Shown here: one piece after another, positions 1 to 64,000 of the stretch
Layout of the letters: the number at the start of each line of letters is the position of its first letter
Numbering within the stretch: the first letter of the stretch is position 1
Assembly: GCA_948907985.1 (NCBI GenBank)
Contig: CAQWMM010000004.1
Span: 319-64,318 of the forward strand
Direction of reading: 5' to 3'
From: an uncultured Bacillota bacterium
GTDB lineage: Bacteria; Bacillota; Dehalobacteriia; UBA4068; UBA4997
Length of the DNA stretch: 64,000 nucleotides
Position numbers and translations under genes: made by a program
Notes under the pieces: model-generated
Told to the model about the DNA's origin: nothing
Databases searched by the model: none
What the model saw: only the letters and a program-made list of their open reading frames with translations

Positions 1-2
1 AG

Positions 3-2660
3 GTTTGGATGGGGCAGCCGGTCGCCTATCGACTGAACATGAACGGCGAGATTACGGATGTTAAACTCTTTTCTTCTGTGTTAAACGCGAGCCAAGAAGA
101 GATCCAGGTAGTAAACAATACTTATCTGAAAAGCGCTTCCAGCAGTAAATTCTATACCCTGGCGCAAAACGCAGTTATTTTTGAGGTTGGCGAAGACGAC
201 CATAATGTGGACGTTTGTTTGGTGAACCGCTCCGATTTGCTGACCGGCGGGGATTTTACGCCGGAAACTCTAAGCAATATTGCCATGGGTAGTATTGACG
301 GCGCACCTGCTTTCTATGATTTAGATGCCTATGCCAAATTTGAGTTGAACGCGGATGGGGCTATCTGCGCTTTGGCTTATACGACGCCTAGCCGTGTAAC
401 ATTACGCTACGCTGTGATTGAAGATTGCAAAATTGTTGATGAAAATCATGCCGGCGAATTGGACAACGGAATGTATGACTATGGTATCAAGCTGGTTGGT
501 AATGAGTATATTTATGATTTGGATCGTATGCTACCAGGAATAGGCAATGGCCGATTTGTTATTTATGGTTTGGCTGGCAACGCAGTAATTCCGTTCTATG
601 TTTATAAGCAGAATAATGGCTTGACAAATTTTGCTAAGCAGTTAAGCTCCTTTAATGACGGTTTGCTGAATTTTGCTGAGCCAATCGAGCCGGTTATGGA
701 TGACTTCAATTATAATCAGGATAGCTTGGAAGTAAAAACTGTGCCTACCGATAGCAATACCGTTGTTTATGTGATTGATGAAATAACCGGCGAATATCAA
801 AAAGGTTCTTTGCAGGATATTGCCAAGGGTTCTTGGGCGTATGTTCCGGTGATTGACGAGGACGGTTTTGCCGATTGCGTGCTGGTTGACAATTACTCGC
901 ACAGCACTTTGGAGAGAGTTCCGGTAACCGGTGTTACTCTGAATAAAAGCGAGTTGACCTTGGAGCTGAAAGGCAGCGAACAGCTGACGGCTGCTGTTGA
1001 GCCGGCAAACGCTACCAACAATACGGTGGCCTGGACAAGCAGCAATGAAAACGTGGCTACCGTTGATAAAGACGGCAAGGTTATGGCTGTTGGTGTGGGC
1101 GCCGCGACAATCACCGCGACTGTTGAAAAACAAAAAGCGGAATGTCAGGTAACCGTTAAGGCAACTATCAATGAGGCGCTGGACAATGTTCTGGATAATC
1201 CCAACGCCAGCCAGGCGCAGGTGCAGGAAACTATTAACGCCCTGGATAAGGATGAGCTGGCGGCGGCGATTGTAGCCGATAAAGAACTGATGGCGAAAAT
1301 TGCCCAGCTGGAAAATAAACTGGGTGGCACGACGGTTAATGTGGCGGTGGAAGTGGCTGTAAAGGCTGCCGACGTTATCGTGGTGGGCGCTAAGGTGAAT
1401 GACTTTAAGGCAGAATTGCAGATTGACAAGCCTGAAAACGCAAATATTAAAGTTGACGTGCCGGAAAATTATACAGATTTTCGTTTTTCTATGAACTTGG
1501 TTAATGCCGAAACCCAAGCTAAGGTGGATGTGGTTGTGCCAATGGAAATGACCTTGCCAATCCCGGTAGTCGAGGGAACTATTTTCCGCGCTGATACCTT
1601 TAAGTTGTGGCATAATCATAACGGCCAAAATGTGGAGGTTGCAGCGACAGTTAGCCAAAAAGACGGTAAATGGTTCGCCAAATTTATGGTGAATAGCTTC
1701 AGCGATTTTATAATGACCTATCAGGAGATTAAACTTGACGAGGTTTATACTATTACTTTTGATGCCGACGGCGGCACGCTGGCAACGGGCGTTAGCAATC
1801 CGGATTATGTAACCAAAGGCGGCGAATATACAATGCCTGCCGCCAGCAAGAGCGGCTACACCCTGAAACATTGGGCAATCGGCGCGAAAGACAGCGCCAC
1901 AACTGCCCAAGCTAACGAAACCTACACATTCAGCGCAGATACGACAGTTTACGCTGTTTGGGACCGAAACAGCACCTCCGGCGGCAGCCACAGCGGCGGC
2001 AACCGCAATCCGAGCGGCACAAGCACACCGACCAAACCAGAGCAACCCACCAAACCGACTACGCCCGAAAAGCCCGGAACAACCACCAACCAACCGAGCG
2101 GCACGGTTACCGCGCTGAACATTAACAACGTATTTGCGGACGTTAAAAACGGCGAGTGGTACTCCGAGGCGGTGGCTTACGTTTACAACAAAGGTATGAT
2201 GAACGGCACCGAAAAGGGCTTTGAACCGAACGCCGCCACCACCCGCGCCATGCTGGTTACCATGCTGCACAGATTAGCGGGCGAGCCGAACACCGGCAAT
2301 GCCAACTTCAGCGACGTAGCCGACGGCCAGTGGTTCAGCAAGGCGATTGCCTGGGCCAGCGCTAACGGCGTGGTTACCGGCTATGCGGACGGCAAGTTTG
2401 GCCCCAACGACGCAATCACCCGCGAGCAGTTGGCGGCGGTGCTCTACCGCTTTGCGCAGGCCAAGGGCATGGACGTTTCCGCCAAAAGCGGCTTGAGTAA
2501 TTTCAGCGACAGCGGCAAGGTTAGCGGCTGGGCGCAAGAGGCTATGCAGTGGGCAGTCGGCGCAGGGATAATTAATGGCGATAGCGGAGCGCTGAAACCG
2601 CAGGGTAACGCCACCCGCGCCGAAGTCGCGATGATGATTATGCGCTTTAACGAGATGTAA
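3..2660 (+). CDS. S-layer-homology (SLH) domain surface protein, 5' partial (reading frame open to window edge); Big_2 Ig-like domain, Thr/Pro-rich linker, three C-terminal SLH repeats
   Basis: 883-aa ORF. The Big_2-like block is VTGVTLNKSELTLELKGSEQLTAAVEP...ATITATV. A TPTKPEQPTKPTTPEKP linker is followed by three SLH repeats (e.g. FADVKNGEWYSEAVAYVYNKGMMNGT). The central region is paralogous to the protein at 33060-36236. Confidence 0.8.
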   Translation, partial: VWMGQPVAYRLNMNGEITDVKLFSSVLNASQEEIQVVNNTYLKSASSSKFYTLAQNAVIFEVGEDDHNVDVCLVNRSDLLTGGDFTPETLSNIAMGSIDGAPAFYDLDAYAKFELNADGAICALAYTTPSRVTLRYAVIEDCKIVDENHAGELDNGMYDYGIKLVGNEYIYDLDRMLPGIGNGRFVIYGLAGNAVIPFYVYKQNNGLTNFAKQLSSFNDGLLNFAEPIEPVMDDFNYNQDSLEVKTVPTDSNTVVYVIDEITGEYQKGSLQDIAKGSWAYVPVIDEDGFADCVLVDNYSHSTLERVPVTGVTLNKSELTLELKGSEQLTAAVEPANATNNTVAWTSSNENVATVDKDGKVMAVGVGAATITATVEKQKAECQVTVKATINEALDNVLDNPNASQAQVQETINALDKDELAAAIVADKELMAKIAQLENKLGGTTVNVAVEVAVKAADVIVVGAKVNDFKAELQIDKPENANIKVDVPENYTDFRFSMNLVNAETQAKVDVVVPMEMTLPIPVVEGTIFRADTFKLWHNHNGQNVEVAATVSQKDGKWFAKFMVNSFSDFIMTYQEIKLDEVYTITFDADGGTLATGVSNPDYVTKGGEYTMPAASKSGYTLKHWAIGAKDSATTAQANETYTFSADTTVYAVWDRNSTSGGSHSGGNRNPSGTSTPTKPEQPTKPTTPEKPGTTTNQPSGTVTALNINNVFADVKNGEWYSEAVAYVYNKGMMNGTEKGFEPNAATTRAMLVTMLHRLAGEPNTGNANFSDVADGQWFSKAIAWASANGVVTGYADGKFGPNDAITREQLAAVLYRFAQAKGMDVSAKSGLSNFSDSGKVSGWAQEAMQWAVGAGIINGDSGALKPQGNATRAEVAMMIMRFNEM

Positions 2661-2778
2661 TAATAAAATTATCGAGAACCGGCCCGCCAATCAGGCCAGC
2701 TCTTGAGATTTAGAAAATGATAATGCACCCCAAAGGTACCTAACTTTTGGGGTGCATTGCTTTTTAGCGTTTTTTTGT

Positions 2779-4224
2779 TTAGGCGCGCCTTGCCTCTATC
2801 TCCTCCGCCTCTGTCGGCTGCAAATGCAGAACATGGCGTTTGGCCTCGCCGTTGGTGTTTTGCAGGGCCGCATTGGCATTAGCCAGCAACAGTTTAATGC
2901 GGTTCTCCTGATTGGTGCGCGACGCTCCCGGGTCATAGTCAATCGCCACAATATTAGCCTCCGGGTGGCGTTCCTTAACCGCGCGGATCATGCCTTTAGC
3001 CACAATATGATTAGGCAGGCAGCCAAAAGGCTGGGCCGACACAATATTATTCACGCCGCTTTCAATCAAATCCAGCATTTCGCCGGTCAGCAGCCAGCCC
3101 TCGCCCATTTTAACCCCCTGGCTGATACAGCCTTTGGCCGCGCGCTGAACCTGCGCAAATGTAGCCGGCGGCATAAAAGTTCCGTCCAGGCGGATAACAT
3201 TGCGCATGGCCAGCTGCCCAACCATCAGCAGCTTAAACAACGCCTTTTGCAAAAGGTTTTTCAGGGTCGGGCGGCTGTAAAGCTTGGCGTCGACAAAATT
3301 GTTATTCAAACAGTAAAGCATAAAATCCAAAACACCCGTAACCACTGGCTGCGCTCCCTGGCTGATCAGATAATTTTCCAGATCGTTATTGCCCAACGGC
3401 GCATACTTCATATAAATTTCGCCCACAATGCCCACTTTGGGTTTAAGCACTTTCCGCCGTTTAATCTGTTTAAAGGCGTTCAAAATCTTCAGATAATTCG
3501 GCCCCAGCATCAAAAAGCGCCCCGAGGCAAAAGCCTGGTCCAGCTGATTGGTTAAAATCTCCACCACCTTGTCGGTGTGCCCGGCGATCTCCTCATATGG
3601 TTTGCACTGATTTTTCAGCCACAAAATCATATCGCCGTAATAACAGGCGAACAGGCAGCGCAGCAGCGTCCCCTTGCTCAAATAAAATCCGCCCTCCGCC
3701 TGCAATCTATCCAACCGCAGGGCAATCACCGGGATATGTGAAAGCCCATTTTTCTCCAGCGCCTTGCGCAGCAAATATATGTAGTTAGAGGCCCGGCAGC
3801 CGCCGCCGGTTTGGGGCAGCAGCAGGGCAATTTTGCTCAAATCATATTTGCCGCTTTTAATCGCGTCCAAAAGCTGACCAATCGCCAGCAGGGCCGGGTA
3901 GCAGGTGTCATTGTGAACATTTTGCAGCCCCCGCTCCGTAACACTATAACCAACATTTTCCAAAAACTCAATGTTATAGCCCTGCCGGCGCAAAATGCCG
4001 CCAATCAGCTTAAAATGTACAGGCAGCATCTGCGGCACCAAAACAGTATAATCGGCTTTCATATCCGCCGTAAACTGCCGCAAAGGGACTTCATGCTCGC
4101 GCAGTGGCTGTTCCATCTCTTCGCGTTCCGCCTGACTAAACATCATTTCCCAAAGATTGGTCAGCCGATTCAGGTGTGCCTGAAAACTTTGGCCAATTTC
4201 CGTTTTATTGGGCTTCTCCACCAT
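2779..4224 (-). CDS. 2-hydroxyacyl-CoA dehydratase (HgdB/D-component-like) family protein, uncharacterized
   Basis: 481-aa ORF with the conserved Cys-containing architecture of the family. It lies 16 nt downstream of its fusion-activase partner in the same orientation. Confidence 0.55.
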   Translation of the reverse strand: MVEKPNKTEIGQSFQAHLNRLTNLWEMMFSQAEREEMEQPLREHEVPLRQFTADMKADYTVLVPQMLPVHFKLIGGILRRQGYNIEFLENVGYSVTERGLQNVHNDTCYPALLAIGQLLDAIKSGKYDLSKIALLLPQTGGGCRASNYIYLLRKALEKNGLSHIPVIALRLDRLQAEGGFYLSKGTLLRCLFACYYGDMILWLKNQCKPYEEIAGHTDKVVEILTNQLDQAFASGRFLMLGPNYLKILNAFKQIKRRKVLKPKVGIVGEIYMKYAPLGNNDLENYLISQGAQPVVTGVLDFMLYCLNNNFVDAKLYSRPTLKNLLQKALFKLLMVGQLAMRNVIRLDGTFMPPATFAQVQRAAKGCISQGVKMGEGWLLTGEMLDLIESGVNNIVSAQPFGCLPNHIVAKGMIRAVKERHPEANIVAIDYDPGASRTNQENRIKLLLANANAALQNTNGEAKRHVLHLQPTEAEEIEARRA

Positions 4225-4239
4225 GATTTTTACCTCCTG

Positions 4240-7224
4240 CTAACCTATTATTGATTTCTGCGGCAACGATTTTTGCATATTTTTTTCCATAGCCGCCAAC
4301 AAACTGCGCGCCCGGATTTTAACCGCCGCCAGATTATTAACCTCGTCAATTTTCAGCTGGGTATAAATCTTGCCGTTGCGTTCCAAAATATCTTTAAGCT
4401 CGTCGCTGGTTATAGCGTCCAGCCCACAGCCAAAGCTGACAAGCTGCACCAGCTGCATATTCTCATGGCGGCAAACATAGCGCGCCGCATTATACATTCT
4501 GGTGTGATACGTCCATTGGTTCAGAACGTTCACTTTCTGGCTGTATACCAAATCGGTCAAAACGCGCTCCGACACCACCACGAACCCCAGCGAGTTAAAC
4601 ATCTTATCAATACTATGGTTGATCTCCCTGTCCACATGATAAGGCCGACCGGCCAGCACCACCACGTTCCAGCCCTCTTCTTCGGCCTGGCGCAGCGCGT
4701 TCAGGCCATACTCTTCCACATCCGCCCACCAGCTGCGATAAAAACGCCAGGCCTGGTTGGCCGCCTGAATACAGTTGGCCAGCGTAAAGTTCAGTTCCGG
4801 ATACAAATCATAAAAACGGTTCGCCAAAACCAGGCGGTCGTTCAAACTCAAATAAGGATACATAAAGTCAATATCTTTCAGCGCCGGCACGTTGGCATGC
4901 AGCAGCTCGGGATAATAAGCCACCACCGGGCAGTTATAATTCTTATCGCCGCGCCCCTCGTCGATGTTATAACTGGAGCAGGGATAAAAAATCCGCTCCA
5001 CGCCCTTGGCCAACAGCGCCTCAATATGCCCGTGCGCCAGCTTTGCCGGATAACAAACCGTATCCGAGGGGATCGAGAACTGGCCCCTGGCGTAAAGCTG
5101 CCGCGATGATTCGCCGGAAATCACCACATTACATTTAAGCTCCTTAAAAAATGTATACCAAAAAGGCAGATTTTCATACATATTCAAAACCAGCGGTATA
5201 CCAATCGTCAAGCGACCCGGGTTCGCCGCCGCTTCTTCCTCGGCAGTCTGCATCAGCGCTTTAAATTTATTGTTGATGTATTCATAAACATTGGGCCGGT
5301 TCAGCGGTTTGCCGCCCTGCCCCCGCTCACATTTGTTGCCGCTGATAAACCGCCGCCCGTTAGGGAACAGGTTGATTGTCAAAGAACAGTGGTTAGCGCA
5401 GCCCTGGCAGGTAGCCGGCCGGGCCTGATGCTGAAAAGCCGCCACCTCTGCCGCCGGCAAAATGCTGGACGCGCTTTTGCCCAGGGCCTTGTGGCGTTCC
5501 TGCGCATAAAGCGCCGCCCCAAATGCGCCCATCAAACCGGCAATATTCGGGCGCACCACGTCATAACCCAGTTCGCGCTCAAAACTGCGCAGAACCGCGT
5601 CATTCAAAAACGTTCCGCCCTGCACCACGATTTTCCGCCCCAGCTCGCTGGCACTGTGCACCCGCAGCACCTTGTAAATGGCGTTTTTCACCACGCTGAT
5701 TGCCAGGCCGGCGCTGACGTCGCCAATTTCCGCCCCGTCGCGCTGGGCCTGCTTAACAGAGGAGTTCATAAAAACGGTGCAGCGCGAGCCCAAATCCACC
5801 GGCCGTCTGGCGAATAAGGCCAGTTTAGCAAATTCCGCCGGCGAATAGCCCAGCGCCTCCGCAAAAGTCTGGATAAAAGAACCGCAGCCGGAACTGCAAG
5901 CCTCATTCAACACAATACTGTCAATCGTGTCATTGCGGATGGTGAAACATTTCATATCCTGCCCGCCGATGTCAATAATGTAGTCCACCTGCGGCTCGAA
6001 AAAGTGGGCCGCCGTAAAATGGGCCACCGTTTCCACCAGACCATAATCGATATTAAAAGCGTTCTGGATCAGTTCCTCACCGTAACCGGTAACCGCCCCG
6101 GCGCGCAGTTCGATTCGGTCGCCCAACAATTCGTAAATGTGCAGCAGCTGGTTTTTAATAATCGGCAGCGGATTGCCCTGATTGCTGGCATAGTAGGTAT
6201 AAAGCAAGTTGCCGTTCTCGCTGATCAGGGCCAGCTTCGATGTGGTGCTGCCCACGTCAATACCCAAATAGGCCGCGCCCCGATAGCTGGCAATATCCGC
6301 CTCCGGCACGCTGTCGCGGCGGTGCCGGTCCAAAAACTGTGCGTATTCCACTTCATCAGCAAAAAGCGGCTCTAAAAATCGGCTTTTACCCTTAATTGCG
6401 CTTTGCGAATCCAGCAGTTTTTTCTTCAGATCCTTATAGGTAAAAGTTTCCGTCTGGCCGTCCGCATAAACCGCCGCGCCCAGGGCCACAAAATATTGCC
6501 CCATTTCCGGAAAGACGGCGTTTTCCGGCGCCAGCCGCAGCGTTTCGATAAAGCGCTGCCGCAAACCCATATTAAAAGAAAGCGGCCCGCCCAAAAACAG
6601 AACCTGCCCCTCAATCCGCCGCCCCTGAGCCAGGCCGGTAACCGTCTGCTCGGCCACCGCCTGATAAATACTGGCGGCAATATCTTCCTTGGCGGCTCCC
6701 TGGTTAATCAGCGGCTGAATATCCGTTTTGGCAAAAACCCCGCAGCGCGAGGCTATCGGATAAATTTTTTTATGGCGCAGGCTAAGTTCGTCCAATTCTT
6801 CCACGCTGACATTAAGCAGCGTCGCCATTTGGTCGATAAACGCCCCCGTGCCGCCGGCGCAGGTGCCATTCATGCGCTCCTCCATGCCGCCGGTCAAAAA
6901 CAAAATTTTAGCGTCCTCGCCGCCCAGCTCAATGACCACATCCGTGTCCGGCTCCAACTCGTCCACCGCGCCGGACAGAGCGTAAACCTCCTGCACAAAA
7001 GGAATACCGCTCGCCTCAGCCAGCGACATCCCAGCCGAGCCGCTAATAGCCACTTTAACCTCATGCTTGTTAAGCAGCAGAGCCAACCCCCCGACAATTT
7101 CCGTCAGCTTTTCAGCAATTCTGGAACCATGGCGCTGATAGGTTGAATATAGCAGCCGTCCGCCATCGTCAATTAAAACTACCTTAATAGTTGTCGAACC
7201 AATATCAATACCTAATCTATACAT
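4240..7224 (-). CDS. CoA-substrate-specific enzyme activase: tandem BadF/BadG/BcrA/BcrD(HgdC)-type ATPase domains fused to a C-terminal dehydratase-associated domain
   Basis: 994-aa ORF. There are two actin-fold ATPase N-termini: MYRLGIDIGSTTIKVVLID and, from about aa 310, YLGIDVGSTTSKLALIS. A Cys-rich C-terminal domain follows. It forms an operon with 2779-4224. Confidence 0.6.
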   Translation of the reverse strand: MYRLGIDIGSTTIKVVLIDDGGRLLYSTYQRHGSRIAEKLTEIVGGLALLLNKHEVKVAISGSAGMSLAEASGIPFVQEVYALSGAVDELEPDTDVVIELGGEDAKILFLTGGMEERMNGTCAGGTGAFIDQMATLLNVSVEELDELSLRHKKIYPIASRCGVFAKTDIQPLINQGAAKEDIAASIYQAVAEQTVTGLAQGRRIEGQVLFLGGPLSFNMGLRQRFIETLRLAPENAVFPEMGQYFVALGAAVYADGQTETFTYKDLKKKLLDSQSAIKGKSRFLEPLFADEVEYAQFLDRHRRDSVPEADIASYRGAAYLGIDVGSTTSKLALISENGNLLYTYYASNQGNPLPIIKNQLLHIYELLGDRIELRAGAVTGYGEELIQNAFNIDYGLVETVAHFTAAHFFEPQVDYIIDIGGQDMKCFTIRNDTIDSIVLNEACSSGCGSFIQTFAEALGYSPAEFAKLALFARRPVDLGSRCTVFMNSSVKQAQRDGAEIGDVSAGLAISVVKNAIYKVLRVHSASELGRKIVVQGGTFLNDAVLRSFERELGYDVVRPNIAGLMGAFGAALYAQERHKALGKSASSILPAAEVAAFQHQARPATCQGCANHCSLTINLFPNGRRFISGNKCERGQGGKPLNRPNVYEYINNKFKALMQTAEEEAAANPGRLTIGIPLVLNMYENLPFWYTFFKELKCNVVISGESSRQLYARGQFSIPSDTVCYPAKLAHGHIEALLAKGVERIFYPCSSYNIDEGRGDKNYNCPVVAYYPELLHANVPALKDIDFMYPYLSLNDRLVLANRFYDLYPELNFTLANCIQAANQAWRFYRSWWADVEEYGLNALRQAEEEGWNVVVLAGRPYHVDREINHSIDKMFNSLGFVVVSERVLTDLVYSQKVNVLNQWTYHTRMYNAARYVCRHENMQLVQLVSFGCGLDAITSDELKDILERNGKIYTQLKIDEVNNLAAVKIRARSLLAAMEKNMQKSLPQKSIIG

Positions 7225-7403
7225 AAAGTTCCCCCTGGTAAAAAATCAGATATTAAATTTCTTGGGTTTATTTGTCGTGTTTCTTCCTATTATAATATAT
7301 TTTTAAAAAAAATCAAGTCTTTTTTTATACTTGTCAAAAAATATAAAATAGAGTATAATAATGTTAAACTATTTTTTCACTAAATTCACAGGGAGGCGCC
7401 AAT

Positions 7404-7781
7404 ATGCCAGCATACATTAATATTCTATTAAATCTTTTTTTTATTGTTCTGATTTTTGTGGCCATTATTGCCATAGTAGTCAGCAAACTGCACGAAAAAC
7501 CGCTGCAATGGCCGGACTTGGCAAATTTTGGAGAACAGCGCGAAGTTTGGCTGGAGGGCATGGAGGATTTGGATCTTTTCCCACAGTATGGTTATCACCG
7601 CTATCGCGACGTTTATCTTAATATGCGCCGAATCCCGGTAATAGTTATGGAGCCAAAAATCATTGACGAGCAGCTTTGCTATCGTTTCATCGACGTTAAA
7701 ACCGGCGAGGAGGGGTATGACATTCCCCAGTTCGTAATGCTTTTGGGTACCGAAACCCCGGCCAAAATTGTCAGTTTTTAA
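7404..7781 (+). CDS. hypothetical small membrane protein
   Basis: 125-aa ORF with an N-terminal TM helix. The RBS is GGGAGG 7 nt upstream. An upstream promoter reads TTGTCA-17-TATAAT (7330-7360). Confidence 0.5.
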   Translation: MPAYINILLNLFFIVLIFVAIIAIVVSKLHEKPLQWPDLANFGEQREVWLEGMEDLDLFPQYGYHRYRDVYLNMRRIPVIVMEPKIIDEQLCYRFIDVKTGEEGYDIPQFVMLLGTETPAKIVSF

Positions 7782-7789
7782 AAAACTAA

Positions 7790-7828
7790 AAAATCCCCTA
7801 ATAATAAATATTAAGGGATTTTTTTATT
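7790..7828. terminator. bidirectional intrinsic terminator between the small ORF (+) and atpC (-)
   Basis: The hairpin is aaaaatcccctaat...attaagggattttttt, with T/A tracts on both sides. Confidence 0.5.
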
Positions 7829-7837
7829 ATGCTTTAA

Positions 7838-8251
7838 TTATTTAAGCTTACTGGCCTTAATACGGTTAATAGCGCGGTGCAGAGAAAGTTCACAGCGCAG
7901 CAAATCCAAATCCTGTCTGCGGCTGTGGTCATGCAGACGTTCCTCCGCTCTGGCTTTAGCAGCCTGCGCTCTGGCCACATTAATCTCTTCGGCGCGCTCG
8001 GCCGCCTCGGCCAGCACAATAACAGTGTTGTCCTTAACCTCAGCAAAGCCGCCGCTCACCGTCAAATAATGGTCAGCATTAGCCTGATTATATTTCACAA
8101 TGCCAATATCTAATGTTGTCATCAAGGGCGCATGATTCTTCAAAACGCCCATCGAACCCTTGGTGGCCGGCAAATTAACCGTCGCCACATTCTCTGACAT
8201 CAACAGACCGGCAGGTGTAACAATATCCAAGCGGATTACATCTTCAGCCAT
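7838..8251 (-). CDS. atpC: F1Fo ATP synthase epsilon subunit
   Basis: 137 aa. The N-terminus is MAEDVIRLDIVTPAGLL. It is the last gene of the atp operon. Confidence 0.9.
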   Translation of the reverse strand: MAEDVIRLDIVTPAGLLMSENVATVNLPATKGSMGVLKNHAPLMTTLDIGIVKYNQANADHYLTVSGGFAEVKDNTVIVLAEAAERAEEINVARAQAAKARAEERLHDHSRRQDLDLLRCELSLHRAINRIKASKLK

Positions 8252-8254
8252 AGC

Positions 8255-9655
<1,401 letters not shown>

Positions 9656-9701
9656 TCAACCTCCTTAAAAGCAGGGATCATTTTTTCTCAAGCGCGCAGC
9701 C

Positions 9702-10586
9702 CTATTCCAGAGCCGCCGCGCCGCCGACAATCTCGGTAATTTCTGTTGTAATCTGAGCCTGACGCGCCCGGTTGAGTGAAAGCGTCAGTTTATCAATCAA
9801 TTCAGAGGCGTTGTCGGTCGCCGAATCCATAGCCGTCATACGAGCGCCATGCTCGCCGGCTTTGGCTTCCAGTAGCAGACGGTAAATGGAAGAATCCACA
9901 TATTTGGGCAAAATAACGTCCAAAATCTCTTTGCCGCCCGGCTCAAATATATAGTCGGTTTCAGTCTGCATTCCCTGTTCCGCCTCGGCGTCCGCTTGCG
10001 CCGCGCGCTGGATCGGCAGCACCTGCTGGCAATCCGGCACCTGCGTCAGCACCGAAACAAACCGGGAATAGATGACATGAACCTCGTCAACCTCACCATC
10101 AAGGTATTTTTTGATTACATAATCACTCAGCGCCTTACCTTGGCTGACATTGGGCGCGTCGCCAATATTGGTAAACACGTCCATAACGTTATACTGCGGC
10201 CTGGTGCGGAAGTGCTCGCTGGTTTTGTTGCCAATCAGCAGCATCTCGCCGTTTTGGCCCTCCGGAACAGCTTTAAGCCGCTCTTCGGCAAACCGCAGCA
10301 AGTTGATATTGTAGCCGCCGCAGAGTCCGCGGTCGCCGGCAATTACAATATACAAAATATTTTTCACCTCTTCACGAGGTTTCAAAAACGGAGTATCATA
10401 TTCTTCGCCGCCGGCCAACAGGTGGTCCATAACCTCCTGAATTTTATCCGAATAAGGGCGTATCGCCACCAAAGTAGACTGCGTTTTGCGCAGTTTAGCT
10501 GCCGAAACCATTTTCATGGCCTTGGTAATCTTCTGGGTGCTGGCAACGCTCTTAATGCGGCGTCTGATGTCACGCATATTAGCCAA
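9702..10586 (-). CDS. atpG: F1Fo ATP synthase gamma subunit
   Basis: 294 aa. The N-terminus is MANMRDIRRRIKSVASTQKITKAMKMV. Confidence 0.9.
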   Translation of the reverse strand: MANMRDIRRRIKSVASTQKITKAMKMVSAAKLRKTQSTLVAIRPYSDKIQEVMDHLLAGGEEYDTPFLKPREEVKNILYIVIAGDRGLCGGYNINLLRFAEERLKAVPEGQNGEMLLIGNKTSEHFRTRPQYNVMDVFTNIGDAPNVSQGKALSDYVIKKYLDGEVDEVHVIYSRFVSVLTQVPDCQQVLPIQRAAQADAEAEQGMQTETDYIFEPGGKEILDVILPKYVDSSIYRLLLEAKAGEHGARMTAMDSATDNASELIDKLTLSLNRARQAQITTEITEIVGGAAALE

Positions 10587-10715
10587 AGCAATCTCACCAC
10601 CTTTACGCTGTAATCGAAATCAAAATATCAAGGTTTTAGTCAGAACATAACCTGCCGCTGCCGGCCAGAACTGTCTGGACGGATTTGAGAGCGGCATAAT
10701 CTGTTCTACGGCCCT

Positions 10716-12227
<1,512 letters not shown>

Positions 12228-12269
12228 TCACCTCTCTAAGTTCATCCTACATAAATTTATAACAACGCC

Positions 12270-12821
12270 TTACTGCTCGTCTTCCAGCGTCAACGAGTCC
12301 TTTAAGGCCCGCAGCTGCTGGCTTAAACTGGCGTCATATACTGTATCGTCAATCTGCACCTTAAGCCCGCCGATCAAATTTTTGTCAACCTGGGCTTTCA
12401 GGCGGATTTTGGCGTTCAGCTTGGCAGCCAGCGCCTGTTCCAGCGCCGCCGCCTCTTTTTCGGCCAAAGGCACCGCCGTATGCACCAGAACCTGGCGCAC
12501 ACCGTCGGCCTCGTCGCAAAGATCCAGATACGCGGCCAAAAATTCCGGCAGACTGGCCTCCCGCCCTTTATCCAAAACCAGGAAAATAAAGTTCTGAATT
12601 TCCTGCGGGGCGTCGTCCTTAGCCAAAAGCTGGCTAATCAACTTCTTTTTATCAGAAGTCGACATCAGCTTGCCATAAATCATCTGGCCGAGCTCCTCAT
12701 TTTGCTGCAACATCTCCACAAAATCCTGAAGAACGCGGCCAAAGGCGGCCTGCTGCTGTTTGGCCTGCGCCAGCTCCAGCAAAGCCTTTGCATAGCGTTT
12801 TGTCAAACCAGCCTTAATCAT
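12270..12821 (-). CDS. atpH: F1Fo ATP synthase delta (OSCP) subunit
   Basis: The listed ORF is 190 aa. The likely true start is the ATG at 12821 (MIKAGLTKRYAKALLELA), which removes the overlap with atpF. Confidence 0.8.
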   Translation of the reverse strand: MIKAGLTKRYAKALLELAQAKQQQAAFGRVLQDFVEMLQQNEELGQMIYGKLMSTSDKKKLISQLLAKDDAPQEIQNFIFLVLDKGREASLPEFLAAYLDLCDEADGVRQVLVHTAVPLAEKEAAALEQALAAKLNAKIRLKAQVDKNLIGGLKVQIDDTVYDASLSQQLRALKDSLTLEDEQ

Positions 12822-13302
12822 TTTTTGCCGCCACCTCTGCAATATATTTGTCCACCAGGGCCATATGCTGCTTATCAGTCATATCCTCGGCCAGCAGGCG
12901 GCCGGCCACGGATACCACCATATCAGCAACTTCACCCTTGATAGCCAGAATAGCGTCGGCCTTTTCCTTGGCAATTTCCGCCTCGGCCCGCGCCAGGATA
13001 CTGTCGGCAGAGTTTCTGGCCTGGGCCAGAATATCTTCCTTGGTAACCTCGGCGTTCTTCTGGGCCTCGTCCAAAATAGCCTTGGCCTGCCGTCTGGCGT
13101 CAGCAATTTCTTCCGCCAGCTTAGCGCTCATCTGTTCAGCCTCCCGGCGCGCCTCGTCAGCCTTATTCAGACTGTCGTCAATGGTTTGCTGCCGGGAATC
13201 AATCATGCGGATAACCGGGCCCCACATGAATTTATATAAAATAGCCACGAGAATTAAAAAATTCACCATGACAAATATTAAATCCTTAACATCAATCTCC
13301 AT
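12814..13302 (-). CDS. atpF: F1Fo ATP synthase b subunit
   Basis: The likely start is MEIDVKDLIFVMVNFLILVAILYKFMWGP, with an AAAGGAGG RBS 11 nt upstream. There is a single TM helix followed by a long coiled coil. The listed ORF start at 13368 is probably an over-extension. Confidence 0.75.
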   Translation of the reverse strand: MEIDVKDLIFVMVNFLILVAILYKFMWGPVIRMIDSRQQTIDDSLNKADEARREAEQMSAKLAEEIADARRQAKAILDEAQKNAEVTKEDILAQARNSADSILARAEAEIAKEKADAILAIKGEVADMVVSVAGRLLAEDMTDKQHMALVDKYIAEVAAKND

Positions 13303-13407
13303 AAAGGCGATTGCCTCCTTTCGGTTGATCCTCTTTGTTGGCATTGACGCCGCCCCGCCCATGCGCACGCAAAGCGCACAGGCAGGCGAGTCAATATTAG
13401 GCTTCTA

Positions 13408-13638
13408 TTAGATGTTGCCTACGATCATGAAAGCGATCAGCAAACCATAAATGGTCAAAGCTTCCAACAAAGCCATAGCCAAAATCATAGCTGTACGGAT
13501 GTCGCCGGCAGCCTCAGGCTGACGGGCGATGCTCTCCATTGCAGCAGCGCCAACTTTGCCCTGGCTCAAAGCCGGGAAGATGGTAGAAACCGCAATAGCC
13601 AAAGCAGCAGCCAAAGCAATAACAGCACTTGTTTCCAT
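13408..13638 (-). CDS. atpE: F1Fo ATP synthase c subunit (proteolipid)
   Basis: 76 aa. It has a two-helix hairpin with the conserved carboxylate, in the context LLEALTIYGLLIAFMIV. Confidence 0.9.
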   Translation of the reverse strand: METSAVIALAAALAIAVSTIFPALSQGKVGAAAMESIARQPEAAGDIRTAMILAMALLEALTIYGLLIAFMIVGNI

Positions 13639-13761
13639 ATTAGAACTCCTCCTTTCTAAATCCCGGGCCTAAAAATCCCCATGGATTTTAAAACTTTATA
13701 CGAATAATACTTAAACGGGAAAACTAAATTTTAAATTAGGGCCTAAAAACAAATCACAACA

Positions 13762-14433
13762 TCAATGCCCTGCGCTGGTGGCCGTGTCAATATAAATGGC
13801 TGAAAGCATGGTAAACACCAGCGCCTGAATAGCGCCGAAAAGCAAACTAAGCACCATAATGACGATTGGCGCACCCAGCGGGATCAGCCCGCTAACCTGA
13901 TGTAGCACAGTTTCTTCACCATAGATATTACCGAATAGACGCAAAGAAAGAGATAACGGGTGAGTAACCTCTTCCAGCAGCATCAAAGGCAGCAGCGGCG
14001 CTACTGGCTTCACAAAATGCCCTAAATAATGCACGCCGTGATATTTGAAACCGCCAAACTGCGTGGTTAAAAACGTGATCAGCGCCAGGCCCACCGTACA
14101 GCTAAGCGTGCCGGTTGGGGGCTGAAAGCCCGGCAGTTCTCCGGCCAAAGGCAATAAGCCGCTGTAATTAGAAACAATAATAAACATAAACAGCGTCCCC
14201 AGGATTGGCAAAAAATAAGTTGCTTTTTCCTTGCCAATAATGCTGGCATAAAAATCACGAAGGCTCCCCACCGCGTATTCCAGCGCGCTTTGCAAACGTC
14301 CCGGTTTACGCTCTTTAAGGTTGCGGGTGCCGGCAATCGCCACCACGCTCAACACCGCCGTAATCGCCACCGACGTAGTCATCACACTGTCCACAGCGAA
14401 GCCGCCGACTTCAAACAAAATAGCGTTAGACAT
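13762..14433 (-). CDS. atpB: F1Fo ATP synthase a subunit
   Basis: 223 aa polytopic membrane protein. The conserved Arg lies in LSLSLRLFGNIYGEE. Confidence 0.9.
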   Translation of the reverse strand: MSNAILFEVGGFAVDSVMTTSVAITAVLSVVAIAGTRNLKERKPGRLQSALEYAVGSLRDFYASIIGKEKATYFLPILGTLFMFIIVSNYSGLLPLAGELPGFQPPTGTLSCTVGLALITFLTTQFGGFKYHGVHYLGHFVKPVAPLLPLMLLEEVTHPLSLSLRLFGNIYGEETVLHQVSGLIPLGAPIVIMVLSLLFGAIQALVFTMLSAIYIDTATSAGH

Positions 14434-14519
14434 AAATACCTGCCTCCTTTCTTTGCAAACTTAATGTAAAATATTTGAAAACTTTTTTACATCTCTTAAA
14501 TAAAAATAACCATATTGTC

Positions 14520-14682
14520 CCGCCCTCTCAGCCATCGACTCCCTAAAGGTCGCCGCTGCCAGCTCCCCCAAAAGGGGGAGCCAAGTTTAAATACTTAACT
14601 ATTAATAAACATTTTAAACCTGCCTCTCCCTTTGGGAGAGGTGTCATATCTGACCGTTAAGGAAGATATGACGGAGAGGGTA
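14520..14682. repeat. MITE-like element copy A (terminal inverted repeats GCCCTCTC...GAGAGGGT, internal palindromes), inserted between atpI and atpB
   Basis: The left end is cgCCCTCTCag and the right end gacgGAGAGGGta. Internal hairpins are gctcccccaaaagggggagc, cctctccctttgggagagg and tcatatct...agatatga. A 25-nt stretch is identical with copy B. Confidence 0.6.
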
Positions 14683-14687
14683 ATTCA

Positions 14688-15071
14688 TTAAGAACCCTGT
14701 CCCGCTCTAATTCGCTTATTCATACCGGAACAGGCCAACATAATCTGGAAGAAAACCGTAATCATCAACGCCACCCCCAGCAGGATATACTCCCAGCGGA
14801 AAGGCAGCATATTCCTGGCCAAAAACAAGCCCAGCAGCAAAAGCACATCCAACAGATATTTGCTGACATGAAACCGCAATATCACATTCAAAGTTTGGCG
14901 GTCTTCCGCCTGCTTGTCCCCTCCGGCCGCAATCGCCGCTGCCGCTTTGGCGTCCCGTTTCTTTATCACATTAAAAAGCAAGGCCAGAGCTAGCAATGCC
15001 CAAGCGCCGCCAATCAACATACCCAAAAGCAGCGCGTAAACAATTTCCATAATGCTCTGACCTCCCGTCAA
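14688..15071 (-). CDS. atpI: ATP synthase protein I-like small membrane protein
   Basis: 127-aa hydrophobic protein at the first position of the atp operon. The true start is possibly the internal MEIVYALLLG. Confidence 0.5.
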   Translation of the reverse strand: MTGGQSIMEIVYALLLGMLIGGAWALLALALLFNVIKKRDAKAAAAIAAGGDKQAEDRQTLNVILRFHVSKYLLDVLLLLGLFLARNMLPFRWEYILLGVALMITVFFQIMLACSGMNKRIRAGQGS

Positions 15072-15195
15072 GTTTCTGCTTAAAGCTTCGGCCCAGCCGC
15101 CCCAATTTGCTTAAAGCCGCTTTTCCAATTATTATTATACAAAAGAGGAGGGCAAAAGGCAATACCAAAAACCCATTTTACACAAAATTTTTCAA

Positions 15196-15233
15196 AAAAT
15201 ATTTTACGGCAGCCATTTTTTATGGCCGCCGTA
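15196..15233 (-). terminator. intrinsic terminator downstream of ridA
   Basis: On the minus strand the hairpin is tacggcggccat-aaaaaa-tggctgccgta, followed by a T-run. Confidence 0.5.
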
Positions 15234-15237
15234 AAAA

Positions 15238-15624
15238 TTATGCTTCCGGAATTTTCGCAATCAGTTCCACTTCCAACAGACTGCCCTTCGGCAAAGCCGC
15301 AATCTGCACGCAGGAGCGCGCCGGATAAGGCTGCACAAAATATTCGGCATAAATAGCGTTAACCGTGGCAAAATTCGCCAAATCCGTTAAAAACACCGTA
15401 GTTTTCACCACATCGGCAAAGCCGCAGCCCGCCGCAGCCAGCACCTGCTGCAAATTGGCAAAAACCTGCCGGGCCTGGCTGTCCACATCCGCCGCCGCCA
15501 AATCGCCGCTGGCCGGATTAATCGGCACCTGACCGGACGCGAACAAAAATCCGCCCGCTTTAATCGCCTGCGAGTACGGCCCCAGAGCCGCCGGCGCCGC
15601 CGCTGTCGCAACTTGTTCCAACAT
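15238..15624 (-). CDS. ridA: RidA/YjgF family reactive-intermediate deaminase
   Basis: 128 aa. The N-terminus APAALGPYSQAIKAGGFLFASGQ is typical of RidA. Confidence 0.8.
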   Translation of the reverse strand: MLEQVATAAAPAALGPYSQAIKAGGFLFASGQVPINPASGDLAAADVDSQARQVFANLQQVLAAAGCGFADVVKTTVFLTDLANFATVNAIYAEYFVQPYPARSCVQIAALPKGSLLEVELIAKIPEA

Positions 15625-16243
15625 TTACCTCACTCATCCCTTCTATGTTATTTACACTATTTGCAGCCGAGGCGCCGCCGTCTGTCTGCTGCTCCTCGTC
15701 CTCAAACACAGAATCATATTTTTCATGTTCCTTAGCCTGCATCGCCATCATCTTAGCCATCGTATAGAGCACCTGACTGTATTCCAACAGCTTTTGTTCG
15801 TCGGAGCCCGGCACCTGGCCGCCGGAAGAAATACGCCGCGCAATTTCCATCATCTTCAGCATATATTCCATAGCCTCTTTGGCGGCCTCCACCTCGTCTT
15901 TGGCCTTTTCCGCATTTTCCTGCAACATTTCCTGCATGGCTTTTGCAGCCTGCGCCTGCATTTGCTCCTCAAAGGCCTGCTTGTTGTCCACGCCGGTCAG
16001 CGCTTTATAAACCCTGGCGGCATATTCAGCCGAGCCCTTTTTTATCGACAATTCCACCTTATCCCGCCGGCTGACCGTGGCCTGCTTGGCGGCTGTCTGC
16101 TGCAAATCCTTTTGCGCGCTCTCTTCCAGGCGCTGCGCCATATCCGCCACCACCGAGCGGCCAGCGCCGTTATCGGTCTGTTTGCCGCGCCGGACGTTCT
16201 GCCCGCCGAAAAGTTTGTTGTTGCTAAAAGTTGTGATCCTCAT
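15560..16243 (-). CDS. hypothetical protein (Ala/Gln/Lys-rich, predicted helical)
   Basis: 227-aa ORF. Its 3' end overlaps the ridA start by 65 nt, so the true end is uncertain. No recognisable motifs. Confidence 0.4.
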   Translation of the reverse strand: MRITTFSNNKLFGGQNVRRGKQTDNGAGRSVVADMAQRLEESAQKDLQQTAAKQATVSRRDKVELSIKKGSAEYAARVYKALTGVDNKQAFEEQMQAQAAKAMQEMLQENAEKAKDEVEAAKEAMEYMLKMMEIARRISSGGQVPGSDEQKLLEYSQVLYTMAKMMAMQAKEHEKYDSVFEDEEQQTDGGASAANSVNNIEGMSEVNVGTSCDSGGAGGSGAVLAGD

Positions 16244-16300
16244 AATATCAAGCCTCCTTGACCCTGGCTTTAAGGGCTGTTTATTTAAGAATGGTTATCT

Positions 16301-17374
16301 TTAATGATGGCCGTTGCGGTGATGACCGTTAGCATAATGATGTGTATGGTTCAACTGGCAGTTTTCCGCACAATAGGCATAGTTATGCGTATGATTCAGC
16401 GGGCAGTTTTCCGGGCAATATGAGCCGCTGCGCCGGTGCGCCTGCTGATAAAAATAGTCGTCCCGCTCCACCTGCATATCCAACAGTTCACCGGTGTAGG
16501 CGTCCAGCTCCATTTCATACTCCGTGAAGTTATAATAAATCTCCACCTCATAAACCCAACGGTTATCATCATATTCCAGCTTCAGCTTGGTTATGTTGTT
16601 AAGTGTCGCCCCGGGAACCTGGCGCAGGGCCGCCGCTCTGGCCGCGTCGTTATCCATCATTTGCGGCTGGCCGTTAGTTTGATTGCCGGCCTGATTGCCG
16701 GTCTGATTTTGATTGCCCGCCGGCTGCTGCCCACCGGGATTAGTTGTACTGCCAAAACTATCCGCGTCGGTAACGGTAGTGCCAACCCCCGCCCCGCCGG
16801 AAAGGGTAATTGTGCTGGTGTAGCCGTTCCAATCAACATTTTTGCCCATCAGTTCGCCAATCGCCCGCAGCGGCAGATAAACCGAACCGTTATAAAGCAG
16901 CGGGTAAACATAAGAACCGTCGGAGTTGCTGAAACTGCGAACCGCGCCGTCCACCATAATTTTAAAATCCGGGCGCAACTGGGCGCTGACGTATTGCTGA
17001 CTGGCCGGCGTCAAACGGCCGGTGGTCGGCGCAGCGGTGCGCACCCCCGCCAGGCTGACGGTAAGATTGGCCTCATCCCAGTTAACATTTTTATTCATCA
17101 ACTCGCCGATCGCCCGCAGCGGCAAATAGGTTGTGCCATTATAAACCAGCGGATAAACCGGACTGCCGGAGGAATTGAAAAAATTCTGCTGCACACCGTC
17201 CACGATAATCGTGTAGGACGGATTTAACTGCGCCGTAACACCAGTCGCCACCGGCGCGGCATTAGCGGGGCCGGAAAACCCGGCAAACAGATTAACCAGC
17301 AGAAAGGCCCCCAAAAAAATAAATGGAGCAGAAAAGGAGCCCTTTAACCAAGTGTTCTTTTTCATAAACAACAT
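16301..17374 (-). CDS. secreted protein with two copper-amine-oxidase N-terminal-like (stalk) repeats, a PepSY domain and a His/Cys-rich C-terminal tail
   Basis: It has a signal peptide. The stalk motif YPL(V/L)YNG(T/S)xYLPLRAIGELMxKNV(N/D)W occurs twice. The PepSY-like block is ITKLKLEYDDNRWVYEVEI. The tail carries CPENCPLNHTHNYAYCAENCQLNHTHHYANGHHRNGHH. Confidence 0.6.
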   Translation of the reverse strand: MLFMKKNTWLKGSFSAPFIFLGAFLLVNLFAGFSGPANAAPVATGVTAQLNPSYTIIVDGVQQNFFNSSGSPVYPLVYNGTTYLPLRAIGELMNKNVNWDEANLTVSLAGVRTAAPTTGRLTPASQQYVSAQLRPDFKIMVDGAVRSFSNSDGSYVYPLLYNGSVYLPLRAIGELMGKNVDWNGYTSTITLSGGAGVGTTVTDADSFGSTTNPGGQQPAGNQNQTGNQAGNQTNGQPQMMDNDAARAAALRQVPGATLNNITKLKLEYDDNRWVYEVEIYYNFTEYEMELDAYTGELLDMQVERDDYFYQQAHRRSGSYCPENCPLNHTHNYAYCAENCQLNHTHHYANGHHRNGHH

Positions 17375-17454
17375 CCTTTCTCAATATCTTGTCTGCCTGA
17401 AATTTTTCTTCATATTAATATTATAAAAAATTTTACGCCGTTGTGCAAGCCTTT

Positions 17455-19425
17455 TTAGGATTTTTTAGCGGCAGTTTTTGGCTGGGCGCGCTTAAACTGC
17501 CTTTTTCCTCCCGTCCCGCGGCGCGGCTCCTCCGGGAACTTAACATAGCGATTAGACGTGCGGCAATCCTGCACCAAAAACTGCACATAACGGCGGATAC
17601 TGGCCATAAAAACCTCCTCCGTCATCCGCCCGTCCGCGATAGCGGCAAGGCCGCGTTCCCATTTGCCGGTGGTTTCCGGTGATTTCAGCTCCGGCGGCGC
17701 CACATCCATCAAGCGTTCGCCCTTCTCAGTAGGCAGCAGCGCCTTAGCCTGCCGGCGGATATAGCCCACCTTAAGCAGGCGCTCAATAATCGCCGCCCGC
17801 GTGGCCGGCGTGCCCAAACCACTCTCTTTCAGCTGTTCGCGCAGCGCCTCGTCCTCCACAAAGCGGCCGGCGTTTTCCATGGCCGAAAGCAGCCCGGCTT
17901 CAGTGTATGGTTTGGGCGGCTGGGTTTTTTTACGCGCCGCCTTAGCCACCAGCGTCTGCACCGCCTCGCCTTCCCGCAGGCTGGGCAAATTTTGGTTTTC
18001 CGCCTCCTTGCCGCCAGCCGTCTTTTTAGAGGCCGCCGCCTTTTCTGCTGCCAACATCTGATAGGGCCGCTGCCAGCCCAGCGCCAAAACTTCCTGCCCG
18101 CGCGAGGCGAAAATTTCCGCCCGGGGCAGGCCGTCCTTTTCGGCGGCCACCTCGGTTAGAACTCTGGTTACGGCGTAACGGCAGGGTGGATAGAAAACCG
18201 CCAGAAAACGCAGCGCCACCAGCTGAAACACCTTTAGCTCCTCATCCATCAGGTTATCCAGACGCAGCCGGCCCTCGGTAGGAATAATAGCGTGATGATC
18301 GGTGATCTTGCTGTTGTCGATAATCCTTTTACCAAGCGGCAGCGGCCCCGGCAGCAATTCCTGCGCCACCGCCCCAAACTGCGGCAGCTCCGCCAGCTGA
18401 CGCACCCGCCCCAAAAGGCGCGGCGCCAGATCCTCGCTTAAATAACGGCTGTCCGTGCGCGGATAAGTTAAAAGCTTGCGCCGCTCATACAAGCTCTGGG
18501 CAATATCCAGCGTTTTCTGGGCGGAAAAGCCATAGCGCCGGTTACAATCGCGCTGCAACTCTGTCAGGTCGTAAAGCAGCGGCGGCGGCTGGCTTTTCTC
18601 TTCCCGGCTGACCTGCAAAACCCGAGCCGGGCGGCCTTTAACCCGGGCAGCCAGCGCTTTGGCTTTTTCCGCCGCCGCCTCGCCGGTAATTCTGCTTTGC
18701 CCTTCCTGGTTCTGCCAAATACCCCAATAGCCGCTGGCCCCCTCCGGTTCCGCCGGCAGAGCGAAATCCGCTTTAACTTCATAATATTCCTCCGGCACAA
18801 AAGCTGCGATCTCCCGCGCCCGGTTAACGATAATCGCCAGGGTGGGGGTTTGCACCCGGCCAACGGAAAGCAGGGTATTATATTTAAGCGTATAGGCGCG
18901 GCTGGCGTTAATACCCACCAGCCAGTCCGCCTCCGAACGGCAGCGGGCCGAGGCGAAAAGCCGATCGTAATCCGCGCCGGGACGCAGGCTGGCAAAGCCC
19001 TCCCGAATGGCCTGATCAGTCATGCTGGAAACCCAAAGCCGCTGGAAAGGCTTGCGGCAGCCGCACAGCTGATAAATATAGCGAAAAATCAACTCGCCCT
19101 CGCGGCCGGAATCGGTGGCGCAGATCAGGCTGGCCACCTCCGGGCTTTTCAGCAGCCGGCGCAGCACGGCCAGCTGGCTTTTGCCGCCGGGAACCGCGCG
19201 CAGCTGCATTTTTTCCGGCATAATGGGCAGAGCATCCATGCGCCATTTTTTCCATTCCGGGTTATAATCCTCCGGATCACAGAGCGCGGCCAAATGGCCA
19301 ACCGCCCAGGACACCAGATAATCCCCGCCGCCAAGATAACCCTCACCCTTTTCCCGGCAGCCCAGCACACGAGCGATATCCCGGCCAACCGATGGTTTTT
19401 CGGCAATCACTAAAATTTTTGACAC
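17455..19425 (-). CDS. topB: DNA topoisomerase III
   Basis: 656 aa. The TOPRIM N-terminus is MSKILVIAEKPSVGRDIA. The type IA catalytic region is present. Confidence 0.9.
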   Translation of the reverse strand: MSKILVIAEKPSVGRDIARVLGCREKGEGYLGGGDYLVSWAVGHLAALCDPEDYNPEWKKWRMDALPIMPEKMQLRAVPGGKSQLAVLRRLLKSPEVASLICATDSGREGELIFRYIYQLCGCRKPFQRLWVSSMTDQAIREGFASLRPGADYDRLFASARCRSEADWLVGINASRAYTLKYNTLLSVGRVQTPTLAIIVNRAREIAAFVPEEYYEVKADFALPAEPEGASGYWGIWQNQEGQSRITGEAAAEKAKALAARVKGRPARVLQVSREEKSQPPPLLYDLTELQRDCNRRYGFSAQKTLDIAQSLYERRKLLTYPRTDSRYLSEDLAPRLLGRVRQLAELPQFGAVAQELLPGPLPLGKRIIDNSKITDHHAIIPTEGRLRLDNLMDEELKVFQLVALRFLAVFYPPCRYAVTRVLTEVAAEKDGLPRAEIFASRGQEVLALGWQRPYQMLAAEKAAASKKTAGGKEAENQNLPSLREGEAVQTLVAKAARKKTQPPKPYTEAGLLSAMENAGRFVEDEALREQLKESGLGTPATRAAIIERLLKVGYIRRQAKALLPTEKGERLMDVAPPELKSPETTGKWERGLAAIADGRMTEEVFMASIRRYVQFLVQDCRTSNRYVKFPEEPRRGTGGKRQFKRAQPKTAAKKS

Positions 19426-19451
19426 TATGTACTCCTAACATAATTTGATGT

Positions 19452-19595
19452 TGTAATTTTTTTGTCAGCACGCCGCCCTCTCAGTCATCCAGCCTCGCTG
19501 GATGCCAGCTCTCCCAGAGGGGAGAGCCACGTTTTACAAGCGAAAAGGCCTGCCTCTCCCTTTGGGAGAGGTGGCTATTTTGGGCCTTTAAGGCG
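19452..19595. repeat. MITE-like element copy B (TIRs GCCCTCTCAG...GACGGAGAGGGC)
   Basis: It sits in the intergenic region between topB and the aminopeptidase gene. It shares with copy A the identical 25-mer cctgcctctccctttgggagaggtg and the right-end motif ttaagg...gacggagaggg. Confidence 0.6.
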
Positions 19596-19641
19596 AAAAA
19601 TAGACGGAGAGGGCGTAATATGCAGATGAGCCGCTATTGAC

Positions 19642-21057
19642 CTATGCCTCAATAAAGGCTTTATAGCCCTTGTACGCCTCAAACACATCAGCCTTGCTGA
19701 CGACCTCCCAGGGCGCGTGCATACTCAAAACCGGCACGCCGCTGTCGATAACCTCCATACCGTAAAGCGCCAGAATATAAGCGATCGTGCCGCCGCCGCC
19801 CAAATCCACCTTGCCCAACTCCGCCGTCTGATAATGCACCCCGGCTTCATCCATAACCTGCCGCAGCCAACCTAAGTATTCCGCGTTAGCGTCATTAGAA
19901 CCGGATTTGCCCCGCGCCCCGGTGAACTTGTTAAACACCAGCCCATGGCTTAAATAGGCCACGTTATTTTTCTCAAAGGCCGCGGCATAAGCCGGATCAA
20001 AGGCCGAGCTTACATCGGAGGACAACATGCGGCTATGCTGCAAAAGCCGCCGCAGGTTAAGTTCGGAGAACTCGCCGCACAAATTCAGAAGCTCGGCCAC
20101 GGCATTTTCAAAAAAGCGGGACTGCATACCCGTTGCGCCCACACTGCCGATTTCCTCCTTATCCACCAGCAGGCAACAGGCGCAGCGCCGGCTGTTTTCA
20201 ACCTCCAGCATGGCCCGCAGCGAGGGATAGGCGCAAGCCGCATCGTCCTGCCCATAAGCCAAAATCATACTCCGATCCAAACCGGCCTCCCGGGCCGCTC
20301 CCGCCGGCGTAACTTCCAATTCGGCCGAAACAAAGTCTTCCTCCTCAAGGCCGTATTTTTCTTTAAGCAAGCGCAAAATATTGGCTTTAACCGCCTGTTT
20401 AGCCGTTTTTTCAGTTTTTTCGTCCGCTTTATCCGGTTCGGCTTCGGCCTGCGCCGCATTGCCCACCAACAAGTTCAGGGCCTCGCCCTCCACCACGCGC
20501 GCGCCCTTTTTCTCCAGCTGCTCCTGCGCCAAATGAATCAGCAAATCCGTCACGCAAAAAACCGGATCGTCCTTATCTTCGCCAATCACAATATCCACCG
20601 TCTGGCCGTCCTTTTTCACCACCACGCCATGCAGGGCCAGGGGCAAAGTTACCCATTGATATTTTTTGATGCCGCCGTAATAGTGCGTATCCAAAAAGGC
20701 CAGTTCGCCGTCCTCAAACAGCGGGTTTTGTTTAATATCCAGCCGGGGCGAATCAATATGCGCCCCCAAAATATTCAGCCCGGCCAAAAGCGGCTCCTCT
20801 CCCAGCCGGAACAAAGCTACCGCCTTGCCCATGCAAACCCGATACAATTTGGCCCCCGGCTGTAAATCCGCGCCGCCGGCGGCGATTAGTTCGTCCATAT
20901 CCACATAGCCCGCCGCCCGGGCCTGGCGTACAATCTCACGCACGCTTTCCCGCTCGGTTTTGCAGTCCGTCAAAAACCGGCGGTAATCCGCCGCGACGTT
21001 TTCCAGCTGGGCCCGCTCCGCTTCATTATATAGCTTAAAACAATTTTTTCTTTCCAA
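19642..21057 (-). CDS. M18-family aminopeptidase
   Basis: 471 aa. The LGAHIDSPRLDIK motif resembles the M18 HTDSP region. Confidence 0.7.
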   Translation of the reverse strand: MERKNCFKLYNEAERAQLENVAADYRRFLTDCKTERESVREIVRQARAAGYVDMDELIAAGGADLQPGAKLYRVCMGKAVALFRLGEEPLLAGLNILGAHIDSPRLDIKQNPLFEDGELAFLDTHYYGGIKKYQWVTLPLALHGVVVKKDGQTVDIVIGEDKDDPVFCVTDLLIHLAQEQLEKKGARVVEGEALNLLVGNAAQAEAEPDKADEKTEKTAKQAVKANILRLLKEKYGLEEEDFVSAELEVTPAGAAREAGLDRSMILAYGQDDAACAYPSLRAMLEVENSRRCACCLLVDKEEIGSVGATGMQSRFFENAVAELLNLCGEFSELNLRRLLQHSRMLSSDVSSAFDPAYAAAFEKNNVAYLSHGLVFNKFTGARGKSGSNDANAEYLGWLRQVMDEAGVHYQTAELGKVDLGGGGTIAYILALYGMEVIDSGVPVLSMHAPWEVVSKADVFEAYKGYKAFIEA

Positions 21058-21184
21058 TTTTCTTCGCCTCCCAAAAAATTCTTTATAAATAATTATAAGA
21101 CAATTTTACAATAAATACAAGACGCCCCCTTGAAAACCTAGTAAATATATGTTATTATAGGGTAAAAGGAGCGTTGCAAAAAAA

Positions 21185-21619
21185 ATGAAAATTTCCACCA
21201 AGGGCCGCTACGCCCTGCGCATGCTGCTGGATTTGGCCGAGCATCAGAACGAGGGTTTCATTGCGCTAAAGGATATTGCCGCCCGCCAGCAGATTTCCAA
21301 AAAGTATTTGGAGCAGATTGTGGCGATTTTGAACAAAACGGATATACTGCAAACCAACCGCGGTTTTCAGGGCGGCTATAAACTGGCCAAGCCGCCCCGG
21401 CAATACACCGTCGGCGATATCCTGCGCCTGACGGAGGGCAGCCTGTCCCCGGTATCCTGCCTGGATTTGGGGCCGGCCAGCTGCCCGCGCCACAACTTTT
21501 GCGCAACGCTGCCCGTCTGGCAGGGGTTAGAAGCGGTTATCAACAACTATCTGGACGGCGTTACCCTGCAAGATATTTTGGAACAGCAGCAATCCTTAAA
21601 TGAACAAAAGTCTAATTAA
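21185..21619 (+). CDS. Rrf2-family transcriptional regulator
   Basis: 144 aa. The N-terminus MKISTKGRYALRMLLDLA carries the Rrf2 HTH. The Cys-rich C-terminus has CLDLGPASCPRHNFC. The promoter reads TTGAAA-17-TATTAT. Confidence 0.8.
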   Translation: MKISTKGRYALRMLLDLAEHQNEGFIALKDIAARQQISKKYLEQIVAILNKTDILQTNRGFQGGYKLAKPPRQYTVGDILRLTEGSLSPVSCLDLGPASCPRHNFCATLPVWQGLEAVINNYLDGVTLQDILEQQQSLNEQKSN

Positions 21620-21673
21620 ACCAACCCGGCAAACAATCTGCCGGGTTGGTTTTTTGCGTGAACACTTAATAGC

Positions 21674-23005
21674 CTATTTAACCACTTCAACCAGCTGCTG
21701 GACATATTTTTGGCAAAGCTCGTCAGAGGCGGCCTCCACCATCACCCGCACCACCGGTTCCGTGCCGCTGGGCCGAATCAGCACCCGCCCCTCGCCGGCC
21801 ATTTGTTCCTCAATCTGCGCCGCCAGCTGTTGCAGGGCCGGATTATGCAGCGCCGCCTGCTTATCCGCCACCCGCACGTTCTGTAAGAGCTGCGGATAGG
21901 TTTTAACCGGCTCGGCCAGCTTGGAAAGCGGCACTTTGCGCTCCAGAATTACTTCCATCAGTTTAATGGCCGTCAAAATACCGTCGCCGGTGGAGGCATA
22001 TTTGCTGAAGATAATATGGCCGGATTGTTCGCCGCCCAGACGGTGGCCGTTTTGCAGCATATTCTCATAAACAAAGCGGTCGCCCACCGCCGTTTTCTCA
22101 TAGTCGATACCCAAAGCGTCGAAAGCCTTATAAAGCCCCAGATTGGACATCACCGTGGTTACCACCGTATTATTAAGCAGCTTGCCTCGCTCTTTCATAT
22201 AACGGCCATAGATGTAAAGAATTTTATCGCCGTCCACCACGCGGCCCTGCTCATCCACAGCCAGGCAGCGGTCGGCGTCGCCGTCAAAAGCGAAGCCAAC
22301 GTCCAAATGCAGCTCGCGCACCAGATTTTGCAGTTCTTCAATGTGGGTGGAACCGCAGTTCATATTAATGTTGGTGCCGTCTGGCTCGTTGTTGATCGCG
22401 GTGGTTTTCGCGCCCAGAGCGTCAAAAATGCTTTTAGCCAGCATCCAGGCGCTGCCGTTGGCACAGTCCAGCCCCACCCGCATTCCGCGGTAAGAGCGCA
22501 CCGCCAGCGAGATTAAATAGCCCATATAGCGGTTACGCCCGGCGGTGTAATCAACGGTGCAGCCAATTTCATCCCGCAAAGCCAACGCCGGCTCTGGCGA
22601 GCCGCTGTCCAGATATTCTTCCAGCCGGGCAATCGTTTCCGCGTCCATCTTCTCGCCGCGCTCGTTCAAAAGTTTAATGCCATTGTCATAAAAAGGGTTA
22701 TGGCTGGCCGAAATCATCAGGCCGGCGTCGAAATCCTCGGTGCGCACCACATAAGAAACGCTGGGCGTGGTGGTAACATGCAGCAGATAAACATCGCCAC
22801 CGCAGGAGGTCAGCCCGGCCACCAGCGCATATTCCAACATATAGCTGGAACGCCGCGTGTCCTTGCCGATCACAAAACGGCAGCGCCGCCCCCGAAGCTG
22901 CCGGTAATACCCCGCCAGAAAACGGCCGATTTTATAGGCGTGCTGCGCCGTCAAATCCACGTTGGCCTCCCCCCGGAAACCATCGGTGCCAAAATACTTA
23001 CCCAT
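21674..23005 (-). CDS. glmM: phosphoglucosamine mutase
   Basis: The GTDGFRG and SASHNP motifs are present. The start is moved to MGKYFGTDGFRG (RBS GGGGA). The listed ORF start at 23047 is probably an over-extension. Confidence 0.85.
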   Translation of the reverse strand: MGKYFGTDGFRGEANVDLTAQHAYKIGRFLAGYYRQLRGRRCRFVIGKDTRRSSYMLEYALVAGLTSCGGDVYLLHVTTTPSVSYVVRTEDFDAGLMISASHNPFYDNGIKLLNERGEKMDAETIARLEEYLDSGSPEPALALRDEIGCTVDYTAGRNRYMGYLISLAVRSYRGMRVGLDCANGSAWMLAKSIFDALGAKTTAINNEPDGTNINMNCGSTHIEELQNLVRELHLDVGFAFDGDADRCLAVDEQGRVVDGDKILYIYGRYMKERGKLLNNTVVTTVMSNLGLYKAFDALGIDYEKTAVGDRFVYENMLQNGHRLGGEQSGHIIFSKYASTGDGILTAIKLMEVILERKVPLSKLAEPVKTYPQLLQNVRVADKQAALHNPALQQLAAQIEEQMAGEGRVLIRPSGTEPVVRVMVEAASDELCQKYVQQLVEVVK

Positions 23006-23160
23006 ACAATCATCCCCATAACAGAAATTATACTTATATTTTATCATAAAAAAACTTGGCTGTCTAGTTTCCGGCCCAATTATTGCCTTATTTTATAGAC
23101 CTGAATTAAGTCCTGCCGAATTAAATTTTACCAATTTAGCAAAAAATTTGTCCACAGGCC

Positions 23161-23189
23161 TTGACAAGCGCCGCCGCATTTTGTATAAT
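23161..23189 (+). promoter_or_regulatory. consensus sigma-A promoter of the tRNA cluster
   Basis: TTGACA (23161-66), 17-nt spacer, TATAAT (23184-89), with an extended TG. Confidence 0.55.
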
Positions 23190-23219
23190 ATTTTATGCGT
23201 GATTGAGAGACATTGCAGT

Positions 23220-23308
23220 GGAGAGGTACCGAAGCGGTCATAACGGAGCGGTCTTGAAAACCGTCGCACAGCAATGTGTCGTGGGTTCGAATCCCACCCT
23301 CTCCGCCA
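23220..23308 (+). tRNA. tRNA-Ser (anticodon TGA)
   Basis: The acceptor stem pairs GGAGAGG with CCTCTCC, the anticodon loop is CTTGAAA, the variable arm is long and CCA is encoded. Confidence 0.85.
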
Positions 23309-23325
23309 ATTTACGCACTTGACAT

Positions 23326-23420
23326 GGAGAGTTGGCCGAGTCGGTCGAAGGCGCTCGCCTGCTAAGCGAGTATACGGGCAAAAACCTGTATCGGGGGTTC
23401 GAATCCCCTGCTCTCCGCCA
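23326..23420 (+). tRNA. tRNA-Ser (anticodon GCT)
   Basis: The acceptor stem pairs GGAGAG with CTCTCC, the anticodon loop is CTGCTAA, the variable arm is long and CCA is encoded. Confidence 0.8.
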
Positions 23421-23534
23421 CTAAATGAACACTTAACGATCGACAAGACCAGCAAAGCTGGGCGAAGACAGAGTTTAGTGTGAATTAATCCATTTGGCTT
23501 TAGGCAAATGGTTAGCTTATGATTTTATTTACAT

Positions 23535-23611
23535 GTGCTACTAGCTCAGCTGGATAGAGCGTCTGGCTACGGACCAGAAGGTCGGGGGTTCGAATCCCTC
23601 GTAGCACGCCA
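23535..23611 (+). tRNA. tRNA-Arg (anticodon ACG)
   Basis: The acceptor stem pairs GTGCTAC with GTAGCAC, the anticodon loop is CTACGGA, the T-loop is GGTTCGAATCC and CCA is encoded. Confidence 0.85.
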
Positions 23612-23645
23612 AAAGCGTCCACTTTTTTGTGGACGCTTTTTCTCT
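23612..23645 (+). terminator. intrinsic terminator after the tRNA cluster
   Basis: The hairpin is agcgtccac-tttttt-gtggacgct, followed by ttttt. Confidence 0.6.
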
Positions 23646-23761
23646 CTTATAAACACCGATTATGTTAATAAACGGGATAACTTTTAGAAAGTTTTTCAAC
23701 CAAAATTTTCCCGCTTTTAGCCAAACCCGCACCACGCATAGCTTGTCAGAATCACCAATTC

Positions 23762-23802
23762 TGTGGAAAACCCTGTGGAAAAGTGTGGAAAACAGTGGAT
23801 AA
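23762..23802 (+). promoter_or_regulatory. cluster of four phased DnaA-box-like repeats upstream of sbcD
   Basis: TGTGGAAAA occurs three times and AGTGGATAA once, starting at 23762, 23774, 23784 and 23794 (10-12 bp phasing). These are reverse complements of TTTTCCACA and TTATCCACT. Confidence 0.5.
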
Positions 23803-23856
23803 CTTGCTTATTTAGAGCTCAAAAGCCTTAGATTGTAAAAAAAAGGACTTTACACC

Positions 23857-25011
23857 ATGAAATTAATCCATCTGGCCGATTTGCATATCGGCAAAAGCTT
23901 AAATGATTACAGCCTGATTGACGACCAGCGTTATATTTTGCAACAGATTTTACAGCTGGCGCGTCAGCATCAGGCTGACGCCGTGCTGCTGGCCGGCGAT
24001 ATTTACGATAAGGCCGTCCCCAGCGAGGAGGCCGTCCGCCTGCTGGACGAATTTTTGCAGGGCCTGACCGAACTTAACCTGCCGGCGTTTATAATCAGCG
24101 GCAACCATGATTCTGACGAGCGGCTGAACTTCGGCAGCCGTCTGTTTGCCAAAAACCAGATTTATATTGCCGCCAAATATAACGGCCAACTTTATCAAAA
24201 AACCTTGCAGGATGAATTTGGCCCGGTTAACTTTTATCTGCTGCCTTTTGTTAAAGCCTCGCAGGTACGGCATTTTTTCCCCGAGGCCGCCATCGCCAGC
24301 TATGATGACGCGGTGCGTCTGGCGGTCGGCCAGGCCGAAATTGACGTCAGTCAGCGCAACGTTTTGCTGACGCACCAATTTGTAACCGGACGCGGGGCCG
24401 AAGCCAACCCGGAACTGGCCGGCTCCGAAACTGCGGCGGCGCTGACCGTCGGCACGGTGGAGCGGGTTTTCGCCGATTGTTTCGCCTCTTTCGATTACGT
24501 CGCCATGGGGCATATTCACGCCCCCCAGCCGGTAGGCGGCGCAACCGTCCGCTATGCCGGCTCACCCTTAAAATATTCGCTGGCCGAGGTTAACAATCAA
24601 AAATCCGTCCCGCTGATCAGCCTGGGGCCCAAAGGCAACTGCCAGGTGGAGCTGCTCCCCCTGCGCCCCCGGCGCGAACTGCGCTGCCTGAAGGGGCGCC
24701 TCAACCAGCTGCTTAGCCCGGAAAATATCCAAAATACGGACGATTATATTTACGCCGTTTTAACGGATGAAGAACCGATTACCAACGCCATGGGCATTTT
24801 TCGCCAGTATTACCCCAACACCCTTAAAATCGGCTATGATAACGCCCACACCCGGACAGCCGCCCAGCCTGATCCTGATAAAATCCGAACAAATAAGCCC
24901 CCTTTAGAACTCGTGGCGGATTTTTATCAAATGATGTATGGCTGTGAGATCAGCCCGGCAGAATTGCAGATTATGCAGCAGGCCGCCCAAAAGGCAGGTG
25001 TTCCGTTATGA
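23857..25011 (+). CDS. sbcD: exonuclease SbcCD, nuclease subunit D
   Basis: 384 aa. The N-terminus is MKLIHLADLHIGK and the calcineurin-like phosphoesterase motifs are present. Confidence 0.9.
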   Translation: MKLIHLADLHIGKSLNDYSLIDDQRYILQQILQLARQHQADAVLLAGDIYDKAVPSEEAVRLLDEFLQGLTELNLPAFIISGNHDSDERLNFGSRLFAKNQIYIAAKYNGQLYQKTLQDEFGPVNFYLLPFVKASQVRHFFPEAAIASYDDAVRLAVGQAEIDVSQRNVLLTHQFVTGRGAEANPELAGSETAAALTVGTVERVFADCFASFDYVAMGHIHAPQPVGGATVRYAGSPLKYSLAEVNNQKSVPLISLGPKGNCQVELLPLRPRRELRCLKGRLNQLLSPENIQNTDDYIYAVLTDEEPITNAMGIFRQYYPNTLKIGYDNAHTRTAAQPDPDKIRTNKPPLELVADFYQMMYGCEISPAELQIMQQAAQKAGVPL

Positions 25012-28000
25012 AACCGTTAAAATTGACGATCAGCGCAATCGGCCCTTACGCTGCCCAGCCGCCGGCCATTGACTTTGAACAATTCGCCCCCCGCGGCCTG
25101 TTTCTGATTTCCGGCGATACCGGCGCGGGCAAAACCACAATTTTTGACGCTATCTGTTTTGCCCTCTACGGCGAAACCAGCGGCCAGTGGCGCAGCACGG
25201 CCAATCTGCGCAGTCAGTTTGCCCAGCCGGACACCCCCAGCTTTGTGGACTTCACTTTCAGCAACCAGGGCCAGATTTACCGTCTGTACCGTCAGCCCGC
25301 CTATGCCCGCCCTAAAAAGCGGGGCGGCGGCCAAACCCAGGAGACGGAAAAGGCTACGCTCTACTGCGGCAACGAGCCGCCAATCGAGGGCAAAGTTCAG
25401 GTTAACAAACGCGTTCAGGAGATTTTGCAAATCAACTTTCAGCAGTTCAAGCAAATTGCCATGATTGCCCAGGGCGAGTTTTGGAACCTGCTGAACGCCA
25501 CCACCAAGGAACGCACTAAAATTTTGCGCACCATTTTTATGACCTCCCCTTACCAAAATCTGGAGGCCGAACTGCGCAGCCGCCGTGCCGAAAGCCTGAA
25601 AAACCGCCAGCGGTTGGAAAACAGCGTTATCCAATATTTTCAGGAAGCCGCCGCCGCAGACGACAGCCCCCTGGCCGGCCGGCTGGCCGAACTGCAAACC
25701 CGGGCCAGGCAAAGCGGCAGCGCCTGGAACCTCGAAGATATGCTGAATATTTTAGCCGAACTGCAAGACGAAGACCAGGCCAGGCTGCAAACCGCCAATA
25801 ACAGCCTGCAAACGGCCCAAACCGCTTTAGACCGGCTCAAAGAACAACTAGCCACCGCCAAAGTAAACAATGATTTTTTACAGCGCCGGGAAACATTTCA
25901 GCAGCAACAGCGACAGCTGGCCGAAGAGGCCGGGGAGGTCAAACAGTGCGAACAGCTGTTAACCCGGCAAAAGGCCGCCCGGCGCGAGGTTCTGCCCGCT
26001 TATCAACGCTGGCAGGAAAACGCACAGGCGGTTGAAAAGACGGCGACAGACATTGCCGAACAGCAGAGCAGGCTGCAAAAAGCCCGGCAGGATTTAACCG
26101 CCGCCGAAAGCGCGCGCCAACAAAAGCTGCAAAGTAAACCCCAGGCCGAAGAGCTAAATCAGCAGGCCCGGCGGCTGGCCGAAGATATTGCAAAATATAC
26201 CCGGCGCGACGAACTGCGCCAAACCGCCGCCCGACTGCAAGAAGAGGGACGGCTCTGCCAGCGGGAGGAAGAAAATCTGCGCCAAACGAACAAGGATCTG
26301 CAAAGCAAAATCGCCGCTCTGGAGGCGGAAATTGAACGCTGCCAAAACGCCCCCGCCCAGCTGGTTGCCAGCCAAAGCCGCGGCAAAGAACTGCAAAAAA
26401 TCTTTGAGAGCGCCCAACAGCTTTTGCAGCAAACCATTCCCCAATATAAAAAGGCCAAAAACGCCCTTGCCGCCCAGCAGGCCGCTTTTGCCAAAGCGCA
26501 AAACGCCTGGCAGCGGCTGGACGAAGAATATAAGCGGCAGGAAATTATTCTGGAAAACTGCCGCGCCGGCATTTTGGCCCAAAGCCTGCAAGAGGGCGCA
26601 CCCTGCCCGGTCTGCGGCGCAGTTCATCATCCCCGGCCGGCAGCCCTGCCCGCGCAGGCCATCTCCGAAGAAGAACTGAAACACAGCAAGGAACTGGCCG
26701 AGGCGGCGCAAACGCAAAAAAATAATTTACTGACCGAAGTGGAAACCAGCAAAAACACCTTACAACGGCAAGGGCTGGAACTGCGGCAAAAGGTTTTGGA
26801 GATTCTGCAAAACGAATACGCGCCCGCCCTCGAGCAGGCCGCAGCCGCCGCCGGCGGCGACGAACTGGAGCGGCTGCTTAAACAAGCTATAACCGGTTTT
26901 GAACAACAACAGCAAGAAAATCAGCAGGAACAGGATAATCTGACCAAAGATTGCCAAACCTATCAGCAGGCCGGCCAACAACTGAACAAAGCCCGCAATG
27001 AGGAAACCGCCAGTCTGAAAACCCGCCAGGAACAATGGCAGCAACAGCGGGACAACTATCAGCAAGCCTGGGCGGAAAATCAGGCGCAGCTTGGCGGCCT
27101 GACCCAACTGGAGTTTGCCGATGCAAAGGCCGCTGCCAACGCCCAACAGCAGTGCGAACAGCAGGCGCAGGCTATTTTGCAGGCTATCGAGCAGACCGAA
27201 CAGCATTTTGCCAATGCCCAAAACCAGCTTAGCCGGGCAGAAAGCGCCCTGCAAACTCTGGAAACCAACCTAAAGGAGCAACAGGCTAAAGCGGCGGCCA
27301 GCCGGCAGATCCTTGCTGACGCCTTGCAGCAAAAAGGCTTTACTGATACTGCCGAATTTAAGTCCGCGCTGGCTTCCGAGCAGGCAATCGCCGCCGCCGA
27401 GGCAGCAATCAACGACTATTACAGCCGACTGACAGCCAACCGCCAACAGCTGCAACAGGCGGAACAAGACGCAGACGGCAAAACGCCGATTGACGAAGAA
27501 GAGTTGGAGCAACAAATCCAGGAGCAAACCTGCCGGCTGCAAGCTTTTCAGCAAGTCAGCAGCGCTATCAGCCACCGTATAGACGATAATCAGCGCCGCT
27601 TTGCCAATATCGACCGGCAGAAAGCTGATTTGGCTAAATACCGGCAGGAATATGAACTTTGCAGCCGCCTGTGTAATCTGGTTGGCGGCAACATTAGCGA
27701 AAAGGCTAAAATCACGCTGGAGCAATATATTCAGGCTGCCGGCTATGACAGTATTATCGACGCGGCCAACCGCCGGCTTTTGCCGATGAGCGATGGCCAG
27801 TTTGAACTCTTCCGCCAGAATAAGGCCGGCAATATGCAGAGCGAAAGTTTTTTGGATTTGGAAGTACAGGATAATTTTACCGGCCGGCGGCGGCCGGTGG
27901 GCAATTTATCCGGCGGCGAAAGCTTTAAGGCCTCGCTTAGCCTGGCACTGGGCCTTTCCGATACCATATCCGGCAGTTTGGGCGGCATACAAATGGACGT

Positions 28001-28202
28001 GCTGTTTGTGGACGAGGGTTTCGGCACGCTGGATAAAAAATCCATTGAAAGCGCGCTGGAAATTCTAACCGGCCTTTCTGCCAGCAGCAAGCTAATCGGC
28101 GTTATCAGCCACCGCGAGGAATTACGGGAAGCTATCCCCCAGCAAATTAACGTTCGCAAAAGTCGCACCGGCAGCAGCCTTATTATTGACACCGGATTTT
28201 AA
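25008..28202 (+). CDS. sbcC: exonuclease SbcCD, ATPase subunit C
   Basis: 1064 aa. Walker A GDTGAGKTT is present. A long Q/A/E-rich coiled coil carries the zinc hook CPVCG. The C-terminal signature and D-loop are present (LSGGESF...DEGFGTLD). Confidence 0.9.
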   Translation: MKPLKLTISAIGPYAAQPPAIDFEQFAPRGLFLISGDTGAGKTTIFDAICFALYGETSGQWRSTANLRSQFAQPDTPSFVDFTFSNQGQIYRLYRQPAYARPKKRGGGQTQETEKATLYCGNEPPIEGKVQVNKRVQEILQINFQQFKQIAMIAQGEFWNLLNATTKERTKILRTIFMTSPYQNLEAELRSRRAESLKNRQRLENSVIQYFQEAAAADDSPLAGRLAELQTRARQSGSAWNLEDMLNILAELQDEDQARLQTANNSLQTAQTALDRLKEQLATAKVNNDFLQRRETFQQQQRQLAEEAGEVKQCEQLLTRQKAARREVLPAYQRWQENAQAVEKTATDIAEQQSRLQKARQDLTAAESARQQKLQSKPQAEELNQQARRLAEDIAKYTRRDELRQTAARLQEEGRLCQREEENLRQTNKDLQSKIAALEAEIERCQNAPAQLVASQSRGKELQKIFESAQQLLQQTIPQYKKAKNALAAQQAAFAKAQNAWQRLDEEYKRQEIILENCRAGILAQSLQEGAPCPVCGAVHHPRPAALPAQAISEEELKHSKELAEAAQTQKNNLLTEVETSKNTLQRQGLELRQKVLEILQNEYAPALEQAAAAAGGDELERLLKQAITGFEQQQQENQQEQDNLTKDCQTYQQAGQQLNKARNEETASLKTRQEQWQQQRDNYQQAWAENQAQLGGLTQLEFADAKAAANAQQQCEQQAQAILQAIEQTEQHFANAQNQLSRAESALQTLETNLKEQQAKAAASRQILADALQQKGFTDTAEFKSALASEQAIAAAEAAINDYYSRLTANRQQLQQAEQDADGKTPIDEEELEQQIQEQTCRLQAFQQVSSAISHRIDDNQRRFANIDRQKADLAKYRQEYELCSRLCNLVGGNISEKAKITLEQYIQAAGYDSIIDAANRRLLPMSDGQFELFRQNKAGNMQSESFLDLEVQDNFTGRRRPVGNLSGGESFKASLSLALGLSDTISGSLGGIQMDVLFVDEGFGTLDKKSIESALEILTGLSASSKLIGVISHREELREAIPQQINVRKSRTGSSLIIDTGF

Positions 28203-28393
28203 AACCTCATTTCTTCATAAAATACCAGTTCGCTAACCGGCATACAGGTTTGCTGCCGCCGAAATTCGCCCGCCAGTTTTAAATATACGAAAACTACCTG
28301 ATTTAGGGCCCTGCGGCCTTTAAAAAATGTTGCAAAGCACCGGAAAATATGGTAAAATAAAAAAATAATTATTATGCTTGAGGTGTGGCCAAA

Positions 28394-28783
28394 ATGCAAA
28401 TCAGAGAATCCGCCGAGGATTATTTGGAAACTATCCTGATCCTGAAAGGCGAAAACGGCAATGTTCGTTCCATAGATATAGCGCACCATCTGGGCTTTTC
28501 CCGCCCCAGCGTCAGCATTGCCATGAAGAACCTGCGCGAAAACGGCTATATCAACGTATCCGACGACGCTCTGATAACCCTCACCCCACAGGGCCTGGCG
28601 GTGGCCGAGCGCATTTATGAGCGCCACCAGATTTTAACTGACTGCCTGCTGCGCCTGGGCGTTAGCCCGGAAAACGCCCGCGCCGACGCCTGCCGCATTG
28701 AACATGATTTGAGCGAGGATAGTTTTGCCAAAATCAAGGCATATTATTTAGAAGTTTTGGCCGCAAAAACAAGCGGTGAATAA
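28394..28783 (+). CDS. DtxR/MntR-family metal-dependent transcriptional regulator
   Basis: The start is [17 protein letters not shown], with an RBS GAGGTG and a promoter TTGCAA-17-TAAAAT. Only the HTH and dimerisation domains are present. The listed ORF used a GTG 9 nt upstream. Confidence 0.7.
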
Positions 28784-28811
28784 AATTTTTTTGACAAAAG
28801 GAGTTTTCTCA

Positions 28812-30473
28812 ATGGAAAAAACGGAAGAGAAAGAAAAAATTATGGCCGGAAATTTTATCCATGATGAGATCGAAAGCGATTTGGCGGAAGGGCACAGCCA
28901 GACGGTTCACACCCGTTTCCCGCCAGAGCCTAACGGTTATCTGCATATCGGCCACGCCAAAAGCATTTGCCTTAATTTTGGCGCCGCCCAAAAATATAAA
29001 GGACTTTGCAACCTGCGCTTTGACGATACCAACCCCGCCAAGGAAGAGCAGGAATTTATGGATTCGATTAAAGCAGATGTACGTTGGCTGGGCTTTGACT
29101 GGCAGGACAGGCTTTTTTACGCCTCCGACTATTTTGAGCAAATTTATGGTTATGCCGTTGAGTTGATTAAAGCCGGCAAAGCCTACGTTTGCCAACTCTC
29201 CACCGATGAAATGCGCGAGCACCGCGGCACTATCGGCGTGCCGGCCACCTCTCCCTGGCGCGATCGTCCGATTGAGGAAAGTCTGGATTTGTTCAGCCGG
29301 ATGCGCGCCGGCGAATTTGCCGACGGCCAATACACCCTGCGCGCCAAAATTGATTTAGCCTCGCCCAACTTTGTAATGCGTGATCCGGTGATTTATCGGA
29401 TTCAGCACGGCGAGCATAACCGCACTGGCAACGATTGGTGCATTTACCCCATGTATGATTTTGCGCATCCCCTGTCCGATTCGCTGGAGGGCATCACTCA
29501 CTCCATTTGCACTATGGAATTTGAAATTCACCGCCCGCTTTACGATTGGGTTATCGCCAACACCAGCTGCCCCACCAAAAGCCGGCAGATTGAGTTTGCC
29601 CGCCTGAACCTCACGCATACGGTAATGAGCAAGCGTTTTTTGCGCCGTCTGGTGGAGGAGGGCAAGGTGCGCGGCTGGGATGATCCCCGCATGCCCACAA
29701 TCTCCGGTTTACGCCGCCGCGGTTTCACGCCGGAGGCAATCCGCGATTTTTGTGAGCGTATCGGCGTAGCCAAAGCCGACAGTATCGTGGACTATGCCCT
29801 GTTGGAACATTGCCTGCGCGAGGACTTAAATGCCCGCGCCGACCGGGTTATGTGCGTGCTGCGGCCGCTTAAAGTAGTAATCACCAATTATCCGGAAGAC
29901 GGACGGGAAATGTTGCCCATTGAAAATAATCCGGAAAAACCGGAGCGCGGCAAACGCCTGCTGCCTTTTGGACGCGAAATCTATATTGAGCAGGATGATT
30001 TTATGGAAGAACCGCCAAAGAAGTTTTTCCGCTTAAAACCCGGCGGCGAAGTGCGCCTGAAAGCCGCCTATATTATCAAGTGTGAAGAAGTTATCAAAGA
30101 CACTGACGGCAACATTACCGAGCTGCACTGCACCTATGATCCGGAAACCATCAGCGGCGGCTCCAGCACCAAAAAGGTTAAGGCCACCATTCATTGGGTA
30201 AACGCCAAAGAATGTAAAACTGCTGAGGTTCGCCTATATGATTATCTTTTTACAGATGAGAATCCCTCACCGGCCAGCGGCGACTTTATGGACAGCCTAA
30301 ACCCAAATAGCCTGCAAGTTTTATCTAATGCTAAAATTGAGTCGCTGTTGCCTATGCCGTCCGAGAAATTCCAATTTCTGCGCCATGGTTACTTCTGCGT
30401 TGATCCGGATACCGAAAATGATCATCCCGTATTTAACCGTATTGTATCCCTCAAATCTTCTTTTAAAGTTTAA
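28812..30473 (+). CDS. glnS: glutaminyl-tRNA synthetase
   Basis: The class I HIGH motif appears in [19 protein letters not shown]-like VMSKR is present. The start is moved to MEKTEEK (RBS AAAGGAG). Confidence 0.9.
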
Positions 30474-30509
30474 TATAAACCTGCTAATTTAACCTTATAC
30501 AAAAAAACA

Positions 30510-30558
30510 ATACGCCGCCGTTCTATCCGAAAGAAATTGAGAACGACGGCGTTTATTT
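30510..30558. terminator. bidirectional terminator between glnS and the 30573-31436 gene
   Basis: The hairpin is acgccgccgttct...agaacgacggcgt, flanked by T/A runs. Confidence 0.5.
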
Positions 30559-30572
30559 AATATTCAATATAT

Positions 30573-31436
30573 CTATATCTCAACACGCGCCCGCAGTAAA
30601 AGCTTTTGCATTTGTCTTTTACTCAAACAAATTATAAAATGCTGTGCGTCATAAACCCATTCCTGCTTATTAATTTCTGCCAGCAATGCCTGATAGGGAA
30701 CCGAACCAGCCAGCCGCCCGTCAAAAACCAGCCCCACATACCAGTTATTTAGCTGCCAATCCTGCCCGCTTATACACAAATTAGCGTCATAGGGCAACAC
30801 CGAGGCCACATCGGCCGTCAGAACATATACGCCGAATAATTCACCATCTTTTTTCTTATAGACATTAGCCTTGGCATAATATAAATCTTGTGATTGCAGC
30901 TTATGCAAATAGTTATCAAATTTTCTGGTGTCACCGCCAATCAGCCGCAAGGAATGTTCATCAAGCGAGATTGGGTTTTTTACGCCACAAATATTCAAGT
31001 TTAGGTATTTGCCGCTACAAACATCCGCCAGCATTTGCAGCAAAACGCGCTCACTGGTTTTAATATCCAGACGAATACACTCGTCAAGTCTCGCCAGCGT
31101 CATTTCCTCACCGTCACGTTCAAACACCATTGTTTGCAGCCTGTGGCATATTTTTTTTATAAAATTGTAGAAAAAATGTATATCGCGCCAGCCGCTGGGC
31201 AATGATAAACGTAGCGCTATCTCGCCAGGCTCGCTAGCAAACTCAAAACCGCGGCATATATTATTTGAATCAAAAACTACCGTATATTTACCTAAAACAT
31301 TTTCCTGCAAACAGTAGTTATTATCCATAACCCCATAACACATACCCGGCAACAGAAACGACGGCAATGCAAGCTCTTGATCTTTTCGCATACTTCTAAT
31401 TATTACATTTACCGCCATATTAAAAATTAGGCTCAT
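30573..31436 (-). CDS. hypothetical protein, uncharacterized
   Basis: 287-aa ORF with non-repetitive composition and no recognisable motifs. It is adjacent to the small-peptide cassette array. Confidence 0.55.
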   Translation of the reverse strand: MSLIFNMAVNVIIRSMRKDQELALPSFLLPGMCYGVMDNNYCLQENVLGKYTVVFDSNNICRGFEFASEPGEIALRLSLPSGWRDIHFFYNFIKKICHRLQTMVFERDGEEMTLARLDECIRLDIKTSERVLLQMLADVCSGKYLNLNICGVKNPISLDEHSLRLIGGDTRKFDNYLHKLQSQDLYYAKANVYKKKDGELFGVYVLTADVASVLPYDANLCISGQDWQLNNWYVGLVFDGRLAGSVPYQALLAEINKQEWVYDAQHFIICLSKRQMQKLLLRARVEI

Positions 31437-31533
31437 TTATCATATTTGTGTTTTTTCATATTATATCAAAAGTCCAATATTATGTCAAATAAAATTATTT
31501 TAATAAATAGACTATTCTAATTATAAACAAAAT

Positions 31534-31640
31534 AACCTCCCTTGGTTTCCCATTGGAGGTTTCTTTTACTCTTTTCTAAACAAAGGCTTGCGCCATTGTC
31601 TATCATCAAATTTTGCAAACAATCTAAACTTCTTCCCAGA
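31534..31640. repeat. conserved inter-cassette element copy 1 (bidirectional terminator-like hairpin plus ~75-nt conserved segment)
   Basis: The hairpin aacctcccttggtttcccattggaggtt is followed by tctaaacaaaggcttgcgccattgtctatcatcaaattttgcaaacaatctaaact. Two further intact copies lie at 32507-32615 and 32960-33055. Confidence 0.6.
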
Positions 31641-31733
31641 ATTTTTCCAATTTTCGCCTTTAATCTAGCTTTTTAGCACACAGTATGCTATAATATAGTT
31701 ACTCACCGCCTCAGGCAGAGAGGAGGTGATTTC

Positions 31734-31826
31734 ATGAATTTTTTTATCTCATTTGCCATCGTTGTCTTGGGTAACATAACCTCTCATTATGCTATCAAAT
31801 GGTTGGACAACATATTTAAGCGGTAG
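31734..31826 (+). CDS. Fst/Ldr-like type I toxin candidate, 30-aa hydrophobic peptide MNFFISFAIVVLGNITSHYAIKWLDNIFKR
   Basis: Extended -10 TGCTATAAT (31686-94). RBS AGGAGGTG 6 nt before the ATG. One TM helix and a charged KWLD..R tail. It is followed by a bidirectional terminator and a convergent promoter. The peptide is too short to appear in the ORF track. Confidence 0.55.
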   Translation: MNFFISFAIVVLGNITSHYAIKWLDNIFKR

Positions 31827-31867
31827 TCAGCCTGGGTTTAAGCTACCCTACTTAGTTAAAAAGAATA

Positions 31868-31938
31868 GAAGAACCTCAGCGGCAACTGGGGTTCTTCGTT
31901 TTGCAACTTGATGATTTCATGAATTTTTATTCTCTCAT
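31868..31938 (-). ncRNA. candidate antitoxin antisense RNA 1 (convergent, RNAII-like)
   Basis: Minus-strand promoter TTGACT-17-TAGAAT (plus coordinates 31969-74 and 31946-51). The transcript would end at the shared hairpin 31871-31894. It contains the complement of the toxin translation-initiation region via the direct repeat at 31909-31940. Confidence 0.45.
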
Positions 31939-32019
31939 TGTTATCATTCTACCACACTTACCTAAAAAAGTCAACCCCATTTCTTCACAAAAAAAGCACC
32001 CCCAGTTTCCCGGGGGAGC

Positions 32020-32120
32020 TTTTCGCCTTACTCAAAACCAAGCATTAAAACTCTTCTTGGCTCCCCCTTTGGGGGAGCTGTCAAATATAAGCTGAAAGCT
32101 TTTATTTGACTGAGAGGGCT
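32020..32120. repeat. MITE-like element copy C (partial), inserted into the spacer element of cassette 2
   Basis: Contains gctccccctttgggggagc and caaatataagctgaaagcttttatttg, and ends with gactGAGAGGGct. It replaces the tctaaacaaagg...ttttg part of the conserved spacer. Confidence 0.45.
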
Positions 32121-32241
32121 ATACAAACAATTTGATCCCTTCCCTAAATTTTTTCAATTTTCGTCTTTAATTTAGCTTTTTAGCACACAGTATGCTATAA
32201 TATATTTGCTAAGCGCCTCTTGGCAGAAAGGAGGTGCGAGT

Positions 32242-32331
32242 ATGAATGTATTACTTTCCATTGCCTCTGCCGTTACGGCAAATGTAATCTCCTATTATGT
32301 TTGCAAATGGCTAGACGGCAGACGGCGCTAA
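32242..32331 (+). CDS. Fst/Ldr-like type I toxin candidate, 29-aa peptide MNVLLSIASAVTANVISYYVCKWLDGRRR
   Basis: Extended -10 TGCTATAAT (32193-201). RBS AAAGGAGGTG. Hydrophobic helix plus KWLDGRRR tail. Same cassette architecture as cassette 1. Confidence 0.55.
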   Translation: MNVLLSIASAVTANVISYYVCKWLDGRRR

Positions 32332-32389
32332 GTTAGCCTGGGTGTAAGCTACCCTACTTACTTAAACAAAAAGTTCGTTAAACAGAATA

Positions 32390-32462
32390 GAAGAACCCCA
32401 GCTGCAACTGGGGTTCTTCGTTTTGCATTTGTGCAAATATGAACATATTACTTTAATTTCCT
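32390..32462 (-). ncRNA. candidate antitoxin antisense RNA 2
   Basis: Minus-strand promoter with perfect consensus TTGACA-17-TATAAT (plus coordinates 32492-97 and 32469-74). It ends at the bidirectional hairpin 32393-32416. The direct repeat 32433-32461 mirrors the toxin RBS/start. Confidence 0.5.
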
Positions 32463-32717
32463 TTTATTATTATACCACCAACCCAATCTTTTGTCAAGCA
32501 CAAAAAGAACCCCCTCTCAGTTTCCCATTGGAGGTTTATTTTACTCTTTTCTAAACAAAGGCTGGGAGCCACTGTCTATCATCAAGTTTTGCAAACAATC
32601 TAAACTCTTTCCCAAAATTTTTCCAATTTCAGCTAAACTTCTGGCTTTTTCCCATACCCTGTGCTATAATAGACTTGACCGCATTAAACATACCTGCGGC
32701 GGAGGGAGGTGGGAATT

Positions 32718-32801
32718 TTGCTAGGTTGGTTTCTCACAGTGCTCGGCACCGTAATTGCAAACGTGATTTCTGATTGCATAAGCAAATGGTTAGAACGGTG
32801 A
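32718..32801 (+). CDS. Fst/Ldr-like type I toxin candidate, 27-aa peptide (TTG start) LLGWFLTVLGTVIANVISDCISKWLER
   Basis: Extended -10 TGTGCTATAAT (32662-70). RBS GGAGGGAGGTG 6 nt before the TTG. There is no in-frame ATG, and a GTG 7 codons downstream is an alternative start. Hydrophobic helix plus KWLER tail. Confidence 0.45.
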   Translation: MLGWFLTVLGTVIANVISDCISKWLER

Positions 32802-32839
32802 TAAACAAATCTAATCGGGTCTAGGCTACCTTTAAAGCC

Positions 32840-32914
32840 AGAAAACCCCCAGGTTGCGACTGGGGGTTTTCTCTTTCTAATTTACTAAGTTTTTTCTCAC
32901 AGCTTTAACTTTCT
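32840..32914 (-). ncRNA. candidate antitoxin antisense RNA 3
   Basis: Minus-strand promoter TTGACA-17-TATAAT (plus coordinates 32944-49 and 32921-26). It ends at the hairpin 32843-32870. The direct repeat around 32876-32905 (tttttctcacag) mirrors the toxin start region. Confidence 0.5.
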
Positions 32915-33059
32915 GTATTAATTATACCACCAAGCCAATCTTTTGTCAAGCACAAAAAGAACCTCCCTCAGTTTCCCAAGGGAGGTTCTTCAAACTCATT
33001 TCTAAACAAAGGCGTGAGCCATTGTCTATCATCAAGTTTTGCAAATAATCTAATTTAGA

Positions 33060-36000
33060 TTATTTGATTATTACATTAACAGCGATGACATTCTCACCGT
33101 CTTTCAAAGTAACGTCTGCTTTCTTAATTGTACATTCAAAAACACCGCTCTTTGTCTCGTCAATATCGACTATATCCGCATCAAGCCAAGTAGCATTCAG
33201 CTTAACTTCGATATCTTTAACTTTGTCAGAACCATTGTTTTCAACAGTGAAAGTGATTGCGGAAGTCTTATCCTTAACTGTTCCTACTTCGAAATCATGG
33301 AATCTAACAGTATCGCCATCTTTGTCTTTAACTGTCAGTTTGATATCCTTCTTGAAAGTTGCTTTAGAAGAAGTCTTATCGTCTTCATCATAATCTCTGT
33401 TGGTAACATATTCGTCTACCAATACTGCACCTGCATAACCGTCATCGTTGATAAACGGAACATATGCGTAGGAGTTTCTGCTAATATCGCTCAAAGCGCC
33501 TTCTCTGTACTTACCAGTGTTAGAATCCAGAACGTAAACCACGGTATTAGCGTCTGTCATTACGCGATTTACATAAACATTATTTCCATCAATGTTTGCT
33601 TCATCGCCATAATTCTCATCATCATTATGGAACTCATCCATATAATCGATAAGTACAACAGGATCTTTGAAATAAATCCAGCCGTCATTGAAACCGCTTA
33701 CCAATTTAGCTAAATTGGTCAAGCCATCGGTCTTTTTATAAGACGCCAAAATGTCGATCTCATCACCGGACAATGTGTAAACAATGAAATGACCTGCACC
33801 AGGTTTAGCACCATTAAGAACATCACCCAGATCATAAACTTTATCGTCGCCCTCCAAAGTGATAGCGAAATCGTCTTCACCATTGCTCATAAAGCCAGCA
33901 TGATCAGCATCAGTGAACTTCCAAGCCTTGATTACACCGTAGTACTTGGTGCTGCTATGAGAAGAAGTATAAGCAAATGCTTTAATGCTATGGTTGGTAT
34001 TGCTTATATACTTGGCATAAGCCTGAACAGGCAAGAACTTATAACCATCTGTAGTCAACATTTTAACATCGTCAACTGTTTCTGGCTCAAAATCGCCGCC
34101 GCTCAGCAACGCAGAACGTGTTACTAAAGATACATCCAGTTCATTTTCATCTTCGCCAACCTCAAAAATAACTACATTCGAGGCCAAGGAAGCGGACAAT
34201 CTAGTACCAGTGCTAGTGCCATCTGCTGCTTTTACAGGCTCAGTTACCAAATAAGCGTTGTTCTTAACCTGAATCTCGGTGTTGCCACCATCCAGCATAT
34301 TAGTCCAAGCGCTACCAACTAACTTACCATCTTTATATGCGTCATTACCATTTGCATCTTCAGCATTCCAACCGCCACTAATAGTCTTAATAGCGCCGTC
34401 AGCATTCAACTTATAGGCTACCGGCTGACCCATATATTTCTGTACCATTTCAGTATTCTGCGGTTTACCTTTGCAGTCCTTTGACAAATCATAGGTTACA
34501 GTGTAACCTTCCTGCGTAAACAGGGTGATTGTGGACATGCTCTTGCCCCAGCTGCCGTTGCCGCCACCGTCAACAACTACGCCGTAAAGGGTTGTACCGG
34601 TAGAAGTTTCGTCAACGATAATAGCTGCAATGGTGTTATCCTTATTCAGCAAGTATTTAACATTGTTGTTGTAAACATCTTCAGATGTTACATCAGACTG
34701 TTCCAGATCTTCTTCGTAGAACTGCGGATTCAATGTTACAATACCATCAACATCCTCATCTGCTTTTTGATTAGGATCATTTACAAACACATATTTCTTG
34801 CCGCCGATTGTCGCTTTATGCTGATACCACTTAATATCATCACCATCTTTAAGCGTTCCAACCTCGGTACGGGTAAAGTCGCCGGATTGATCAGTTACTT
34901 TAACATACAATTCGCCTTCTTTGATCTCTCTGATAGCATCGCCAACCTGCAAATCGGAGGGAGCAACAAACTTGCCATCAGCATAAACCAAAGTATCAGC
35001 GTCGTTCATGTTAACAGTCTTGGTCTTGCTACCTACCAAACGAGCAGATGCAGTGGTCATGCTCTTAACGTAGTAAGCTTTGTCTTCAAAATCTCTGTCA
35101 GATGCTACATAGTAAACCTGATCGTCATCATTGAAGTACATAGAATAATTGGTATTCTTCCAATCTTTTTCTACATCATCGGTCAGAGTAGGATCTTTTA
35201 CAGCATTGTAGTTAGTGGAAAGAACTTTAACCTTATTATCGCCATTCTGTTCAACCTTATCGGTTACAGTCTGGATATAAGATTCAACTTCGATAAAACG
35301 AGCATACTTTCTGTCGCCCTCAGTTACATAATAAACTTTGCCCTGATGATGTTCCAAATCGAACAAACCTTCAGCATTGTGGGAAACAGCAGTGTTTTCG
35401 TCAACAATAACATTACCGTCAAAATTATCTTTGCCTACTTTGTTATCGTTGGTGTCTTTTGCCAAGTTGGCAATACGACCAGCAACGTTCCAGTTCAATG
35501 TTTTATCAGCAACATTGCGAACCTGGTTAATAGTAGCAAAGTCATCTACTTCGATAAAGGAACCCTCAAAGCTGTCGTCCAACAAAGTGATGTAGGTAGA
35601 ACCGCTCTTCGTTGTCTGTTTGTAAACAAACTCATTGGTATCTTTATCATAAGTAACAATAGCAGTATCCAATGCTTCACCCAGCATAACAACGATGTCG
35701 CCACGTTTTGCAGCAGCGCTGGCAACGATAGATACATCGTCCATAATGCCAATCTGGTTAGCTTTGGTTACATAGTTTACCGGCCAGCTGCCAGTCAGGT
35801 TGTCATTGTAGCCCAACAAACGCAGCAAAACGGTAATAGCCTCCTGGTTGGAGATGGTATCATTCGGACGGAAGTTGCCGTTGGTGTCGCCCTTGAAAAT
35901 GCCAAGGCTCTCAGCAGCATTAATCCAACCGGTATACCAGCTATTTGCACGAACATCTTTGAAAGCGCTAGCGTTGGCCTCCAACATTGTAGCGGTTTCT

Positions 36001-36236
36001 TTAGCGCCCGCAGCGGTTACGGCAATTTTAGCAAATTCAGCACGAGTAATCGTCTTATCCGGGCCGAAAGTGCCGTCTTCGTAACCTTCAATGATGCCCA
36101 ACGCAACTGCTTTCTTGATTGCGTCCTGCTCCACAACGGGGCGCTCGGAAACATCGCTGAAAGTTGCTGCGTAGGCACTGGCAGAGAATGCAAACATCAT
36201 TACAACTGCCAAAAGAACTACGAGTTTCTTTTTCAT
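33060..36236 (-). CDS. S-layer/SLH-domain surface protein with three N-terminal SLH repeats and a large C-terminal exposed region
   Basis: 1058 aa. It has a signal peptide (MKKKLVVLLAVVMMFAFSASAYA) and N-terminal SLH repeats. The central region is paralogous to 3-2660 (e.g. VVIFEVGEDENELDVSLVTRSALLSGGDFEPET). The RBS is AAGGAGGAAAAAG. Confidence 0.85.
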   Translation of the reverse strand: MKKKLVVLLAVVMMFAFSASAYAATFSDVSERPVVEQDAIKKAVALGIIEGYEDGTFGPDKTITRAEFAKIAVTAAGAKETATMLEANASAFKDVRANSWYTGWINAAESLGIFKGDTNGNFRPNDTISNQEAITVLLRLLGYNDNLTGSWPVNYVTKANQIGIMDDVSIVASAAAKRGDIVVMLGEALDTAIVTYDKDTNEFVYKQTTKSGSTYITLLDDSFEGSFIEVDDFATINQVRNVADKTLNWNVAGRIANLAKDTNDNKVGKDNFDGNVIVDENTAVSHNAEGLFDLEHHQGKVYYVTEGDRKYARFIEVESYIQTVTDKVEQNGDNKVKVLSTNYNAVKDPTLTDDVEKDWKNTNYSMYFNDDDQVYYVASDRDFEDKAYYVKSMTTASARLVGSKTKTVNMNDADTLVYADGKFVAPSDLQVGDAIREIKEGELYVKVTDQSGDFTRTEVGTLKDGDDIKWYQHKATIGGKKYVFVNDPNQKADEDVDGIVTLNPQFYEEDLEQSDVTSEDVYNNNVKYLLNKDNTIAAIIVDETSTGTTLYGVVVDGGGNGSWGKSMSTITLFTQEGYTVTYDLSKDCKGKPQNTEMVQKYMGQPVAYKLNADGAIKTISGGWNAEDANGNDAYKDGKLVGSAWTNMLDGGNTEIQVKNNAYLVTEPVKAADGTSTGTRLSASLASNVVIFEVGEDENELDVSLVTRSALLSGGDFEPETVDDVKMLTTDGYKFLPVQAYAKYISNTNHSIKAFAYTSSHSSTKYYGVIKAWKFTDADHAGFMSNGEDDFAITLEGDDKVYDLGDVLNGAKPGAGHFIVYTLSGDEIDILASYKKTDGLTNLAKLVSGFNDGWIYFKDPVVLIDYMDEFHNDDENYGDEANIDGNNVYVNRVMTDANTVVYVLDSNTGKYREGALSDISRNSYAYVPFINDDGYAGAVLVDEYVTNRDYDEDDKTSSKATFKKDIKLTVKDKDGDTVRFHDFEVGTVKDKTSAITFTVENNGSDKVKDIEVKLNATWLDADIVDIDETKSGVFECTIKKADVTLKDGENVIAVNVIIK

Positions 36237-36402
36237 CTTTCTTTTTCCTCCTTATAAAGTTGGTACATTGATATCGGTTGAAGTCCAACCGATTCCCCAA
36301 GCCCCCTCGGTCGGCTCTCAAAACCCGCCGAAGAAACTTTTCACCATAATTACAATCACTGAAACAAAAAACTTGCGCACAAATTAAAATTTTCTTTAGA
36401 AA

Positions 36403-36431
36403 ATTTTAATTTAGCACTTAACGATTGACAA
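36403..36431 (-). promoter_or_regulatory. candidate promoter of the S-layer gene (long ~160-nt 5' UTR)
   Basis: On the minus strand TTGTCA-17-TAAAAT. On the plus strand the -35 is tgacaa at 36426-31 and the -10 is atttta at 36403-08. Confidence 0.45.
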
Positions 36432-36943
36432 GTCCAAAGGACGCAGTCAGAGTTTAGTGCGTGTGCGTCCATTCGCACAGCGAATGGATTCCTTTCTTCG
36501 TTCCCGAACCAACTTTGCAAGTCATCTTCCCCGAGGCCGCCAACTCCGCCTAAAAAGTCAGCCCAAGCCGCGCTCCGGCCGGCCTGTTTTGCCGAATAAC
36601 AAGCCGCCCATCCTGCCCCCAGGCACAACCCCTCAAACAGTTTGGCGGTTTTGCAAAATCTGCATAGACCTAACAAAGCCTGTCCACAAACTCCCGACTA
36701 TTAGCACAGTCAGAGTTTGCCGATTCATAGACCCGCACAGCAAACCTATAAACCCTTGTTCCTATAATTATGATGTGGTTTTAAGTGAAACCTCCACCAA
36801 TATCATATATATACTACTACATCTGGACAAAAAAAACAACCCTTTTTCCACAATTAATTTAAAAATTTCTACATAATTTCCACAAGCATACTTTTTAACA
36901 AAAACCGGTTGACTTTTTCCTTTTCTTCTATTATAATAAATAT

Positions 36944-37033
36944 AAAGCACCGCAAGTAAGCGGTTGGCCAGCTTTGGTTAAACATTTCATGAACGTCAAC
37001 CGCCACTATTGGCACTAGTGGCGGTTGTTTTTA
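36944..37033 (+). ncRNA. candidate small RNA (consensus promoter plus intrinsic terminator, no ORF with RBS)
   Basis: The promoter is TTGACT (36908-13), 17 nt, TATAAT (36931-36). The terminator hairpin caaccgccactattggcactagtggcggttg (36996-37026) is followed by ttttta. Confidence 0.4.
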
Positions 37034-37237
37034 TGTGTACGTTTTAACTCGACTGTAAACGTAAAGTTCCCAAGACGAATCACTATACGCAGGGACATAT
37101 GCCTCACCCCCTTTCGAGGGAATTTTGGCTAACCGCCTACCGTAGTTTTGCAGTGCTGGTATAATTATAATAATAAAATCGTTTTTTGTCAACTAAATAT
37201 ATTTGAAATATAAAATTTTTTATGCTTTAATTATCAA

Positions 37238-37265
37238 AATAACCTCCCACCAAAATTTTGGTGAG
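37238..37265 (-). terminator. intrinsic terminator downstream of the fabK-like gene
   Basis: On the minus strand the hairpin is cctctcaccaaaa-ttttggtgggagg, followed by a T-rich run. Confidence 0.5.
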
Positions 37266-37275
37266 AGGTTATTCT

Positions 37276-38238
37276 TTAACCCAGCAATGCCGGCGCATTC
37301 TGCAAAGCTGTTGTGGCCTCCTGCATAAGATCCTCCATAATCTGGGCGCAGCTTGCCCGATGATCAATCAAGCCGGAGATCTGCCCGGCCATAAAGCAGC
37401 CGCCTTCCAAATCGCCGTCTTTAGCCTTAAGCAGCCCCCGATCAGCCAGCTTTTCCAGCTGCTCCGGCGAAGTCCCCGGCTTTTTTTCCAGTTCCGCATA
37501 GCGCAGGGGCATGGGCGTTTTCAGCGCCCGCACCACATGAGAAGTCCCGCGCCCGGTAACAATCGTATCCGTATCTGCGGCGTCAATAATCTTTTGTTTA
37601 TAGAGATCAGAAACCGGGCATTCATCGGCGGTTAAAAAAATCGTGCCCAGCTGCACGCCTGCCGCGCCCAAAAGCAGCATCGCCGCCATCGAGCGCCCAT
37701 CGGCAATACCTCCGGCGGCCAAAACCGGAATATTCACCGCCCGGCGCACCTGCGGAACAAGGGCCAAAGTAGTCATCTCGCCAATATGCCCGCCGGATTC
37801 CGTACCCTCGGCCACCACGGCATAAGCGCCCAGGCTTTCGGCCTTTTTAGCCGCGCGCACATGCGGAATCACCGGTATAACCTTAACGCCAGCCGCCAAC
37901 AGTTTGGGCATATGCGGCGAGGGATCGCCCGCCCCAGTGGTTACCACCGGAACCTTGGCGGTGATTACAAAATCAATAATCTGGGCAATCTCCGGACTTT
38001 GCAGCATCAAATTAACACCAAAGGGTTTGCCGGGCTGCAACAGCTGTTGGCAGCGACGAATTTCTTCAGCCACCTGGGCGGCGGTCAGGCCACTGCTGCA
38101 AATCAGACCAAGCCCGCCGGCATTGCTCACCGCCGCGGCCAGTTCCGCTGTCGAAATATAGGCCATACCACCCTGAAAAATTGGGTACTGCAAACCCAAA
38201 TCCCGGCACAGCACGCTTTGAATTTGTTGCATTTTCAA
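37276..38238 (-). CDS. fabK: enoyl-[ACP] reductase FabK / nitronate monooxygenase family flavoprotein
   Basis: 320 aa. YPIFQGGMAYISTAELAAAVSNAGGLGLI is the typical FMN-binding TIM-barrel N-terminus of FabK/NMO. Confidence 0.7.
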   Translation of the reverse strand: MKMQQIQSVLCRDLGLQYPIFQGGMAYISTAELAAAVSNAGGLGLICSSGLTAAQVAEEIRRCQQLLQPGKPFGVNLMLQSPEIAQIIDFVITAKVPVVTTGAGDPSPHMPKLLAAGVKVIPVIPHVRAAKKAESLGAYAVVAEGTESGGHIGEMTTLALVPQVRRAVNIPVLAAGGIADGRSMAAMLLLGAAGVQLGTIFLTADECPVSDLYKQKIIDAADTDTIVTGRGTSHVVRALKTPMPLRYAELEKKPGTSPEQLEKLADRGLLKAKDGDLEGGCFMAGQISGLIDHRASCAQIMEDLMQEATTALQNAPALLG

Positions 38239-38288
38239 AAGCCCCCTTTTTCTACTATAATAATATTTTATTACAACTTAAAGACGTC

Positions 38289-39551
38289 TTATTTTATATA
38301 CTCCACGCCCATATACTTCTGAAGTACCTCCGGCACTTTTACAGAACCGTCCGGCTGCAAATAATTTTCCAAAATAGCGGCCACTGTGCGCCCCACTGCC
38401 AAACCAGAGCCATTCAGAGTATGCACATATTCCGGCTTGCTCTTCGCATCCCGGCGGAAACGGATATTAGCGCGCCGCGCCTGATAATCCTCAAAATTGC
38501 TGCAAGAAGAAATCTCCCGATAAACCCCCGCGCCGGCCATATAAACCTCAATATCATAAGTTTTCGCCGAACTAAAGCCCAGATCGCCGCCGCAAAGGGT
38601 AACCACCTGATAAGGCAGGCCCAGCATCTGCAAAAGAACCTCTGCGTCATGCGTCAGCGCCTCTAGCTCGTCATAGCTGTTTTCCGGCATACAGAATTTA
38701 ACCAGCTCCACCTTATTAAATTGATGCTGACGAATAATGCCCCGGGTATCGCGCCCAGCCGAACCGGCCTCCGCTCTAAAACAGGCCGAATAAGCGCAGT
38801 GGTGAATCGGCAGCTTTGCGCCGTCCAAAATCTCGTCAGCATAGAGATTGGTAACCGGTACCTCGGCGGTCGGGATCAAATAATAGTCCGTACCCTCCAC
38901 ATGGAACATATCCTCGGCAAATTTCGGCAGCTGGCCGGTGCCGGTCATGGCCTTGCTGTTAACCATATACGGCGGGAAGATTTCCACATAACTTTTAGAA
39001 GTATGCACATCCAAAAAGAAGTTATACACCGAGCGTTCCAGCCGCGCGCCCAAACCGCGGTATACCACAAAGCGCGCCCCGGAGATTTTGGCTGCCCGTT
39101 CAAAATCCAGAATACCCAAACTTTCCGCAATATCCCAGTGATTTTTCGGCTCGGCAATCTGCGGCAGCTCGCCCCAGCGGCGCTGTACCGGATTATCCGC
39201 GTCAGAATTGCCAAAGGGCACGCTTTCATTGGGAATATTCGGAATAGCCAGCAAAGTAGTACGAATTGTTTCCTCCGCCGTTTTCACCTGCGCGTCCAGT
39301 CCGGCAATCTCATCGCCCAGTTCGCGCATCTTTTCCATAATCGGCGCGGCGTCCTGGCCGTTTTTCTTCAACACGCCAATTTCCTTAGAAGCCGCGTTAC
39401 GTTCCGCTTTCATCTGCTCCACCTTAGCCAAAAGCTCTTTGCGGCTGGCTTCCGCCTGCAAAAATGGCCCCAAATCCACCTCAATATTACGTTTCTTCAA
39501 CTTCTCAACCACCAATTCCGGATTGGCAGCCACAAACCTTGCGTCCAACAT
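38289..39551 (-). CDS. serS: seryl-tRNA synthetase
   Basis: 420 aa. It has an N-terminal coiled-coil arm and class II motifs. Confidence 0.9.
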
Positions 39552-39678
39552 TTTTAAATCCTCCTACATTTAATAAATATGATATGCTTAATTTTTTATT
39601 TTCAAATTATATAAAAACTTAAAAGAAGATTAATTTAAAAATCCTCCTACGTTTAATAAATTATGATATGCTTAATTT

Positions 39679-40326
39679 TTATAACAGCAACAGCCTTGCC
39701 AAAGCATTAACATCCGCCACATAATAGTCCGCGCCAGCCACGAGTAACTCTTCTTTGCTGCCAACGCCCCAGCCTACGCCGATTGTCTGCATACCGGCCG
39801 CCTTGCCGCAAGCAATATCCACCGCCGCATCGCCGATAAAGGCCGTCTTCTGCGTATCCGTCGCCGGGATTTTCATTTCGGCCAGAGCCAGCAGGGCCGG
39901 TTCTGGATCTGGTTTGTGCTTTTCACTGGCCTCTATGCCAAATATTTTCACAAAATAATCCTGAACACCTAAAATCTCTGCCGACCAATCCGCGCCCCAC
40001 TGCAAACGGCTGGTAACAATACACATTGGAACTTCCGCCTCCTGCAATTTATCCACCAATGTGGGAATACCGGCAAAAGGCCTGATCATCTTGGGCAAAT
40101 ACAAAAAATTATATTCCCGAAAATTGTCCATATACTCCTGTTCCCGGCCCGGCGCAAACTCCGCTGCCGTTTCATACATCGGCCGGCCAATAAAGCTTTT
40201 AGCGGCCTCTTCATTCCAGGAAAGGCCCATTTTTTCGTGCGTCGCCTGCGAGCTGCGCAAAATCATCGGCACACTGTCAGAAAGTGTGCCATCCAAATCA
40301 AAAATCAAAGCGTCAAATTTCGCCAT
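39679..40326 (-). CDS. HAD-superfamily hydrolase (phosphatase-like)
   Basis: 215 aa. The N-terminal DxDGT motif is FDLDGTLSDS. Confidence 0.7.
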   Translation of the reverse strand: MAKFDALIFDLDGTLSDSVPMILRSSQATHEKMGLSWNEEAAKSFIGRPMYETAAEFAPGREQEYMDNFREYNFLYLPKMIRPFAGIPTLVDKLQEAEVPMCIVTSRLQWGADWSAEILGVQDYFVKIFGIEASEKHKPDPEPALLALAEMKIPATDTQKTAFIGDAAVDIACGKAAGMQTIGVGWGVGSKEELLVAGADYYVADVNALARLLLL

Positions 40327-40343
40327 ACCGCACCACTTCCTTT

Positions 40344-41276
40344 TTAAAATTCCACATCCGGCAAAAGAATCTCCAAAAGCCGCGCAAGCTCATCATCACT
40401 ATAATATTCTAACATAATGCGGCCGCCCTTACGCGTCTTTTGCAGCTTAACCTTAGTCTGTAAACGCGCGCAAAGCTTATCAGAGATATCCCGCAGCAAC
40501 AATTCCTCACTTTTAGGCGACGCCGCCGGTTTCAAGCTGTCTTTACGCTGTTTTTCCACCGGTCTATTTTCTTCTGCCGACGAAGTATAAAGCAAAGCCG
40601 GATTTTTAGCCATTTCTTCCGTTTGACGCACCGTCAGGCCCTCCGCCTGTACTTTTTCCGCCAGAGCCAAACGATCCGCTTCACTTTCCGCCATCAACAA
40701 AGCCTTGCCGTGTCCAGCCGAAATCCGCCCGGAGCTTATCAGGTCGCGGATCTGTTCCGGCAGCGCCAACAAGCGCAGAGTATTGGCAATATAAACCCGA
40801 GATTTACCCAAACGGTCAGCCAGCGTGGCCTGCGTATAGCCATGTTCATCCAAAAGCCGCCGGTAGCAGGCCGCCTCCTCCAGAGGGTTTAAATCCTGAC
40901 GCTGAATATTTTCAATTAACGCTACCTCCAGTGTAACGTCATCAGTCAGAGTTTTCAAAATAGCCGGTATTTTCTTCAAACCGGCCATTTTGGCCGCCCG
41001 CCAACGACGTTCCCCAGCAACAATTTCATATTTATAACGTTTGCCAACGATCGGCCGCACTAAAATTGGCTGCAAAACGCCCTGTTCCTTAATACTGGCC
41101 GCAAGTTCACGCAATTTGCCCTCTTCAAAAATCCGACGCGGCTGTTCCTCATTAGGTGAAACCGCCTCCAGATCAAGCTGCAAAACCTGTTTGCCCTCCA
41201 GCCGGGGCGTCAAATTGATTGCCGGCTGATTGCCAAAAAGAGCGTCCACACCGCTGCCCAGGCCTTTTTTTACCAT
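40344..41276 (-). CDS. spo0J: chromosome partitioning protein ParB/Spo0J
   Basis: Start at MVKKGLGSGVDALFG. The ParB box GERRWRAA is present. The listed ORF start at 41300 is probably an over-extension. Confidence 0.85.
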   Translation of the reverse strand: MVKKGLGSGVDALFGNQPAINLTPRLEGKQVLQLDLEAVSPNEEQPRRIFEEGKLRELAASIKEQGVLQPILVRPIVGKRYKYEIVAGERRWRAAKMAGLKKIPAILKTLTDDVTLEVALIENIQRQDLNPLEEAACYRRLLDEHGYTQATLADRLGKSRVYIANTLRLLALPEQIRDLISSGRISAGHGKALLMAESEADRLALAEKVQAEGLTVRQTEEMAKNPALLYTSSAEENRPVEKQRKDSLKPAASPKSEELLLRDISDKLCARLQTKVKLQKTRKGGRIMLEYYSDDELARLLEILLPDVEF

Positions 41277-41301
41277 GCTGTTTTTTCCCCCTTGCAACAA
41301 G

Positions 41302-42087
41302 TTATTTTCTCTTTTTTCTGGTTTTCTTCAATCCACAGCGTTCCAAAACCAACTGCGCCAAATCATGGTAAGCCTCCGCACCCCGGCTTTTAGCGTCATA
41401 ACGGCTAATCGGCAGCCCATGGCTAGGGGCTTCAGACAAGCGCACATTGCGGGGAATAACCACCTCAAACACCAAATCGCCAAAATGTTCTTTAACCTGA
41501 TCCACCACCTGGGCCGCCAAATTAATCCGTCCGTCATACATCGTCAGCAACACGCCCAAAATATTCAAAGCTGGATTAAAGGTTTGCCGAACTTTCAAAA
41601 AAGTATTTATCAACTGCTGCAAACCCTCCAAAGCGTAATATTCCGCCTGAACCGGAATAATCAGGCTGTCGGCCGCCGTAAGCGCATTAAGCGTCAGCAG
41701 ACCAAGAGAGGGCGGGCAATCCACCAGTACAAAGTCATAAGCGTCGGCCACCGGCTGCAAACCGCGCAGCAAACGGCTTTCCCTCTCCTCCAAGGACACC
41801 AGCTCCAACTCGGCCCCAGCAAGATTAATATCAGCCGGCAGCAAATACAAATTATTAAAGTTTGTTTCAATAACAGCCTCCGCAGGCTGACACTCCTCCG
41901 TTAACACCTGATAAATACTGGCCGTAAGTTCGCGCCGGTTAATGCCCAAACCACTGGTAGCATTACCCTGCGGGTCCAAATCCACCACCAGCGTTTTTTT
42001 GCCCAGCCCAGCCAGCGCGTCCGCCAAATTGATTACAGTTGTGGTTTTAGCCACGCCGCCTTTTTGATTAGCAACCGCAATTATCAT
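41302..42087 (-). CDS. soj: chromosome partitioning ATPase ParA/Soj
   Basis: 261 aa. The deviant Walker A motif is in AVANQKGGVAKTTT. Confidence 0.9.
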   Translation of the reverse strand: MIIAVANQKGGVAKTTTVINLADALAGLGKKTLVVDLDPQGNATSGLGINRRELTASIYQVLTEECQPAEAVIETNFNNLYLLPADINLAGAELELVSLEERESRLLRGLQPVADAYDFVLVDCPPSLGLLTLNALTAADSLIIPVQAEYYALEGLQQLINTFLKVRQTFNPALNILGVLLTMYDGRINLAAQVVDQVKEHFGDLVFEVVIPRNVRLSEAPSHGLPISRYDAKSRGAEAYHDLAQLVLERCGLKKTRKKRK

Positions 42088-42101
42088 TTTTTTCTCCTAG
42101 T

Positions 42102-42950
42102 TTAAAAAGGATTTTTCTTGATGACCGCCGTTCTTCTTGGCAAATCGCGGCGGCACGGTACCACCTTTTTAATTATCACAATACTACGTTTTTCGCCGCC
42201 CGGCAGTTTATACTCCTGAACTTCTTCCAGACGGCCGCCCAGCTGGAAAATCGCGTTTTTTGCCGCGTCAACCTCTTCCTGATAATTGTCGCCTTTCATA
42301 GCCAAAAAGAGACCCTCCATCTTTACCATCGGCAGGCAATATTCCGTCAGAACATTCAGCGGGGCCACCGCTCTGGCCGTTGCAAAATCAAACTGTTCGC
42401 GATAAAGCGCCAAATGCCCGGCCTCTTCGGCACGCATACGTCCGATATGAATATTACAAATATTAATCCGCTCCGTTGTAAACTTCACAAACTCATAGCG
42501 CTTATTCTGCGAATCAATAACCGCAAACCGATTATCCGGATGTGTAATAGCCAGCGGAATAGCCGGCATGCCCGCGCCGGTACCAACATCGATCATCCGC
42601 CGTTTGGTGCTGCCCGCCAAAAATGGCGAGAGCATCAGACTGTCGATAATATGTTTGCAGGCAAACTCTTCCGGGTCGGTAATCGCCGTCAGATTAATAT
42701 TAGCGTTGCTGCGCACCACAATTTCATAATAATCAGCCAGCATTTCTTCCATTTCTTCGTCCAATTCCACACCGGTTGGCTTAATATGCTTTTTCACCAT
42801 ATTAATAAATTTTGTTCGGTCAATTTTAATACCGTCCGCCGTATAATCGCGCAAATCGTCCAAATTTTCCTCGGCAAGCGGTTCGCCGTAAGTAAACCGC
42901 TCCGCCGCCGGTGATTCCCGATTGACTATTTTCTTAAATAAATTAAACAT
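42102..42950 (-). CDS. rsmG: 16S rRNA (guanine527-N7)-methyltransferase RsmG/GidB with ~50-aa N-terminal extension
   Basis: The SAM-methyltransferase motif is MIDVGTGAGMPAIPLAI. The start is moved to MFNLFKK (RBS GGGGAG). The listed ORF start at 42995 reads through the parS site. Confidence 0.7.
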   Translation of the reverse strand: MFNLFKKIVNRESPAAERFTYGEPLAEENLDDLRDYTADGIKIDRTKFINMVKKHIKPTGVELDEEMEEMLADYYEIVVRSNANINLTAITDPEEFACKHIIDSLMLSPFLAGSTKRRMIDVGTGAGMPAIPLAITHPDNRFAVIDSQNKRYEFVKFTTERINICNIHIGRMRAEEAGHLALYREQFDFATARAVAPLNVLTEYCLPMVKMEGLFLAMKGDNYQEEVDAAKNAIFQLGGRLEEVQEYKLPGGEKRSIVIIKKVVPCRRDLPRRTAVIKKNPF

Positions 42951-42976
42951 ATACTCCCCTGGTCTTAAAATGTTTA

Positions 42977-42996
42977 AATGTTTCACATGAAACATT
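42977..42996. promoter_or_regulatory. parS-like site (AATGTTTCACATGAAACATT), one mismatch from the palindromic TGTTTCACGTGAAACA
   Basis: Inverted repeat with 9-nt arms and a 2-nt spacer. It lies within a ~50-nt block duplicated at 45263-45312. Confidence 0.55.
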
Positions 42997-43240
42997 TTTT
43001 ATAATTTTGACAAACTATTTTACAATAATTATCTAATAAAAGATTTTCTTTATAGAATAAATTCTGTTTTTGATACTCTTTTTTAGTATTGACAAACAAT
43101 TTTATAATAATTATCTAATAAAAGTTTTTCTTTATAGAATAATATATTATTCTGGCATAGAATTTTTCTCTAAAAAATAGGAAACCTTTCTATCATATAT
43201 AATAAGATATTTTCTCCAGAATGTCAAGATTATAAAAAAA

Positions 43241-45148
43241 TCAAGATTTCAAAATAATGAGTAGAACGGCAATGTCCGCCGGCGAAACACCGGTAATCCG
43301 CCCAGCCTGCCCCAGATTATCCGGCCGAACGGCGGCCAGCTTTTGGCGCGCCTCCAGGCTCAGTCCCTCAATTTTGCTATAATCCAAATCCAGCGGCAAT
43401 TTTTTGCTTTCCAGCTTGGCAAAGCGCGCCACCTGCTCCTGCTGCTTTTTAATATAACCCGCATATTTTGCCGCAATATCCAGCTGCTCTGCCACATCGC
43501 GGCTTTGCGGCTCCCGGTGCAAAATTTGGCAGACCTGCCGGTAGTCAACCTCCGGCCTTTTCAGCAATTCCCAGGCGCGGATATTGCAGGAGAGCGCCGG
43601 CTGCAAATTAACGGCGGCGGCATTTTCCTGCGTTATCACCGCCTGCTCCAAAAAATGTTTTTCAGCAGCCACCGCCTGCTCCTTAGTCTGCCAGCGGTGA
43701 TAAGCGGCGTTATCCGTCAAACCAAGTTTATAACCCAACTCCGTCAAACGGCTGTCAGCATTATCATTGCGCAGCAAAAGACGATATTCCGCCAGAGAAG
43801 TAAACATACGGTATGGCTCGGTTACGCCCTTACTTACCAAATCATCAACCAAAACGCCCAGATAGGCGTCCGCCCGGCCCAGAACCAAAGCCGGCCTTTT
43901 AAGCAAACTTAGAGCGGCGTTAGCCCCGGCCAGCAGGCCTTGTCCGGCTGCCTCCTCATAACCGGATGTGCCGTTAATCTGACCGGCAGTGTATAGCCCA
44001 GCCACCGGTTTAGTTTCCAATGTTAGTTTCAGCTGGGTTGGTTCCACAAAATCATATTCAATGGCATAGGCCGGCCTGATTATTTTAACCGCTTCCATTC
44101 CCGGAATAGTGCGCATAAAAGCATACTGCACATCTTCCGGCAAACTAGTAGACATACCCTGCACATAATATTCGTTGGTGTCCAGTCCCTCCGGCTCCAA
44201 AAAAAGCTGGTGATGTGGCCGCCCCGGAAAACGGCGCAGTTTATCTTCAATCGACGGGCAATAACGCGGGCCAATGCCCTTAATCAGACCGCTATACAGC
44301 GGGCAACGGTGCATATTATCCAAAATGGCGCGGTGTGTTGCTTCATTAGTATAAGTCAGCCAGCAGGAAATATTTGGCCTTTTCACACCCACCGGCGGCG
44401 TATAGGAAAAATGCAGGCCGCTGTCATCCCCCGGCTGCTCTTCCATGCGGCCAAAATCCAAGGTATTCTTATCCACACGGGCGGGCGTGCCCGTCTTAAA
44501 GCGTCCAAGCTTAAAACCTAAGGCCCGCAGACTATCCGAAAGATAAACCGCCGGTGGATAACCGGCCGGCCCAGAGGGATAGGCACAGCTGCCCATAATC
44601 ACATTGCCCTTTAAATATGTGCCGCTGGTAATCACCAACCGCCGGCAACGATAAATTGCCCCAGTGCGCAGACGCAGACCGCAAATTTGCGGCTGACCAC
44701 TTTCAGCCATTTCGGTTAAAATTGCCACCGCCTCGCCCTGCTTAATATCCAACTCCGGCTGTGCCTGCAAATAGGCCAGCATCGTGCGCTGATACAACTT
44801 TTTATCAATCTGGGCGCGCAGCGCCTGCACCGCCGCCCCTTTGCTGGTATTCAACAAACGAATTTGAATTTGCGTCAAATCGGTGATTTTGGCCATCGCG
44901 CCTCCCAAGGCGTCAATCTCGCGCACAATCACGCCCTTGGCCGGCCCACCGATTGAGGGATTGCAGGGAGCCATGGCCACACTGTCCATAGAAAGCGTAA
45001 CCAACAAGGTGGATACGCCTAAACGCGCCGCAGCCAGCGCCGCTTCACATCCGGCATGCCCCGCGCCCACCACAATCACGTCATACTCGCCAGCCTCAAA
45101 ACAATCTACATCATTATTATCTAATAATTTGTAATCTTGACAAACCAT
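43241..45148 (-). CDS. mnmG: tRNA uridine-5-carboxymethylaminomethyl modification enzyme MnmG/GidA
   Basis: 635 aa. The FAD-binding N-terminus is [24 protein letters not shown] ~20-aa N-terminal extension is present and the true start is uncertain. Confidence 0.85.
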
Positions 45149-45269
45149 TCTTCTTAAAATCTTGACAAACTATGTGTCATAATTCCTCTCATATCATTTC
45201 ATCTCTATAAAAATAGGACTACTTTCTAAAATATTAGAATAACCCCGCTCCGAATTTTCAAAGCCTTAA

Positions 45270-45289
45270 AATGTTTCACATGAAACATC
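45270..45289. promoter_or_regulatory. second parS-like site (AATGTTTCACATGAAACATC)
   Basis: Same inverted repeat as 42977-42996, in the same flanking context (cttaaaatgtttcacatgaaacat.ttttataat.ttgaca.actat). Confidence 0.5.
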
Positions 45290-45428
45290 TTTTATAATAT
45301 TGACAGACTATATTACGTTATACTTCTATTAAAATTTTATCTCTATAGAATAGGATTGCTTTTCTAAAATACTAAACTAAACCCTCTCCTGATTGCCAAG
45401 GCCTCAAAAAATCCGGAATGCCAAAGCC

Positions 45429-45950
45429 TTAAAAAGATGAGGTAAAGCTGATCGGTTCGACGGAAAGCGAGATTTCGCCAGTACGAATAATTTCGATAAT
45501 GCCGTATTTCTGCATAATCTCGCAGAAAGAGTCAATTTTGCGGCTGTCGTTGGTAACCTCAATAACCATCGACTGGGCGTTGAAGTCGATAATATGCCCA
45601 TGGAAAACCTGCACCACGCCCATAATCTCCTGGCGCATAGCCTCGGAGGATTTAATTTTAACCAACGCCAGCTCACGGCTCATTGAACCGGCTTTAGAAA
45701 GATGCACCACCCGATACACCTGCACCAGCTTTTCAATCTGCGCCATAATCTGTTCCAGCTGCCAGTCAGCCGAAACCTGCACCACCAGAGAAATCCGCGT
45801 TACATTGTCCTTTTCCGTTTTAGAGGCCGCGATAGATTCAATATTATAACCCCGTCTGGAAATCAAACCGGAAACATGGGTTAAAACGCCGGGGCTATCC
45901 TCCACAAATACGGCCAGCTGTTTTCTTTTCAATCCCTTTTCCATCAGCAT
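45429..45950 (-). CDS. ilvN: acetolactate synthase small (regulatory) subunit
   Basis: 173 aa. The ACT domain N-terminus is LAVFVEDSPGVLTHVSGLISRRGYNIESI. Confidence 0.8.
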   Translation of the reverse strand: MLMEKGLKRKQLAVFVEDSPGVLTHVSGLISRRGYNIESIAASKTEKDNVTRISLVVQVSADWQLEQIMAQIEKLVQVYRVVHLSKAGSMSRELALVKIKSSEAMRQEIMGVVQVFHGHIIDFNAQSMVIEVTNDSRKIDSFCEIMQKYGIIEIIRTGEISLSVEPISFTSSF

Positions 45951-47641
45951 TCACCCCCTGCAAAAACCATATCGGAAAGCGATTTGCCCGGCGCTACCAT
46001 CGGCATAACATCCTCCAGCTCGTCCACCATAACCTCCAGCACCACCGGCCCTTTAGCCGCCTGCGCTTTTAAAAGTCCCTCCTGCAGTTGCTCCGGTTTT
46101 TCCACTTTAATTCCCTGGCAGCCCATCACCTCGCCGAGAGCGGCAAAGCTAAGTTTAAACTCATGCTTAGAGGCCGACATCCGCTCGTTATAAAACATTC
46201 TCTGCCATTGGCGCACCATACCCAAACCGCGGTTATTCAGCACCAAAACCTTAACCGGCAGCTGCTCCTCGGCCAGGGTTGCCAATTCCTGGCAGTTCAT
46301 CATAATACTACCGTCGCTGGAAACCAGCCAAACCTCTTTTGGCTGTTCGCTGCCCTCTTCCACCAAAGCAGCGCCCAGCGCCGCTGGCAGGCCATAGCCC
46401 ATAGTGCCCAGGCCGCCGCTGGTTAAAAAGCTGCGCGGCTGCTTAAACGTCATATACTGCGCCGTCCACATCTGGTGTTGGCCAACGTCGGTACAAATAA
46501 CCGCCTGGCCCTTGGTTAAACGGTTTAACTCTTCCAACACCGCCTCCGGCTTAATCACCTTGTCGGACTTTGCATAAGCCAGCGGCCTTTCTTCTTTCCA
46601 TTTCTGGCAGGTTTTCTGCCATTCGGCAATATTACCAGTAGCCGCATTATCCGTCAGCAGTTTAATTGACCATTTCAAATCACCCTGCAAGCGCCAATCC
46701 ACACGCACATTTTTGTTAAACTCCGCTGGATCAATATCCAAATGAACCACCCGCGCCCCCGGCGCAAAAGTTTGCAGGGTGCCGGTAACCCGATCGTCAA
46801 AGCGCACGCCCAGCCCCAGCAGCAAATCGGTATGCTGTACCGCCATATTAGCTGCATAAGTGCCGTGCATACCCAACATACCCAAATGCAGCGGCTTGTC
46901 CGTCGGATAGGCAGAAAGCCCCATCAGACTGGCGCAAACCGGAATACCGGTTTTTTCAATAAAAGTATTCAGCTCTGCCGACGCGCCGCTGCTCACCAGA
47001 CCGCCGCCGATAAACAGCACTGGGCTATGGCTGCGGCCAAGCGCATCACAGATAGACTGCAAGTCAGAAGTATCCCCCTCCGCTTTTGGCTGATAACTCC
47101 ATTTCAGGCTGGCCAAATCCGCCGAATAATCCCACTCGCCCTCATCAACTAAAACATCTTTGGGAATATCCACCACCACCGGGCCGGGCCGGCCAGTGCG
47201 GGCAATATAAAAAGCTTTCTTCAAAATCAGGGGCAGCTGTTCAACGTCCGGCACCAAAAAATTGTGCTTGGTAATCGGCGTAGTTATGCCAATCATATCC
47301 GCTTCCTGAAAAGAATCCTTGCCGATAGCCGGTCTGGTAACCTGGCAGGTAATACAAACCAGTGGTATAGAATCCATATTGGCGGTAGCAATGCCCGTAA
47401 CCAAATTAGTAGCTCCCGGCCCGCTGGTGGATACGCAAACCCCCACCTGGCCGGAACGCCTGGCAAAACCGTCCGCCGCATGCACCGCGCCCTGCTCATG
47501 GCGGGTTAAAATATGGCGCAGGCCACTGTCATAAATCGCGTCATAAAGCGGCAAAGCCTGGCCGCCCGGATAACCGAAAATTGTTTTGATACCCTCTGCT
47601 TTGATGGCCTCCACCACCATTCTTGCACCACTTAACTGCAT
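45944..47641 (-). CDS. ilvB: acetolactate synthase large (catalytic) subunit, biosynthetic type
   Basis: 565 aa. ThDP-dependent enzyme with three domains. The conserved GGLGTMGYGLPAALGA block is present. Confidence 0.85.
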   Translation of the reverse strand: MQLSGARMVVEAIKAEGIKTIFGYPGGQALPLYDAIYDSGLRHILTRHEQGAVHAADGFARRSGQVGVCVSTSGPGATNLVTGIATANMDSIPLVCITCQVTRPAIGKDSFQEADMIGITTPITKHNFLVPDVEQLPLILKKAFYIARTGRPGPVVVDIPKDVLVDEGEWDYSADLASLKWSYQPKAEGDTSDLQSICDALGRSHSPVLFIGGGLVSSGASAELNTFIEKTGIPVCASLMGLSAYPTDKPLHLGMLGMHGTYAANMAVQHTDLLLGLGVRFDDRVTGTLQTFAPGARVVHLDIDPAEFNKNVRVDWRLQGDLKWSIKLLTDNAATGNIAEWQKTCQKWKEERPLAYAKSDKVIKPEAVLEELNRLTKGQAVICTDVGQHQMWTAQYMTFKQPRSFLTSGGLGTMGYGLPAALGAALVEEGSEQPKEVWLVSSDGSIMMNCQELATLAEEQLPVKVLVLNNRGLGMVRQWQRMFYNERMSASKHEFKLSFAALGEVMGCQGIKVEKPEQLQEGLLKAQAAKGPVVLEVMVDELEDVMPMVAPGKSLSDMVFAGGEC

Positions 47642-48984
47642 TCTTCAACCTCCTTAACAGCCAGCCAAATTGCACATTCCAGGCGCATCCGGCTAATTTG
47701 GCAGCCCATTTCATAAGGCTGCATAATATCATGATGAAAAAGTTCAGCGTTAGCATGGCAGCCGCCGCTGCAAAAAAATCTGGCCCAACAGTTCCGGCAG
47801 CTTTTTTTATTATAAACATGCGCCTGGCGAAACTGCTCCTCCAACTCATGGCCACGCTCCGAAATACCATTAGTCAAATCGCCCATCTTAAAGCCTTCGC
47901 GGCCCACAAACTGGTGGCAAGGATAAAAATCACCCTCCGGCGTTACCACCAAATACTCATAGCCCGCGCCACAGCCGGTTAAACGCTTGGGCAGGCAGGG
48001 GCCGTGTTTTAAGTCCAGCTTAAAATGAAAGAACTCAAACGGCTGGCCGTCTTCCCGGCGCTGCTGGAATAAATTAGCCAACTTCCAATATTCTGCCTTT
48101 AACTGCGGCAAATTCTCCTCTAACAGCTTACGTTCGCCCTCCAGTTCCACCGCCGGTTCCATGGAAAGTCTGGGAAAGCCCAAATCCAGCCAATGTTTAA
48201 TATCCTCGCAAAAATCCTTATTAAAAGCTGTATAAGTGCCGCGCACAATCGCGTTGCCGCGGCTGTTCTGCGCCAAAAACTGTTTAATATGCTCCGTTAC
48301 AATCTGATAACTGCCCTTGCCGCCCGCTGTAACCCTCTGGCGATCGTGCACTTCCGGCCGGCCGTCATGGCTTAAAACCACGCTGATGTTTTCCTGTTCC
48401 GCCCAGGCAGAAATTTCCGGCGTCAGTCCTACGCAGTTAGTAGTAAATGTAAAACGGAAAGTTTTGCCATAAGCCTTTTCACGCTCGCGGCCATAAGCCA
48501 CCAGCTTTTTAACCACGTCAATATTTAAAAGCGGTTCACCGCCGAAAAAGTCAACCTCCAAAAAAAGCCGGCTGCCGCTATGCTCCAAAAGATAATCCAG
48601 AGCCGCCGCGCCCACCTCAAAACTCATTCGCGCCCGCTGGCCGCCAAAACTGCCGGTAGAGGCAAAACAATAACGGCAGCGCAGATCGCAGTCGTGGCAA
48701 ACATTCAAACAAAGTGATTTTAAAACCGGCGCCGGCGGTTCGTATTTATCCAAATAGGCGTCTTCGCTGAAGAGAACTCCTTGTTCTTTCAACTCTGCCA
48801 GTTCGTTCAAAATTTCCGCGTCAATTTTCTCCGGCTCTTCGCCGTTTTGCAGATTCTCCAAACAGTCCGCCGTCGCCTGGTCTATCCGCAGCACCGAACC
48901 GCTGTTAATATCCAAAAGCAAAAAGCCGTCTGGCACGGCAAACCAATGTATTTTTTCCAGCTCTTTAGCTGTAATCTGTTGCAT
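47632..48984 (-). CDS. scfB: radical SAM/SPASM-domain peptide maturase (SCIFF/ranthipeptide maturase ScfB-like)
   Basis: 450 aa. The CxxxCxxC motif is CDLRCRYC. The C-terminal SPASM Cys cluster is C..CRNCWARFFCSGGCHA. It is immediately downstream of the SCIFF precursor ORF and has an RBS AAAAGGAG. Confidence 0.75.
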   Translation of the reverse strand: MQQITAKELEKIHWFAVPDGFLLLDINSGSVLRIDQATADCLENLQNGEEPEKIDAEILNELAELKEQGVLFSEDAYLDKYEPPAPVLKSLCLNVCHDCDLRCRYCFASTGSFGGQRARMSFEVGAAALDYLLEHSGSRLFLEVDFFGGEPLLNIDVVKKLVAYGREREKAYGKTFRFTFTTNCVGLTPEISAWAEQENISVVLSHDGRPEVHDRQRVTAGGKGSYQIVTEHIKQFLAQNSRGNAIVRGTYTAFNKDFCEDIKHWLDLGFPRLSMEPAVELEGERKLLEENLPQLKAEYWKLANLFQQRREDGQPFEFFHFKLDLKHGPCLPKRLTGCGAGYEYLVVTPEGDFYPCHQFVGREGFKMGDLTNGISERGHELEEQFRQAHVYNKKSCRNCWARFFCSGGCHANAELFHHDIMQPYEMGCQISRMRLECAIWLAVKEVEECS

Positions 48985-49041
48985 AATATTAACTCCTTTT
49001 CAGCAGGCCCCGTCTGCGCCTGCTCTCACATAAAATACAAA

Positions 49042-49073
49042 GGGACGCGGCCAGGCCAGCGTCCCCTGCATAA
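49042..49073 (-). terminator. hairpin (attenuator/partial terminator) between scfA and scfB
   Basis: The hairpin gggacgc-ggccaggccagc-gcgtccc is followed on the minus strand by a T-rich run. Confidence 0.4.
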
Positions 49074-49080
49074 TGCCCGC

Positions 49081-49218
49081 TTATTTTTCGCAGGCCTGAT
49101 TGCCGACTGTGCAAGAAGTTTTGCAGGCCGACTGGCAGGAGCTTTGGCAGTTGCCGCAGCCGCCGGTTTTTGCTGTTTGCTGCAATTTACCGGAGATTAC
49201 CACCTGAATATGTTTCAT
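49081..49218 (-). CDS. scfA: SCIFF (six Cys in forty-five residues) ranthipeptide precursor
   Basis: Exactly 45 aa: MKHIQVVISGKLQQTAKTGGCGNCQSSCQSACKTSCTVGNQACEK. RBS GGAGGCAGATGAA. It is absent from the ORF track because it is shorter than 60 aa. Confidence 0.8.
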   Translation of the reverse strand: MKHIQVVISGKLQQTAKTGGCGNCQSSCQSACKTSCTVGNQACEK

Positions 49219-49391
49219 TTCATCTGCCTCCTTATTTTTTGCTTATTTGATTGATTATATCACAAATTAACTCTCTCTTCAATAGGCCAGGCCCAAAAAA
49301 ACGCTTGCAGACAAAAAAATCAATCATTTTGCACCCGCCGCCTTTTACAAGCATAAATATAAATATCAAAATTAAAAGGAGGTTCTTCAAA

Positions 49392-49706
49392 ATGCTTTTA
49401 AACTCTATCTATGGCAACACCTGCGGCAGCTGTGGCTGCGGCAACAACGGCAGCTTATTTGCCAACAACAACACCGGCTGCAACAGCTGTGGCTGCAATG
49501 GCGGCTGTAACAACTGCGGCTGTAACAACTGTGGCTGCAACAATGGTTTTTCCGGCTGTGGCAACAATCTGGGCAACGCCGCCTACGGCTTTGTCGGCGA
49601 TTGGGTAAACATCGTAGTTACCCTCACCGTTCTGCAAAGCATTCTTGGCCTGGTTTGCAACTGGAACTGCGGCTGCGGCTGCGGCACAACCACTTACGCC
49701 AACTAA
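49392..49706 (+). CDS. Cys/Asn/Gly-rich small membrane-anchored protein with repeated CGCNN motifs (novel; possible RiPP precursor or metal-binding peptide)
   Basis: 104 aa: MLLNSIYGNTCGSCGCGNNG...CNSCGCNGGCNNCGCNNCGCNNG...WVNIVVTLTVLQSILGLVCNWNCGCGCGTTTYAN. A strong RBS AAAGGAGG lies 8 nt before the ATG. It is transcribed divergently from scfA and followed by a terminator. Confidence 0.6.
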   Translation: MLLNSIYGNTCGSCGCGNNGSLFANNNTGCNSCGCNGGCNNCGCNNCGCNNGFSGCGNNLGNAAYGFVGDWVNIVVTLTVLQSILGLVCNWNCGCGCGTTTYAN

Positions 49707-49752
49707 TTTGCGCCAACAAACTTCAACTTATTCCAGAACAGAACAAAGCGGT

Positions 49753-49795
49753 CGGTATCTTTAAGCCGGCCGCTTTTCTCAAAAAATCTTTTTCT
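49753..49795 (+). terminator. intrinsic terminator after the Cys-rich ORF
   Basis: The hairpin agcggtcgg-tatctttaag-ccggccgct is followed by a T-rich run. Confidence 0.5.
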
Positions 49796-49822
49796 AAAAT
49801 TTTTCAAGGAGGTAATATAAAT

Positions 49823-50761
49823 ATGAATAAACAGGAAGTAATTAACCGTCTGCATGAAACCAGTCAGGCTCTGGAACAGCTGGCTCAGCATTTAAGCGAG
49901 CTGGAACCAGCGCAGGCGGAAACCGAAACCAGCCCGACAGCGGATATAACAGCTGCGGCAGACACAACAGACATAACAGACGCAACAGATACTTCGGATG
50001 CGACAGAAGATGAAGAAGACCCCGCCCCCCCGGCCGAATTTATATCGCACGCGGAAACCAATTCAGAAATAGCCGATTTAATTATCGAAACCACTTTTGA
50101 GCCTATCGACGATGAACCGGCAAAAAAAAATGACGATTCAACCAATTCTTCGGTCAAAAGCGCTAACGCCCCCTTCAATTTTTCAGCAAACGGTTCAAAT
50201 AATAACCCATTTGCTAAAATTATCAACAATCTGTTGAGCAAACCAATTCCCAATGCCAACAATCTGGGCGCTTTTAATCCTCTGCAAATGTTAACCGGCG
50301 GACTTGGCGGTTTGCCCGGAGGGCTATCAGGTTTGCCCGGAGGGCTATCAAATTTGCCCGGCTTAAACGGTCAATCCCTGCCCGCCACTCTGGCCGAACT
50401 GCATGATAACCCTCAACTTTTAGGTATGATTAAAAATGTCAGCAACAATCCACAAATGCTTAATATGCTCTCTGCCCTGACCGGACAGGACAGTCAAACC
50501 CTCCAACAAACCCTGCAAAGCTTACAGCCCAAACCTGACAACATCACTGCACAACCAAACAGTCAACCCGGCGTTCAATCAGACGTTCAGCCAACAATTC
50601 AAGCTGCCGCCAGACAGGCCGCTATACCGCAAACTGAATTTACTCCCTTAAATATTGCCAATTCTGCTGACGCCGCCGGTAGTCTGCCTTCCACTCCCTA
50701 CCTTGATTCTCTGCTGGCCGAATGGCATTGGCAGCCCTACGCCCGCGCCTGGAATTTTTAA
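49823..50761 (+). CDS. hypothetical acidic low-complexity protein with GGLPGGLSGLPGGLSNLPGLNG repeats
   Basis: Start at MNKQEVINRLHE with RBS AAGGAGG. The central region is Asp/Thr-rich (TADITAAADTTDITDATDTSDATEDEED). The listed ORF start at 49601 overlaps the preceding gene and is probably wrong. Confidence 0.55.
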   Translation: MNKQEVINRLHETSQALEQLAQHLSELEPAQAETETSPTADITAAADTTDITDATDTSDATEDEEDPAPPAEFISHAETNSEIADLIIETTFEPIDDEPAKKNDDSTNSSVKSANAPFNFSANGSNNNPFAKIINNLLSKPIPNANNLGAFNPLQMLTGGLGGLPGGLSGLPGGLSNLPGLNGQSLPATLAELHDNPQLLGMIKNVSNNPQMLNMLSALTGQDSQTLQQTLQSLQPKPDNITAQPNSQPGVQSDVQPTIQAAARQAAIPQTEFTPLNIANSADAAGSLPSTPYLDSLLAEWHWQPYARAWNF

Positions 50762-50847
50762 GATATTGACAAACTATGTTAGGTAATGCTGTTATGTAGG
50801 GATATTCTATATAGAATAAAAAGTGCCTCTAAAAACATACTTTAAAC

Positions 50848-50906
50848 CTGGCTCCCCCCTCTGGGGGAGCTGGCTATTTGCGTTAGCAAATAGACTGAGG
50901 GGGCGC
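50848..50906. repeat. MITE-like element copy D (short deletion derivative)
   Basis: Contains gctcccccctctgggggagc and ctatttgcgttagcaaatag, and ends with gacTGAGGGGGCg, which resembles the right TIR. Confidence 0.4.
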
Positions 50907-50947
50907 TTACTTCCCCTTTTAGGGAAATTAAAATATTTTTTTGATTT

Positions 50948-51757
50948 TTATTTATTTTCAGCAGCTAACTTAAAATAGGCTTTAAATTTATCCTCCGGCA
51001 TACCAAAAACCGGAATTTCCGAGCAGATCTGCCTGTTTTCGTCGTCCGGTTGATTAAGCCCGTCCTGCCGCAAACGATAACGCAGATTTTGCGCCGTTCC
51101 CAGATTACCGTCATAAAGTCTAAGCCCGGGAAACATCTGCTTTAACAAACCACGCAGAAAAATATAATGCGTACAACCCAAAACCAAAGCGTCGTCTTTA
51201 TCCGATGATAAAACCGCCTCCAGCTTATTCCGCAAATAATCGCAAATAACGTCAGTTTTTTTATTAATCAACTCATTTTCAATCAGCTGTACTAATCCCG
51301 GGCAAGGCAAAATTTTAATTTCCGCCAAAGCAGAATCTGCCGCTAAAAGCCGGCGCAGTTTTTCTCCCCTGGTGGTTACATCCGTAGCCAGAGCGACAAT
51401 TTTCTTTTCGCCGTTTTTCACAGCCAAATGTACCGCCGGTTCCATACCCAAAATCGGCAAATCCGGATTTTCCGCCCGCAAAGCCGCCGCCGCGGCGCTG
51501 GTAGCAGTATTACAGGCAATCACCATTGCTTTAACGCCGCGTTTTTTAAAAAAAGCCGTAACAGCCCGCGCCCGCTGCAAAATAAATTCCTGGCTACGTT
51601 CCCCATAAGGAGCGTTTGCCAAATCGCCAAAATAAACAAAACGCTCGGCCGGCAGCAAATTCTGCGCCAAGGGCAAAAAACTAATACCCCCCACCCCAGA
51701 ATCATAAACGCCAATCTCCGCCTGTTTAAGGCCCGTCTTATCTAAACAATTCTCCAT
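50948..51757 (-). CDS. murI: glutamate racemase
   Basis: 269 aa. GVYDSGVGGISFL...CNTATSAA are the conserved racemase motifs. Confidence 0.85.
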   Translation of the reverse strand: MENCLDKTGLKQAEIGVYDSGVGGISFLPLAQNLLPAERFVYFGDLANAPYGERSQEFILQRARAVTAFFKKRGVKAMVIACNTATSAAAAALRAENPDLPILGMEPAVHLAVKNGEKKIVALATDVTTRGEKLRRLLAADSALAEIKILPCPGLVQLIENELINKKTDVICDYLRNKLEAVLSSDKDDALVLGCTHYIFLRGLLKQMFPGLRLYDGNLGTAQNLRYRLRQDGLNQPDDENRQICSEIPVFGMPEDKFKAYFKLAAENK

Positions 51758-52901
51758 TTTTTACCTCAATCAGCTGATAATCTTCTTCAGACAGCTTTTT
51801 CAGCTCACCGGCTATTTCCGTAGCCGTAATAAAAATTTGCGCCTTGTCCAACATCAGCCGCAGCAAAGCCTGACGGCGGTTTTTATCCAATTCAGAAAAA
51901 ACGTCGTCCAACAGCAGCAGCGGATAATAGCCGGAAAGCTGATAAACCAGCTCCAACTCCGATAATTTCAAGGCCAAAGCCGCCGTACGCTGCTGCCCCT
52001 GCGAGGCATAATAACGCCCCTCGTTATCATTAATATAAATGCGAAAATCATCACGGTGCGGCCCCAACAGTGTTGTCCGCCGCCTTTGATCCTCCGCCCT
52101 TCCGTCGGCGTAAGCCTGGCGCAGGCTGGCGCTTAATTCCGCCGGCGATAAAGCGGCAATTTTTTCTTCCGGCCAAACCGATAAATATTGCAGGCGTAAA
52201 CATTCCTGTTCATTTGTCAGTTCCGCTTGAATTTTCCGCCCGGTCTGATTTAACAAAGTCAAAAGCTGCAAACGCCGCTGCATAATCACCGCGCCGTTTT
52301 CGGCCAGCTGCTCCTCCCAAACCGCCAGTTGTTCGTCTGCCTGCTGTTTATTTTTAGGCGGCCTAAAATCCAGCTGTTTCAGCAAATTATTGCGCTGCTG
52401 TAAAGCCCGGCGATAATTATTCAAATAAAGATAATAGCCCTTGTATAACTGAACCATTTCCCGGTCCAGAAACTTCCGGCGCACCTCCGGAGCTGATTTA
52501 ACCAGCTGCAAATCTTCCGGCGTAAAAACCACCGTATGCAGCAGGCCGGCAATTTCACTAATCCGGCGGCAGGGCTTTTCATCACGTTTCCACAGCCGGC
52601 GATTATGCGTCCCTTTCGTTTTAACCGCTTCCGAACCGACGGAAAGCAAATGCACGCCGTCTTTATTACTATATTCCGCCCGCAGATAAAAAAACTCCTC
52701 GCCCTGGCGGCGCAGCTTATCGTCCCCCTGCTCCCGAAAGGACGAACCCAGGCTTAAATAAGCGATTGCCTCCAGCAAATTAGTTTTCCCTTGAGCGTTA
52801 TCGCCCAAAATTAAATTCAGGCGCGAATTAAAACTGACTTCCGTATCCCGATAATTGCGAAAATTGCGCAGCACCAGCGTATTTAAATGCAAACCAGCCA
52901 T
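51738..52901 (-). CDS. recF: DNA replication and repair protein RecF
   Basis: 387 aa. The Walker A motif is GDNAQGKTNLLEAI. The signature motif is near the C-terminus. Confidence 0.9.
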   Translation of the reverse strand: MAGLHLNTLVLRNFRNYRDTEVSFNSRLNLILGDNAQGKTNLLEAIAYLSLGSSFREQGDDKLRRQGEEFFYLRAEYSNKDGVHLLSVGSEAVKTKGTHNRRLWKRDEKPCRRISEIAGLLHTVVFTPEDLQLVKSAPEVRRKFLDREMVQLYKGYYLYLNNYRRALQQRNNLLKQLDFRPPKNKQQADEQLAVWEEQLAENGAVIMQRRLQLLTLLNQTGRKIQAELTNEQECLRLQYLSVWPEEKIAALSPAELSASLRQAYADGRAEDQRRRTTLLGPHRDDFRIYINDNEGRYYASQGQQRTAALALKLSELELVYQLSGYYPLLLLDDVFSELDKNRRQALLRLMLDKAQIFITATEIAGELKKLSEEDYQLIEVKNGELFR

Positions 52902-52902
52902 T

Positions 52903-53118
52903 TTAGTCCGCCAAAATCAGCTTAAACTGCCGCTGCTCCACCTCGATAATATCGTTCGGCTGCAATTTATGTCCGGCCTCCAAACAAGGGCTGCCGTTCA
53001 CGCCAACCAGGCCGGCATGAATAATTTCCTTAGCCTGGCCGCCGGTCAGGCTAACCCCTGACCATTTTAAAAACTGCGCTAAAGTAATCGGCAAACTTTT
53101 TACTTCAATATCTTGCAT
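52903..53118 (-). CDS. yaaA: S4-domain RNA-binding protein YaaA
   Basis: Start at MQDIEVKS with RBS GGAGAAAAAT. It lies between dnaN and recF, as in Bacillus. Confidence 0.7.
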   Translation of the reverse strand: MQDIEVKSLPITLAQFLKWSGVSLTGGQAKEIIHAGLVGVNGSPCLEAGHKLQPNDIIEVEQRQFKLILAD

Positions 53119-53156
53119 ATTTTTCTCCAAACCGAAATTCTCCAACAAGCGCTTTA

Positions 53157-53206
53157 AACTGCGCTAAAGTAATCGGCAAACTTTTTACTTCAATATTTTG
53201 CATAAA
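53157..53206. repeat. tandem duplicate of the first ~48 nt of yaaA, creating an upstream 30-codon ORF
   Basis: aaactgcgctaaagtaatcggcaaactttttacttcaatat.ttgcata occurs at 53072-53121 and again at 53157-53206. The second copy has its own RBS (GAGGT) and an ATG. Confidence 0.5.
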
Positions 53207-53221
53207 AAACCTCAATCAGCT

Positions 53222-54334
53222 TTAGTTAGCTAAACGCAGCGGCAGAATAATATAAGTAAAGCTTTCATTATCTTCCTCCGCCATCACGCCCGGCGTTAAA
53301 TTGCCGGATAACTTCATATAAATATTTTCGCTGTTGCTGACTTTCAAAAAGTCCAGAATATATTTCAAATTATAGCCTACCAATAATTCTTCTCCCTGAA
53401 AATCGGCCGGGATAACCTCGCGGATATTGCCAATATCGGTAGTATTAGCGGTTATCACAATCTGGCCGTCGGCAAATTCCAGGCGCACCGTATTATTAGC
53501 GTCTTTGCTAAGCAGACTGGCGCGCTTTAAGGCGCTGCCCAAAAGCTGCTTATTAACAAAGGCCTGATGTTTAAAACTTTCCTCCTTAGGAATAATCGGC
53601 CGATAATCCGGAAACTGCCCGGAAATCAAACGGGAAACAAAAATTGTCGCTCCCAGCTTAAAACAGGCGTTGTTATGGCTGATGCTGACTTCCACCTGCT
53701 CTTCAGCGTCGGCCAGGTTAGCCACGTCCAGCATTGTTTTAGCCGGTACGATAACCTGAATTTTATCCTCGCTTTGGGTTTGCCAAATTCCCTTGGTTAA
53801 AGTCAGACGGTGAAAATCGGTCGCCACCATATTCAAATTTTTTCCCTCAATATCCAACATAACACCGGTTAAAATCGGCTGAATTTCATCGTTAGCCGAG
53901 GCAATCGCCGTCTGTTTAACCATACGGGCAAAAACTTCGCCTTTAATGCTGGCCTGCAAATCGCCGGTCAGGCTGGGCAGCTGCGGGAACTGTTCGCTTT
54001 CAAAACCGCGCATATTAATAGAAGAAGAGCCATAATTAATATTAATATCACAATCGTTGATAAGACTTAGATTAATATTATTATCCGGCAGTTGTCTAAC
54101 CAGATCAATAAAACGTTTGCCGTCGGCAATCACCATTTGGCCGGGCTGCACAACGTCAGCCGACATATTGCATTGAATGGCAATATCCAAATCTGTAGCG
54201 CGCAGGGTTAAATAATTTTCTTCAGCAATCAGTAATATACCGTTCAAAATCGGCATAGTGTTTTTAGAAGAAATAGCTTTGCCGATGATCTGAACGGCAT
54301 AAAGCAAATCTTCTTTTTGACAGTTAATATTCAT
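53222..54334 (-). CDS. dnaN: DNA polymerase III beta sliding clamp
   Basis: 370 aa. The N-terminus MNINCQKEDLLYAVQIIGKAISSKNTMPILNGILL is canonical for DnaN. Confidence 0.9.
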   Translation of the reverse strand: MNINCQKEDLLYAVQIIGKAISSKNTMPILNGILLIAEENYLTLRATDLDIAIQCNMSADVVQPGQMVIADGKRFIDLVRQLPDNNINLSLINDCDININYGSSSINMRGFESEQFPQLPSLTGDLQASIKGEVFARMVKQTAIASANDEIQPILTGVMLDIEGKNLNMVATDFHRLTLTKGIWQTQSEDKIQVIVPAKTMLDVANLADAEEQVEVSISHNNACFKLGATIFVSRLISGQFPDYRPIIPKEESFKHQAFVNKQLLGSALKRASLLSKDANNTVRLEFADGQIVITANTTDIGNIREVIPADFQGEELLVGYNLKYILDFLKVSNSENIYMKLSGNLTPGVMAEEDNESFTYIILPLRLAN

Positions 54335-54832
54335 AAATCAGTAATACTCCCTTCCTGGTCAGCATATTAATAAGCAAACAGTTTTTATAAATTCTTATCA
54401 TCATTATTATCATTTAAACGGTGGTAGTAGTAATAGGCGGTGTTTATTTTGTGGAAAACTTTTTTCAGCTTTGATTTTTAGGGGGTTTGTTTAAATTTTA
54501 GTCCTGGGAAAACCTATGGGATTTTTGTTGGAAAATACTGTGCATAATTTCCGTTATACACCGCCGCGCCCATTTTTTAACTTTTTGCCAACAGGCGATG
54601 TGTAAAAAGTTTTCCCAAATTCTGTATAATCCGGTGGAAAACTTTTTTTGTGTTCAACTATTATACTATAAATAACTGATTTTCACAATAGCTTTTTAAA
54701 ACTCTTTTTCACTAATCCACAATTAATCACAACAGCGCGCTGTTATTCAGCATAAAAAAAATCCTACCGTTTTTTCAGGTAAGATTTTTTTTATGCGAAG
54801 TAATATTTTTATTAACATTTTATTTACATATT
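54335..54832. promoter_or_regulatory. oriC region part 2 (dnaA-dnaN intergenic): DnaA-box-like sites and AT-rich unwinding-type sequence
   Basis: ttgtggaaaac, ccggtggaaaac and taatccaca are DnaA-box variants. A long A/T stretch (aaaaaaaatcctaccgttttttcaggtaagatttttttt) is a candidate unwinding element. Confidence 0.5.
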
Positions 54833-56182
54833 TTAAGAACGGTTAATAATTGTGGTTAGTTCCTGAATAGATTTTTGCAGGCCAACGTCCACTTTCAGAT
54901 TGTTAGTAATTTTTTTAGTACCGTTTAATACAGTGGTATGGTCGCGTTTGCCGAAATGTTCGCCGATTTCGTTCAGGCTCATATGCAGCAGCGTCTGACA
55001 TAGATACATTGCGATGTGGCGGGGTTTGGTGATGCTCTGGTCGCGCCGGGGAGAGGCCAGGTCGCCGCTTTGCAGATTAAAATAACTGGCTACGCAGTCC
55101 TTAATCAAATCAGGCGAAAGGGCCTGTTTTTGTTTGTTTGGCAGAATATCGTCCATAACCGTTTCGGTCAGGCTCAAATTTATAATAGAAGAATTATTGA
55201 CCAGGGCATAATATTTAACTCGATTAAGGGCGCCTTCCAGTTCACGGATATTAGACGGAATATTGGTAGCTATGTAAGCCAGAGAATCGTTGGTGATTTT
55301 CAGATTTTCAATCGAGGCCTTATATTGCAGAATAGCAATGCGGGTTTCTAAATCCGGCGGCTGAATATCGGTAATCAGACCGCCCTCAAAGCGTGAACGC
55401 AGACGTTCTTCCAGCGTAGCAATATCTTTGGGATGGCGGTCGGAGCTGATAACGATTTGTTTGCCCTGTTCATAAAGAGCGTTAAAGGTATGGAAAAATT
55501 CTACCTGCGTTTCTTCCTTGCCGGCCAAAAACTGAATATCGTCGACCAGAAAAATGTCGGCGGTGCGGTAACGGTTTTTGAATTTGTGAGCGGAACCTTG
55601 CCGTACCGAAGAAATAAATTCGTTAGTAAAGGTTTCGGTAGAAATATATAAAATATTGGTGTTGGGGCGTAAGTTTAACACCCGATGGCCGATGGCGTGC
55701 ATTAAATGGGTTTTGCCAAGGCCGGAGCCGCCGTATAAGAAAAGCGGATTATAATTTTTGGCCGGCCGGTCGGCCACCGCTAAGGCCGCGGCGTGAGCAA
55801 AACGGTTGCTGCTGCCTACTACAAAACTTTCAAAAGTATAACGTGGGTTAAAATTAAAACGATTAGGATTATTATTAAAATTTTCCTGTTGAAAAGGAGC
55901 TTGGTTCTGTTCAGTTTCAGTATTAAAATTCTGATTTTCATTTTTAATAAAAACAATATCCAGATTTTCGTCGGCCACCTTGATTGCGCTTTCCTGCAAA
56001 ATCTGTACATAATGCTTTTCCATCCATTCGGCCTGGCCGTCGGAATGAACTTTTATATAAAGGGTAGACTGCCGCTTATCTACATCAATAATATTATCAA
56101 ACCAACGCCGGATGGTTTCCTGACTTAGGTGTTGTTTTAAGTCCGACATAATCTGCGGCCATAATTCATACTTCATACTCAA
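54833..56182 (-). CDS. dnaA: chromosomal replication initiator DnaA
   Basis: 449 aa. The AAA+ Walker A motif is GGSGLGKTHL. The C-terminal HTH is present. Confidence 0.95.
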   Translation of the reverse strand: MSMKYELWPQIMSDLKQHLSQETIRRWFDNIIDVDKRQSTLYIKVHSDGQAEWMEKHYVQILQESAIKVADENLDIVFIKNENQNFNTETEQNQAPFQQENFNNNPNRFNFNPRYTFESFVVGSSNRFAHAAALAVADRPAKNYNPLFLYGGSGLGKTHLMHAIGHRVLNLRPNTNILYISTETFTNEFISSVRQGSAHKFKNRYRTADIFLVDDIQFLAGKEETQVEFFHTFNALYEQGKQIVISSDRHPKDIATLEERLRSRFEGGLITDIQPPDLETRIAILQYKASIENLKITNDSLAYIATNIPSNIRELEGALNRVKYYALVNNSSIINLSLTETVMDDILPNKQKQALSPDLIKDCVASYFNLQSGDLASPRRDQSITKPRHIAMYLCQTLLHMSLNEIGEHFGKRDHTTVLNGTKKITNNLKVDVGLQKSIQELTTIINRS

Positions 56183-56537
56183 AATCTCCTCAATATAACA
56201 GAGCTGATTAAATTCTATACAAATAACTTATCAACATAAAAATGGGGATAAAAACCGATATGTCTAACAAATTACTCAAAAAAATTTATCGCTTATCTAT
56301 AATACCAAATTTTTTCCACTTTTACAAGGTATTTTTTGTGGAAAAGTATGGAGTTTTTTAAACAACTTGAAAAAAAATTTTTTGTCTGCTGTTTTGTCAG
56401 CTTTTTAGCAAATATTTTAATAATAAGTGCTTGACAAAAGCGGCCGTTTTGTATATGATATAATTTGGCTGTTATTTTGAAATTTTTACATTAAACAGCG
56501 CTGGTCTATGGACTAAATTAGAATGGAGGTATAAATA
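56183..56537. promoter_or_regulatory. oriC region part 1 (rpmH-dnaA divergent intergenic) with DnaA-box-like sites
   Basis: ttttccact, tgtggaaaa and ttatcaaca are box variants. There are divergent promoters (TTGACA...TATGATATAAT for rpmH). Confidence 0.5.
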
Positions 56538-56672
56538 ATGAAAAGAACTTATCAACCTAAAAGACGCGTACACAAAAGAGTGCATGGTTTTATGGCTCGT
56601 ATGAGCAGCAAAAACGGCCGTAAAGTTTTAAGCCGCCGCCGGGCTAAAGGGCGCAAATTGCTTTCTGCCTAA
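56538..56672 (+). CDS. rpmH: 50S ribosomal protein L34
   Basis: 44 aa: [44 protein letters not shown]. Absent from the ORF track because it is shorter than 60 aa. Confidence 0.9.
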
Positions 56673-56684
56673 AATTTGTTAAAA

Positions 56685-57122
56685 ATGCTGAAAAAACAGT
56701 ATCGCTTAAAAAGAAGACAGGACTTTCGTCGGGTTTATCAACATGGCAAAACGCTGAAAAACCGGGCTTTTGTGATATGCTATCGCAAGATAGCATATCG
56801 TAAGGCAGCATATCAGAAAACGGCGTATCAGAAAGCAGCAGTTAATAATACGGCTTATCAGAAGAAAAACAAGTGCGCAGAACAGCCGAAAGCGCGCTTG
56901 GGTTTTTCTGTGTCTAAAAAAATCGGCAAAGCAGTAGAGCGTAACCGTGTGCGCCGCAAATTGCGCGAGGCCTGCCGTTTAGAGTTGGCCGCTTTTGCGC
57001 CCGGCTATGATTATGTTCTGATTGCCCGTCAAGGCGCTAAGAATGAAACTGTGGAAGGGCTGCGCCGTTACCTGTTAAAAGCTTTGCAGGAAGTTAATTT
57101 ACGGGAAGTTGAAAAAAAATAA
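56685..57122 (+). CDS. rnpA: RNase P protein component, with an internal AYQK-repeat insertion
   Basis: The RnpA RNR motif is [12 protein letters not shown]. The start is moved to the ATG at 56685. An insertion of about 25 aa, [25 protein letters not shown], arises from tandem 15-nt DNA repeats. Confidence 0.8.
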
Positions 57123-57171
57123 CCGTGGTACAGACGAAAAACGAATCCGCGGTTCAAAAAAGGCAGAAAAT

Positions 57172-57381
57172 ATGAGCAGGCTCTTATTAATGTTAATTCG
57201 GTTTTATCGCGCGGCAATATCGCCGCTTTTGGGTGCAAATTGTCGTTTTATTCCCACCTGTTCGGCTTATGCTATGCAGGCCATCGAAAAATACGGTGCA
57301 TGGAAAGGCGGCTGGTTAGCTTTGCGCCGCATTTTGCGTTGCCATCCTTTTTGCAAAGGCGGCTATGATCCGGTTCCCTGA
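57172..57381 (+). CDS. yidD: membrane protein insertion efficiency factor YidD
   Basis: [42 protein letters not shown] is the canonical YidD sequence. Confidence 0.8.
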
Positions 57382-57485
57382 AAGTGAAAAATCAGAAAGT
57401 AAAACGAGATAATAAATTTTTGTAGAAAAGTATGTTTGCCAAAATAAAAAATGGCAGTTAAAACGAGAGGATATTATTAAAAAAT

Positions 57486-58364
57486 ATGTCATTAGAAGTT
57501 TTTGTAGCTAACTGTTTAGAGGCTATTTTTAATCTGACGCAAACGCTGGGTTTTCCCAGTTACGCCATAGCGATTTTTGTTATTGCTGTTATCATCAGGA
57601 TGATTTTGCTGCCGCTTAACATTAATCAGCTGCGTTCCAGCGTGGCCATGCAACAGATTCAGCCGCAGGTTCAGGAATTGCAGGAGCGCTACGCCGCCAA
57701 TCCGGAGTTAATGAATCAAAAGCTGATGCAGCTGTATCAGGATTATAATATTAATCCGCTTTCCGGCTGCCTGCCAATGTTGATTCAATTCCCGATTATG
57801 ATAGGCCTTTATAACGGGTTAAGGCAGTTTATACCCCTGCACCAGGAATTTTATAAATTTTTATGGATACCGGATCTTGGTCAGACGGATACCACCTATA
57901 TTATGGTAATTTTAGTGGCTGGCAGTACCTTTTTGCAGAGTTATATTATAACCGGCAAACCCACCCAGCCAATGCAAAAATATATGCTTTTTGCCATGCC
58001 CCTGATGATGGGCTGGATGGCGGCTTCTTTTCCGGCCTTTTTGTGTATTTACTGGCTGGGTGTAACCATTGTGGGTATTTTACAACAGCTGATTATTAAC
58101 AAACCAATGCGGGCTAAAATGCAGCAGCGGGCGGAAGAACTGGAAGAAGAAAAACGCCGAAAAAATGAAGAGCGAGCCAACGGCAAATCCAGAGTCAGCC
58201 GCAATCACAACAGAAAAGCCAATAAGGCGGAAAATAGCAGCGGCGAGCCGGCGGTTTCTCTGCAAAAAAATAATAAAGATGATAAGGCGAACGCCGAAAA
58301 GGCTGAAAACGATGATGAAAATACTGCGGAAACGCCTAAAAAGCGCCGGCGCAGACGCCGCTAA
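57486..58364 (+). CDS. yidC: membrane protein insertase YidC/OxaA (short Gram-positive type)
   Basis: 292 aa with 5 TM helices. The C-terminal tail is basic (KKRRRRRR). Confidence 0.85.
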   Translation: MSLEVFVANCLEAIFNLTQTLGFPSYAIAIFVIAVIIRMILLPLNINQLRSSVAMQQIQPQVQELQERYAANPELMNQKLMQLYQDYNINPLSGCLPMLIQFPIMIGLYNGLRQFIPLHQEFYKFLWIPDLGQTDTTYIMVILVAGSTFLQSYIITGKPTQPMQKYMLFAMPLMMGWMAASFPAFLCIYWLGVTIVGILQQLIINKPMRAKMQQRAEELEEEKRRKNEERANGKSRVSRNHNRKANKAENSSGEPAVSLQKNNKDDKANAEKAENDDENTAETPKKRRRRRR

Positions 58365-58400
58365 AATTGTCTGACAAGATATTTGAAAAGAGGATATAAG

Positions 58401-59093
58401 ATGAAGATTATGGAGAAAAAGGTTTTAGAAAAATCTGCAAAAACGGTAGAGGCCGCTATTCAGCTGGCTTTACAGGAAATTGGCCTTAGCCGCGACGAAG
58501 TGGATATTGAGATTGTCGATCCTGGCTCTAAGGGTGTGCTGGGGCTGTTTGGCGGCAAAGATGCGGTTGTTAAGGTCAGTTATAACGACCAGGATCGCGG
58601 GCGGGACGCGATTGCCTTTTTGCAGCCGATTTTTACGATGCTTAAAGTGGAAGAACAACCCAGCTATACCATCGAGTTTAAAGAAGAAGATATGCTTTGG
58701 ATTACATTCTCCGGCCAGGGCCTGGGTTCGGTTATCGGGCGCCGGGGCGAAACCTTGGACGCTTTGCAATATTTAACTAATTTAGTGGTTAACCGTCAGT
58801 TTGAGGAAAAATGCCGTATAGTGCTTGACGTAGAAGGTTATCGGGCCGAGCGCGAAAAAACGCTTACCCATTTAGCCAAAAAAATGGCGGATAAAGCGCG
58901 CCGCAGCGGCCGCGATGTGATGTTGGAGCCAATGAGTCCGCACGAGCGGCGGGTTATCCATATCGCTTTGCAGAACGAGGCTGGCATTAAAACCGTTAGC
59001 GTAGGCGAAGAACCTTACCGTAAGATTATTATTAAATCTCTGCACAGCAACCGCGGCCGTAATCGCAATCGGGAAGAAAGGCCGCAGTTATAA
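58401..59093 (+). CDS. jag: Jag/KhpB RNA-binding protein (KH and R3H domains)
   Basis: Start at MKIMEKKVLEKS with RBS AAGAGGA. The R3H region is HERRVIHIALQNEAGIKTVSVGEEPYRKI. Confidence 0.8.
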   Translation: MKIMEKKVLEKSAKTVEAAIQLALQEIGLSRDEVDIEIVDPGSKGVLGLFGGKDAVVKVSYNDQDRGRDAIAFLQPIFTMLKVEEQPSYTIEFKEEDMLWITFSGQGLGSVIGRRGETLDALQYLTNLVVNRQFEEKCRIVLDVEGYRAEREKTLTHLAKKMADKARRSGRDVMLEPMSPHERRVIHIALQNEAGIKTVSVGEEPYRKIIIKSLHSNRGRNRNREERPQL

Positions 59094-59094
59094 A

Positions 59095-60507
59095 ATGTTG
59101 GGCAATACGATTGCTGCAATCGCTACGCCGCCGGGCAATGGAGCCATTGGAATTATCAGAATCAGCGGTCCGGAGGCTTTGGCGGTGCTGCAAAAGATTT
59201 TTTGGCCGGCAGGCGCTTTGTCTGCCGGTCTTTTTAAACCGGAACCGCGCAAATTATATCTCGGGCAGATAAAAAATACCGACGGCAGTATCTTAGACCA
59301 GTCAATGGCGGTTTATATGCCGGCGCCTCATTCTTATACAGGCGAGGACGTGGCCGAACTGCAATGCCATGGCGGTTATTTGGTATGTCATGAAGTTCTG
59401 GCGGCGGTTTGCCGGGCCGGGGCGCAGCTGGCCGAACCGGGAGAGTTTAGCACGCGTGCTTTTATCAATGGTAAGCTTTCTTTGGACCAGGCGGAAGCCA
59501 TAATTGATATTATTGAGGCTAAAAGCGTCGAGGCCTTAAAAATATCAGAACGGCAGCTGGCCGGCAGTCTACAGCAACGGCTGGATAAATCAGCCGATGC
59601 GCTTTTGGATATTTTGGCGCAGTTGGAATTGGCGGTTGATTATCCGGAAGAAACCGATGATCAGGCTTTGCAGCGGCAAATTTTGCAGGAGCTGACCGCC
59701 GTACAGGCCGAAGTACAAAAATTGCTTAATCAGACTAAAAGCGGCCGCTATTTTCGTCAGGGTGCGCTAACGGCCATTGTCGGCCCCGCTAATGCCGGCA
59801 AGTCCACCTTATTGAACGCTCTGCTGCAAGTGGAACGCGCTATTGTAACCTCGCAGGCCGGTACCACCCGCGACACAGTGGAGGAATATTATTTGCTGGA
59901 CGGCTTGCCTCTGCGTCTTGTGGATACTGCCGGTATCAGAGAAACTGCCGATTTGGTGGAACAGGCCGGAATTGAGCGCAGCAAAAAGGCTCTGACTGAA
60001 GCGGATTTAGTATTACTGACTTTAGACGTTAGTCAGCCGACGAAAGATTTTTGGTTTGATTTGTTGCTTAACAGCGCCCAAAAGGAAAATAAACTGTTGG
60101 TATTGCTTAATAAAATAGATTTGTTGGCTGATAATCAGCTTTATGAGCAGCGTTTGGCCAAATTAACCGAAATTTGTAGAGAAAACGCCGTGCCCCTTTT
60201 GAAACTTTCGGCTAAAGATAATCAGGGTTTAGATGAGCTTAAACAGGCAATTAGCCGGATTTTGTTGGCCGGACAGCCAAACGGCGAACCGATGGCGGCG
60301 CTGTTGAACGACCGGCATAAGGCGGCGTTGTTGACGGCGCAGAATATTTTGGAAAGCGCCTTACAAAACGCGTCTTTGGGCTTTGACGCTGCTATGCTAA
60401 GTATTGATGTACAAATGGCCTGGCAAAGTCTGGCAGAAATAGGCGGCAAGGCTGCCTCCGAGGAAATTATTAACCGGGTTTTCGAGCGTTTTTGCCTGGG
60501 TAAATAA
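59095..60507 (+). CDS. mnmE: tRNA modification GTPase MnmE/TrmE
   Basis: 470 aa. G-domain motifs GPANAGKST and DTAGIRE are present. The C-terminus is CLGK. Confidence 0.9.
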
Positions 60508-60753
60508 AATTTAACTAAAAAGAGGTTTTATTTTTATCCAAAAAATTTATAAGCTTTATTTTACCGCCGCTTTCATTGAAAACGGCGGCCTTTGTTTTTG
60601 TCGCTTTTTTATAATAGACAATTTGTCGTTTTCGTAAGAAACTGTAAATTGTTATGCTTGCTATTTAATACATTCTATGATATAATTTTTCAAAAGGAGG
60701 GAATGGTGCAGTAATGATTCAGCTTGTTGCAATCGGAAAAGTATATTGCGCCA

Positions 60754-63714
60754 ATGCAAATGAAACAGCAAAATAAAATCTGGTATTCAGCTTTTTATGC
60801 AGTTATCATTCTGATTGCGGTTCTGTTGTTGTTTTTTTTCTATACAATGCAGAACAAAATACGTATTCAGGAACAAAACAGAATTTATGCTGAAGATTCG
60901 GCGCGCCAGACTGTTGAACGTATTGAAAGCGAGTTCAACAATGCTTTGCAGCGTATTCAAAACTGCGCTTATTTGGTCAGCAACGGCGGCGGCGTAGACG
61001 CTTGCGACGCCCAAATGCTGAAAGATATTGAAAGAAATTCCACTTTTGATAATATTCGTTTCACCAATGCCGACGGCCTGAACCTGGCTTCTGACGGCAA
61101 TACTAACGATAGCTCAGATCGCAGTTATTTCCGGCGCGGTATGAAAGGTGAAAGCGGTATGGAAACAGTGGCCGCCTCCAGAATCACCGGCCGGCCGATG
61201 ATGGTTTTTTTTGCGCCGGTATATAATGGCGCGGAAGTTGCAGGCATTTTTTTGGGGCTTTATTTCTCTGAGGATTATTTGCGGGAAATTTTATCAGCCA
61301 CTTATTTTGGCGAACCCGCTGACGTTTTTCTTTGTATGCCGGACGGTACGGTGATTGCCAGCTCGGATAATGACGCTTATGGTAATAATCTGTTTGGTTC
61401 TTTAACGCAAAATGGCGTTATTGATGCGCAAACAGCCGGCGAGGCTCAGGCTGCTTTTGTAAGCGGTAATGATGTGGCGCTTTTATGTGGCAGCGGCAGC
61501 CAAACGGACAATCTTTGCGTTATGCACCTTGACGATTATGATTATGTTCTTGTGCAGGCTTTTCCCAAAAATATCACGCAGGCGATGGTGAACCGGGCTA
61601 ACAGGGCAGGTATTATACTGGAAATATGTCTGCTGGTTTTGTTTGTTATTTATATTGTTTGTCTGTTGGTTAAAAGCAGAAAGCAGCGCAAAGTTCTGGA
61701 AAAGGAAAACAAATTAATCGGCGACGTGCTCCAGGGTGTGAATATTCTTTTTTCTTCCCGCTATCTGATTGTGGATTTGGATAAAGATCACTACTCCTAC
61801 ATGGCGGGGGTTAAGCCGCTGAATAACAGTATCCCTGAAGAAGGCGTATACAGCACGTTTATTCAGTTTCATTCGGCAGAAATTATTGGTGATGAAGACA
61901 AAGCGGCTTTTGCTAAATTTGCAGAAATAACGACTATTCGCGAAAATCTCCGCGATAAGGACTTGGATCTTTTGGAATGTCATGTTATGCGCGACGGCCA
62001 GGAAATTTGGGAACTTCTGCTGCTGGTCTGCTTGGAACGCCGGGAGAACCTGCCGGTTAGAGTTTTATTTGTTCGTCAGGATATTACCGGGCGGGTAAAA
62101 AAACGGCACGAACAAACCCAGGCTCTTCAGGACGCTTTAATGCAGGCGCAGCATGCTAACCAGGCTAAAACTACTTTTCTGTCCAATATGAGCCACGATA
62201 TCCGCACGCCGATGAACGCGATTATTGGCTTTGCTACTATTGCAGCCAGCCATATGGAGCGCACAGATCAGGTTCGGGATTGCCTGCAAAAAATTCTTTC
62301 TTCCAGCAATCATTTGCTGGGGCTGATTAATGATATTCTGGATATGAGCCGAATTGAAAGCGGTAAACTGCAAATTCATAATCAGGAATGTAATATTTCA
62401 GAATTGATGCACAATCTGGTGAATATTATCCAGCCGCAGGTTAAGGCCAAACAGATGGAAATGTTCATTGATACCTTTGAGGTGGTCAATGAGGATATTA
62501 TTGCCGATCCGCTGAAGTTAAATCAAATTTTTATTAATTTGATGGGTAACGCTGTTAAATATACGCCGGCCGGCGGCACTGTAACTTTCCGTATTATCCA
62601 GAATACCACCTTTAAGCACGGCTGGGGCGATTTTGTTTTTATTATTAAGGATAACGGTATCGGTATGTCGTCAGAATTTGTTAAACATATTTTTGAACCC
62701 TTTGAGCGTGAATCAACAGCTACCAGAAGCGGTATTCAGGGCGCGGGGCTGGGTATGCCGATCACCAAGAGTATTGTTGACCTTATGGGCGGCGAAATAT
62801 CTGTTGAAAGCGAGGTTGGCAAAGGCACGACAGTTACGGTGAAACTGCCCTTGCAGTTGCAGGATGTTGAAAAGGCTGCCGAGCAGATTAAAGAACTGGA
62901 GGGACTGCGTTCGCTGGTGGTTGATGATGACTTTAACGTTTGCGATAGCGTCAGCAAAATGCTTAAAAGTATTGGTTTGCGTTCAGAATGGACCACTTCC
63001 GGCCGGGAGGCGGTTTATCGTGCCAAATCGGCCTGCGAGGAGGGCGATCCATACCACACCTATATTATTGATTGGCAGATGCCGGAAACCAGCGGTTTGG
63101 AAACCGCCAAAAAAATTCGCAGTGTGGTTGGTGATGAAGCGCCGATTATCATTTTGACGGCTTATGATTGGACAGATATTGAAGAAGAGGCCAAAGAGGC
63201 CGGGGTTACGGCCTTTTGTGCCAAACCTCTGTTTATGTCGGATTTGAAAGCGGCCTTGCTGGCCGCCAACAATATTGGTAACGTTAACCCTGCCGATGCT
63301 GCCGAAGTTGTTTGGACGCAGGTTGATTACAGCGGTAAGCGTCTGCTTTTGGTTGAAGACAACGAACTTAATCGGGAGATTGCCGAGGTAATTCTGGAAG
63401 AGGCAGGTTTTGTAATTGAATCCGCTCCTGACGGAACCGACGCGGTAGATATGGTTGAAAAAGCTCCCGAGGGGTATTATGACGCAATATTGATGGACGT
63501 CCAAATGCCGATTATGAACGGCTATGAGGCAACAAAGGCCATTAGGTCAATGCACCGCAAGGATGTTAAAAATCTGCCGATCATTGCCATGACGGCTAAC
63601 GCCATGGAAGACGACAAGGAAAAGGCCTTGAAAAGCGGTATGAGCGCGCATATTGCCAAACCGCTTGATATTGATTTATTTATGAAAGTTCTGTATCAGT
63701 TTTTACATAAATAA
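60754..63714 (+). CDS. hybrid sensor histidine kinase/response regulator (periplasmic Cache-like sensor, HisKA, HATPase_c, two receiver domains)
   Basis: The H-box is LSNMSHDIRTPMNAI. N, G1 and G2 boxes are present. Two REC domains carry the conserved Asp (VVDDD..; LLVEDN..). The start is set at ATG 60754 because the listed ORF used a TTG. Confidence 0.8.
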   Translation: MQMKQQNKIWYSAFYAVIILIAVLLLFFFYTMQNKIRIQEQNRIYAEDSARQTVERIESEFNNALQRIQNCAYLVSNGGGVDACDAQMLKDIERNSTFDNIRFTNADGLNLASDGNTNDSSDRSYFRRGMKGESGMETVAASRITGRPMMVFFAPVYNGAEVAGIFLGLYFSEDYLREILSATYFGEPADVFLCMPDGTVIASSDNDAYGNNLFGSLTQNGVIDAQTAGEAQAAFVSGNDVALLCGSGSQTDNLCVMHLDDYDYVLVQAFPKNITQAMVNRANRAGIILEICLLVLFVIYIVCLLVKSRKQRKVLEKENKLIGDVLQGVNILFSSRYLIVDLDKDHYSYMAGVKPLNNSIPEEGVYSTFIQFHSAEIIGDEDKAAFAKFAEITTIRENLRDKDLDLLECHVMRDGQEIWELLLLVCLERRENLPVRVLFVRQDITGRVKKRHEQTQALQDALMQAQHANQAKTTFLSNMSHDIRTPMNAIIGFATIAASHMERTDQVRDCLQKILSSSNHLLGLINDILDMSRIESGKLQIHNQECNISELMHNLVNIIQPQVKAKQMEMFIDTFEVVNEDIIADPLKLNQIFINLMGNAVKYTPAGGTVTFRIIQNTTFKHGWGDFVFIIKDNGIGMSSEFVKHIFEPFERESTATRSGIQGAGLGMPITKSIVDLMGGEISVESEVGKGTTVTVKLPLQLQDVEKAAEQIKELEGLRSLVVDDDFNVCDSVSKMLKSIGLRSEWTTSGREAVYRAKSACEEGDPYHTYIIDWQMPETSGLETAKKIRSVVGDEAPIIILTAYDWTDIEEEAKEAGVTAFCAKPLFMSDLKAALLAANNIGNVNPADAAEVVWTQVDYSGKRLLLVEDNELNREIAEVILEEAGFVIESAPDGTDAVDMVEKAPEGYYDAILMDVQMPIMNGYEATKAIRSMHRKDVKNLPIIAMTANAMEDDKEKALKSGMSAHIAKPLDIDLFMKVLYQFLHK

Positions 63715-63730
63715 AACGTACTTTATAACA

Positions 63731-63763
63731 AAAAACCTGGGTTAGCAATCCAGGTTTTTTTAT
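63731..63763 (+). terminator. intrinsic terminator after the hybrid kinase gene
   Basis: The hairpin aaaaaacctgggttagcaatccaggtttttttatt. Confidence 0.6.
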
Positions 63764-63821
63764 TAAGCGAAGCAACAGCGACTCGTAGGAAGTCCAGCTG
63801 CTGGATGCGCCGCCGTTCACG

Positions 63822-64000
63822 TTAAAACGGCGGCGATTGTTTTTGCTGTTTCCAGGTTAGTCCGTCTTTCGAAGTCAGAGTAATTTTATCACCATCATGT
63901 GCTAGATGACCGGACATTGTCAGCGTATCGCCATTGTAACGAATCTCGTCAACGCAGAAATAATCACCTTTCTTTATCCTGGCTTTCACCTTACATTCAA
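63822..64000 (-). CDS. hypothetical protein, 3' fragment (continues beyond window)
   Basis: The minus-strand ORF is open to the window edge and ends ...DGLTWKQQKQSPPF*. No recognisable motif. Confidence 0.3.
   Translation of the reverse strand, partial: ECKVKARIKKGDYFCVDEIRYNGDTLTMSGHLAHDGDKITLTSKDGLTWKQQKQSPPF

Follow-up and report, generated by a model that had tools for sequence, protein, structure and literature searches.

The element shown here (copy A, 14520-14682) is one of four loci in the window, by which we mean the whole 64-kb stretch of DNA analysed, that together hold six short units, all of them intergenic: the inverted pairs A and B and the single units C and D. These elements are probably widespread, short, non-coding and self-folding DNA repeats of the REP/BIME kind, equipped with a hairpin-bridged triplex motif of the BoxC type. 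The family assignment and the architecture of the unit can be given with high confidence, and the elements are very likely REP/BIME-like rather than MITEs, an earlier note on this DNA having described them as MITE-like.

Architecture of the repeated unit

Each unit is about 60 nt long (50-65) and consists of a conserved pyrimidine/purine hairpin (hp1), a variable hairpin (hp2) and a conserved purine tail, GAC(G/T)GAG(A/G)GGGC, in the order 5'-(Y)TG-hp1-T-hp2-tail-C. In hp1, an 8-nt pyrimidine arm is joined by a loop of 3-4 nt to the 8-nt purine arm GGGRGAGS, while hp2 is a G...C hairpin of 17-35 nt whose sequence varies and whose structure is conserved. The 8-nt purine tail K-GAG-R-GGG is the mirror image of the hp1 purine arm GGG R GAG S, not its complement. 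Two unit types were distinguished, namely type 1 (GAGG-TG...AC-G-GAG) and type 2 (GAGC-TG...AC-T-GAG). The composition of hp2 tracks that of the host, being AT-rich in the window and GC-rich in Caulobacter, and hp1 and the tail remain constant.

The tail motif GACKGAGRGGGC occurred seven times in the window at up to one mismatch (0.66 expected), and the hairpin CCTCTCCC-N3-GGGAGAGG twice (0 expected). An identical 25-mer was present at 14619-14643 in A and at 19549-19573 in B (repeat family D17); both it and the hairpin palindrome had been pointed out before and were found again. A covariance model built from homologues recognised the six units only, at 52-58 bits (E ~1e-15), the best other match in the rest of the window reaching 15 bits. 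A candidate at 36300-36312 was rejected, as it comprises only a tail-like 12-mer (6 bits). When folded as DNA, the six units formed hp1 and hp2 followed by an unpaired tail, at -16 to -19 kcal/mol and with z values of -3.3 to -6.5.

All four loci named in the earlier note are present on reading the sequence, and their description as small, non-coding, multi-copy elements is supported, while several of their boundaries had to be redrawn. The left unit of A (type 2; 14521-14585, minus strand; -16.0 kcal/mol, z = -3.3; 51.9 bits) has the hp1 GCTCCCCC-TTTT-GGGGGAGC at 14562-14581 of the minus strand, then a variable hp2 and the tail CTGAGAGGGC (plus strand 14522-14531 = GCCCTCTCAG). It is followed by an AT-rich linker (14586-14618) that is unlike the linker of B except for the TTTAAAC-type leader of each unit. 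In the right unit of A (type 1; 14619-14682, plus strand; -16.4 kcal/mol, z = -6.3; 56.1 bits), the 5' arm of hp1, CCTCTCCC, lies at 14623-14630, the loop at 14631-14633 and the 3' arm, GGGAGAGG, at 14634-14641, with hp2 at 14643-14672 and the purine tail GGAGAGGG at 14673-14680. The right end of A reads ...GAGAGGGT and not ...GGGC, as previously given.

Copy B was placed at 19475-19614 instead of 19452-19595, the former position being approximately 20 nt too far left. Its left unit (type 2; 19474-19531, minus strand; -18.0 kcal/mol, z = -4.4; 57.4 bits) has the hp1 arms GCTCTCCC and GGGAGAGC, the hp2 CATCCAGC-GAG-GCTGGATG and the same tail as the left unit of A, whereas its right unit (type 1; 19549-19615, plus strand; 57.6 bits) shares the hp1 25-mer with the right unit of A and carries an unrelated hp2. 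Units C (32056-32120, plus strand; -19.1 kcal/mol, z = -6.5; 54.4 bits) and D (50847-50905, plus strand; tail CTGAGGGGGC; -18.0 kcal/mol, z = -5.2; 53.5 bits) are complete single units of type 2. Unit C is flanked on both sides by small-toxin-like modules, and unit D lies between the convergent genes of an ORF at 49601-50761 (plus strand) and a glutamate racemase-like gene at 50948-51757 (minus strand).

In both A and B, one type 2 and one type 1 unit stand head to head, so that their tails face outward and resemble terminal inverted repeats. This organisation had been interpreted as MITE-like, with C and D as truncated or deletion derivatives; a classical MITE would be a non-autonomous IS derivative of about 150 bp, bounded by such repeats and moved in trans by the transposase of that IS. 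The end sequences GCCCTCTCAGTC and GACGGAGAGGGC are in fact complementary at 11 of 12 positions in A and B, but they are better read as the tails of inverted units, the single mismatch being the systematic difference between type 1 and type 2. When the six units were aligned in one orientation, the repeated module was the half-unit of about 60 nt and not a 150-bp element: homology between A and B is confined to these halves, and neither the linkers (38 nt and 22 nt) nor the second hairpins resemble each other in sequence, although pairing is kept. Moreover, the scores of C and D are on a par with those of the units making up A and B, no target-site duplication or direct repeat flanks A, B, C or D, and a tblastn search of the window with an approximate IS200 TnpA query returned nothing. 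Among the homologous loci, this query gave one weak match (L116, E = 0.025), approximately 3 kb from the unit.

Distribution of the family and the insertion in the atp operon

A scan of species-representative genomes, employing a pattern in which the type-defining bases were left free, located the unit at at least 119 genome loci across phyla, and the same pattern found it at at least 120 viral-contig loci of IMG/VR. Hosts among the matches listed included Caulobacteraceae and other Alphaproteobacteria, Oscillospiraceae, Faecalibacterium and other Clostridia, Planctomycetota, Acidimicrobiia, Longimicrobium and a Muribaculaceae MAG. The unit family is not lineage-specific. A metagenome scan with a lineage-specific pattern yielded one locus only, which is degenerate (L134), and a string search of the literature for the motif sequences gave unrelated primer matches only. 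When the ORFs neighbouring the unit were clustered over 240 loci, the groups obtained were mostly of spurious GC-rich ORFs and of genes that phages have in common.

Among the matches listed, 40 pairs were head-to-head, 31 tail-to-tail and 5 direct, and 71 units were single; several units per 8-kb locus were found at other loci, and the viral contig L194 holds head-to-tail arrays with a period of 66-67 nt. Tail-to-tail pairs and head-to-tail arrays both argue against the MITE model, as do the widely spaced inverted pairs of L073 and L109, which enclose SGNH-like and penicillin-binding-protein-like genes and no parental IS, and the conservation of the core sequence across phyla. Instead, we propose that units would be gained or lost in intergenic DNA by a mechanism that leaves no target-site duplication, frequently in inverted pairs whose tails would then mimic terminal inverted repeats.

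Copy A had been placed between atpI and atpB. The gene immediately downstream of it (13762-14433, minus strand) was confirmed as atpB, encoding ATP synthase subunit a, by a profile match to PF00119 (7.9e-48), and atpE was also confirmed by profile search. The upstream gene (14688-15071, minus strand) encodes a small three-helix membrane protein that matched none of the Pfam and NCBIfam models, AtpI profiles included, and its name as atpI-like is therefore positional only. The nearest named AtpB sequences were approximately 50-55% identical to that of the window.

The spacer between the atpI-like gene and atpB measures 254 nt in the window, where it contains the element, whereas four relatives have shorter spacers without it: 155 nt in L126 (93% AtpB identity), 123 nt in L130 (76%), 79 nt in L132 (77%) and 78 nt in L129 (78%). 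The approximately 75 nt adjoining atpB are conserved in all four relatives; this atpB-proximal leader, ATGTAAAA...TTTTACAT...TTTGCAAAGAAAGGAGGCAGG (14434-14510, minus strand), is common to all of them, and element A lies just upstream of it. Given that the element is missing from the spacers of these relatives, copy A is a recent and lineage-specific insertion between the two genes. The earlier note had named a conserved structured RNA at orthologous sites as an outcome that would count against its mobile-element proposal; since copy A does not occupy orthologous sites, the proposal passes on that point.

The element-free orthologous site would also suit a MITE, and so would the behaviour of short-read contigs carrying this atpB, which break inside the element as a repeat would. 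In contigs of the same species, copy A was nearly unchanged, and most of these contigs end within it. Nevertheless, taken together with the half-unit module, the lack of a target-site duplication, the complete units C and D and the spread over phyla, a classical MITE is a very improbable explanation. With respect to the other units, relative L132 carries one single unit as well as an inverted pair, the latter within its mrp operon, and none were found in approximately 20 kb of the other relatives. The relative with 93% AtpB identity has NADAR and Phd/PIN genes at the locus of B instead, which places B in a variable region.

It had further been stated that copy A must be part of the atp mRNA. 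The only promoter-like site on this strand, TTGCCT-17-TATAAT (15134-15162, minus strand), lies upstream of the atpI-like gene, and a terminator scan found none in element A or the spacer; copy A is thus probably, though not certainly, co-transcribed with atpB. As RNA, it is predicted to fold into a five-way junction (-79.8 kcal/mol, z = -7.2) in which the two tails pair as the closing stem, so its transcript would form a very stable multi-hairpin RNA. Any specific role of copy A in the atp operon is nonetheless improbable, and we regard it as a recent insertion that would be tolerated. In practical terms, the units are found within operons such as atp and mrp, break short-read assemblies and give rise to spurious small ORFs (e.g., '...APPLGELS...').

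Helix covariation, the folded strand and the triplex reading

Covariation was evaluated on a model-based alignment of 146 distinct sequences. Across hp1 and hp2, 90.5% of cells were paired, and changes on both sides of a pair were observed in 359 cells compared to 101.5 in shuffles, none of the 500 shuffles reaching the observed value; the helix covariation score was 0.381, against 0.05-0.09 when the partners were slid. The pairs also differ between the strands. On the purine-tail strand, 64 G.T pairs were counted versus 8 A.C pairs, a G.A stood beside the closing pair of hp2 in 82 cases, and GNA triloops closed by C-G were the commonest hp2 loops (64/177), with TNC, the complement of the GNA loop, absent among frequent hp2 loops. 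GNA triloops are typical of DNA mini-hairpins, and those of the d(GCGAAGC) type are exceptionally stable. Hence, the G.T excess, the G.A pairs and the GNA loops indicate that one specific strand, that of the purine tail, folds.

These asymmetries bear on an explanation without any single-strand folding, in which the units would be binding sites on duplex DNA (palindromic operators) or bidirectional intrinsic terminators. Palindromic organisation and intergenic location are compatible with both, and E. coli REP/BIME elements bind IHF and gyrase (PMC2817692). However, hp2 is free in sequence while its pairing is kept, which a duplex-reading protein would not tolerate, the mirror repeats would be meaningless to duplex-binding dimers, and the strand-asymmetric pairs and loops point to folding of one strand. 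As no T-run follows the hairpins, and with the scan of element A negative, termination fits no better, and we consider this explanation extremely improbable. Readings as attC, riboswitch, CRISPR or tRNA-like structures were rejected because their defining features are absent.

A structured RNA acting in transcripts, be it an mRNA stabiliser or processing site of the kind demonstrated for certain REPs or an sRNA related to whalefall-1, would make the DNA triplex irrelevant. The strong covariation of both helices and the preference for G.T over A.C speak for this possibility, in addition to the probable transcription and stable predicted fold of element A. Further, positions 14620-14681 gave the only full-length Rfam match, to whalefall-1, which has the same layout of two hairpins and a purine tail. 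At 15.9 bits, this match falls short of the gathering score of 37 and does not make the right unit of A a member; no Rfam family passed threshold in the window by gathering score or E-value, nor did any at the gathering score in 18 homologous loci.

The orientation of single units relative to flanking genes was determined with a GC3 filter on gene calls, which are still crude. At bacterial loci, 10 units were in sense and 8 in antisense to co-directional flanking genes, that is, no bias was detected. In viral contigs, 59 of 69 were antisense and 10 sense, and the purine-tail strand was the C-rich strand of the contig in 151 of 161 single units, although related phages may inflate both counts. 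While such a bias in itself could be taken in favour of an RNA module, its direction speaks against the folded strand simply acting as RNA, since this strand in phage contigs is mostly the strand absent from mRNA. A replication- or strand-specific constraint is one possible cause; another is that the forward-strand GGAGG(TG), which resembles a Shine-Dalgarno sequence, is selected against in phage mRNAs. Considering also the lack of conservation at orthologous sites, the GNA triloops and the three-strand code described below, an RNA module is an unlikely explanation of the family.

The block order of pyrimidine arm, purine arm and purine mirror tail is that of a class II intrastrand triplex of the purine motif, and hp2 returns the tail antiparallel to the purine arm of hp1. 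In such a fold, the purine-tail strand, when present as single-stranded DNA, would place its tail antiparallel in the major groove of hp1, making G*G-C, A*A-T and T*A-T contacts, with T*C-G in type 2 units, and a REP-like hairpin would take the place of the 3-nt second loop of a BoxC-type triplex. The first three of these contacts are the canonical antiparallel triplets (PMC4666352). Within the window, the right units of A and B have 8 of 8 canonical triplets, the left unit of B and unit D have 7 plus T*C-G, and the left unit of A and unit C have 6 plus T*C-G and one C-G*A. Thymine, the natural base usually chosen opposite a C-G inversion, has reportedly been used in this way in antiparallel triplexes by Beal and Dervan and by Durland. 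The T.CG triplet is documented for the pyrimidine motif, and in the literature no natural base binds a CG inversion well, T*C-G being weak.

Changes in the three strands were coordinated. In a structure-based alignment of the genome set, 94 units had C-G*G at position 8 and 46 had G-C*T, without a single recombinant, and position 4 was C-G*G in 68, T-A*A in 34, C-G*A in 32 and T-A*G in none. The viral loci constitute an independent set that had no part in forming the triplex idea; here, no base was prescribed at positions 1, 4 and 8 of any of the three strands, and the geometry of hp2 alone served to find the tail. In this set, position 8 was C-G*G in 48 units and G-C*T in 55, again with no recombinants (raw Fisher p = 3e-31, kinship ignored), position 1 was C-G*G in 67, T-A*T in 19 and T-A*G in one (raw Fisher p = 7e-18, kinship ignored), and at position 4, T-A was always accompanied by A in the tail (raw Fisher p = 2e-5, kinship ignored). 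Over both sets, the T-A*T class comprised 20 units at 15 loci, spread over type 1 and type 2 and over a wide variety of hp2 sequences, and isolated cases were observed of C-G*G changing to T-A*A at position 7 (L023) and of A*A-T changing to T*A-T at position 6 (L109). Three positions thus co-vary in three strands according to the antiparallel purine-motif code, C-G*G alternating with T-A*A, T-A*T or G-C*T.

Two other uses of the tail were rejected. A pyrimidine-motif triplex of the complementary strand, which RNA could form, fits positions 4 and 6 and fails at 1 and 8, and a terminator/antiterminator switch in which the tail would pair with the 5' arm of hp1 is precluded by the tail being a mirror and not a reverse complement. 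RNA reportedly does not form triplexes of the purine motif (PMC4666352), so that the fold fitting the code would be one of single-stranded DNA, which again weighs against an RNA module. Against the triplex, the non-canonical C-G*A is frequent at position 4 (32-42), and the two tails of an inverted pair can base-pair with each other, which would compete with it. In addition, the amplification of old sublineages could account for types 1 and 2 and for the T-A*T subclass, in which case the counts overstate the number of independent events.

We infer the triplex fold from the three-way covariation together with the strand asymmetry, and lean slightly towards its being under selection. The fuller proposition, that selection maintains a hairpin-clamped intrastrand purine-motif DNA triplex in a repeat family shared by phyla and phages, is put forward as tentative and somewhat doubtful. 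If true, it would provide the first comparative (evolutionary) evidence for a DNA triplex as a functional fold in vivo, and would mark a single-stranded DNA stage (replication, repair or transfer) during which the repeats serve as a barrier or undergo recognition or copying; the strand bias of the units in phage contigs would then trace back to it. It bears on the question of whether intrastrand DNA triplexes ever matter in cells, and since the changes follow the triplex code across phyla and phages, the family supplies natural 'compensatory mutants' for tests.

Comparison with known repeat systems

The closest parallel in block order is BoxC, on which earlier work, under this name or as PIT, is said to be that of Bachellier, Hoyne and Maher. 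The repeat BoxC/PIT/TM_ECO is defined as CCCTCNCCC-N3-6-GGGNGAGGG-N3-GGGNGAGGG and was counted 3610 times over 262 genomes of Proteobacteria (Holder et al. 2015, PMC4666352). [quoted passage not shown] Both BoxC and the units described here follow the class II purine-motif order of 5' C-rich arm, loop, G-rich arm, loop and G-rich mirror, and their cores are nearly equal (CCCTCTCCC / GGGAGAGGG / GGGTGAGGG in BoxC, CCTCTCCC / GGGAGAGG / GGAGAGGG here). Both are multi-copy, intergenic, located in variable regions and found as inverted pairs on opposite strands, and neither has an associated gene or terminator function.

The two differ in that the second loop is here a hairpin of 17-35 nt with covariation of its own and not 3 nt, the arms are 8 nt instead of 9, two coupled unit types (C-G*G and G-C*T) exist, and the units are also present in Clostridia, Planctomycetota, Acidimicrobiia and phage contigs. 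The ITxF search for TM_ECO allowed loops of 1-6 nt (PMC4666352) and would therefore have missed units with a second loop of this length. In line with this, the published BoxC pattern had 0 matches in the window and matched at 2 of 254 loci (L033 and L243), where true BoxC-type elements coexist with hairpin-bridged units. Judged by its layout and cores, the hairpin-bridged unit is a variant of the BoxC-type repeat that the published pattern did not previously cover.

With REP, BIME and REPIN elements, the units share the form of short extragenic palindromes that occur singly or in alternating orientation. The CGTC-tagged REPs are mostly alphaproteobacterial and mostly head-to-head dimers, and they 'apparently lack a dedicated transposase' (Di Nocera et al. 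2013, PMC3733652). On the opposite strand, the hp2 of a type 1 unit takes the form of CGTC, a stem-loop and (G)CCA, the tag and tail by which these REPs are defined. Here, however, the palindrome lies inside a larger unit with hp1 and purine tail, which PMC3733652 does not describe; CGTC stands beside hp2 in type 1 units and is replaced by AGTC in type 2, and many hp2 stems fall short of 8-9 bp, the A-T start being absent as well. In contrast to REP/RAYT systems, no RAYT was found with the approximate query apart from the weak match at L116 mentioned above.

Small size, non-coding sequence, inverted ends and multiple copies are features in common with MITEs such as Correia/NEMIS, RUP and Nezha, as are insertion polymorphism and possible co-transcription with neighbouring genes. 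The units depart from them in having no target-site duplication or identified parental IS, in the repetition of a half-unit and in a core conserved across phyla.

Finally, whalefall-1 (RF01762) is filed as an RNA and known from a whale-fall metagenome only (Weinberg et al. 2010, PMC2864571). In both it and the present units, two hairpins precede a conserved purine tail, and the tail of the Rfam consensus (..GuGAGG..) mirrors the purine arm of its hairpin 1 (GGaGaG) at 6 of 7 positions. CGTC-type REPs, BoxC and whalefall-1 may be parts of one superfamily.

Genomic surroundings of the units in the window

The intergenic region between the topoisomerase and peptidase M18 genes, in which element B (an inverted pair of units) is located, was found to be variable when the window (19426-19641) was compared with L126 (3932-5498), a relative with a 93% identical AtpB. 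In the window this region holds element B only; in L126 it contains NADAR and Phd/PIN toxin-antitoxin genes together with a different, 75-nt tandem repeat.

Unit C, a single type 2 unit, lies between the first and second of three tandem non-coding modules (31440-33060; ~450-510 bp each). Each module encodes a hydrophobic peptide of ~30 amino acids, namely MNFFISFAIVVLGNITSHYAIKWLDNIFKR (31734-31826), MNVLLSIASAVTANVISYYVCKWLDGRRR (32242-32331) and MGILLGWFLTVLGTVIANVISDCISKWLER (32709-32801), and strong hairpins follow module 1 (31868-31897) and module 2 (32390-32419). In their organisation the modules resemble a tandem series of Fst/Ldr-like type I toxin-antitoxin loci.

Immediately upstream of unit D, the other single type 2 unit, there is a copy of a promoter-like repeat family, TTTTTATAATNTTGACAAACTATNTTA ... 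CTTTATAGAATA, with no obvious gene after that copy; family members are located at 42973-43141, 45126-45352 and 50755-50781. In the same part of the window, an ORF at 49251-49706 (+) encodes Cys/Gly/Asn-rich repeats (…CGSCGCGNNGS…CNSCGCNGGCNNCGCNNCGCNN…), and the gene at 51738-52901 (-) encodes what we take, from reading its sequence, to be a RecF-like protein, which suggests a position of the window close to the replication origin.

Other conserved or unit-like sequences

Upstream of atpB, a leader was conserved between the window (14434-14510, minus strand) and the relatives L126, L129, L130 and L132. It consists of an inverted repeat, ATGTAAAA...TTTTACAT, followed by TTTGCAAAGAAAGGAGGCAGG, and may serve the atp operon either as an operator or in translation. 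At 36300-36312 (-) a single 12-mer resembling the unit tail, GACCGAGGGGGC, stands alone upstream of an S-layer (SLH) protein gene; no hairpins were found at this site, and the 12-mer is either a remnant or a chance occurrence. Three clustered tRNA genes are located at 23220-23608 (+).

Orientation and arrays of units in viral contigs

Single units in viral contigs showed a strong strand bias. Among the IMG/VR loci listed (L135-L254), the purine-tail strand coincided with the C-rich strand of the contig in 151 of 161 single units, and those situated between co-directional genes were antisense to these genes in 59 of 69 cases. No comparable bias of single units was seen in the bacterial loci listed.

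In the viral contig L194, whose metagenome series is identical to that of one relative of the window organism, type 2 units form head-to-tail tandem arrays (1692-2074, 4468-4673 and 6449-6904) between co-directional genes, with a period of 66-67 nt and a conserved 15-nt spacer, AACCCGCCGCAGCGTC.

Co-occurrence with BoxC/TM_ECO-type elements

Hairpin-bridged units were found together with canonical short-loop BoxC/TM_ECO-type elements, CCCTCTCCCC-N3-GGGGAGAGGG-N3-GGGTGAGGGG, in two loci: the Phycisphaerales MAG locus L033 (2431-2465) and the viral contig L243 (4964-4998, 6154-6188 and 10652-10686).

Follow-up and report, generated by a model that had tools for sequence, protein, structure and literature searches.

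What does a tight row of four DnaA boxes do in front of the sbcDC operon, well outside the replication origin? The row lies in a stretch of 64,000 nucleotides, hereafter the window, and its letters at 23762–23802 read TGTGGAAAA ccc TGTGGAAAA g TGTGGAAAA c AGTGGATAA. The boxes start at positions 23762, 23774, 23784 and 23794, that is with spacings of 12, 10 and 10 bp, and all of them have one orientation. In the canonical reading, on the minus strand, they correspond to three copies of TTTTCCACA and one copy of TTATCCACT, and in the window each box has one mismatch to the DnaA-box consensus TTATCCACA. The initial annotation, which had described four head-to-tail boxes with 12/10/10 spacing, is borne out by direct reading of these letters. 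It had also placed the array about 55 bp upstream of sbcD and about 30 kb from oriC. Between the array and the ATG of sbcD (23857), a gene which is confirmed by NCBIfam, there are 54 nt, and the array lies inside the 216-bp gap which extends from the terminator of a tRNA operon to sbcD (Table 1). As both dnaA and dnaN are found in the window and the GC skew, which is negative throughout 2–54 kb, changes its sign at ~54 kb, the distance between oriC and the array is ~30.5 kb.

Table 1. Coordinates of the array, of its neighborhood and of the origin region in the window
Feature	Position	Strand	Remarks
tRNA-Ser(tga)/tRNA-Ser(gct)/tRNA-Arg(acg) operon	23220..23640	+	upstream of the array
Strong intrinsic terminator of the tRNA operon	23611-23640		
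Conserved motif TTTTCAACC	23693..23701	+	columns invariant in five lineages; two mismatches from TTTTCCACA, orientation opposite to the array
Conserved motif TTGTCAGAAT	23743..23752	+	CTGTCGCAAT in relatives; five aligned lineages
DnaA-box array	23762..23802	-	four head-to-tail boxes; spacers of 3, 1 and 1 bp
Box 1	23762..23770	-	TGTGGAAAA in the window
Box 2	23774..23782	-	TGTGGAAAA; invariant in all lineages
Box 3	23784..23792	-	TGTGGAAAA; invariant in all lineages
Box 4	23794..23802	-	AGTGGATAA in the window; promoter-proximal, weakest box
Weak -35-like TTGCTT (putative)	23804..23809	+	19 nt upstream of the -10-like element
-10-like hexamer TAGATT	23829..23834	+	26 nt beyond box 4; putative promoter element of sbcDC
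sbcD	23857..25011	+	Mre11-type nuclease subunit, 384 aa; NCBIfam TIGR00619, 155 bits (cut-off 77.65)
sbcC	25008..28202	+	Rad50-type ATPase subunit (NCBIfam)
dnaN	53222-54334	-	
oriC, dnaA-dnaN intergenic region	54335..54832		TGTGGAAAA at 54450 beside a DnaA-trio-like run (~54421-54437)
dnaA	54833-56182	-	

The array is too dense to be a chance arrangement of boxes. Among 300 windows simulated with a first-order Markov model none contained four boxes in 41 bp; the maximum was three boxes, reached in 4 of the 300, and thus the cluster is beyond chance. In the window the pattern TTWTNCACA occurs 12 times (5.9 expected), and the array is the sole site with four boxes of at most one mismatch within 200 bp. 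Another measure is the index A, for which the affinities of four successive boxes are added up and the sum is divided by the mean gap between the boxes. The threshold of A is 0.3; values above this threshold separate the DnaA-box clusters bound in ChAP-chip from the remaining genome of Bacillus subtilis (PMC2533591). When the boxes are scored with this density and affinity index, as had been suggested together with the initial annotation, the array reaches A = 1.5 and is the densest cluster of the window; the second-best value, 0.233, belongs to the best stretch of oriC. The region 23762–23802 consists of four successive boxes with at most one mismatch from TTATNCACA and A > 0.3, which is the rule for a DnaA-box cluster (DBC) of the B. 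subtilis type, and like a DBC it is intergenic and close to oriC. The initial annotation had regarded helical phasing as the hallmark of such clusters; in B. subtilis, however, box density and not phasing defines a DBC.

The index was also applied to those relatives that have enough flanking sequence. Values above 0.3 are reached in L001, L087 and L089. The group scored also includes L091/L103, L095 and L096, in which the strict four-box value is below 0.3 (0.04–0.24), because box 4 has two mismatches there. In 529 kb of sbcD-containing Clostridia loci from 80 other species only one site exceeds 0.3. This site is located at 93–149 in another Lachnospiraceae MAG (L023), whose SbcD is 58% identical; it comprises four TGTGGATTA boxes as part of a 17-bp tandem repeat, which closely precedes an ORF of 190 aa and is found ~2.9 kb upstream of sbcD. 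The oriC-proximal 64 kb as a whole have a two-fold excess of boxes with at most one mismatch from TTATNCACA (97 in the window, 49.5 expected from a first-order Markov model), and at 44316–44561, within mnmG, a perfect TTATCCACA is accompanied by two near-perfect boxes.

Is the array maintained? The nearest species-representative SbcD matches are mostly from Lachnospiraceae/Acetatifactor MAGs. The exact SbcD is encoded on seven contigs from mouse-gut-type assemblies, and the six contigs retrieved all carry the identical array. Altogether the array is kept, with the same orientation and phase, in six species-level lineages with 68–100% identical SbcD. It is present at 97% SbcD identity in L087 and L088, at 86% in L089 and L090, at 70% in L091–L094 and L103, at 69% in L096–L098 and at 68% in L095 as well as in L162, where the contig begins in the middle of box 1 and the array is present from there on. 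In the five aligned lineages 36 of the 41 columns are invariant and the pairwise identity is 94%. When the two groups of lineages are compared, the array is 93% identical, the 100 columns upstream 52% and the stretch from the array to the start codon 37%. Variation is confined to the outer boxes. Two lineages have TGTGGAAAA as box 1, and L091, L095 and L096 have the perfect consensus TGTGGATAA; L162, which reads ..GTGGATAA where its contig starts inside the box, is counted as the fourth lineage with a perfect box 1. Box 4 is found as AGTGGATAA, AGTGGAAAA or GGTGGAAAA. All substitutions are either A/T swaps at the W of TGTGGAWAA or affect the first base of box 4. Outside the array, the motif at 23743–23752 resembles the Spo0A 0A-box without matching it.

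At SbcD identities of 64–65% the array is absent. There sbcD is found 3 bp after a GH10 gene or behind an MFS gene, and the array was lost along with the whole upstream region. None of the 80 species-representative loci has a box cluster within the 300 bp upstream of sbcD, and 69 of them have no box at all in this stretch. A general feature of sbcDC in Clostridia is therefore rejected, as the cluster is missing from all 80 loci and at 64–65% SbcD identity. The conservation at the orthologous position, put forward as a check in the initial annotation, is in its favor, like the box scoring: with flanks that have diverged, six lineages with SbcD identities as low as 68% keep the array. It is not universal, being absent at 65% and below and in 80 other species. 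Judged from these alignments, the array is under selection and is maintained within one clade of roughly genus level.

These comparisons also bear on the simplest explanation, namely that slippage made a short tandem repeat which is neutral and has no function. Tandem Repeats Finder indeed reports the array as a short tandem repeat with periods of 10 and 12 bp, and the same unit builds up long satellites in some of the metagenome stretches described below (L128, L139, L151 and L159). Slippage could have created the tandem repeat, but since the array is conserved we regard it as maintained. A neutral microsatellite would vary in copy number, whereas six lineages with flanks that are only 37–52% and SbcD proteins that are 68–86% identical share one copy number and one phase. 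This pattern effectively refutes the neutral repeat, to which we assign a negligible probability.

Which protein reads the array is a separate matter. The spacers are as conserved as the 9-mers, and thus conservation cannot show which bases are read. Hence a different protein that recognizes direct repeats phased at 10–11 bp, for example a response regulator of the OmpR/PhoB type, has to be considered, in which case the likeness to DnaA boxes would be coincidental. Direct repeats just upstream of a weak -35 element are the classical layout of an OmpR/PhoB-type activator, and the 10-bp period with two spacers of only 1 bp is tighter than the 2–3 bp preferred by E. coli DnaA. However, the full 9-mer is the box variant of the organism's own origin: of the six copies of TTTTCCACA in the 64 kb, five are found either in the array or on the two sides of dnaA, in the adjoining intergenic regions (54450 and 56337). 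In addition, box 1 is the textbook consensus in four lineages. The origin itself has the layout expected for the basal unwinding region of a Firmicute, with a trio-like run GGTAGTAGTAATAGG followed by GCGG, a degenerate box and TGTGGAAAA (54421–54458), and the oriC boxes of this genome are mostly TTTTCCACA and not TTATCCACA.

The DnaA protein of the organism is in keeping with these boxes. Its domain IV aligns without gaps to domain IV of E. coli DnaA (PDB 1J1V) and retains the equivalents of the box-reading residues R399, D433, H434 and T435. Two of the six base-contacting residues differ, as P423 and H439 of E. coli are replaced by Asn here (P423N, H439N), and both positions vary also in the DnaA structures of Aquifex and Mycobacterium. 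From this alignment, DnaA of the organism should read such boxes.

Similar arrays are found elsewhere. In metagenome contigs the pattern TGTGGAWAA N TGTGGAWAA NN GTGGAWAA, which stands for three boxes with a 10-bp period, was found in 59 stretches, of which only L103 belongs to the sbcD clade. Eight flanking genes are annotated: lysS (L116), pyrB (L133), mraZ (L143), parA (L140), the dnaB helicase gene (L156), a DnaD-like gene (L158), and genes for an alpha/beta hydrolase and a PP-loop ATPase. Thus, tight head-to-tail box arrays are a recurrent architecture which is partly found beside genes for replication and partition. Another phased array, in L127, is situated ~4.5 kb from a dnaA fragment. 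In viral contigs the phased triple-box pattern has no match (0 stretches), and a phage origin of the array is rejected. Triplets with the same 10-bp phase that unrelated contigs have next to parA, dnaB and a DnaD-like gene speak against a response regulator, and together with the box identity they make a protein other than DnaA an improbable reader. We therefore consider it likely, with good confidence, that the array binds DnaA. It is very probably a true DnaA docking site, of a kind that is already known and that is now seen for the first time at sbcDC.

If DnaA binds, what is the array selected for? An answer has to start from the neighboring genes. As sbcC overlaps sbcD by 4 nt, both genes form an operon. 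The module appears to belong to this operon and not to the tRNA genes on the other side. The tRNA operon is complete in the window and in L091/L103; the contigs of L089 and L095 begin inside tRNA-Arg, and L162 comes without upstream sequence. In L096 there is no tRNA gene in the 586 bp of contig upstream, and nevertheless the array and ~150 bp of partly conserved upstream sequence are kept. Thus the module belongs to sbcD, and the array as a feature of the tRNA operon is rejected. The three tRNA genes, sbcDC and glnS (23220–30473) are on the plus strand, unlike the remaining genes at 2–54 kb, which nearly all have the minus orientation. These plus-strand genes are therefore transcribed head-on to the forks coming from oriC (~54.4 kb). 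The GC skew is weakest, with -0.02 to -0.09, at 24–30 kb.

Between the array and sbcD we find a candidate promoter. A scan with the promoter consensus did not report any promoter from the array to sbcD, and the sequence 3′ of box 4 is poorly conserved. Still, each of the six lineages has a -10-like hexamer that begins 26–27 nt beyond box 4 (26 nt in the window, 27 nt in the others). The hexamers outside the window are TAGTTT, CAAATT, TAAATT, TAAATT and CAAAAT, two of which (CAAATT and CAAAAT) are weak. The distance from the hexamer to the start codon is less constant: it is 22 nt in the window and in L089, 43–45 nt in L091, L095 and L096, and longer in L162. The -35-like TTGCTT is not conserved in L091, L095 and L096, and no -35 element can be recognized in that group. 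A promoter at the -10-like hexamer would put the array at about -79 to -39, abutting the -35 region, where an upstream activator site would be expected. A promoter upstream of the array was considered as well, with TTTTCAACC or TGTCGCAAT as the -35 or -10 element on either strand, and was rejected since inspection yielded no acceptable pair of hexamers.

The same position invites an explanation that requires no sequence-specific protein at all. AAAA tracts start at 23767, 23779 and 23789, in phase every 10–12 bp and just upstream of the -35 region, so the array could be intrinsically curved DNA that stimulates the sbcDC promoter like an UP element. In clostridia, a stimulating effect on transcription is known for phased A-tracts that precede promoters. 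For curvature alone, however, the invariant TGTGG would be needless, box 1 has no A4 tract in the four lineages with TGTGGATAA, and box 4 has none in the window. We regard curved DNA as very improbable, although somewhat less so than the neutral repeat.

Several other functions were considered and rejected. A second origin or unwinding module would call for DnaA-trios, an AT-rich element or a switch of the GC skew, and none of these is present at the array; its 5′ flank gcatagcttgtcagaatcaccaattc has no run of TAG/TAA trios and is not AT-rich. An RNA element in the sbcD leader is not indicated either, as no Rfam family was found, the only matches being sub-threshold and to the terminator hairpin, and as the folding z-score is -0.48. 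A locus of the datA type with IHF is rejected, since the IHF consensus WATCAANNNNTTR matches three times in the window with no match between 10.6 kb and 31.8 kb. Co-regulation by LexA in the SOS response is rejected too: the Cheo box CGAACNNNNGTTCG was not found with up to two mismatches in 22363–25948.

Two readings are left that both accept binding of DnaA. According to the first, the array serves initiation control by titration or inactivation of DnaA near oriC, and its position at sbcDC is incidental. In favor of such a sink, the array is 30.5 kb away from oriC and the DBCs of B. subtilis act best in the vicinity of oriC; clusters near oriC are said to be common in Firmicutes (PMC3245932); the array has the top box density of the window; and its position directly downstream of the tRNA operon and terminator in the window and L091/L103 parallels the position of datA downstream of glyV-X-Y. 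But a pure sink would need neither the fixed orientation nor the fixed distance of 26–27 nt to the promoter element, there is no IHF consensus near the array, and four boxes hold only few DnaA molecules. Moreover, as seen in L096, the array follows sbcD and not the tRNA operon. We thus consider initiation control as the selected role to be rather unlikely, although it is the most serious of the alternatives.

According to the second reading, which we prefer, the array is selected mainly because it controls the sbcDC promoter, and it titrates some DnaA as a side effect; from the arrangement of the sequence elements we would give it a probability of about 0.5. The initial annotation had left it at a cluster that either titrates or regulates DnaA or makes sbcDC responsive to it. 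Its DBC-type reading is supported by the box density, and the fixed distance to the -10-like element and the co-inheritance with sbcD lean to promoter control.

In terms of mechanism, we suggest that the four boxes, which share one orientation and are 10–12 bp apart, would allow DnaA, most likely DnaA-ATP, to assemble cooperatively into a short oligomer. Where the distal box is perfect, as in four of the six lineages, the oligomer may nucleate there and grow towards box 4, the weakest one, beside the promoter. Given an array at -79 to -39, a -10-like element at a fixed distance and a poor -35 element, the occupancy of the proximal box would set the transcription of sbcDC. The layout favors activation of sbcDC, and repression at high occupancy may also be possible. 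In this manner the supply of the SbcCD nuclease, which acts on hairpins and DNA ends, could be coupled to the level of the initiator or to the replication status. At a distance of 30 kb from oriC the array is copied early after initiation, and hence it must also titrate some DnaA, like the DBCs of B. subtilis.

A more specific version of promoter control, which we put forward tentatively and consider possible rather than likely, is a switch of SbcCD gated by DnaA-ATP. Here the graded ladder with a strong distal and a weak proximal box would turn on sbcDC only at a high initiator potential. If so, the nuclease would be supplied in step with new rounds of replication and this would be the first direct wiring between the initiator and SbcCD. 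In that case the head-to-tail arrays of 10-bp period and 1-bp spacers would form a separate and widespread class of elements that nucleate DnaA oligomers, tighter than the 2–3-bp rule of E. coli.

Even in the simpler form, control of sbcDC by DnaA would be a replication-coupled and LexA-independent route for regulating a DNA-end nuclease, whereas an array that is only a sink for DnaA would be one more oriC-proximal DBC. SbcCD is a new candidate target of DnaA; it handles hairpins and protein-blocked ends that arise in replication. The array is moreover a phylogenetically footprinted example and could serve as a short natural substrate on which to study how DnaA binds cooperatively to boxes spaced by 10 bp. 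Our search of the literature found no work on DnaA-box clusters outside oriC or on DnaA-controlled promoters in Lachnospiraceae or other gut commensal Clostridia. Searching for DnaA together with sbcD or sbcCD returned reports on the replication and repair roles of SbcCD only, none of which concerns control of the operon by DnaA according to title and abstract. The term "sbc" was likewise not found by term search of papers on DnaA binding, including the main text of PMC11317965.

Other intergenic regions of the window have features of their own. The 1-kb gene-free stretch 36237–37275 contains TTTTCCACA (36844) and ATTTCCACA (36868) in the same orientation, 30–65 bp upstream of a consensus promoter TTGACT-17-TATAAT (36909–37, plus strand) that is followed by a terminator-like hairpin at ~36997–37032. 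This stretch is a candidate for a small RNA of ~85 nt, without an Rfam match and with DnaA-box-like sites upstream. A second gene-free stretch (31436–33060) comprises three direct repeats of ~450–520 bp (families D1, D2, D7, D10 and D15) with hairpin-like segments in each; Rfam yields sub-threshold matches only, and the GC content drops to ~0.39–0.40. A short intergenic repeat (family D19) is found with 74% identity at 23460–23494, between tRNA-Ser and tRNA-Arg, and at 36439–36473. Finally, promoter-like modules of 27–87 nt (..TATTGACAAACTAT..; families D3/D4) occur in up to eight copies around mnmG, at 42973–45352 and 50755–50781.

How does the array compare with known DnaA sites? The closest counterparts are the six extra-oriC DBCs of B. 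subtilis, namely gcp-ydiF, yqeG-sda, ywlC-ywlB, ywcI-vpr, yydA-yycS and thdF-jag (PMC2533591; PMC3245932). Their A values range from 0.36 to 1.64, with ywcI-vpr as the strongest cluster at 1.64 (PMC2533591). Joint deletion of these clusters leads to early initiation and they act best near oriC, and some of them double as regulators of promoters (sda, ywlC, yydA and trmE; PMC3245932). Like them, the array is intergenic and oriC-proximal and has at least four boxes with at most one mismatch from TTATNCACA, and its A of 1.5 is near that of ywcI-vpr. Unlike them, it is strictly head-to-tail with a 10–12-bp period (the mean gaps of the B. subtilis clusters are 3.7–21 bp), and sbcDC is not a neighbor of any B. 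subtilis DBC. The array furthermore belongs to an uncultured clade of Clostridia.

In E. coli, datA is situated downstream of the tRNA operon glyV-X-Y, and read-through from the operon modulates datA (PMC10950094). The array resembles datA in being a box cluster outside oriC and, in the window and in L091/L103, downstream of the terminator of a tRNA operon. On the contrary, datA needs an IHF site, which is missing near the array, is not a promoter element of the downstream operon and has a much larger distance to oriC. A second parallel in E. coli is binding of DnaA in vivo, which mainly takes place at tandem pairs of boxes 2–3 bp apart near genes for replication, repair and nucleotide metabolism (Stringer, Fitzgerald & Wade 2024, PMC11317965). 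The array shares with these double boxes the close spacing in the same orientation, with 3 bp between boxes 1 and 2, and a repair gene as target, but it has four boxes instead of two and two of its spacers have only 1 bp.

Control of repair and replication genes by DnaA has precedents as well: uvrB, recN, polA and nrdAB are regulated by DnaA (PMC8203912; PMC6015884), with uvrB and recN being co-regulated and polA being activated (PMC8203912). At such promoters DnaA is an activator or a repressor depending on occupancy and bound nucleotide (PMC8203912; PMC6015884). As in these promoters of E. coli and in sda and dnaA of B. subtilis, the boxes of the array are at or just upstream of a promoter, which is a candidate promoter in our case. 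In contrast to uvrB, the array is not accompanied by a LexA or Cheo box, and sbcDC would be a new target operon with a predicted mode of regulation.

The graded order of the boxes has its counterpart within the E. coli origin. There, arrays with a strong box at the end and weaker boxes of the same orientation about one helical turn apart guide the progressive filling with DnaA-ATP. The low-affinity arrays R4-C1-I3-C2-C3 and R5M-tau2-I1-I2 of this origin were reportedly described by Rozgaja et al. in 2011. The ladder of our array is alike, especially in the four lineages which combine a perfect box 1 with a box 4 of two mismatches; the array differs in that it is not part of an origin. DBCs and DnaA-regulated promoters are thus already known, and the new points are the target operon sbcDC and the tight 10-bp ladder.

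What the first reader, a model, noticed from the sequence alone, without database searches (positions are those of the whole stretch)
31534..33055. Three tandem Fst/par-like type I toxin-antitoxin cassettes downstream of the S-layer gene
Each ~0.5-kb unit contains six parts. First, an extended -10 promoter (TGCTATAAT). Second, a strong RBS. Third, a 27-30 aa ORF encoding one hydrophobic helix plus a charged KWL(D/E)..R tail (MNFFISFAIVVLGNITSHYAIKWLDNIFKR, MNVLLSIASAVTANVISYYVCKWLDGRRR, LLGWFLTVLGTVIANVISDCISKWLER). Fourth, a bidirectional intrinsic terminator. Fifth, a direct repeat of the toxin translation-initiation region placed just downstream of the terminator (for example tgatttcatgaattttt at 31726 and again at 31911). 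Sixth, a convergent, near-perfect sigma-A promoter (TTGACA-17-TATAAT) reading back across that repeat into the shared terminator. This is the organisation of the Enterococcus pAD1 par locus (fst toxin RNA I and convergent RNA II antitoxin, which pair at the terminator and at repeats covering the RBS). The peptides are unannotated because they are shorter than 60 aa. The triplication, a fourth orphan spacer abutting the S-layer gene 3' end, and a MITE insertion in unit 2 are unusual.
Basis: partly seen in the sequence, partly recalled or inferred. Interest (0 to 1): 0.85.

Follow-up and report, generated by a model that had tools for sequence, protein, structure and literature searches.

The report
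Three tandem Fst/par-type toxin-antitoxin cassettes
Between a DUF4299 gene and the S-layer gene lie three tandem copies of a small membrane-toxin gene, each apparently paired with its own antisense RNA; they are unannotated members of the well-known Fst/par type I toxin-antitoxin family, so the find is sound but ordinary in kind.

Summary
Each of three ~0.5-kb units has a TGcTATAAT promoter, a GGAGG ribosome-binding site, a 27-30 aa ORF, a bidirectional terminator, a copy of the translation-initiation region (TIR) after the terminator, and a convergent near-consensus promoter.

Each predicted antisense RNA pairs with its own toxin TIR (-29 to -34 kcal/mol) and much less with the other two (-9.5 to -19).

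The peptides belong to a large unnamed clade (consensus ...ANVISYYICKWLD plus a charged tail). It has 396 clusters at 50% identity and occurs on chromosomes, on 353 plasmid records and on viral contigs. The same RNA layout holds in 29-31 of 34 relatives.

Profile comparison links the clade to annotated Fst toxins (89%, no shuffle reaches it). It links more strongly to the ORF in Rfam RF02442 (SpF66, Streptococcus; 97.8%), which carries the DXXXG motif of a published S. pneumoniae Fst clade.

Curated Pfam, NCBIfam and Rfam thresholds are not reached by the window copies. The YUNR loop motif and the PXXXG motif are absent. The "MITE" claim is only weakly supported.

Verdict: new members of a known kind. 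Transcription, repression and toxicity remain untested.

The parts
31526..31562 (.). Spacer hairpin 1 (AACCTCCC...GGAGGTT), terminator-like on both strands. It acts as an insulator at the left end of unit 1.
   Evidence: Repeat family D3 (4 copies) and D2; sequence read directly.
31686..31694 (+). Unit 1 toxin promoter, an extended -10 box (TGCTATAAT) with a weak -35 (TAGCTT).
   Evidence: The same box sits 35-45 nt upstream of the start codon in nearly all 34 relatives.
31698..31907 (+). Predicted unit 1 toxin mRNA (about 210 nt). It contains an anti-SD/SD stem-loop (31704-31712 pairing with 31720-28) and a 5' end that pairs with the stop-codon region.
   Evidence: RF02442 match over the full model length, 23.1 bits, below threshold. 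Folds.
31734..31826 (+). Unit 1 toxin ORF, MNFFISFAIVVLGNITSHYAIKWLDNIFKR (30 aa).
   Evidence: family HMM E = 9e-15.
31868..31897 (.). Unit 1 shared bidirectional terminator.
   Evidence: I1; covarying stem.
31912..31939 (-). Unit 1 copy of the TIR. Read on the minus strand, it forms the 5' tail of the antisense RNA.
   Evidence: D9; duplex -33.4 kcal/mol, z = -5.9.
31946..31974 (-). Unit 1 antisense promoter, TTGACT-17-TAGAAT with TG. The predicted antisense RNA spans about 31939 to 31856.
31986..32140 (.). Unit 2 spacer. It holds a homologous hairpin (31999-32016) plus about 100 nt of divergent sequence with extra hairpins (32062-32081 and 32083-32113).
32193..32201 (+). Unit 2 toxin promoter, extended -10 box TGCTATAAT.
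32197..32432 (+). Predicted unit 2 toxin mRNA. Its SD hairpin pairs 32214-32222 with 32230-32238.
   Evidence: RF02442 match over the full model length, 24.6 bits, E = 0.002, below threshold. Folds.
32242..32331 (+). Unit 2 toxin ORF, MNVLLSIASAVTANVISYYVCKWLDGRRR (29 aa). It contains an internal 11-bp hairpin at 32278-32304.
   Evidence: (E = 1e-18).
32390..32419 (.). Unit 2 shared bidirectional terminator.
   Evidence: Flagged on both strands.
32431..32462 (-). Unit 2 TIR copy, the 5' tail of the antisense RNA.
   Evidence: D7; -33.8 kcal/mol, z = -7.2.
32469..32497 (-). Unit 2 antisense promoter, a perfect TTGACA-17-TATAAT with TG.
32504..32537 (.). Spacer hairpin of unit 3.
   Evidence: D2, D3.
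32662..32670 (+). Unit 3 toxin promoter, extended -10 box TGCTATAAT.
32718..32801 (+). Unit 3 toxin ORF with a TTG start, (M)LGWFLTVLGTVIANVISDCISKWLER (27 aa). It is the most divergent copy.
   Evidence: E = 1.6e-12.
32840..32872 (.). Unit 3 shared terminator.
   Evidence: (I5).
32881..32910 (-). Unit 3 TIR copy, the 5' tail of the antisense RNA. It pairs with 32716-32748, which includes the TTG start codon.
   Evidence: (-29.2 kcal/mol, z = -5.5).
32921..32949 (-). Unit 3 antisense promoter, a perfect TTGACA-17-TATAAT with TG.
32955..33053 (-). Orphan spacer. The hairpin at 32991-32956 followed by TTTTTG is the probable terminator of the SLH S-layer gene (33060-36236, minus strand).
   Evidence: (D2, I7).

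Best explanation
These are three tandem, independently regulated type I toxin-antitoxin cassettes of the par/Fst kind.

**Toxin mRNA.** In each unit an extended -10 promoter makes a toxin mRNA of about 205-220 nt. The mRNA is predicted to hold itself translationally inert in two ways. A 5' stem-loop pairs an anti-SD (CGCCTC) with the GGAGG site. The extreme 5' end also pairs with the stop-codon region.

**Antisense RNA.** A stronger, near-consensus convergent promoter makes an antisense RNA of about 85 nt.
- Its 3' half is the complement of the shared terminator.
- Its 5' tail is the complement of the unit's own SD-proximal region, start codon and first codons, because a copy of that region sits just beyond the terminator.
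- Pairing at both sites would block ribosome loading on the toxin mRNA.

**Specificity.** Each unit has its own repeat sequence, so each antisense RNA should neutralise only its own toxin.

**Peptide.** The product is a single-helix membrane peptide with the Fst/Ldr signature (helix, conserved Trp, charged tail). It is presumed to damage the membrane or cell envelope when the antisense RNA falls away.

**Shown here:** the sequence elements, the cognate-specific complementarity, conservation and covariation across relatives, purifying selection on the ORF, and similarity to Fst.

**Inferred:** that both RNAs are made, that pairing represses translation, and that the peptides are toxic.
For: **The elements are present at the stated coordinates**.

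**Antisense-to-TIR pairing is cognate-specific in the window**.
- Cognate duplexes are -33.4, -33.8 and -29.2 kcal/mol; non-cognate pairs are -9.5 to -18.8.
- 0 of 500 dinucleotide shuffles reach any cognate value.

**The layout holds across 34 non-redundant units from 20 genomic and plasmid loci**.
- 31 have a TIR repeat just after the terminator.
- In 29 the cognate repeat ranks first against all other loci.
- 29 have a strong convergent promoter.

**mRNA self-structure.**
- The SD is paired in 24 of 28 leaders, against 56% in shuffles; mean z of the leader folding energy (MFE) = -2.35.
- The 5'-end/stop-region helix is cognate-specific: 0 of 20000 permutations reach the observed summed energy.
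- The terminator stems covary.

**The ORF is under selection as a coding sequence.**
- 396 clusters at 50% identity match at E <= 1e-3.
- K and W are invariant.
- The conserved Leu uses 6 different codons, and pN/pS is about 0.19.

**Relation to Fst.**
- hhalign against 8 NCBI-annotated Fst toxins gives 89% probability, E = 2e-6, score 26.8. None of 300 shuffled controls reaches it; the maximum is 21.0.
- Annotated par loci give the same repeat, terminator and promoter layout with the same script.

**Relation to Rfam RF02442 (SpF66).**
- It matches relatives at 119, 70.8 and 42.9 bits (gathering score 42).
- It matches window units 2 and 1 over the full model length at 24.6 and 23.1 bits.
- Its consensus encodes ...ADVIAGIILYFVCKWLDGKE, which matches the family profile at 97.8%.

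**Literature.**
- The par organisation and the Fst/Ldr signature are described in Weaver 2020 (PMC7472228).
- S. pneumoniae Fst-B was shown to have an antisense RNA of 65-75 nt and to be toxic in E. coli (Fozo 2010, PMC2887945).
Against: - There are no expression or toxicity data for this organism.
- No curated model reaches its cut-off. NF033608 (Fst) scores 11.5 bits against 26. NF047374 scores <= 17 against 60. PF13940 (Ldr) reaches only E = 0.011. No Pfam Fst model appears at all.
- RF02442 is below its gathering score for units 1 and 2 and is absent for unit 3.
- The P/D/S/T-XXX-G motif, whose P and G are essential for Fst toxicity, is missing from the three window peptides.
- The YUNR loop motif that starts RNA I/RNA II pairing in par is absent from all three terminator loops (CGGCAA, CUGCAA, GUUGCGA).
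- Unit 3 is degenerate in places. It has a TTG start, KWLE instead of KWLD, its repeat ranks second, and its SD lies outside the predicted duplex.
- Some conservation of the peptide core may reflect an RNA hairpin rather than the protein.
Confidence: 0.85

Rival explanations
1. The cassettes encode small membrane peptides under antisense control that are not toxins. They would be accessory or regulatory small proteins of the cell envelope, kept next to the S-layer gene for a functional reason.
For: Arrays of the same family lie at the 3' end of an SLH S-layer gene in three related genomes (window, L002, L003). The PXXXG motif, whose P and G are essential for Fst toxicity, is absent. Toxicity has not been tested here.
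Against: The same cassettes occur with no S-layer neighbour on 353 plasmid records, often beside rep and mob genes, and on viral contigs. That distribution fits an addiction or defence module. The regulatory RNA layout is identical to that of par. A Streptococcus relative of the clade is probably the Fst-B shown to be toxic.
Confidence: 0.08
2. The units are non-coding sRNA genes, as the Rfam label 'SpF66 sRNA' suggests, and the short ORF is incidental to conserved RNA structure.
For: RF02442 is filed as an sRNA. The conserved peptide core ANVISYYIC is encoded by a hairpin that is more stable than synonymous recodings (-9.5 against -5.1 kcal/mol; 49 of 86 cores significant).
Against: The ORF, its SD and its length are kept in 396 clusters. 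The invariant Leu uses six codons and pN/pS is about 0.19. The TM-Trp-charged-tail design has no RNA-level explanation. The antisense RNA targets precisely the SD and start codon.
Confidence: 0.03
3. The repeats are only duplicated 3'-UTR and terminator sequence of the S-layer gene, and the cassettes are decaying remnants with no present function.
For: The spacer next to the S-layer stop codon (32955-33053) is repeated inside the array. Unit 3 is the most divergent copy. Unit 2 carries an insertion in its spacer.
Against: All three ORFs are intact with SD sites, promoters and terminators. Each unit keeps its own matched TIR and antisense pair although the units differ from one another by 40-70% in that segment. 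That pattern requires continued selection. Array copies in L002 and L003 show the same property.
Confidence: 0.04

Closest known systems
par locus of Enterococcus faecalis plasmid pAD1 and its homologues (Fst toxin mRNA RNA I, antitoxin RNA II)
   Same: These features are shared:
- convergent promoters;
- a shared bidirectional terminator;
- a TIR repeat transcribed in antisense;
- a 5' stem-loop over the SD;
- a 5'-end/post-stop helix;
- a toxin mRNA of about 210 nt;
- a toxin of about 30 aa built as TM helix, Trp-Leu-Asp, then a charged tail.

Supporting calls: 71, 74, 79, 80. The profile match is 89%.
   Different: - There is no PXXXG motif; a conserved Asn sits where the Gly aligns.
- There is no YUNR motif in the terminator loops.
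- The predicted antisense RNA is about 85 nt rather than 65-75 nt.
- Curated Fst HMMs do not reach threshold.
- The locus is chromosomal and in a tandem array.
Streptococcus pneumoniae tandem Fst-A/Fst-B loci (Fozo 2010) and Rfam RF02442 SpF66_sRNA
   Same: - The C-terminal core is the same (F/Y-V/I-C-K-W-L-D), with 97.8% profile probability.
- RF02442 aligns to window units 1 and 2 end to end and passes its threshold on plasmid relatives.
- The copies are arranged in tandem.
   Different: - The Streptococcus peptide has a DXXXG motif and a helix four residues longer.
- The window copies score only 23-25 bits against a gathering score of 42.
- The identity of SpF66 with Fst-A/B is my inference from the motif. 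I could not check it against the S. pneumoniae genome.
sprA1/SprA1AS (PepA1) of Staphylococcus aureus
   Same: It belongs to the Fst/Ldr family, is chromosomal, and its antitoxin is made in large excess. That matches the consensus antisense promoters and weak -35 toxin promoters seen here.
   Different: PepA1 has a PXXXGC motif. No sequence-level comparison was run here.
Clostridioides difficile type I toxins (CD2517.1-RCd8 and others; NCBIfam NF047374)
   Same: They come from a clostridial host, are short TM toxins with charged tails, and have convergent overlapping antisense RNAs. Ten of 54 family members give weak matches, the best at E = 6e-4.
   Different: The scores are 15-17 bits against a cut-off of 60 and cover only the hydrophobic helix. 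The C. difficile toxins are 34-53 aa with Lys-rich tails and no KWLD motif.

Membership tests
par-type type I TA locus (RNA organisation; Weaver 2020, Fig. 1) | Convergent promoters for the toxin mRNA and the antisense RNA. | tested here: met
   Each unit has TGCTATAAT on the + strand and TTGACA/TTGACT-17-TATAAT/TAGAAT with TG on the minus strand. 29 of 34 relatives have the convergent promoter. This is sequence evidence only.
par-type type I TA locus (RNA organisation; Weaver 2020, Fig. 1) | A bidirectional intrinsic terminator shared by both RNAs. | tested here: met
   Hairpins at 31868-97, 32390-419 and 32840-72. The stems covary in 15 aligned units.
par-type type I TA locus (RNA organisation; Weaver 2020, Fig. 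1) | Direct repeats (DRa/DRb) over the SD and start codon, repeated beyond the terminator and read in antisense. | tested here: met
   Present in all 3 units. Cognate duplexes are -29 to -34 kcal/mol with z = -5.5 to -7.2. 31 of 34 relatives have the repeat, and it is often split into two blocks by an indel. Annotated Fst loci give the same result.
par-type type I TA locus (RNA organisation; Weaver 2020, Fig. 1) | A 5' stem-loop that sequesters the ribosome-binding site. | tested here: met
   The SD is at least 4/5 paired in 24 of 28 leaders, including all 3 window units, against 56% in shuffles.
par-type type I TA locus (RNA organisation; Weaver 2020, Fig. 1) | A 5' upstream helix that involves the extreme 5' end. 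| tested here: inconclusive
   The 5' end pairs with the stop-codon region in a cognate-specific way (0 of 20000 permutations). The same complementarity is visible in annotated Fst loci. I could not confirm from the literature that this helix is the published 5'-UH.
par-type type I TA locus (RNA organisation; Weaver 2020, Fig. 1) | A YUNR U-turn motif in the terminator loop of the toxin RNA. | tested here: not met
   The window loops are CGGCAA, CUGCAA and GUUGCGA, and none contains YUNR. The annotated Fst loci L025 and L026 have UUCG and CUCG.
par-type type I TA locus (RNA organisation; Weaver 2020, Fig. 1) | Both RNAs are made, the antisense RNA represses translation, and the peptide is toxic. 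| not testable with these tools
   This needs RNA mapping and expression experiments.
Fst/Ldr toxin superfamily | A conserved Trp between a hydrophobic TM helix and a charged C-terminus. | tested here: met
   K-W is invariant and L-D nearly so in 54 aligned members. All 3 window peptides have KWL(D/E) followed by R/K.
Fst/Ldr toxin superfamily | A P/D/S/T-XXX-G(C) motif in the helix, present in the majority of members. | tested here: not met
   It is absent from the three window peptides, which have V-x-[AG]-N instead. Some relatives have S-V-x-A-G, and the RF02442 ORF has D-V-I-A-G.
Fst/Ldr toxin superfamily | A curated HMM cut-off is reached (NCBIfam NF033608 Fst; Pfam Fst or Ldr models). 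| tested here: not met
   The window peptides give no hit. Among 54 members, NF033608 matches 6 at 11.5 bits against a cut-off of 26, PF13940 matches 4 at E >= 0.011, and no Pfam Fst model is listed.
Fst/Ldr toxin superfamily | Profile-level similarity to annotated Fst toxins. | tested here: met
   hhalign gives 89.4% probability, E = 2e-6, over 32 columns. 0 of 150 column shuffles and 0 of 150 segment-wise shuffles reach the score.
Rfam RF02442 SpF66_sRNA | The gathering score of 42 bits is reached. | tested here: not met
   Window unit 2 scores 24.6 bits, unit 1 scores 23.1 bits, and unit 3 gives nothing. Relatives L021 (119 bits), L023 (70.8) and L008 (42.9) pass.
C. difficile type I toxin (NCBIfam NF047374) | The curated cut-off of 60 bits is reached. 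| tested here: not met
   The best members score 15-17 bits, over the helix only. The window peptides give no hit.

The most novel reading that the evidence does not exclude
The 'CKWLD' peptides form a large, essentially unannotated branch of the Fst/Ldr superfamily. It has at least 396 clusters and spans Bacillota and Eggerthellaceae chromosomes, hundreds of Enterococcus plasmids and phage-like contigs. The PXXXG motif that Fst needs for toxicity has been replaced in this branch. Its most conserved peptide segment (ANVISYYIC) doubles as a selected hairpin inside the mRNA, which would add an unstudied layer of translational or stability control. The conserved placement of the arrays convergent to a highly expressed S-layer gene might exploit read-through transcription as an extra source of antisense RNA.
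Probability: 0.2. Interest if true: 0.55.

Novelty: new member of a known kind. Interest (0 to 1): 0.35.

Why it matters
**For this window.** The finding explains a 1.5-kb 'empty' intergenic region as three regulated genes that gene callers miss.

**More generally.** Pfam, NCBIfam and PGAP annotation all fail to recognise a widespread Fst-related clade. None of the plasmid hits listed (30 of 353 records shown), including the RefSeq records inspected, carries an annotated feature under the ORF. Rfam files its mRNA as a plain sRNA. An HMM and a covariance model built from the alignments made here would allow these toxins to be annotated on plasmids, prophages and gut-anaerobe chromosomes.

**As a test set.** The paralogous arrays of 3, 4 and 6 copies, each copy with a private antisense 'address', are a natural set for studying how type I antitoxin specificity evolves after duplication.

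Tried and rejected
- **The search for homologous proteins.** A 41-aa extended ORF found no word-sharing candidate. The exhaustive representative search was used instead.
- **Names and literature.** Cluster look-up of 10 family members returned no source names. A full-text search for 'CKWLD' found nothing relevant.
- **Solved structures.** A profile search of PDB sequences found no Fst or PepA1 match, only a chance LRR hit.
- **Spurious Rfam hits.** Sub-threshold hits to PyrR, BSnc120, ncr1015 and Phe_leader rest on the terminator hairpins and were dismissed.
- **Long-window RNAduplex.** Using 200-nt downstream windows was too noisy. It was replaced by local alignment of the repeats.
- **Minus-strand ORFs in the spacers.** The short ORFs (MQNLMIDNG...) are frame-broken in unit 3 and include the terminator, so they were rejected as genes.
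- **RNAalifold.** It did not return the 5' stem-loop or the 5'-3' helix as consensus, because the purine-rich SD pairs in shifted registers in different units. Per-sequence tests were used instead.
- **Viral collection.** The search for related loci rejected the alignment and the peptide. A degenerate DNA pattern was used instead.
- **Fozo 2010.** The supplements and figure were not available as text, so the C. bolteae 'Fst-like' sequence could not be compared.
Full report
**What is in the sequence.** The region 31526-33053 holds three tandem units of 460-515 nt plus a fourth, partial spacer. Each unit carries the following parts.
- An extended -10 promoter TGCTATAAT, at 31686-94, 32193-201 and 32662-70.
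- A leader of about 40 nt.
- A GGAGG site 7-8 nt before the start codon.
- A short ORF: 31734-31826, 32242-32331 or 32718-32801 (the last with a TTG start).
- A GC-rich hairpin with U-rich flanks on both strands: 31868-97, 32390-419 or 32840-72.
- A copy of the unit's own translation-initiation region (TIR).
- A minus-strand promoter that is perfect TTGACA-17-TATAAT with an upstream TG in units 2 and 3, and TTGACT-17-TAGAAT in unit 1.

The window comes from an uncultured Bacillota MAG (GCA_948746715.1). No gene is called between the SLH-domain S-layer gene and a DUF4299 gene in that assembly.

**The antisense logic is more than chance.** I took the predicted antisense 5' tails (from the transcription start to the terminator) and the predicted toxin 5' regions.
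- Each antisense RNA pairs with its own toxin at -33.4, -33.8 and -29.2 kcal/mol.
- It pairs with the other two toxins at only -9.5 to -18.8 kcal/mol.
- None of 500 dinucleotide shuffles per unit reaches the cognate value; z = -5.5 to -7.2.
- The duplexes cover the SD and ATG in units 1 and 2, and the TTG start in unit 3.

The three units therefore differ in the repeat sequence, yet each keeps its two copies matched. That is the signature of selection on RNA-RNA pairing.

**The peptide belongs to a large, unnamed family.**
- A profile of the three paralogues, searched against 1.84 billion representatives, found 396 clusters at E <= 1e-3.
- Full-length members are 27-36 aa, with consensus M..l.sfl.sV.ANV(I/V)S(Y/H)YICKWLD plus a charged tail. 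K and W are invariant.
- The sources give these proteins no name, and the motif does not appear in the searchable literature.
- Pfam and NCBIfam give no hit for the window peptides. Other members give only sub-threshold hints: NF047374 at 15-17 bits against 60, NF033608 (Fst) at 11.5 against 26, and PF13940 (Ldr) at E = 0.011.
- The ORF is under purifying selection. The invariant Leu uses six different codons, and a crude pN/pS over the core is 0.19.

**The architecture is conserved in relatives.**
- A genome scan returned 19 loci. They come from Bacillota MAGs, Peptococcaceae, Selenomonadales, Lachnospiraceae, Anaerococcus, Peptoanaerobacter and Eggerthellaceae.
- A tblastn search found 353 plasmid records, 320 of them Enterococcus, plus S. 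suis, Aerococcus, L. salivarius, M. gnavus and C. perfringens. None of the listed hits has an annotated feature under the ORF.
- Over 34 non-redundant units, 31 have a TIR repeat 45-130 nt after the stop codon. In 29 the cognate repeat outranks all foreign TIRs. 29 have a strong convergent promoter just beyond the repeat.
- The repeat is often split into two blocks by an indel, like DRa and DRb of par.
- The SD is sequestered by an upstream anti-SD in 24 of 28 leaders, against 56% in shuffles.
- The extreme 5' end pairs with the stop-codon region in a locus-specific way. Among 15 dissimilar units, 0 of 20000 permutations reach the observed summed energy.

**Relation to Fst/par.**
- Eight toxins that NCBI annotates as 'Fst family' were fetched from plasmids. 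They read ...IAPIFVGLVIELVSHWLDEEDDN, with the same length and the same W-L-D position.
- Profile-profile comparison with the new family gives 89% probability, E = 2e-6, over 32 columns. None of 150 column-shuffled or 150 segment-wise shuffled Fst alignments reaches that score.
- The same scripts applied to those annotated par loci return the same layout: TG-extended -10, an anti-SD/SD hairpin, a TIR repeat from -10 to +19 copied at stop+77 to +109, a convergent promoter, and 5'-end/post-stop complementarity.
- Weaver's review defines the par organisation and the Fst/Ldr signature. The window meets all of it except two points: the YUNR loop motif and the P/D/S/T-XXX-G motif, which the majority of the toxins carry.

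**An Rfam link.**
- RF02442 (SpF66_sRNA, 'Streptococcus sRNA') matches the toxin mRNA of the E. faecalis plasmid member at 119 bits. It matches the S. suis plasmid member at 70.8 bits and a Clostridia MAG copy at 42.9 bits; the gathering score is 42.
- It aligns end to end with window unit 2 (32197-32432; 24.6 bits) and unit 1 (31698-31907; 23.1 bits). Both are below threshold.
- The model consensus encodes MSLILELVLTIIADVIAGIILYFVCKWLDGKE. That peptide matches the family profile at 97.8%, E = 7e-13, and carries the DXXXG motif.
- Weaver assigns the DXXXG motif to one S. pneumoniae Fst clade. Fozo et al. showed that S. pneumoniae Fst-B has an antisense RNA of 65-75 nt and is toxic in E. coli, and that Fst-like sequences occur in Clostridiales.
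- I infer, but could not verify, that SpF66 is that locus. If so, the clade already has an experimentally supported member.

**Mechanism proposed.** The model is as for par.
- The toxin mRNA is made from an extended -10 promoter with a poor -35 (TAGCTT in unit 1).
- It folds so that the SD is hidden.
- The antisense RNA comes from a consensus promoter, so it is probably in excess, as in the chromosomal parEF0409 and sprA1 systems.
- It pairs through the complementary terminator region and then through the TIR repeat, which blocks initiation.
- Loss of the antisense RNA would allow synthesis of a membrane-active peptide.
- The private repeat sequences predict no cross-protection between the three units, as reported for par paralogues.
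- All of this beyond the sequence and covariation evidence is inference.

**Genomic context.**
- Tandem arrays are typical of the clade: four copies in L002, six in L003 and three in L008.
- In L002 and L003 the array again lies at the 3' end of an SLH S-layer gene, convergent to it. The position is therefore conserved while the copy number changes (3, 4 and 6).
- The spacer hairpin next to the S-layer stop codon (32991-32956) is a good terminator for that gene, and it was duplicated along with the units.
- Family members are also common on IMG/VR viral contigs. A degenerate YICKWLD pattern hit more than 120 stretches, and 81 of the 120 fetched loci carry a family ORF.

**Not confirmed.**
- The 'MITE' in unit 2 is an insert of about 100 nt. 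Only its terminal blocks (CTTGGCTCCCCCTTTGGGGGAGCTG and CTGAGAGGGC) recur, once, at about 14530-14590.
- The proposed Pfam HMM test does not identify the peptides.

**Verdict.** The cassettes are new, unannotated members of a known kind of system, in a clade that curated models miss. The interest is moderate: useful for annotation and for studying antitoxin specificity, but not surprising to a specialist.

Noticed in passing
window 32278-32304 (unit 2 ORF); family-wide: The most conserved peptide segment, ANVISYYIC, is encoded by a near-perfect 11-bp hairpin (GCAAATGTAAT-CTCCT-ATTAYRTTTGC). Over 86 distinct cores the mean folding energy is -9.5 kcal/mol, against -5.1 for synonymous recodings, and 49 of 86 are significant. 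RNAalifold shows G-U/C-G and U-A/A-U swaps that track the Gly...Ile and Ala...Cys peptide subtypes. In the window only unit 2 has a strong version.
   Followed up: partly
window 31460-31488 (minus strand): A fourth perfect TTGACA-17-TATAAT promoter with TG sits just left of the first spacer hairpin, where the antisense promoter of a 'unit 0' would be. It points into the DUF4299 gene (30573-31436), with a leader of only about 17 nt. The closest relative, L002, has no DUF4299 gene; there GlnRS directly abuts the array.
   Followed up: partly
window 32056-32125 and about 14530-14590 (minus strand): A short intergenic element has the conserved ends CTTGGCTCCCCCTTT(T)GGGGGAGCTG and CTGAGAGGGC around a variable core of about 30 nt. 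It occurs twice in the 64 kb, and one copy is the insert in the unit 2 spacer.
   Followed up: partly
L002 1629-3093; L003 1609-4137; both next to an SLH gene on the minus strand: Arrays of 4 and 6 cassettes occupy the same position, convergent to the 3' end of an S-layer gene, in two related genomes. This may be a conserved hotspot or a functional link.
   Followed up: partly
L021 (E. faecalis pE035, 1738-1827); L022, L023, L024: Complete cassettes of this clade sit beside rep, mob or pre genes on plasmids of Enterococcus, M. gnavus, S. suis and C. perfringens, and they are not annotated in RefSeq. In all, 353 plasmid records match, 226 of them conjugative.
   Followed up: partly
Terminator loops of the window units and relatives: The loops share a Y-N-G-C-R/N-A pattern (CGGCAA, CUGCAA, UUGCGA, CUGCCA; the RF02442 consensus is CGGCCA) in place of the YUNR (UUCG, CUCG) of the annotated Fst loci. 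This may be an alternative loop-loop recognition motif.
   Followed up: no
3' UTR directly after the stop codons (for example window 31829-31850 and 32335-32356): A conserved TAGCCT/AGCCTGGG...AAGCTACCC segment follows the stop codon in most relatives. It also occurs in one annotated Fst locus (L030, L. garvieae pGL2), which looks intermediate between the two clades.
   Followed up: no
L008 2133-2206; L024 890-991: A tRNA gene lies immediately upstream of the L008 array. A THF riboswitch lies about 500 nt from the C. perfringens plasmid cassette.
   Followed up: no
window 32384-32485 (minus strand): The unit 2 antisense region gives a weak match (25.7 bits, far below the gathering score of 440) to Rfam RF02637. 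By its name, EF0408_EF0409, that model appears to cover the E. faecalis chromosomal parEF0409 region. Only the ends of the model align.
   Followed up: no

Follow-up and report, generated by a model that had tools for sequence, protein, structure and literature searches.

In the 64,000-nucleotide stretch of DNA analysed here (the window), a SCIFF precursor gene, scfA, is followed on the minus strand by a hairpin, by the maturase gene scfB and by ilvB and ilvN, encoding the two subunits of acetolactate synthase (Table 1).

Table 1. Position of the features at the scfA-scfB-ilvBN locus of the window
Feature	Position	Strand	Basis
Promoter-like site of scfA, TTGAAG-17-TGnTATAAT, TG-extended -10	49254..49282	minus	consensus match only
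scfA, 45-aa SCIFF ranthipeptide precursor	49081..49218	minus	sequence, TIGR03973 and PF13165, conservation
ScfA leader	residues 1-18 (approximate)		
ScfA Cys-rich core	residues 19-45		
GC-rich stem-loop with U-tract, terminator-/attenuator-like, directly after the scfA stop	49032..49076	minus	folding, comparative analysis
scfB, 450-aa radical SAM/SPASM SCIFF maturase, predicted thioether-forming	47632..48984	minus	TIGR03974, Pfam domains, CteB alignment
ilvB, acetolactate synthase large subunit	45944..47641	minus	TIGR00118 (739 bits); conserved adjacency
ilvN, acetolactate synthase small subunit, at the end of the apparent operon	45429..45950	minus	Pfam ACT/ALS_ss_C matches on orthologues

Translation of the small ORF gave MKHIQVVISGKLQQTAKTGGCGNCQSSCQSACKTSCTVGNQACEK, confirming the 45 residues and six cysteines that an earlier note on this DNA had read from it; the cysteines (positions 21, 24, 28, 32, 36 and 43) lie in the C-terminal half and match the pattern CX2CX3CX3CX3CX6C. 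The SCIFF signature proposed in the same note was borne out by profile searches, as ScfA scored 73.2 bits against TIGR03973 (curated cutoff 50) and 76.6 bits against PF13165 (cutoff 27), with E-values of 1e-20 to 1e-21, far past chance. Residues C21, C24, C28, C32, T34, T37 and C43 are invariant among 13 aligned SCIFFs, and the core SCQSACKTS.T..NQ.C is invariant in the relatives; at position 23 ScfA carries Asn, whereas the consensus of the aligned SCIFFs has Glu. Conservation of the small ORF in related genomes, a check that the earlier note had set, was also found: a counterpart of scfA lies immediately 5' of the maturase gene in all related loci for which upstream DNA was available (16/16). 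An AAGGAGG ribosome-binding site is located 8 nt ahead of the scfA ATG, and the promoter-like site farther upstream, which agrees with the consensus at 10 of 12 positions and has a TG before the -10 hexamer, may by this resemblance be the scfA promoter. The description of the precursor as unlisted is right for the ORF track, from which a product shorter than 60 aa is trivially absent, but not for public gene calls; the exact ScfA and ScfB proteins are present in public data, where the 45-aa gene has a PF13165 match and is called as SCIFF. The contig itself occurs in gut samples, among them runs ERR3199632 and ERR3199637.

The scfB gene starts 96 nt past scfA on the same strand (intergenic region 48985-49080). 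Its product scored 523.8 bits against the equivalog model TIGR03974 (curated cutoff 425) and contains Radical_SAM, Fer4_12 and SPASM domains according to Pfam, the SPASM region scoring 69.5 bits with TIGR04085 and 27.8 bits with PF13186. The radical SAM motif CDLRCRYC supplies C99, C103 and C106 in a CX3CX2C arrangement, and a seven-Cys SPASM region supplies C338, C356 and C409 for auxiliary cluster 1 and C396, C399, C405 and C428 for auxiliary cluster 2. The 450-aa radical SAM enzyme of the scfB type announced in the earlier note was recovered with its CxxxCxxC and SPASM clusters; in relatives the two proteins carry the annotations SCIFF and 'six-Cys-in-45 modification radical SAM protein'. 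By sequence, ORF 49081-49218 is a SCIFF precursor and ORF 47632-48984 is a ScfB-type SCIFF maturase.

The best relative of ScfB in the PDB is CteB, the thermocellin maturase of Clostridium (Hungateiclostridium) thermocellum (PDB 5WGG/5WHY; E = 6.9e-135 over residues 10-445). The identity to 5WGG is 48% over the full length, and the layout of a putative RRE followed by radical SAM and SPASM domains matches that of CteB. All ten cluster-ligating cysteines of CteB (positions from PMC10177961) are kept, C99/C103/C106 of ScfB corresponding to C104/C108/C111 of CteB, C338/C356/C409 to C344/C362/C413, and C396/C399/C405/C428 to C400/C403/C409/C432. Residues 10-90 of ScfB align with the N-terminal domain of CteB and with the N-terminus of TIGR03974, which suggests an RRE domain binding the precursor leader. 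Judged by the family models and the published CteB alignment, the Tte1186a/Tte1186 pair of Caldanaerobacter subterraneus is another member of the SCIFF/ScfB family and has an identical set of cluster cysteines. ScfA belongs to the length class of CteA, and its Cys21, Cys32, Thr34 and Thr37 line up with those of CteA and Tte1186a; its leader, KHIQVVISGKLQQTAKT, is unlike that of CteA. The genomic context also differs from that of CteA/CteB, as the pair described here, known from sequence alone, is fused to ilvBN.

Other radical SAM/SPASM families had to be weighed for the enzyme. Anaerobic sulfatase-maturating enzymes (anSME) have the same architecture, and the corresponding model, TIGR03942, does give a weak match; however, its 88.4 bits are far under the cutoff of 349.45, against 523.8 bits for TIGR03974, so that the comparison the earlier note had proposed between SCIFF maturase and anSME models came out for the former. 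No sulfatase was recognised among the neighbouring ORFs, and the small ORF that would have to stand beside an anSME by chance is a significant SCIFF match kept in relatives. With the HMM scores refuting it, an anSME identity has practically no chance of being correct. A sister ranthipeptide or orphan maturase with a different substrate would account for the substantial scores that shared ancestry brings with NF040492 ('not_ScfB', 457.7 bits), PapB (freyrasin type, 251 bits) and QhpD (215 bits), but these too are under the curated cutoffs of 855, 340 and 453, respectively; moreover, the enzyme gene has a bona fide SCIFF 96 nt upstream, and neither a CX3D-repeat peptide nor qhp genes were found nearby. 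We therefore regard such a sister enzyme as very improbable, and memberships in the anSME, PapB, QhpD, CcpM and 'not_ScfB' families were all rejected, every score being under its curated cutoff. PapA/PapB (freyrasin) and NxxcA/NxxcB are related systems whose maturases are also radical SAM/SPASM enzymes forming non-alpha thioethers and are homologous to ScfB; their substrates carry CX3D repeats or NxxC motifs in place of the SCIFF core of ScfA, and their cross-links are made at C-beta, whereas those of SCIFF peptides are at C-gamma. We thus hold with high confidence that the locus is a canonical scfA-scfB cassette of an uncultured Peptococcaceae-like gut Bacillota genome.

The attenuator-like hairpin that the earlier note placed between precursor and maturase proved to be a real structure. 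The 101-nt scfA-scfB spacer folds with a minimum free energy of -39.8 kcal/mol (z = -2.5), the stem GGGGACGC...GCGUCCC being followed by UUUGUAUUUUA, and all close relatives have an equivalent GC-rich hairpin and T-tract after the stop codon of the SCIFF gene. Stem sequences differ between relatives, and the consensus hairpin has 11 pairs, 5 of which show compensatory double changes. A simple terminator scan did not call the hairpin, probably due to its bulged inner stem, so we relied on folding and comparative analysis; an Rfam scan of positions 45000-52000 (E <= 1) returned just two sub-threshold noise matches, indicating that neither hairpin nor leader belongs to a known riboswitch, T-box or leader family. 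These features are consistent with partial termination and read-through at the hairpin. A strong GC stem with a T-tract behind it could also mark a complete terminator or an mRNA-stabilising 3' structure, with scfB-ilvBN expressed from a promoter of their own, and ilvBN, a housekeeping operon, might need independent expression. Against this, the interval from the hairpin to scfB yielded no predicted sigma-70-like promoter, the T-tract lies only about 47 nt from the scfB start, and the order scfA-hairpin-scfB is kept across relatives; we consider this alternative unlikely, although it deserves more weight than the other enzyme families discussed above, and partial termination with read-through is the reading followed below.

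The ilvB ATG lies within the last scfB codons, the two genes overlapping by 10 nt (ATGCAGTTAA), and the AAGGAGG ribosome-binding site of ilvB sits inside scfB. The direct adjacency scfB to ilvB is kept in all relatives whose ScfB is at least 75% identical. This arrangement suggests that scfA-scfB-ilvBN is apparently a clade-specific operon in which ilvB would be co-transcribed with scfB. Neither a protease nor an exporter adjoins the locus, which accordingly does not explain leader removal and export.

On the other side of scfA, a 173-bp divergent control region is common to the SCIFF cassette and to a divergently transcribed gene (49392-49706) for a small protein of 104 aa rich in Cys, Gly and Asn, which is conserved, unannotated and clade-specific. 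The family is narrow and rich in CxxC and NxxC motifs; a search with its profile against 1.84 billion cluster representatives gave 6 matches and no link to a named family. The predicted structure of the protein, with a mean pLDDT of 45.5 and a single long helix (residues 60-91), was too poor for a fold search. Four of the 6 members looked up adjoin scfA-scfB-ilvBN, all of them in the same origin-proximal synteny block, and the two of the other subtype are found at other sites, neither of which has a SCIFF close by. Since this shared block explains the adjacency, a functional tie of the Cys-rich protein to SCIFF was rejected. The broader idea that in the Peptococcaceae-like clade SCIFF production is mechanistically linked to branched-chain amino-acid biosynthesis, as a nutrient-state signal, and that ScfB has a second substrate or a partner in the Cys-rich protein, is in our view quite improbable.

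For SCIFF peptides the cross-link chemistry (a C-gamma thioether from Cys32 to Thr) and the structure of the maturase are known. To our knowledge, information on their physiological role comes only from knock-out transcriptome effects in two Clostridium species. The link from Cys32 to Thr was mapped in CteA and Tte1186a (PMC8326336, PMC6231123), with Cys32 as donor and Thr34 or Thr37 as acceptor within the SCIFF core; the acceptor differs between studies, being Thr37 in vitro and Thr34 on co-expression (PMC8326336). Work on the Tte1186 system demonstrated binding of the donor Cys to auxiliary cluster 1 (PMC10177961). In the locus described here, scfA would be transcribed from its own promoter and yield the 45-aa precursor, whose N-terminal leader would be bound by the putative RRE domain of ScfB; the chemistry that follows is proposed by analogy with CteB and Tte1186. 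The radical-SAM [4Fe-4S] cluster (C99/C103/C106) would then cleave SAM and abstract hydrogen from the side chain of a core Thr, while the thiolate of the donor Cys32 would occupy the open iron site of auxiliary cluster 1 (C338/C356/C409). The product would be a ranthipeptide, with its Cys32 sulfur joined intramolecularly to C-gamma of Thr37 or Thr34 in a thioether. Most transcripts most likely end at the hairpin that follows scfA, so that precursor mRNA would greatly exceed enzyme mRNA, and read-through would supply scfB and, in this clade, ilvBN.

The earlier note considered SCIFF products functionally uncharacterised. This statement is partly out of date, given the role in quorum sensing and regulation reported for solventogenic clostridia (Chen et al. 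2020, as cited in PMC8326336 and PMC8102284) and what has been learned of the cross-link and the enzyme. By analogy with those clostridia, the ScfA peptide may have a signalling or regulatory role.

In summary, the SCIFF/ScfB system was already known, and both the observation and the interpretation of the earlier note are correct, which illustrates that a RiPP precursor of fewer than 60 aa is recognisable by a model from raw sequence. The locus offers no special handle on the final structure, export, receptor or role of SCIFF, and beyond correct annotation it matters little, as one more SCIFF/ScfB pair in an uncultured gut Bacillota lineage; its sole new angle is the clade-specific fusion of scfA-scfB to ilvBN.

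The earlier note had read a 45-aa, six-Cys ORF on the minus strand as a SCIFF precursor. This ORF (scfA) was indeed present, as were the other features given in the note, all at its coordinates; translation of scfA gave 45 residues with cysteines at positions 21, 24, 28, 32, 36 and 43. The predicted peptide is above the cutoff of both curated SCIFF models, as it matched TIGR03973 ("six-cysteine ranthipeptide SCIFF") with 73.2 bits and E = 1.2e-20 (curated cutoff 50 bits) and PF13165 with 76.6 bits (cutoff 27), in agreement with the identity originally proposed. After a spacer of 96 nt follows scfB, whose product carries a CDLRCRYC motif, a Cys-rich C-terminal region and the Pfam domains Radical_SAM, Fer4_12 and SPASM. 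The coordinates are collected in the table below.

Coordinates of scfA, scfB and the features surrounding them
Feature	Position	Strand	Description
Promoter-like site	49282-49254	minus	TTGAAG / 17 nt / TG-TATAAT
scfA ribosome-binding site	8 nt 5' of ATG	minus	AAGGAGG
scfA	49218-49081	minus	ATG AAA CAT ... GAA AAA TAA; translation MKHIQVVISGKLQQTAKTGGCGNCQSSCQSACKTSCTVGNQACEK
Second, smaller stem-loop	49002-49024	minus	GCAGGCGCAGACGGGGCCUGC; just 5' of scfB ribosome-binding site
scfB	48984-47632	minus	450-aa ORF; AAAGGAG site ahead of start
scfB stop / ilvB start overlap	47632-47641	minus	10 nt, ATGCAGTTAA
Cys/Gly/Asn-rich gene	49392-49706	plus	104 aa; divergent from scfA
Low-complexity protein gene	49823-50761	plus	312 aa
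Extra MACCNN... ORF, related locus L004	4289-4549	minus	
Extra MACCNN... ORF, related locus L005	4258-4575	minus	
Extra MACCNN... ORF, related locus L007	1-482	minus	

Assignment of this enzyme to the scfB type, as had been claimed, was borne out by the equivalog model TIGR03974 ("thioether cross-link-forming SCIFF peptide maturase"), which scored 523.8 bits (cutoff 425). Membership among the anaerobic sulfatase maturases, the alternative against which the claim had been set, was not sustained, since TIGR03942 reached only 88.4 bits (cutoff 349). The other radical SAM identities considered also fell below their cutoffs: the "ScfB-related orphan" exception NF040492 (457.7 bits, cutoff 855), PapB (251 bits, cutoff 340) and QhpD (215 bits, cutoff 453). 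Among all solved structures, the best match of ScfB was the SCIFF maturase CteB of Clostridium thermocellum (5WGG/5WHY; E = 6.9e-135), the second-best having an E-value of 5.6e-11; residues 10-445 of ScfB aligned to CteB chain residues 5-452, with 48% identity over 434 aligned positions. The cluster ligands of CteB are C104/C108/C111 (RS), C344/C362/C413 (AC1) and C400/C403/C409/C432 (AC2) (PMC10177961). Taking into account the +3 offset of the PDB chain index, all ten aligned to cysteines of ScfB, namely C99/C103/C106 (RS), C338/C356/C409 (AC1) and C396/C399/C405/C428 (AC2).

A back-translated scan with one genome per species yielded 17 loci with relatives of the maturase. Seven of these, at 75-88% identity, come from MAGs of uncultured Peptococcaceae or Bacillota, with Candidatus Avidehalobacter gallistercoris among them; the remainder showed 38-54% identity. 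A SCIFF ORF lies directly 5' of the maturase, on the same strand, in every related locus retaining upstream DNA. In an alignment of 13 SCIFFs the leader was the variable part, and C21, C24, S27-S35, T37, N40, Q41 and C43 were invariant; therefore the small ORF does not lack conservation in related genomes.

The spacer between both genes forms a stem-loop (GGGGACGC..GCGUCCC, then UUUGUAUUUUA, by RNA folding), and the fold of the 101-nt spacer had an MFE of -39.8 kcal/mol (z = -2.5 vs shuffles). The hairpin noticed before is thus a strong one, its attenuator role being inferred. GC-rich stem-loops, mostly trailed by a T-rich run, were found 3' of the SCIFF stop codon in all close and several distant relatives, with stems varying by lineage (GGGGACGC/GCGTCCC, GGGGGCGC/GCGTCCCC, GGGGGCGC/GCGCCTCC, GGGGGTGC/GCGCCCTC and GGGGGCAC/GTGCTCCC). 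RNAalifold on eight sequences gave 11 consensus pairs, five of them maintained through changes on both sides. As the stems differ yet pairing is kept, comparison of these loci indicates that the hairpin is conserved as a structure and not as a sequence. It matched no Rfam family and was not called by a simple terminator scan. Conservation at the level of structure would fit an intrinsic terminator or attenuator, which would give a high precursor-to-enzyme transcript ratio. The second, smaller stem-loop is probably incidental, because it is absent from the nearest relatives, loci L001 and L002.

The locus is origin-proximal. On the minus strand, the window carries mnmG (gidA), ilvN, ilvB, scfB and scfA; beyond scfA lie two unannotated plus-strand genes, then murI, recF and an S4-domain gene, probably followed by dnaN and dnaA, judging from ORF size and synteny in related loci. 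The overlap of scfB with ilvB, together with the ilvB ribosome-binding site (AAGGAGG) inside scfB, implies a putative scfA-scfB-ilvB-ilvN operon with translational coupling. In all relatives whose ScfB is at least 75% identical, ilvB comes directly after scfB, with an overlap or almost no gap; it was not found downstream of scfB in those with 54% identity or less, so that the predicted operon fusion is clade-specific.

The divergent Cys/Gly/Asn-rich gene has a good ribosome-binding site (AAAGGAGG). Its product combines a variable Cys/Gly/Asn-rich stretch, with many CxxC and NxxC motifs, and a hydrophobic C-terminal motif invariant in the family (WVNIVVTLTxLQSILGLVCNWNCG). It matched no Pfam or NCBIfam model, and its AlphaFold model was poor, with a single low-confidence helix at residues 60-91. 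Homologues formed 47 unnamed clusters at 90% identity, with only six 50%-identity representatives among 1.84 billion proteins searched, which on sequence grounds defines a narrow, unnamed family. Four of the six homologues looked up adjoin scfA-scfB-ilvBN, all in one shared synteny block, and the other two, of another subtype, sit elsewhere; a functional link to ScfB is consequently not supported. The low-complexity gene (230-312 aa across loci) was present 3' of the Cys-rich gene in each of the SCIFF-adjacent loci that were examined, and it is absent from the two other-subtype loci, L020 and L024. In the window, its product is coiled-coil-like at the N-terminus (MNKQEVINRLHETSQALEQLAQHL), acidic and rich in Thr and Asp in the middle, and conserved at the C-terminus (PYLDSLLAEWHWQPYARAWNF); it matched no family. 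In some related loci, scfA and the Cys/Gly/Asn-rich gene are separated by a further small, Cys-rich ORF (MACCNN... at its start), of which the window showed no counterpart.

The description of the precursor as unlisted held for the ORF track, and only because of its 60-aa threshold. Both proteins, the 45-aa and the 450-aa one, already have identical entries in public data (NCBI, Logan; longest contig 65,036 bp). Gene calls there on contigs with the exact maturase include the 45-aa gene with a PF13165:SCIFF match, and other members of the sequence clusters bear the names "six-cysteine ranthipeptide SCIFF" and "six-Cys-in-45 modification radical SAM protein".

If ScfB works like its homologues CteB and Tte1186, its N-terminal domain (an RRE in CteB) would take up the SCIFF leader as an extra beta-strand (PMC6231123). 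The donor Cys thiolate would then occupy the open iron site in auxiliary cluster 1, where Se-EXAFS placed it in Tte1186 (PMC10177961), and the radical SAM cluster would generate a 5'-deoxyadenosyl radical abstracting H from a Thr side chain. The expected product is an S-C-gamma thioether from Cys32 to Thr37 or Thr34, the partner reported being Thr37 in vitro and Thr34 on co-expression, a noted discrepancy (PMC8326336). The peptide encoded in the window has all of these residues at the matching positions.

Among the window ORFs, none next to scfA-scfB encodes a protease or an exporter. Nearly all Clostridia carry SCIFFs, a distribution that speaks against an antibiotic function (Haft and Basu 2011, as summarised in PMC8326336). 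Their description as functionally uncharacterised is partly dated, because SCIFF knock-outs of C. beijerinckii and C. ljungdahlii altered sporulation and agr gene expression, effects taken to indicate a role in quorum sensing (Chen et al. 2020, as cited in PMC8326336 and PMC8102284). The scfA-scfB finding is thus real and correctly read, and an ordinary one: a canonical SCIFF/ScfB cassette, already catalogued and not new.
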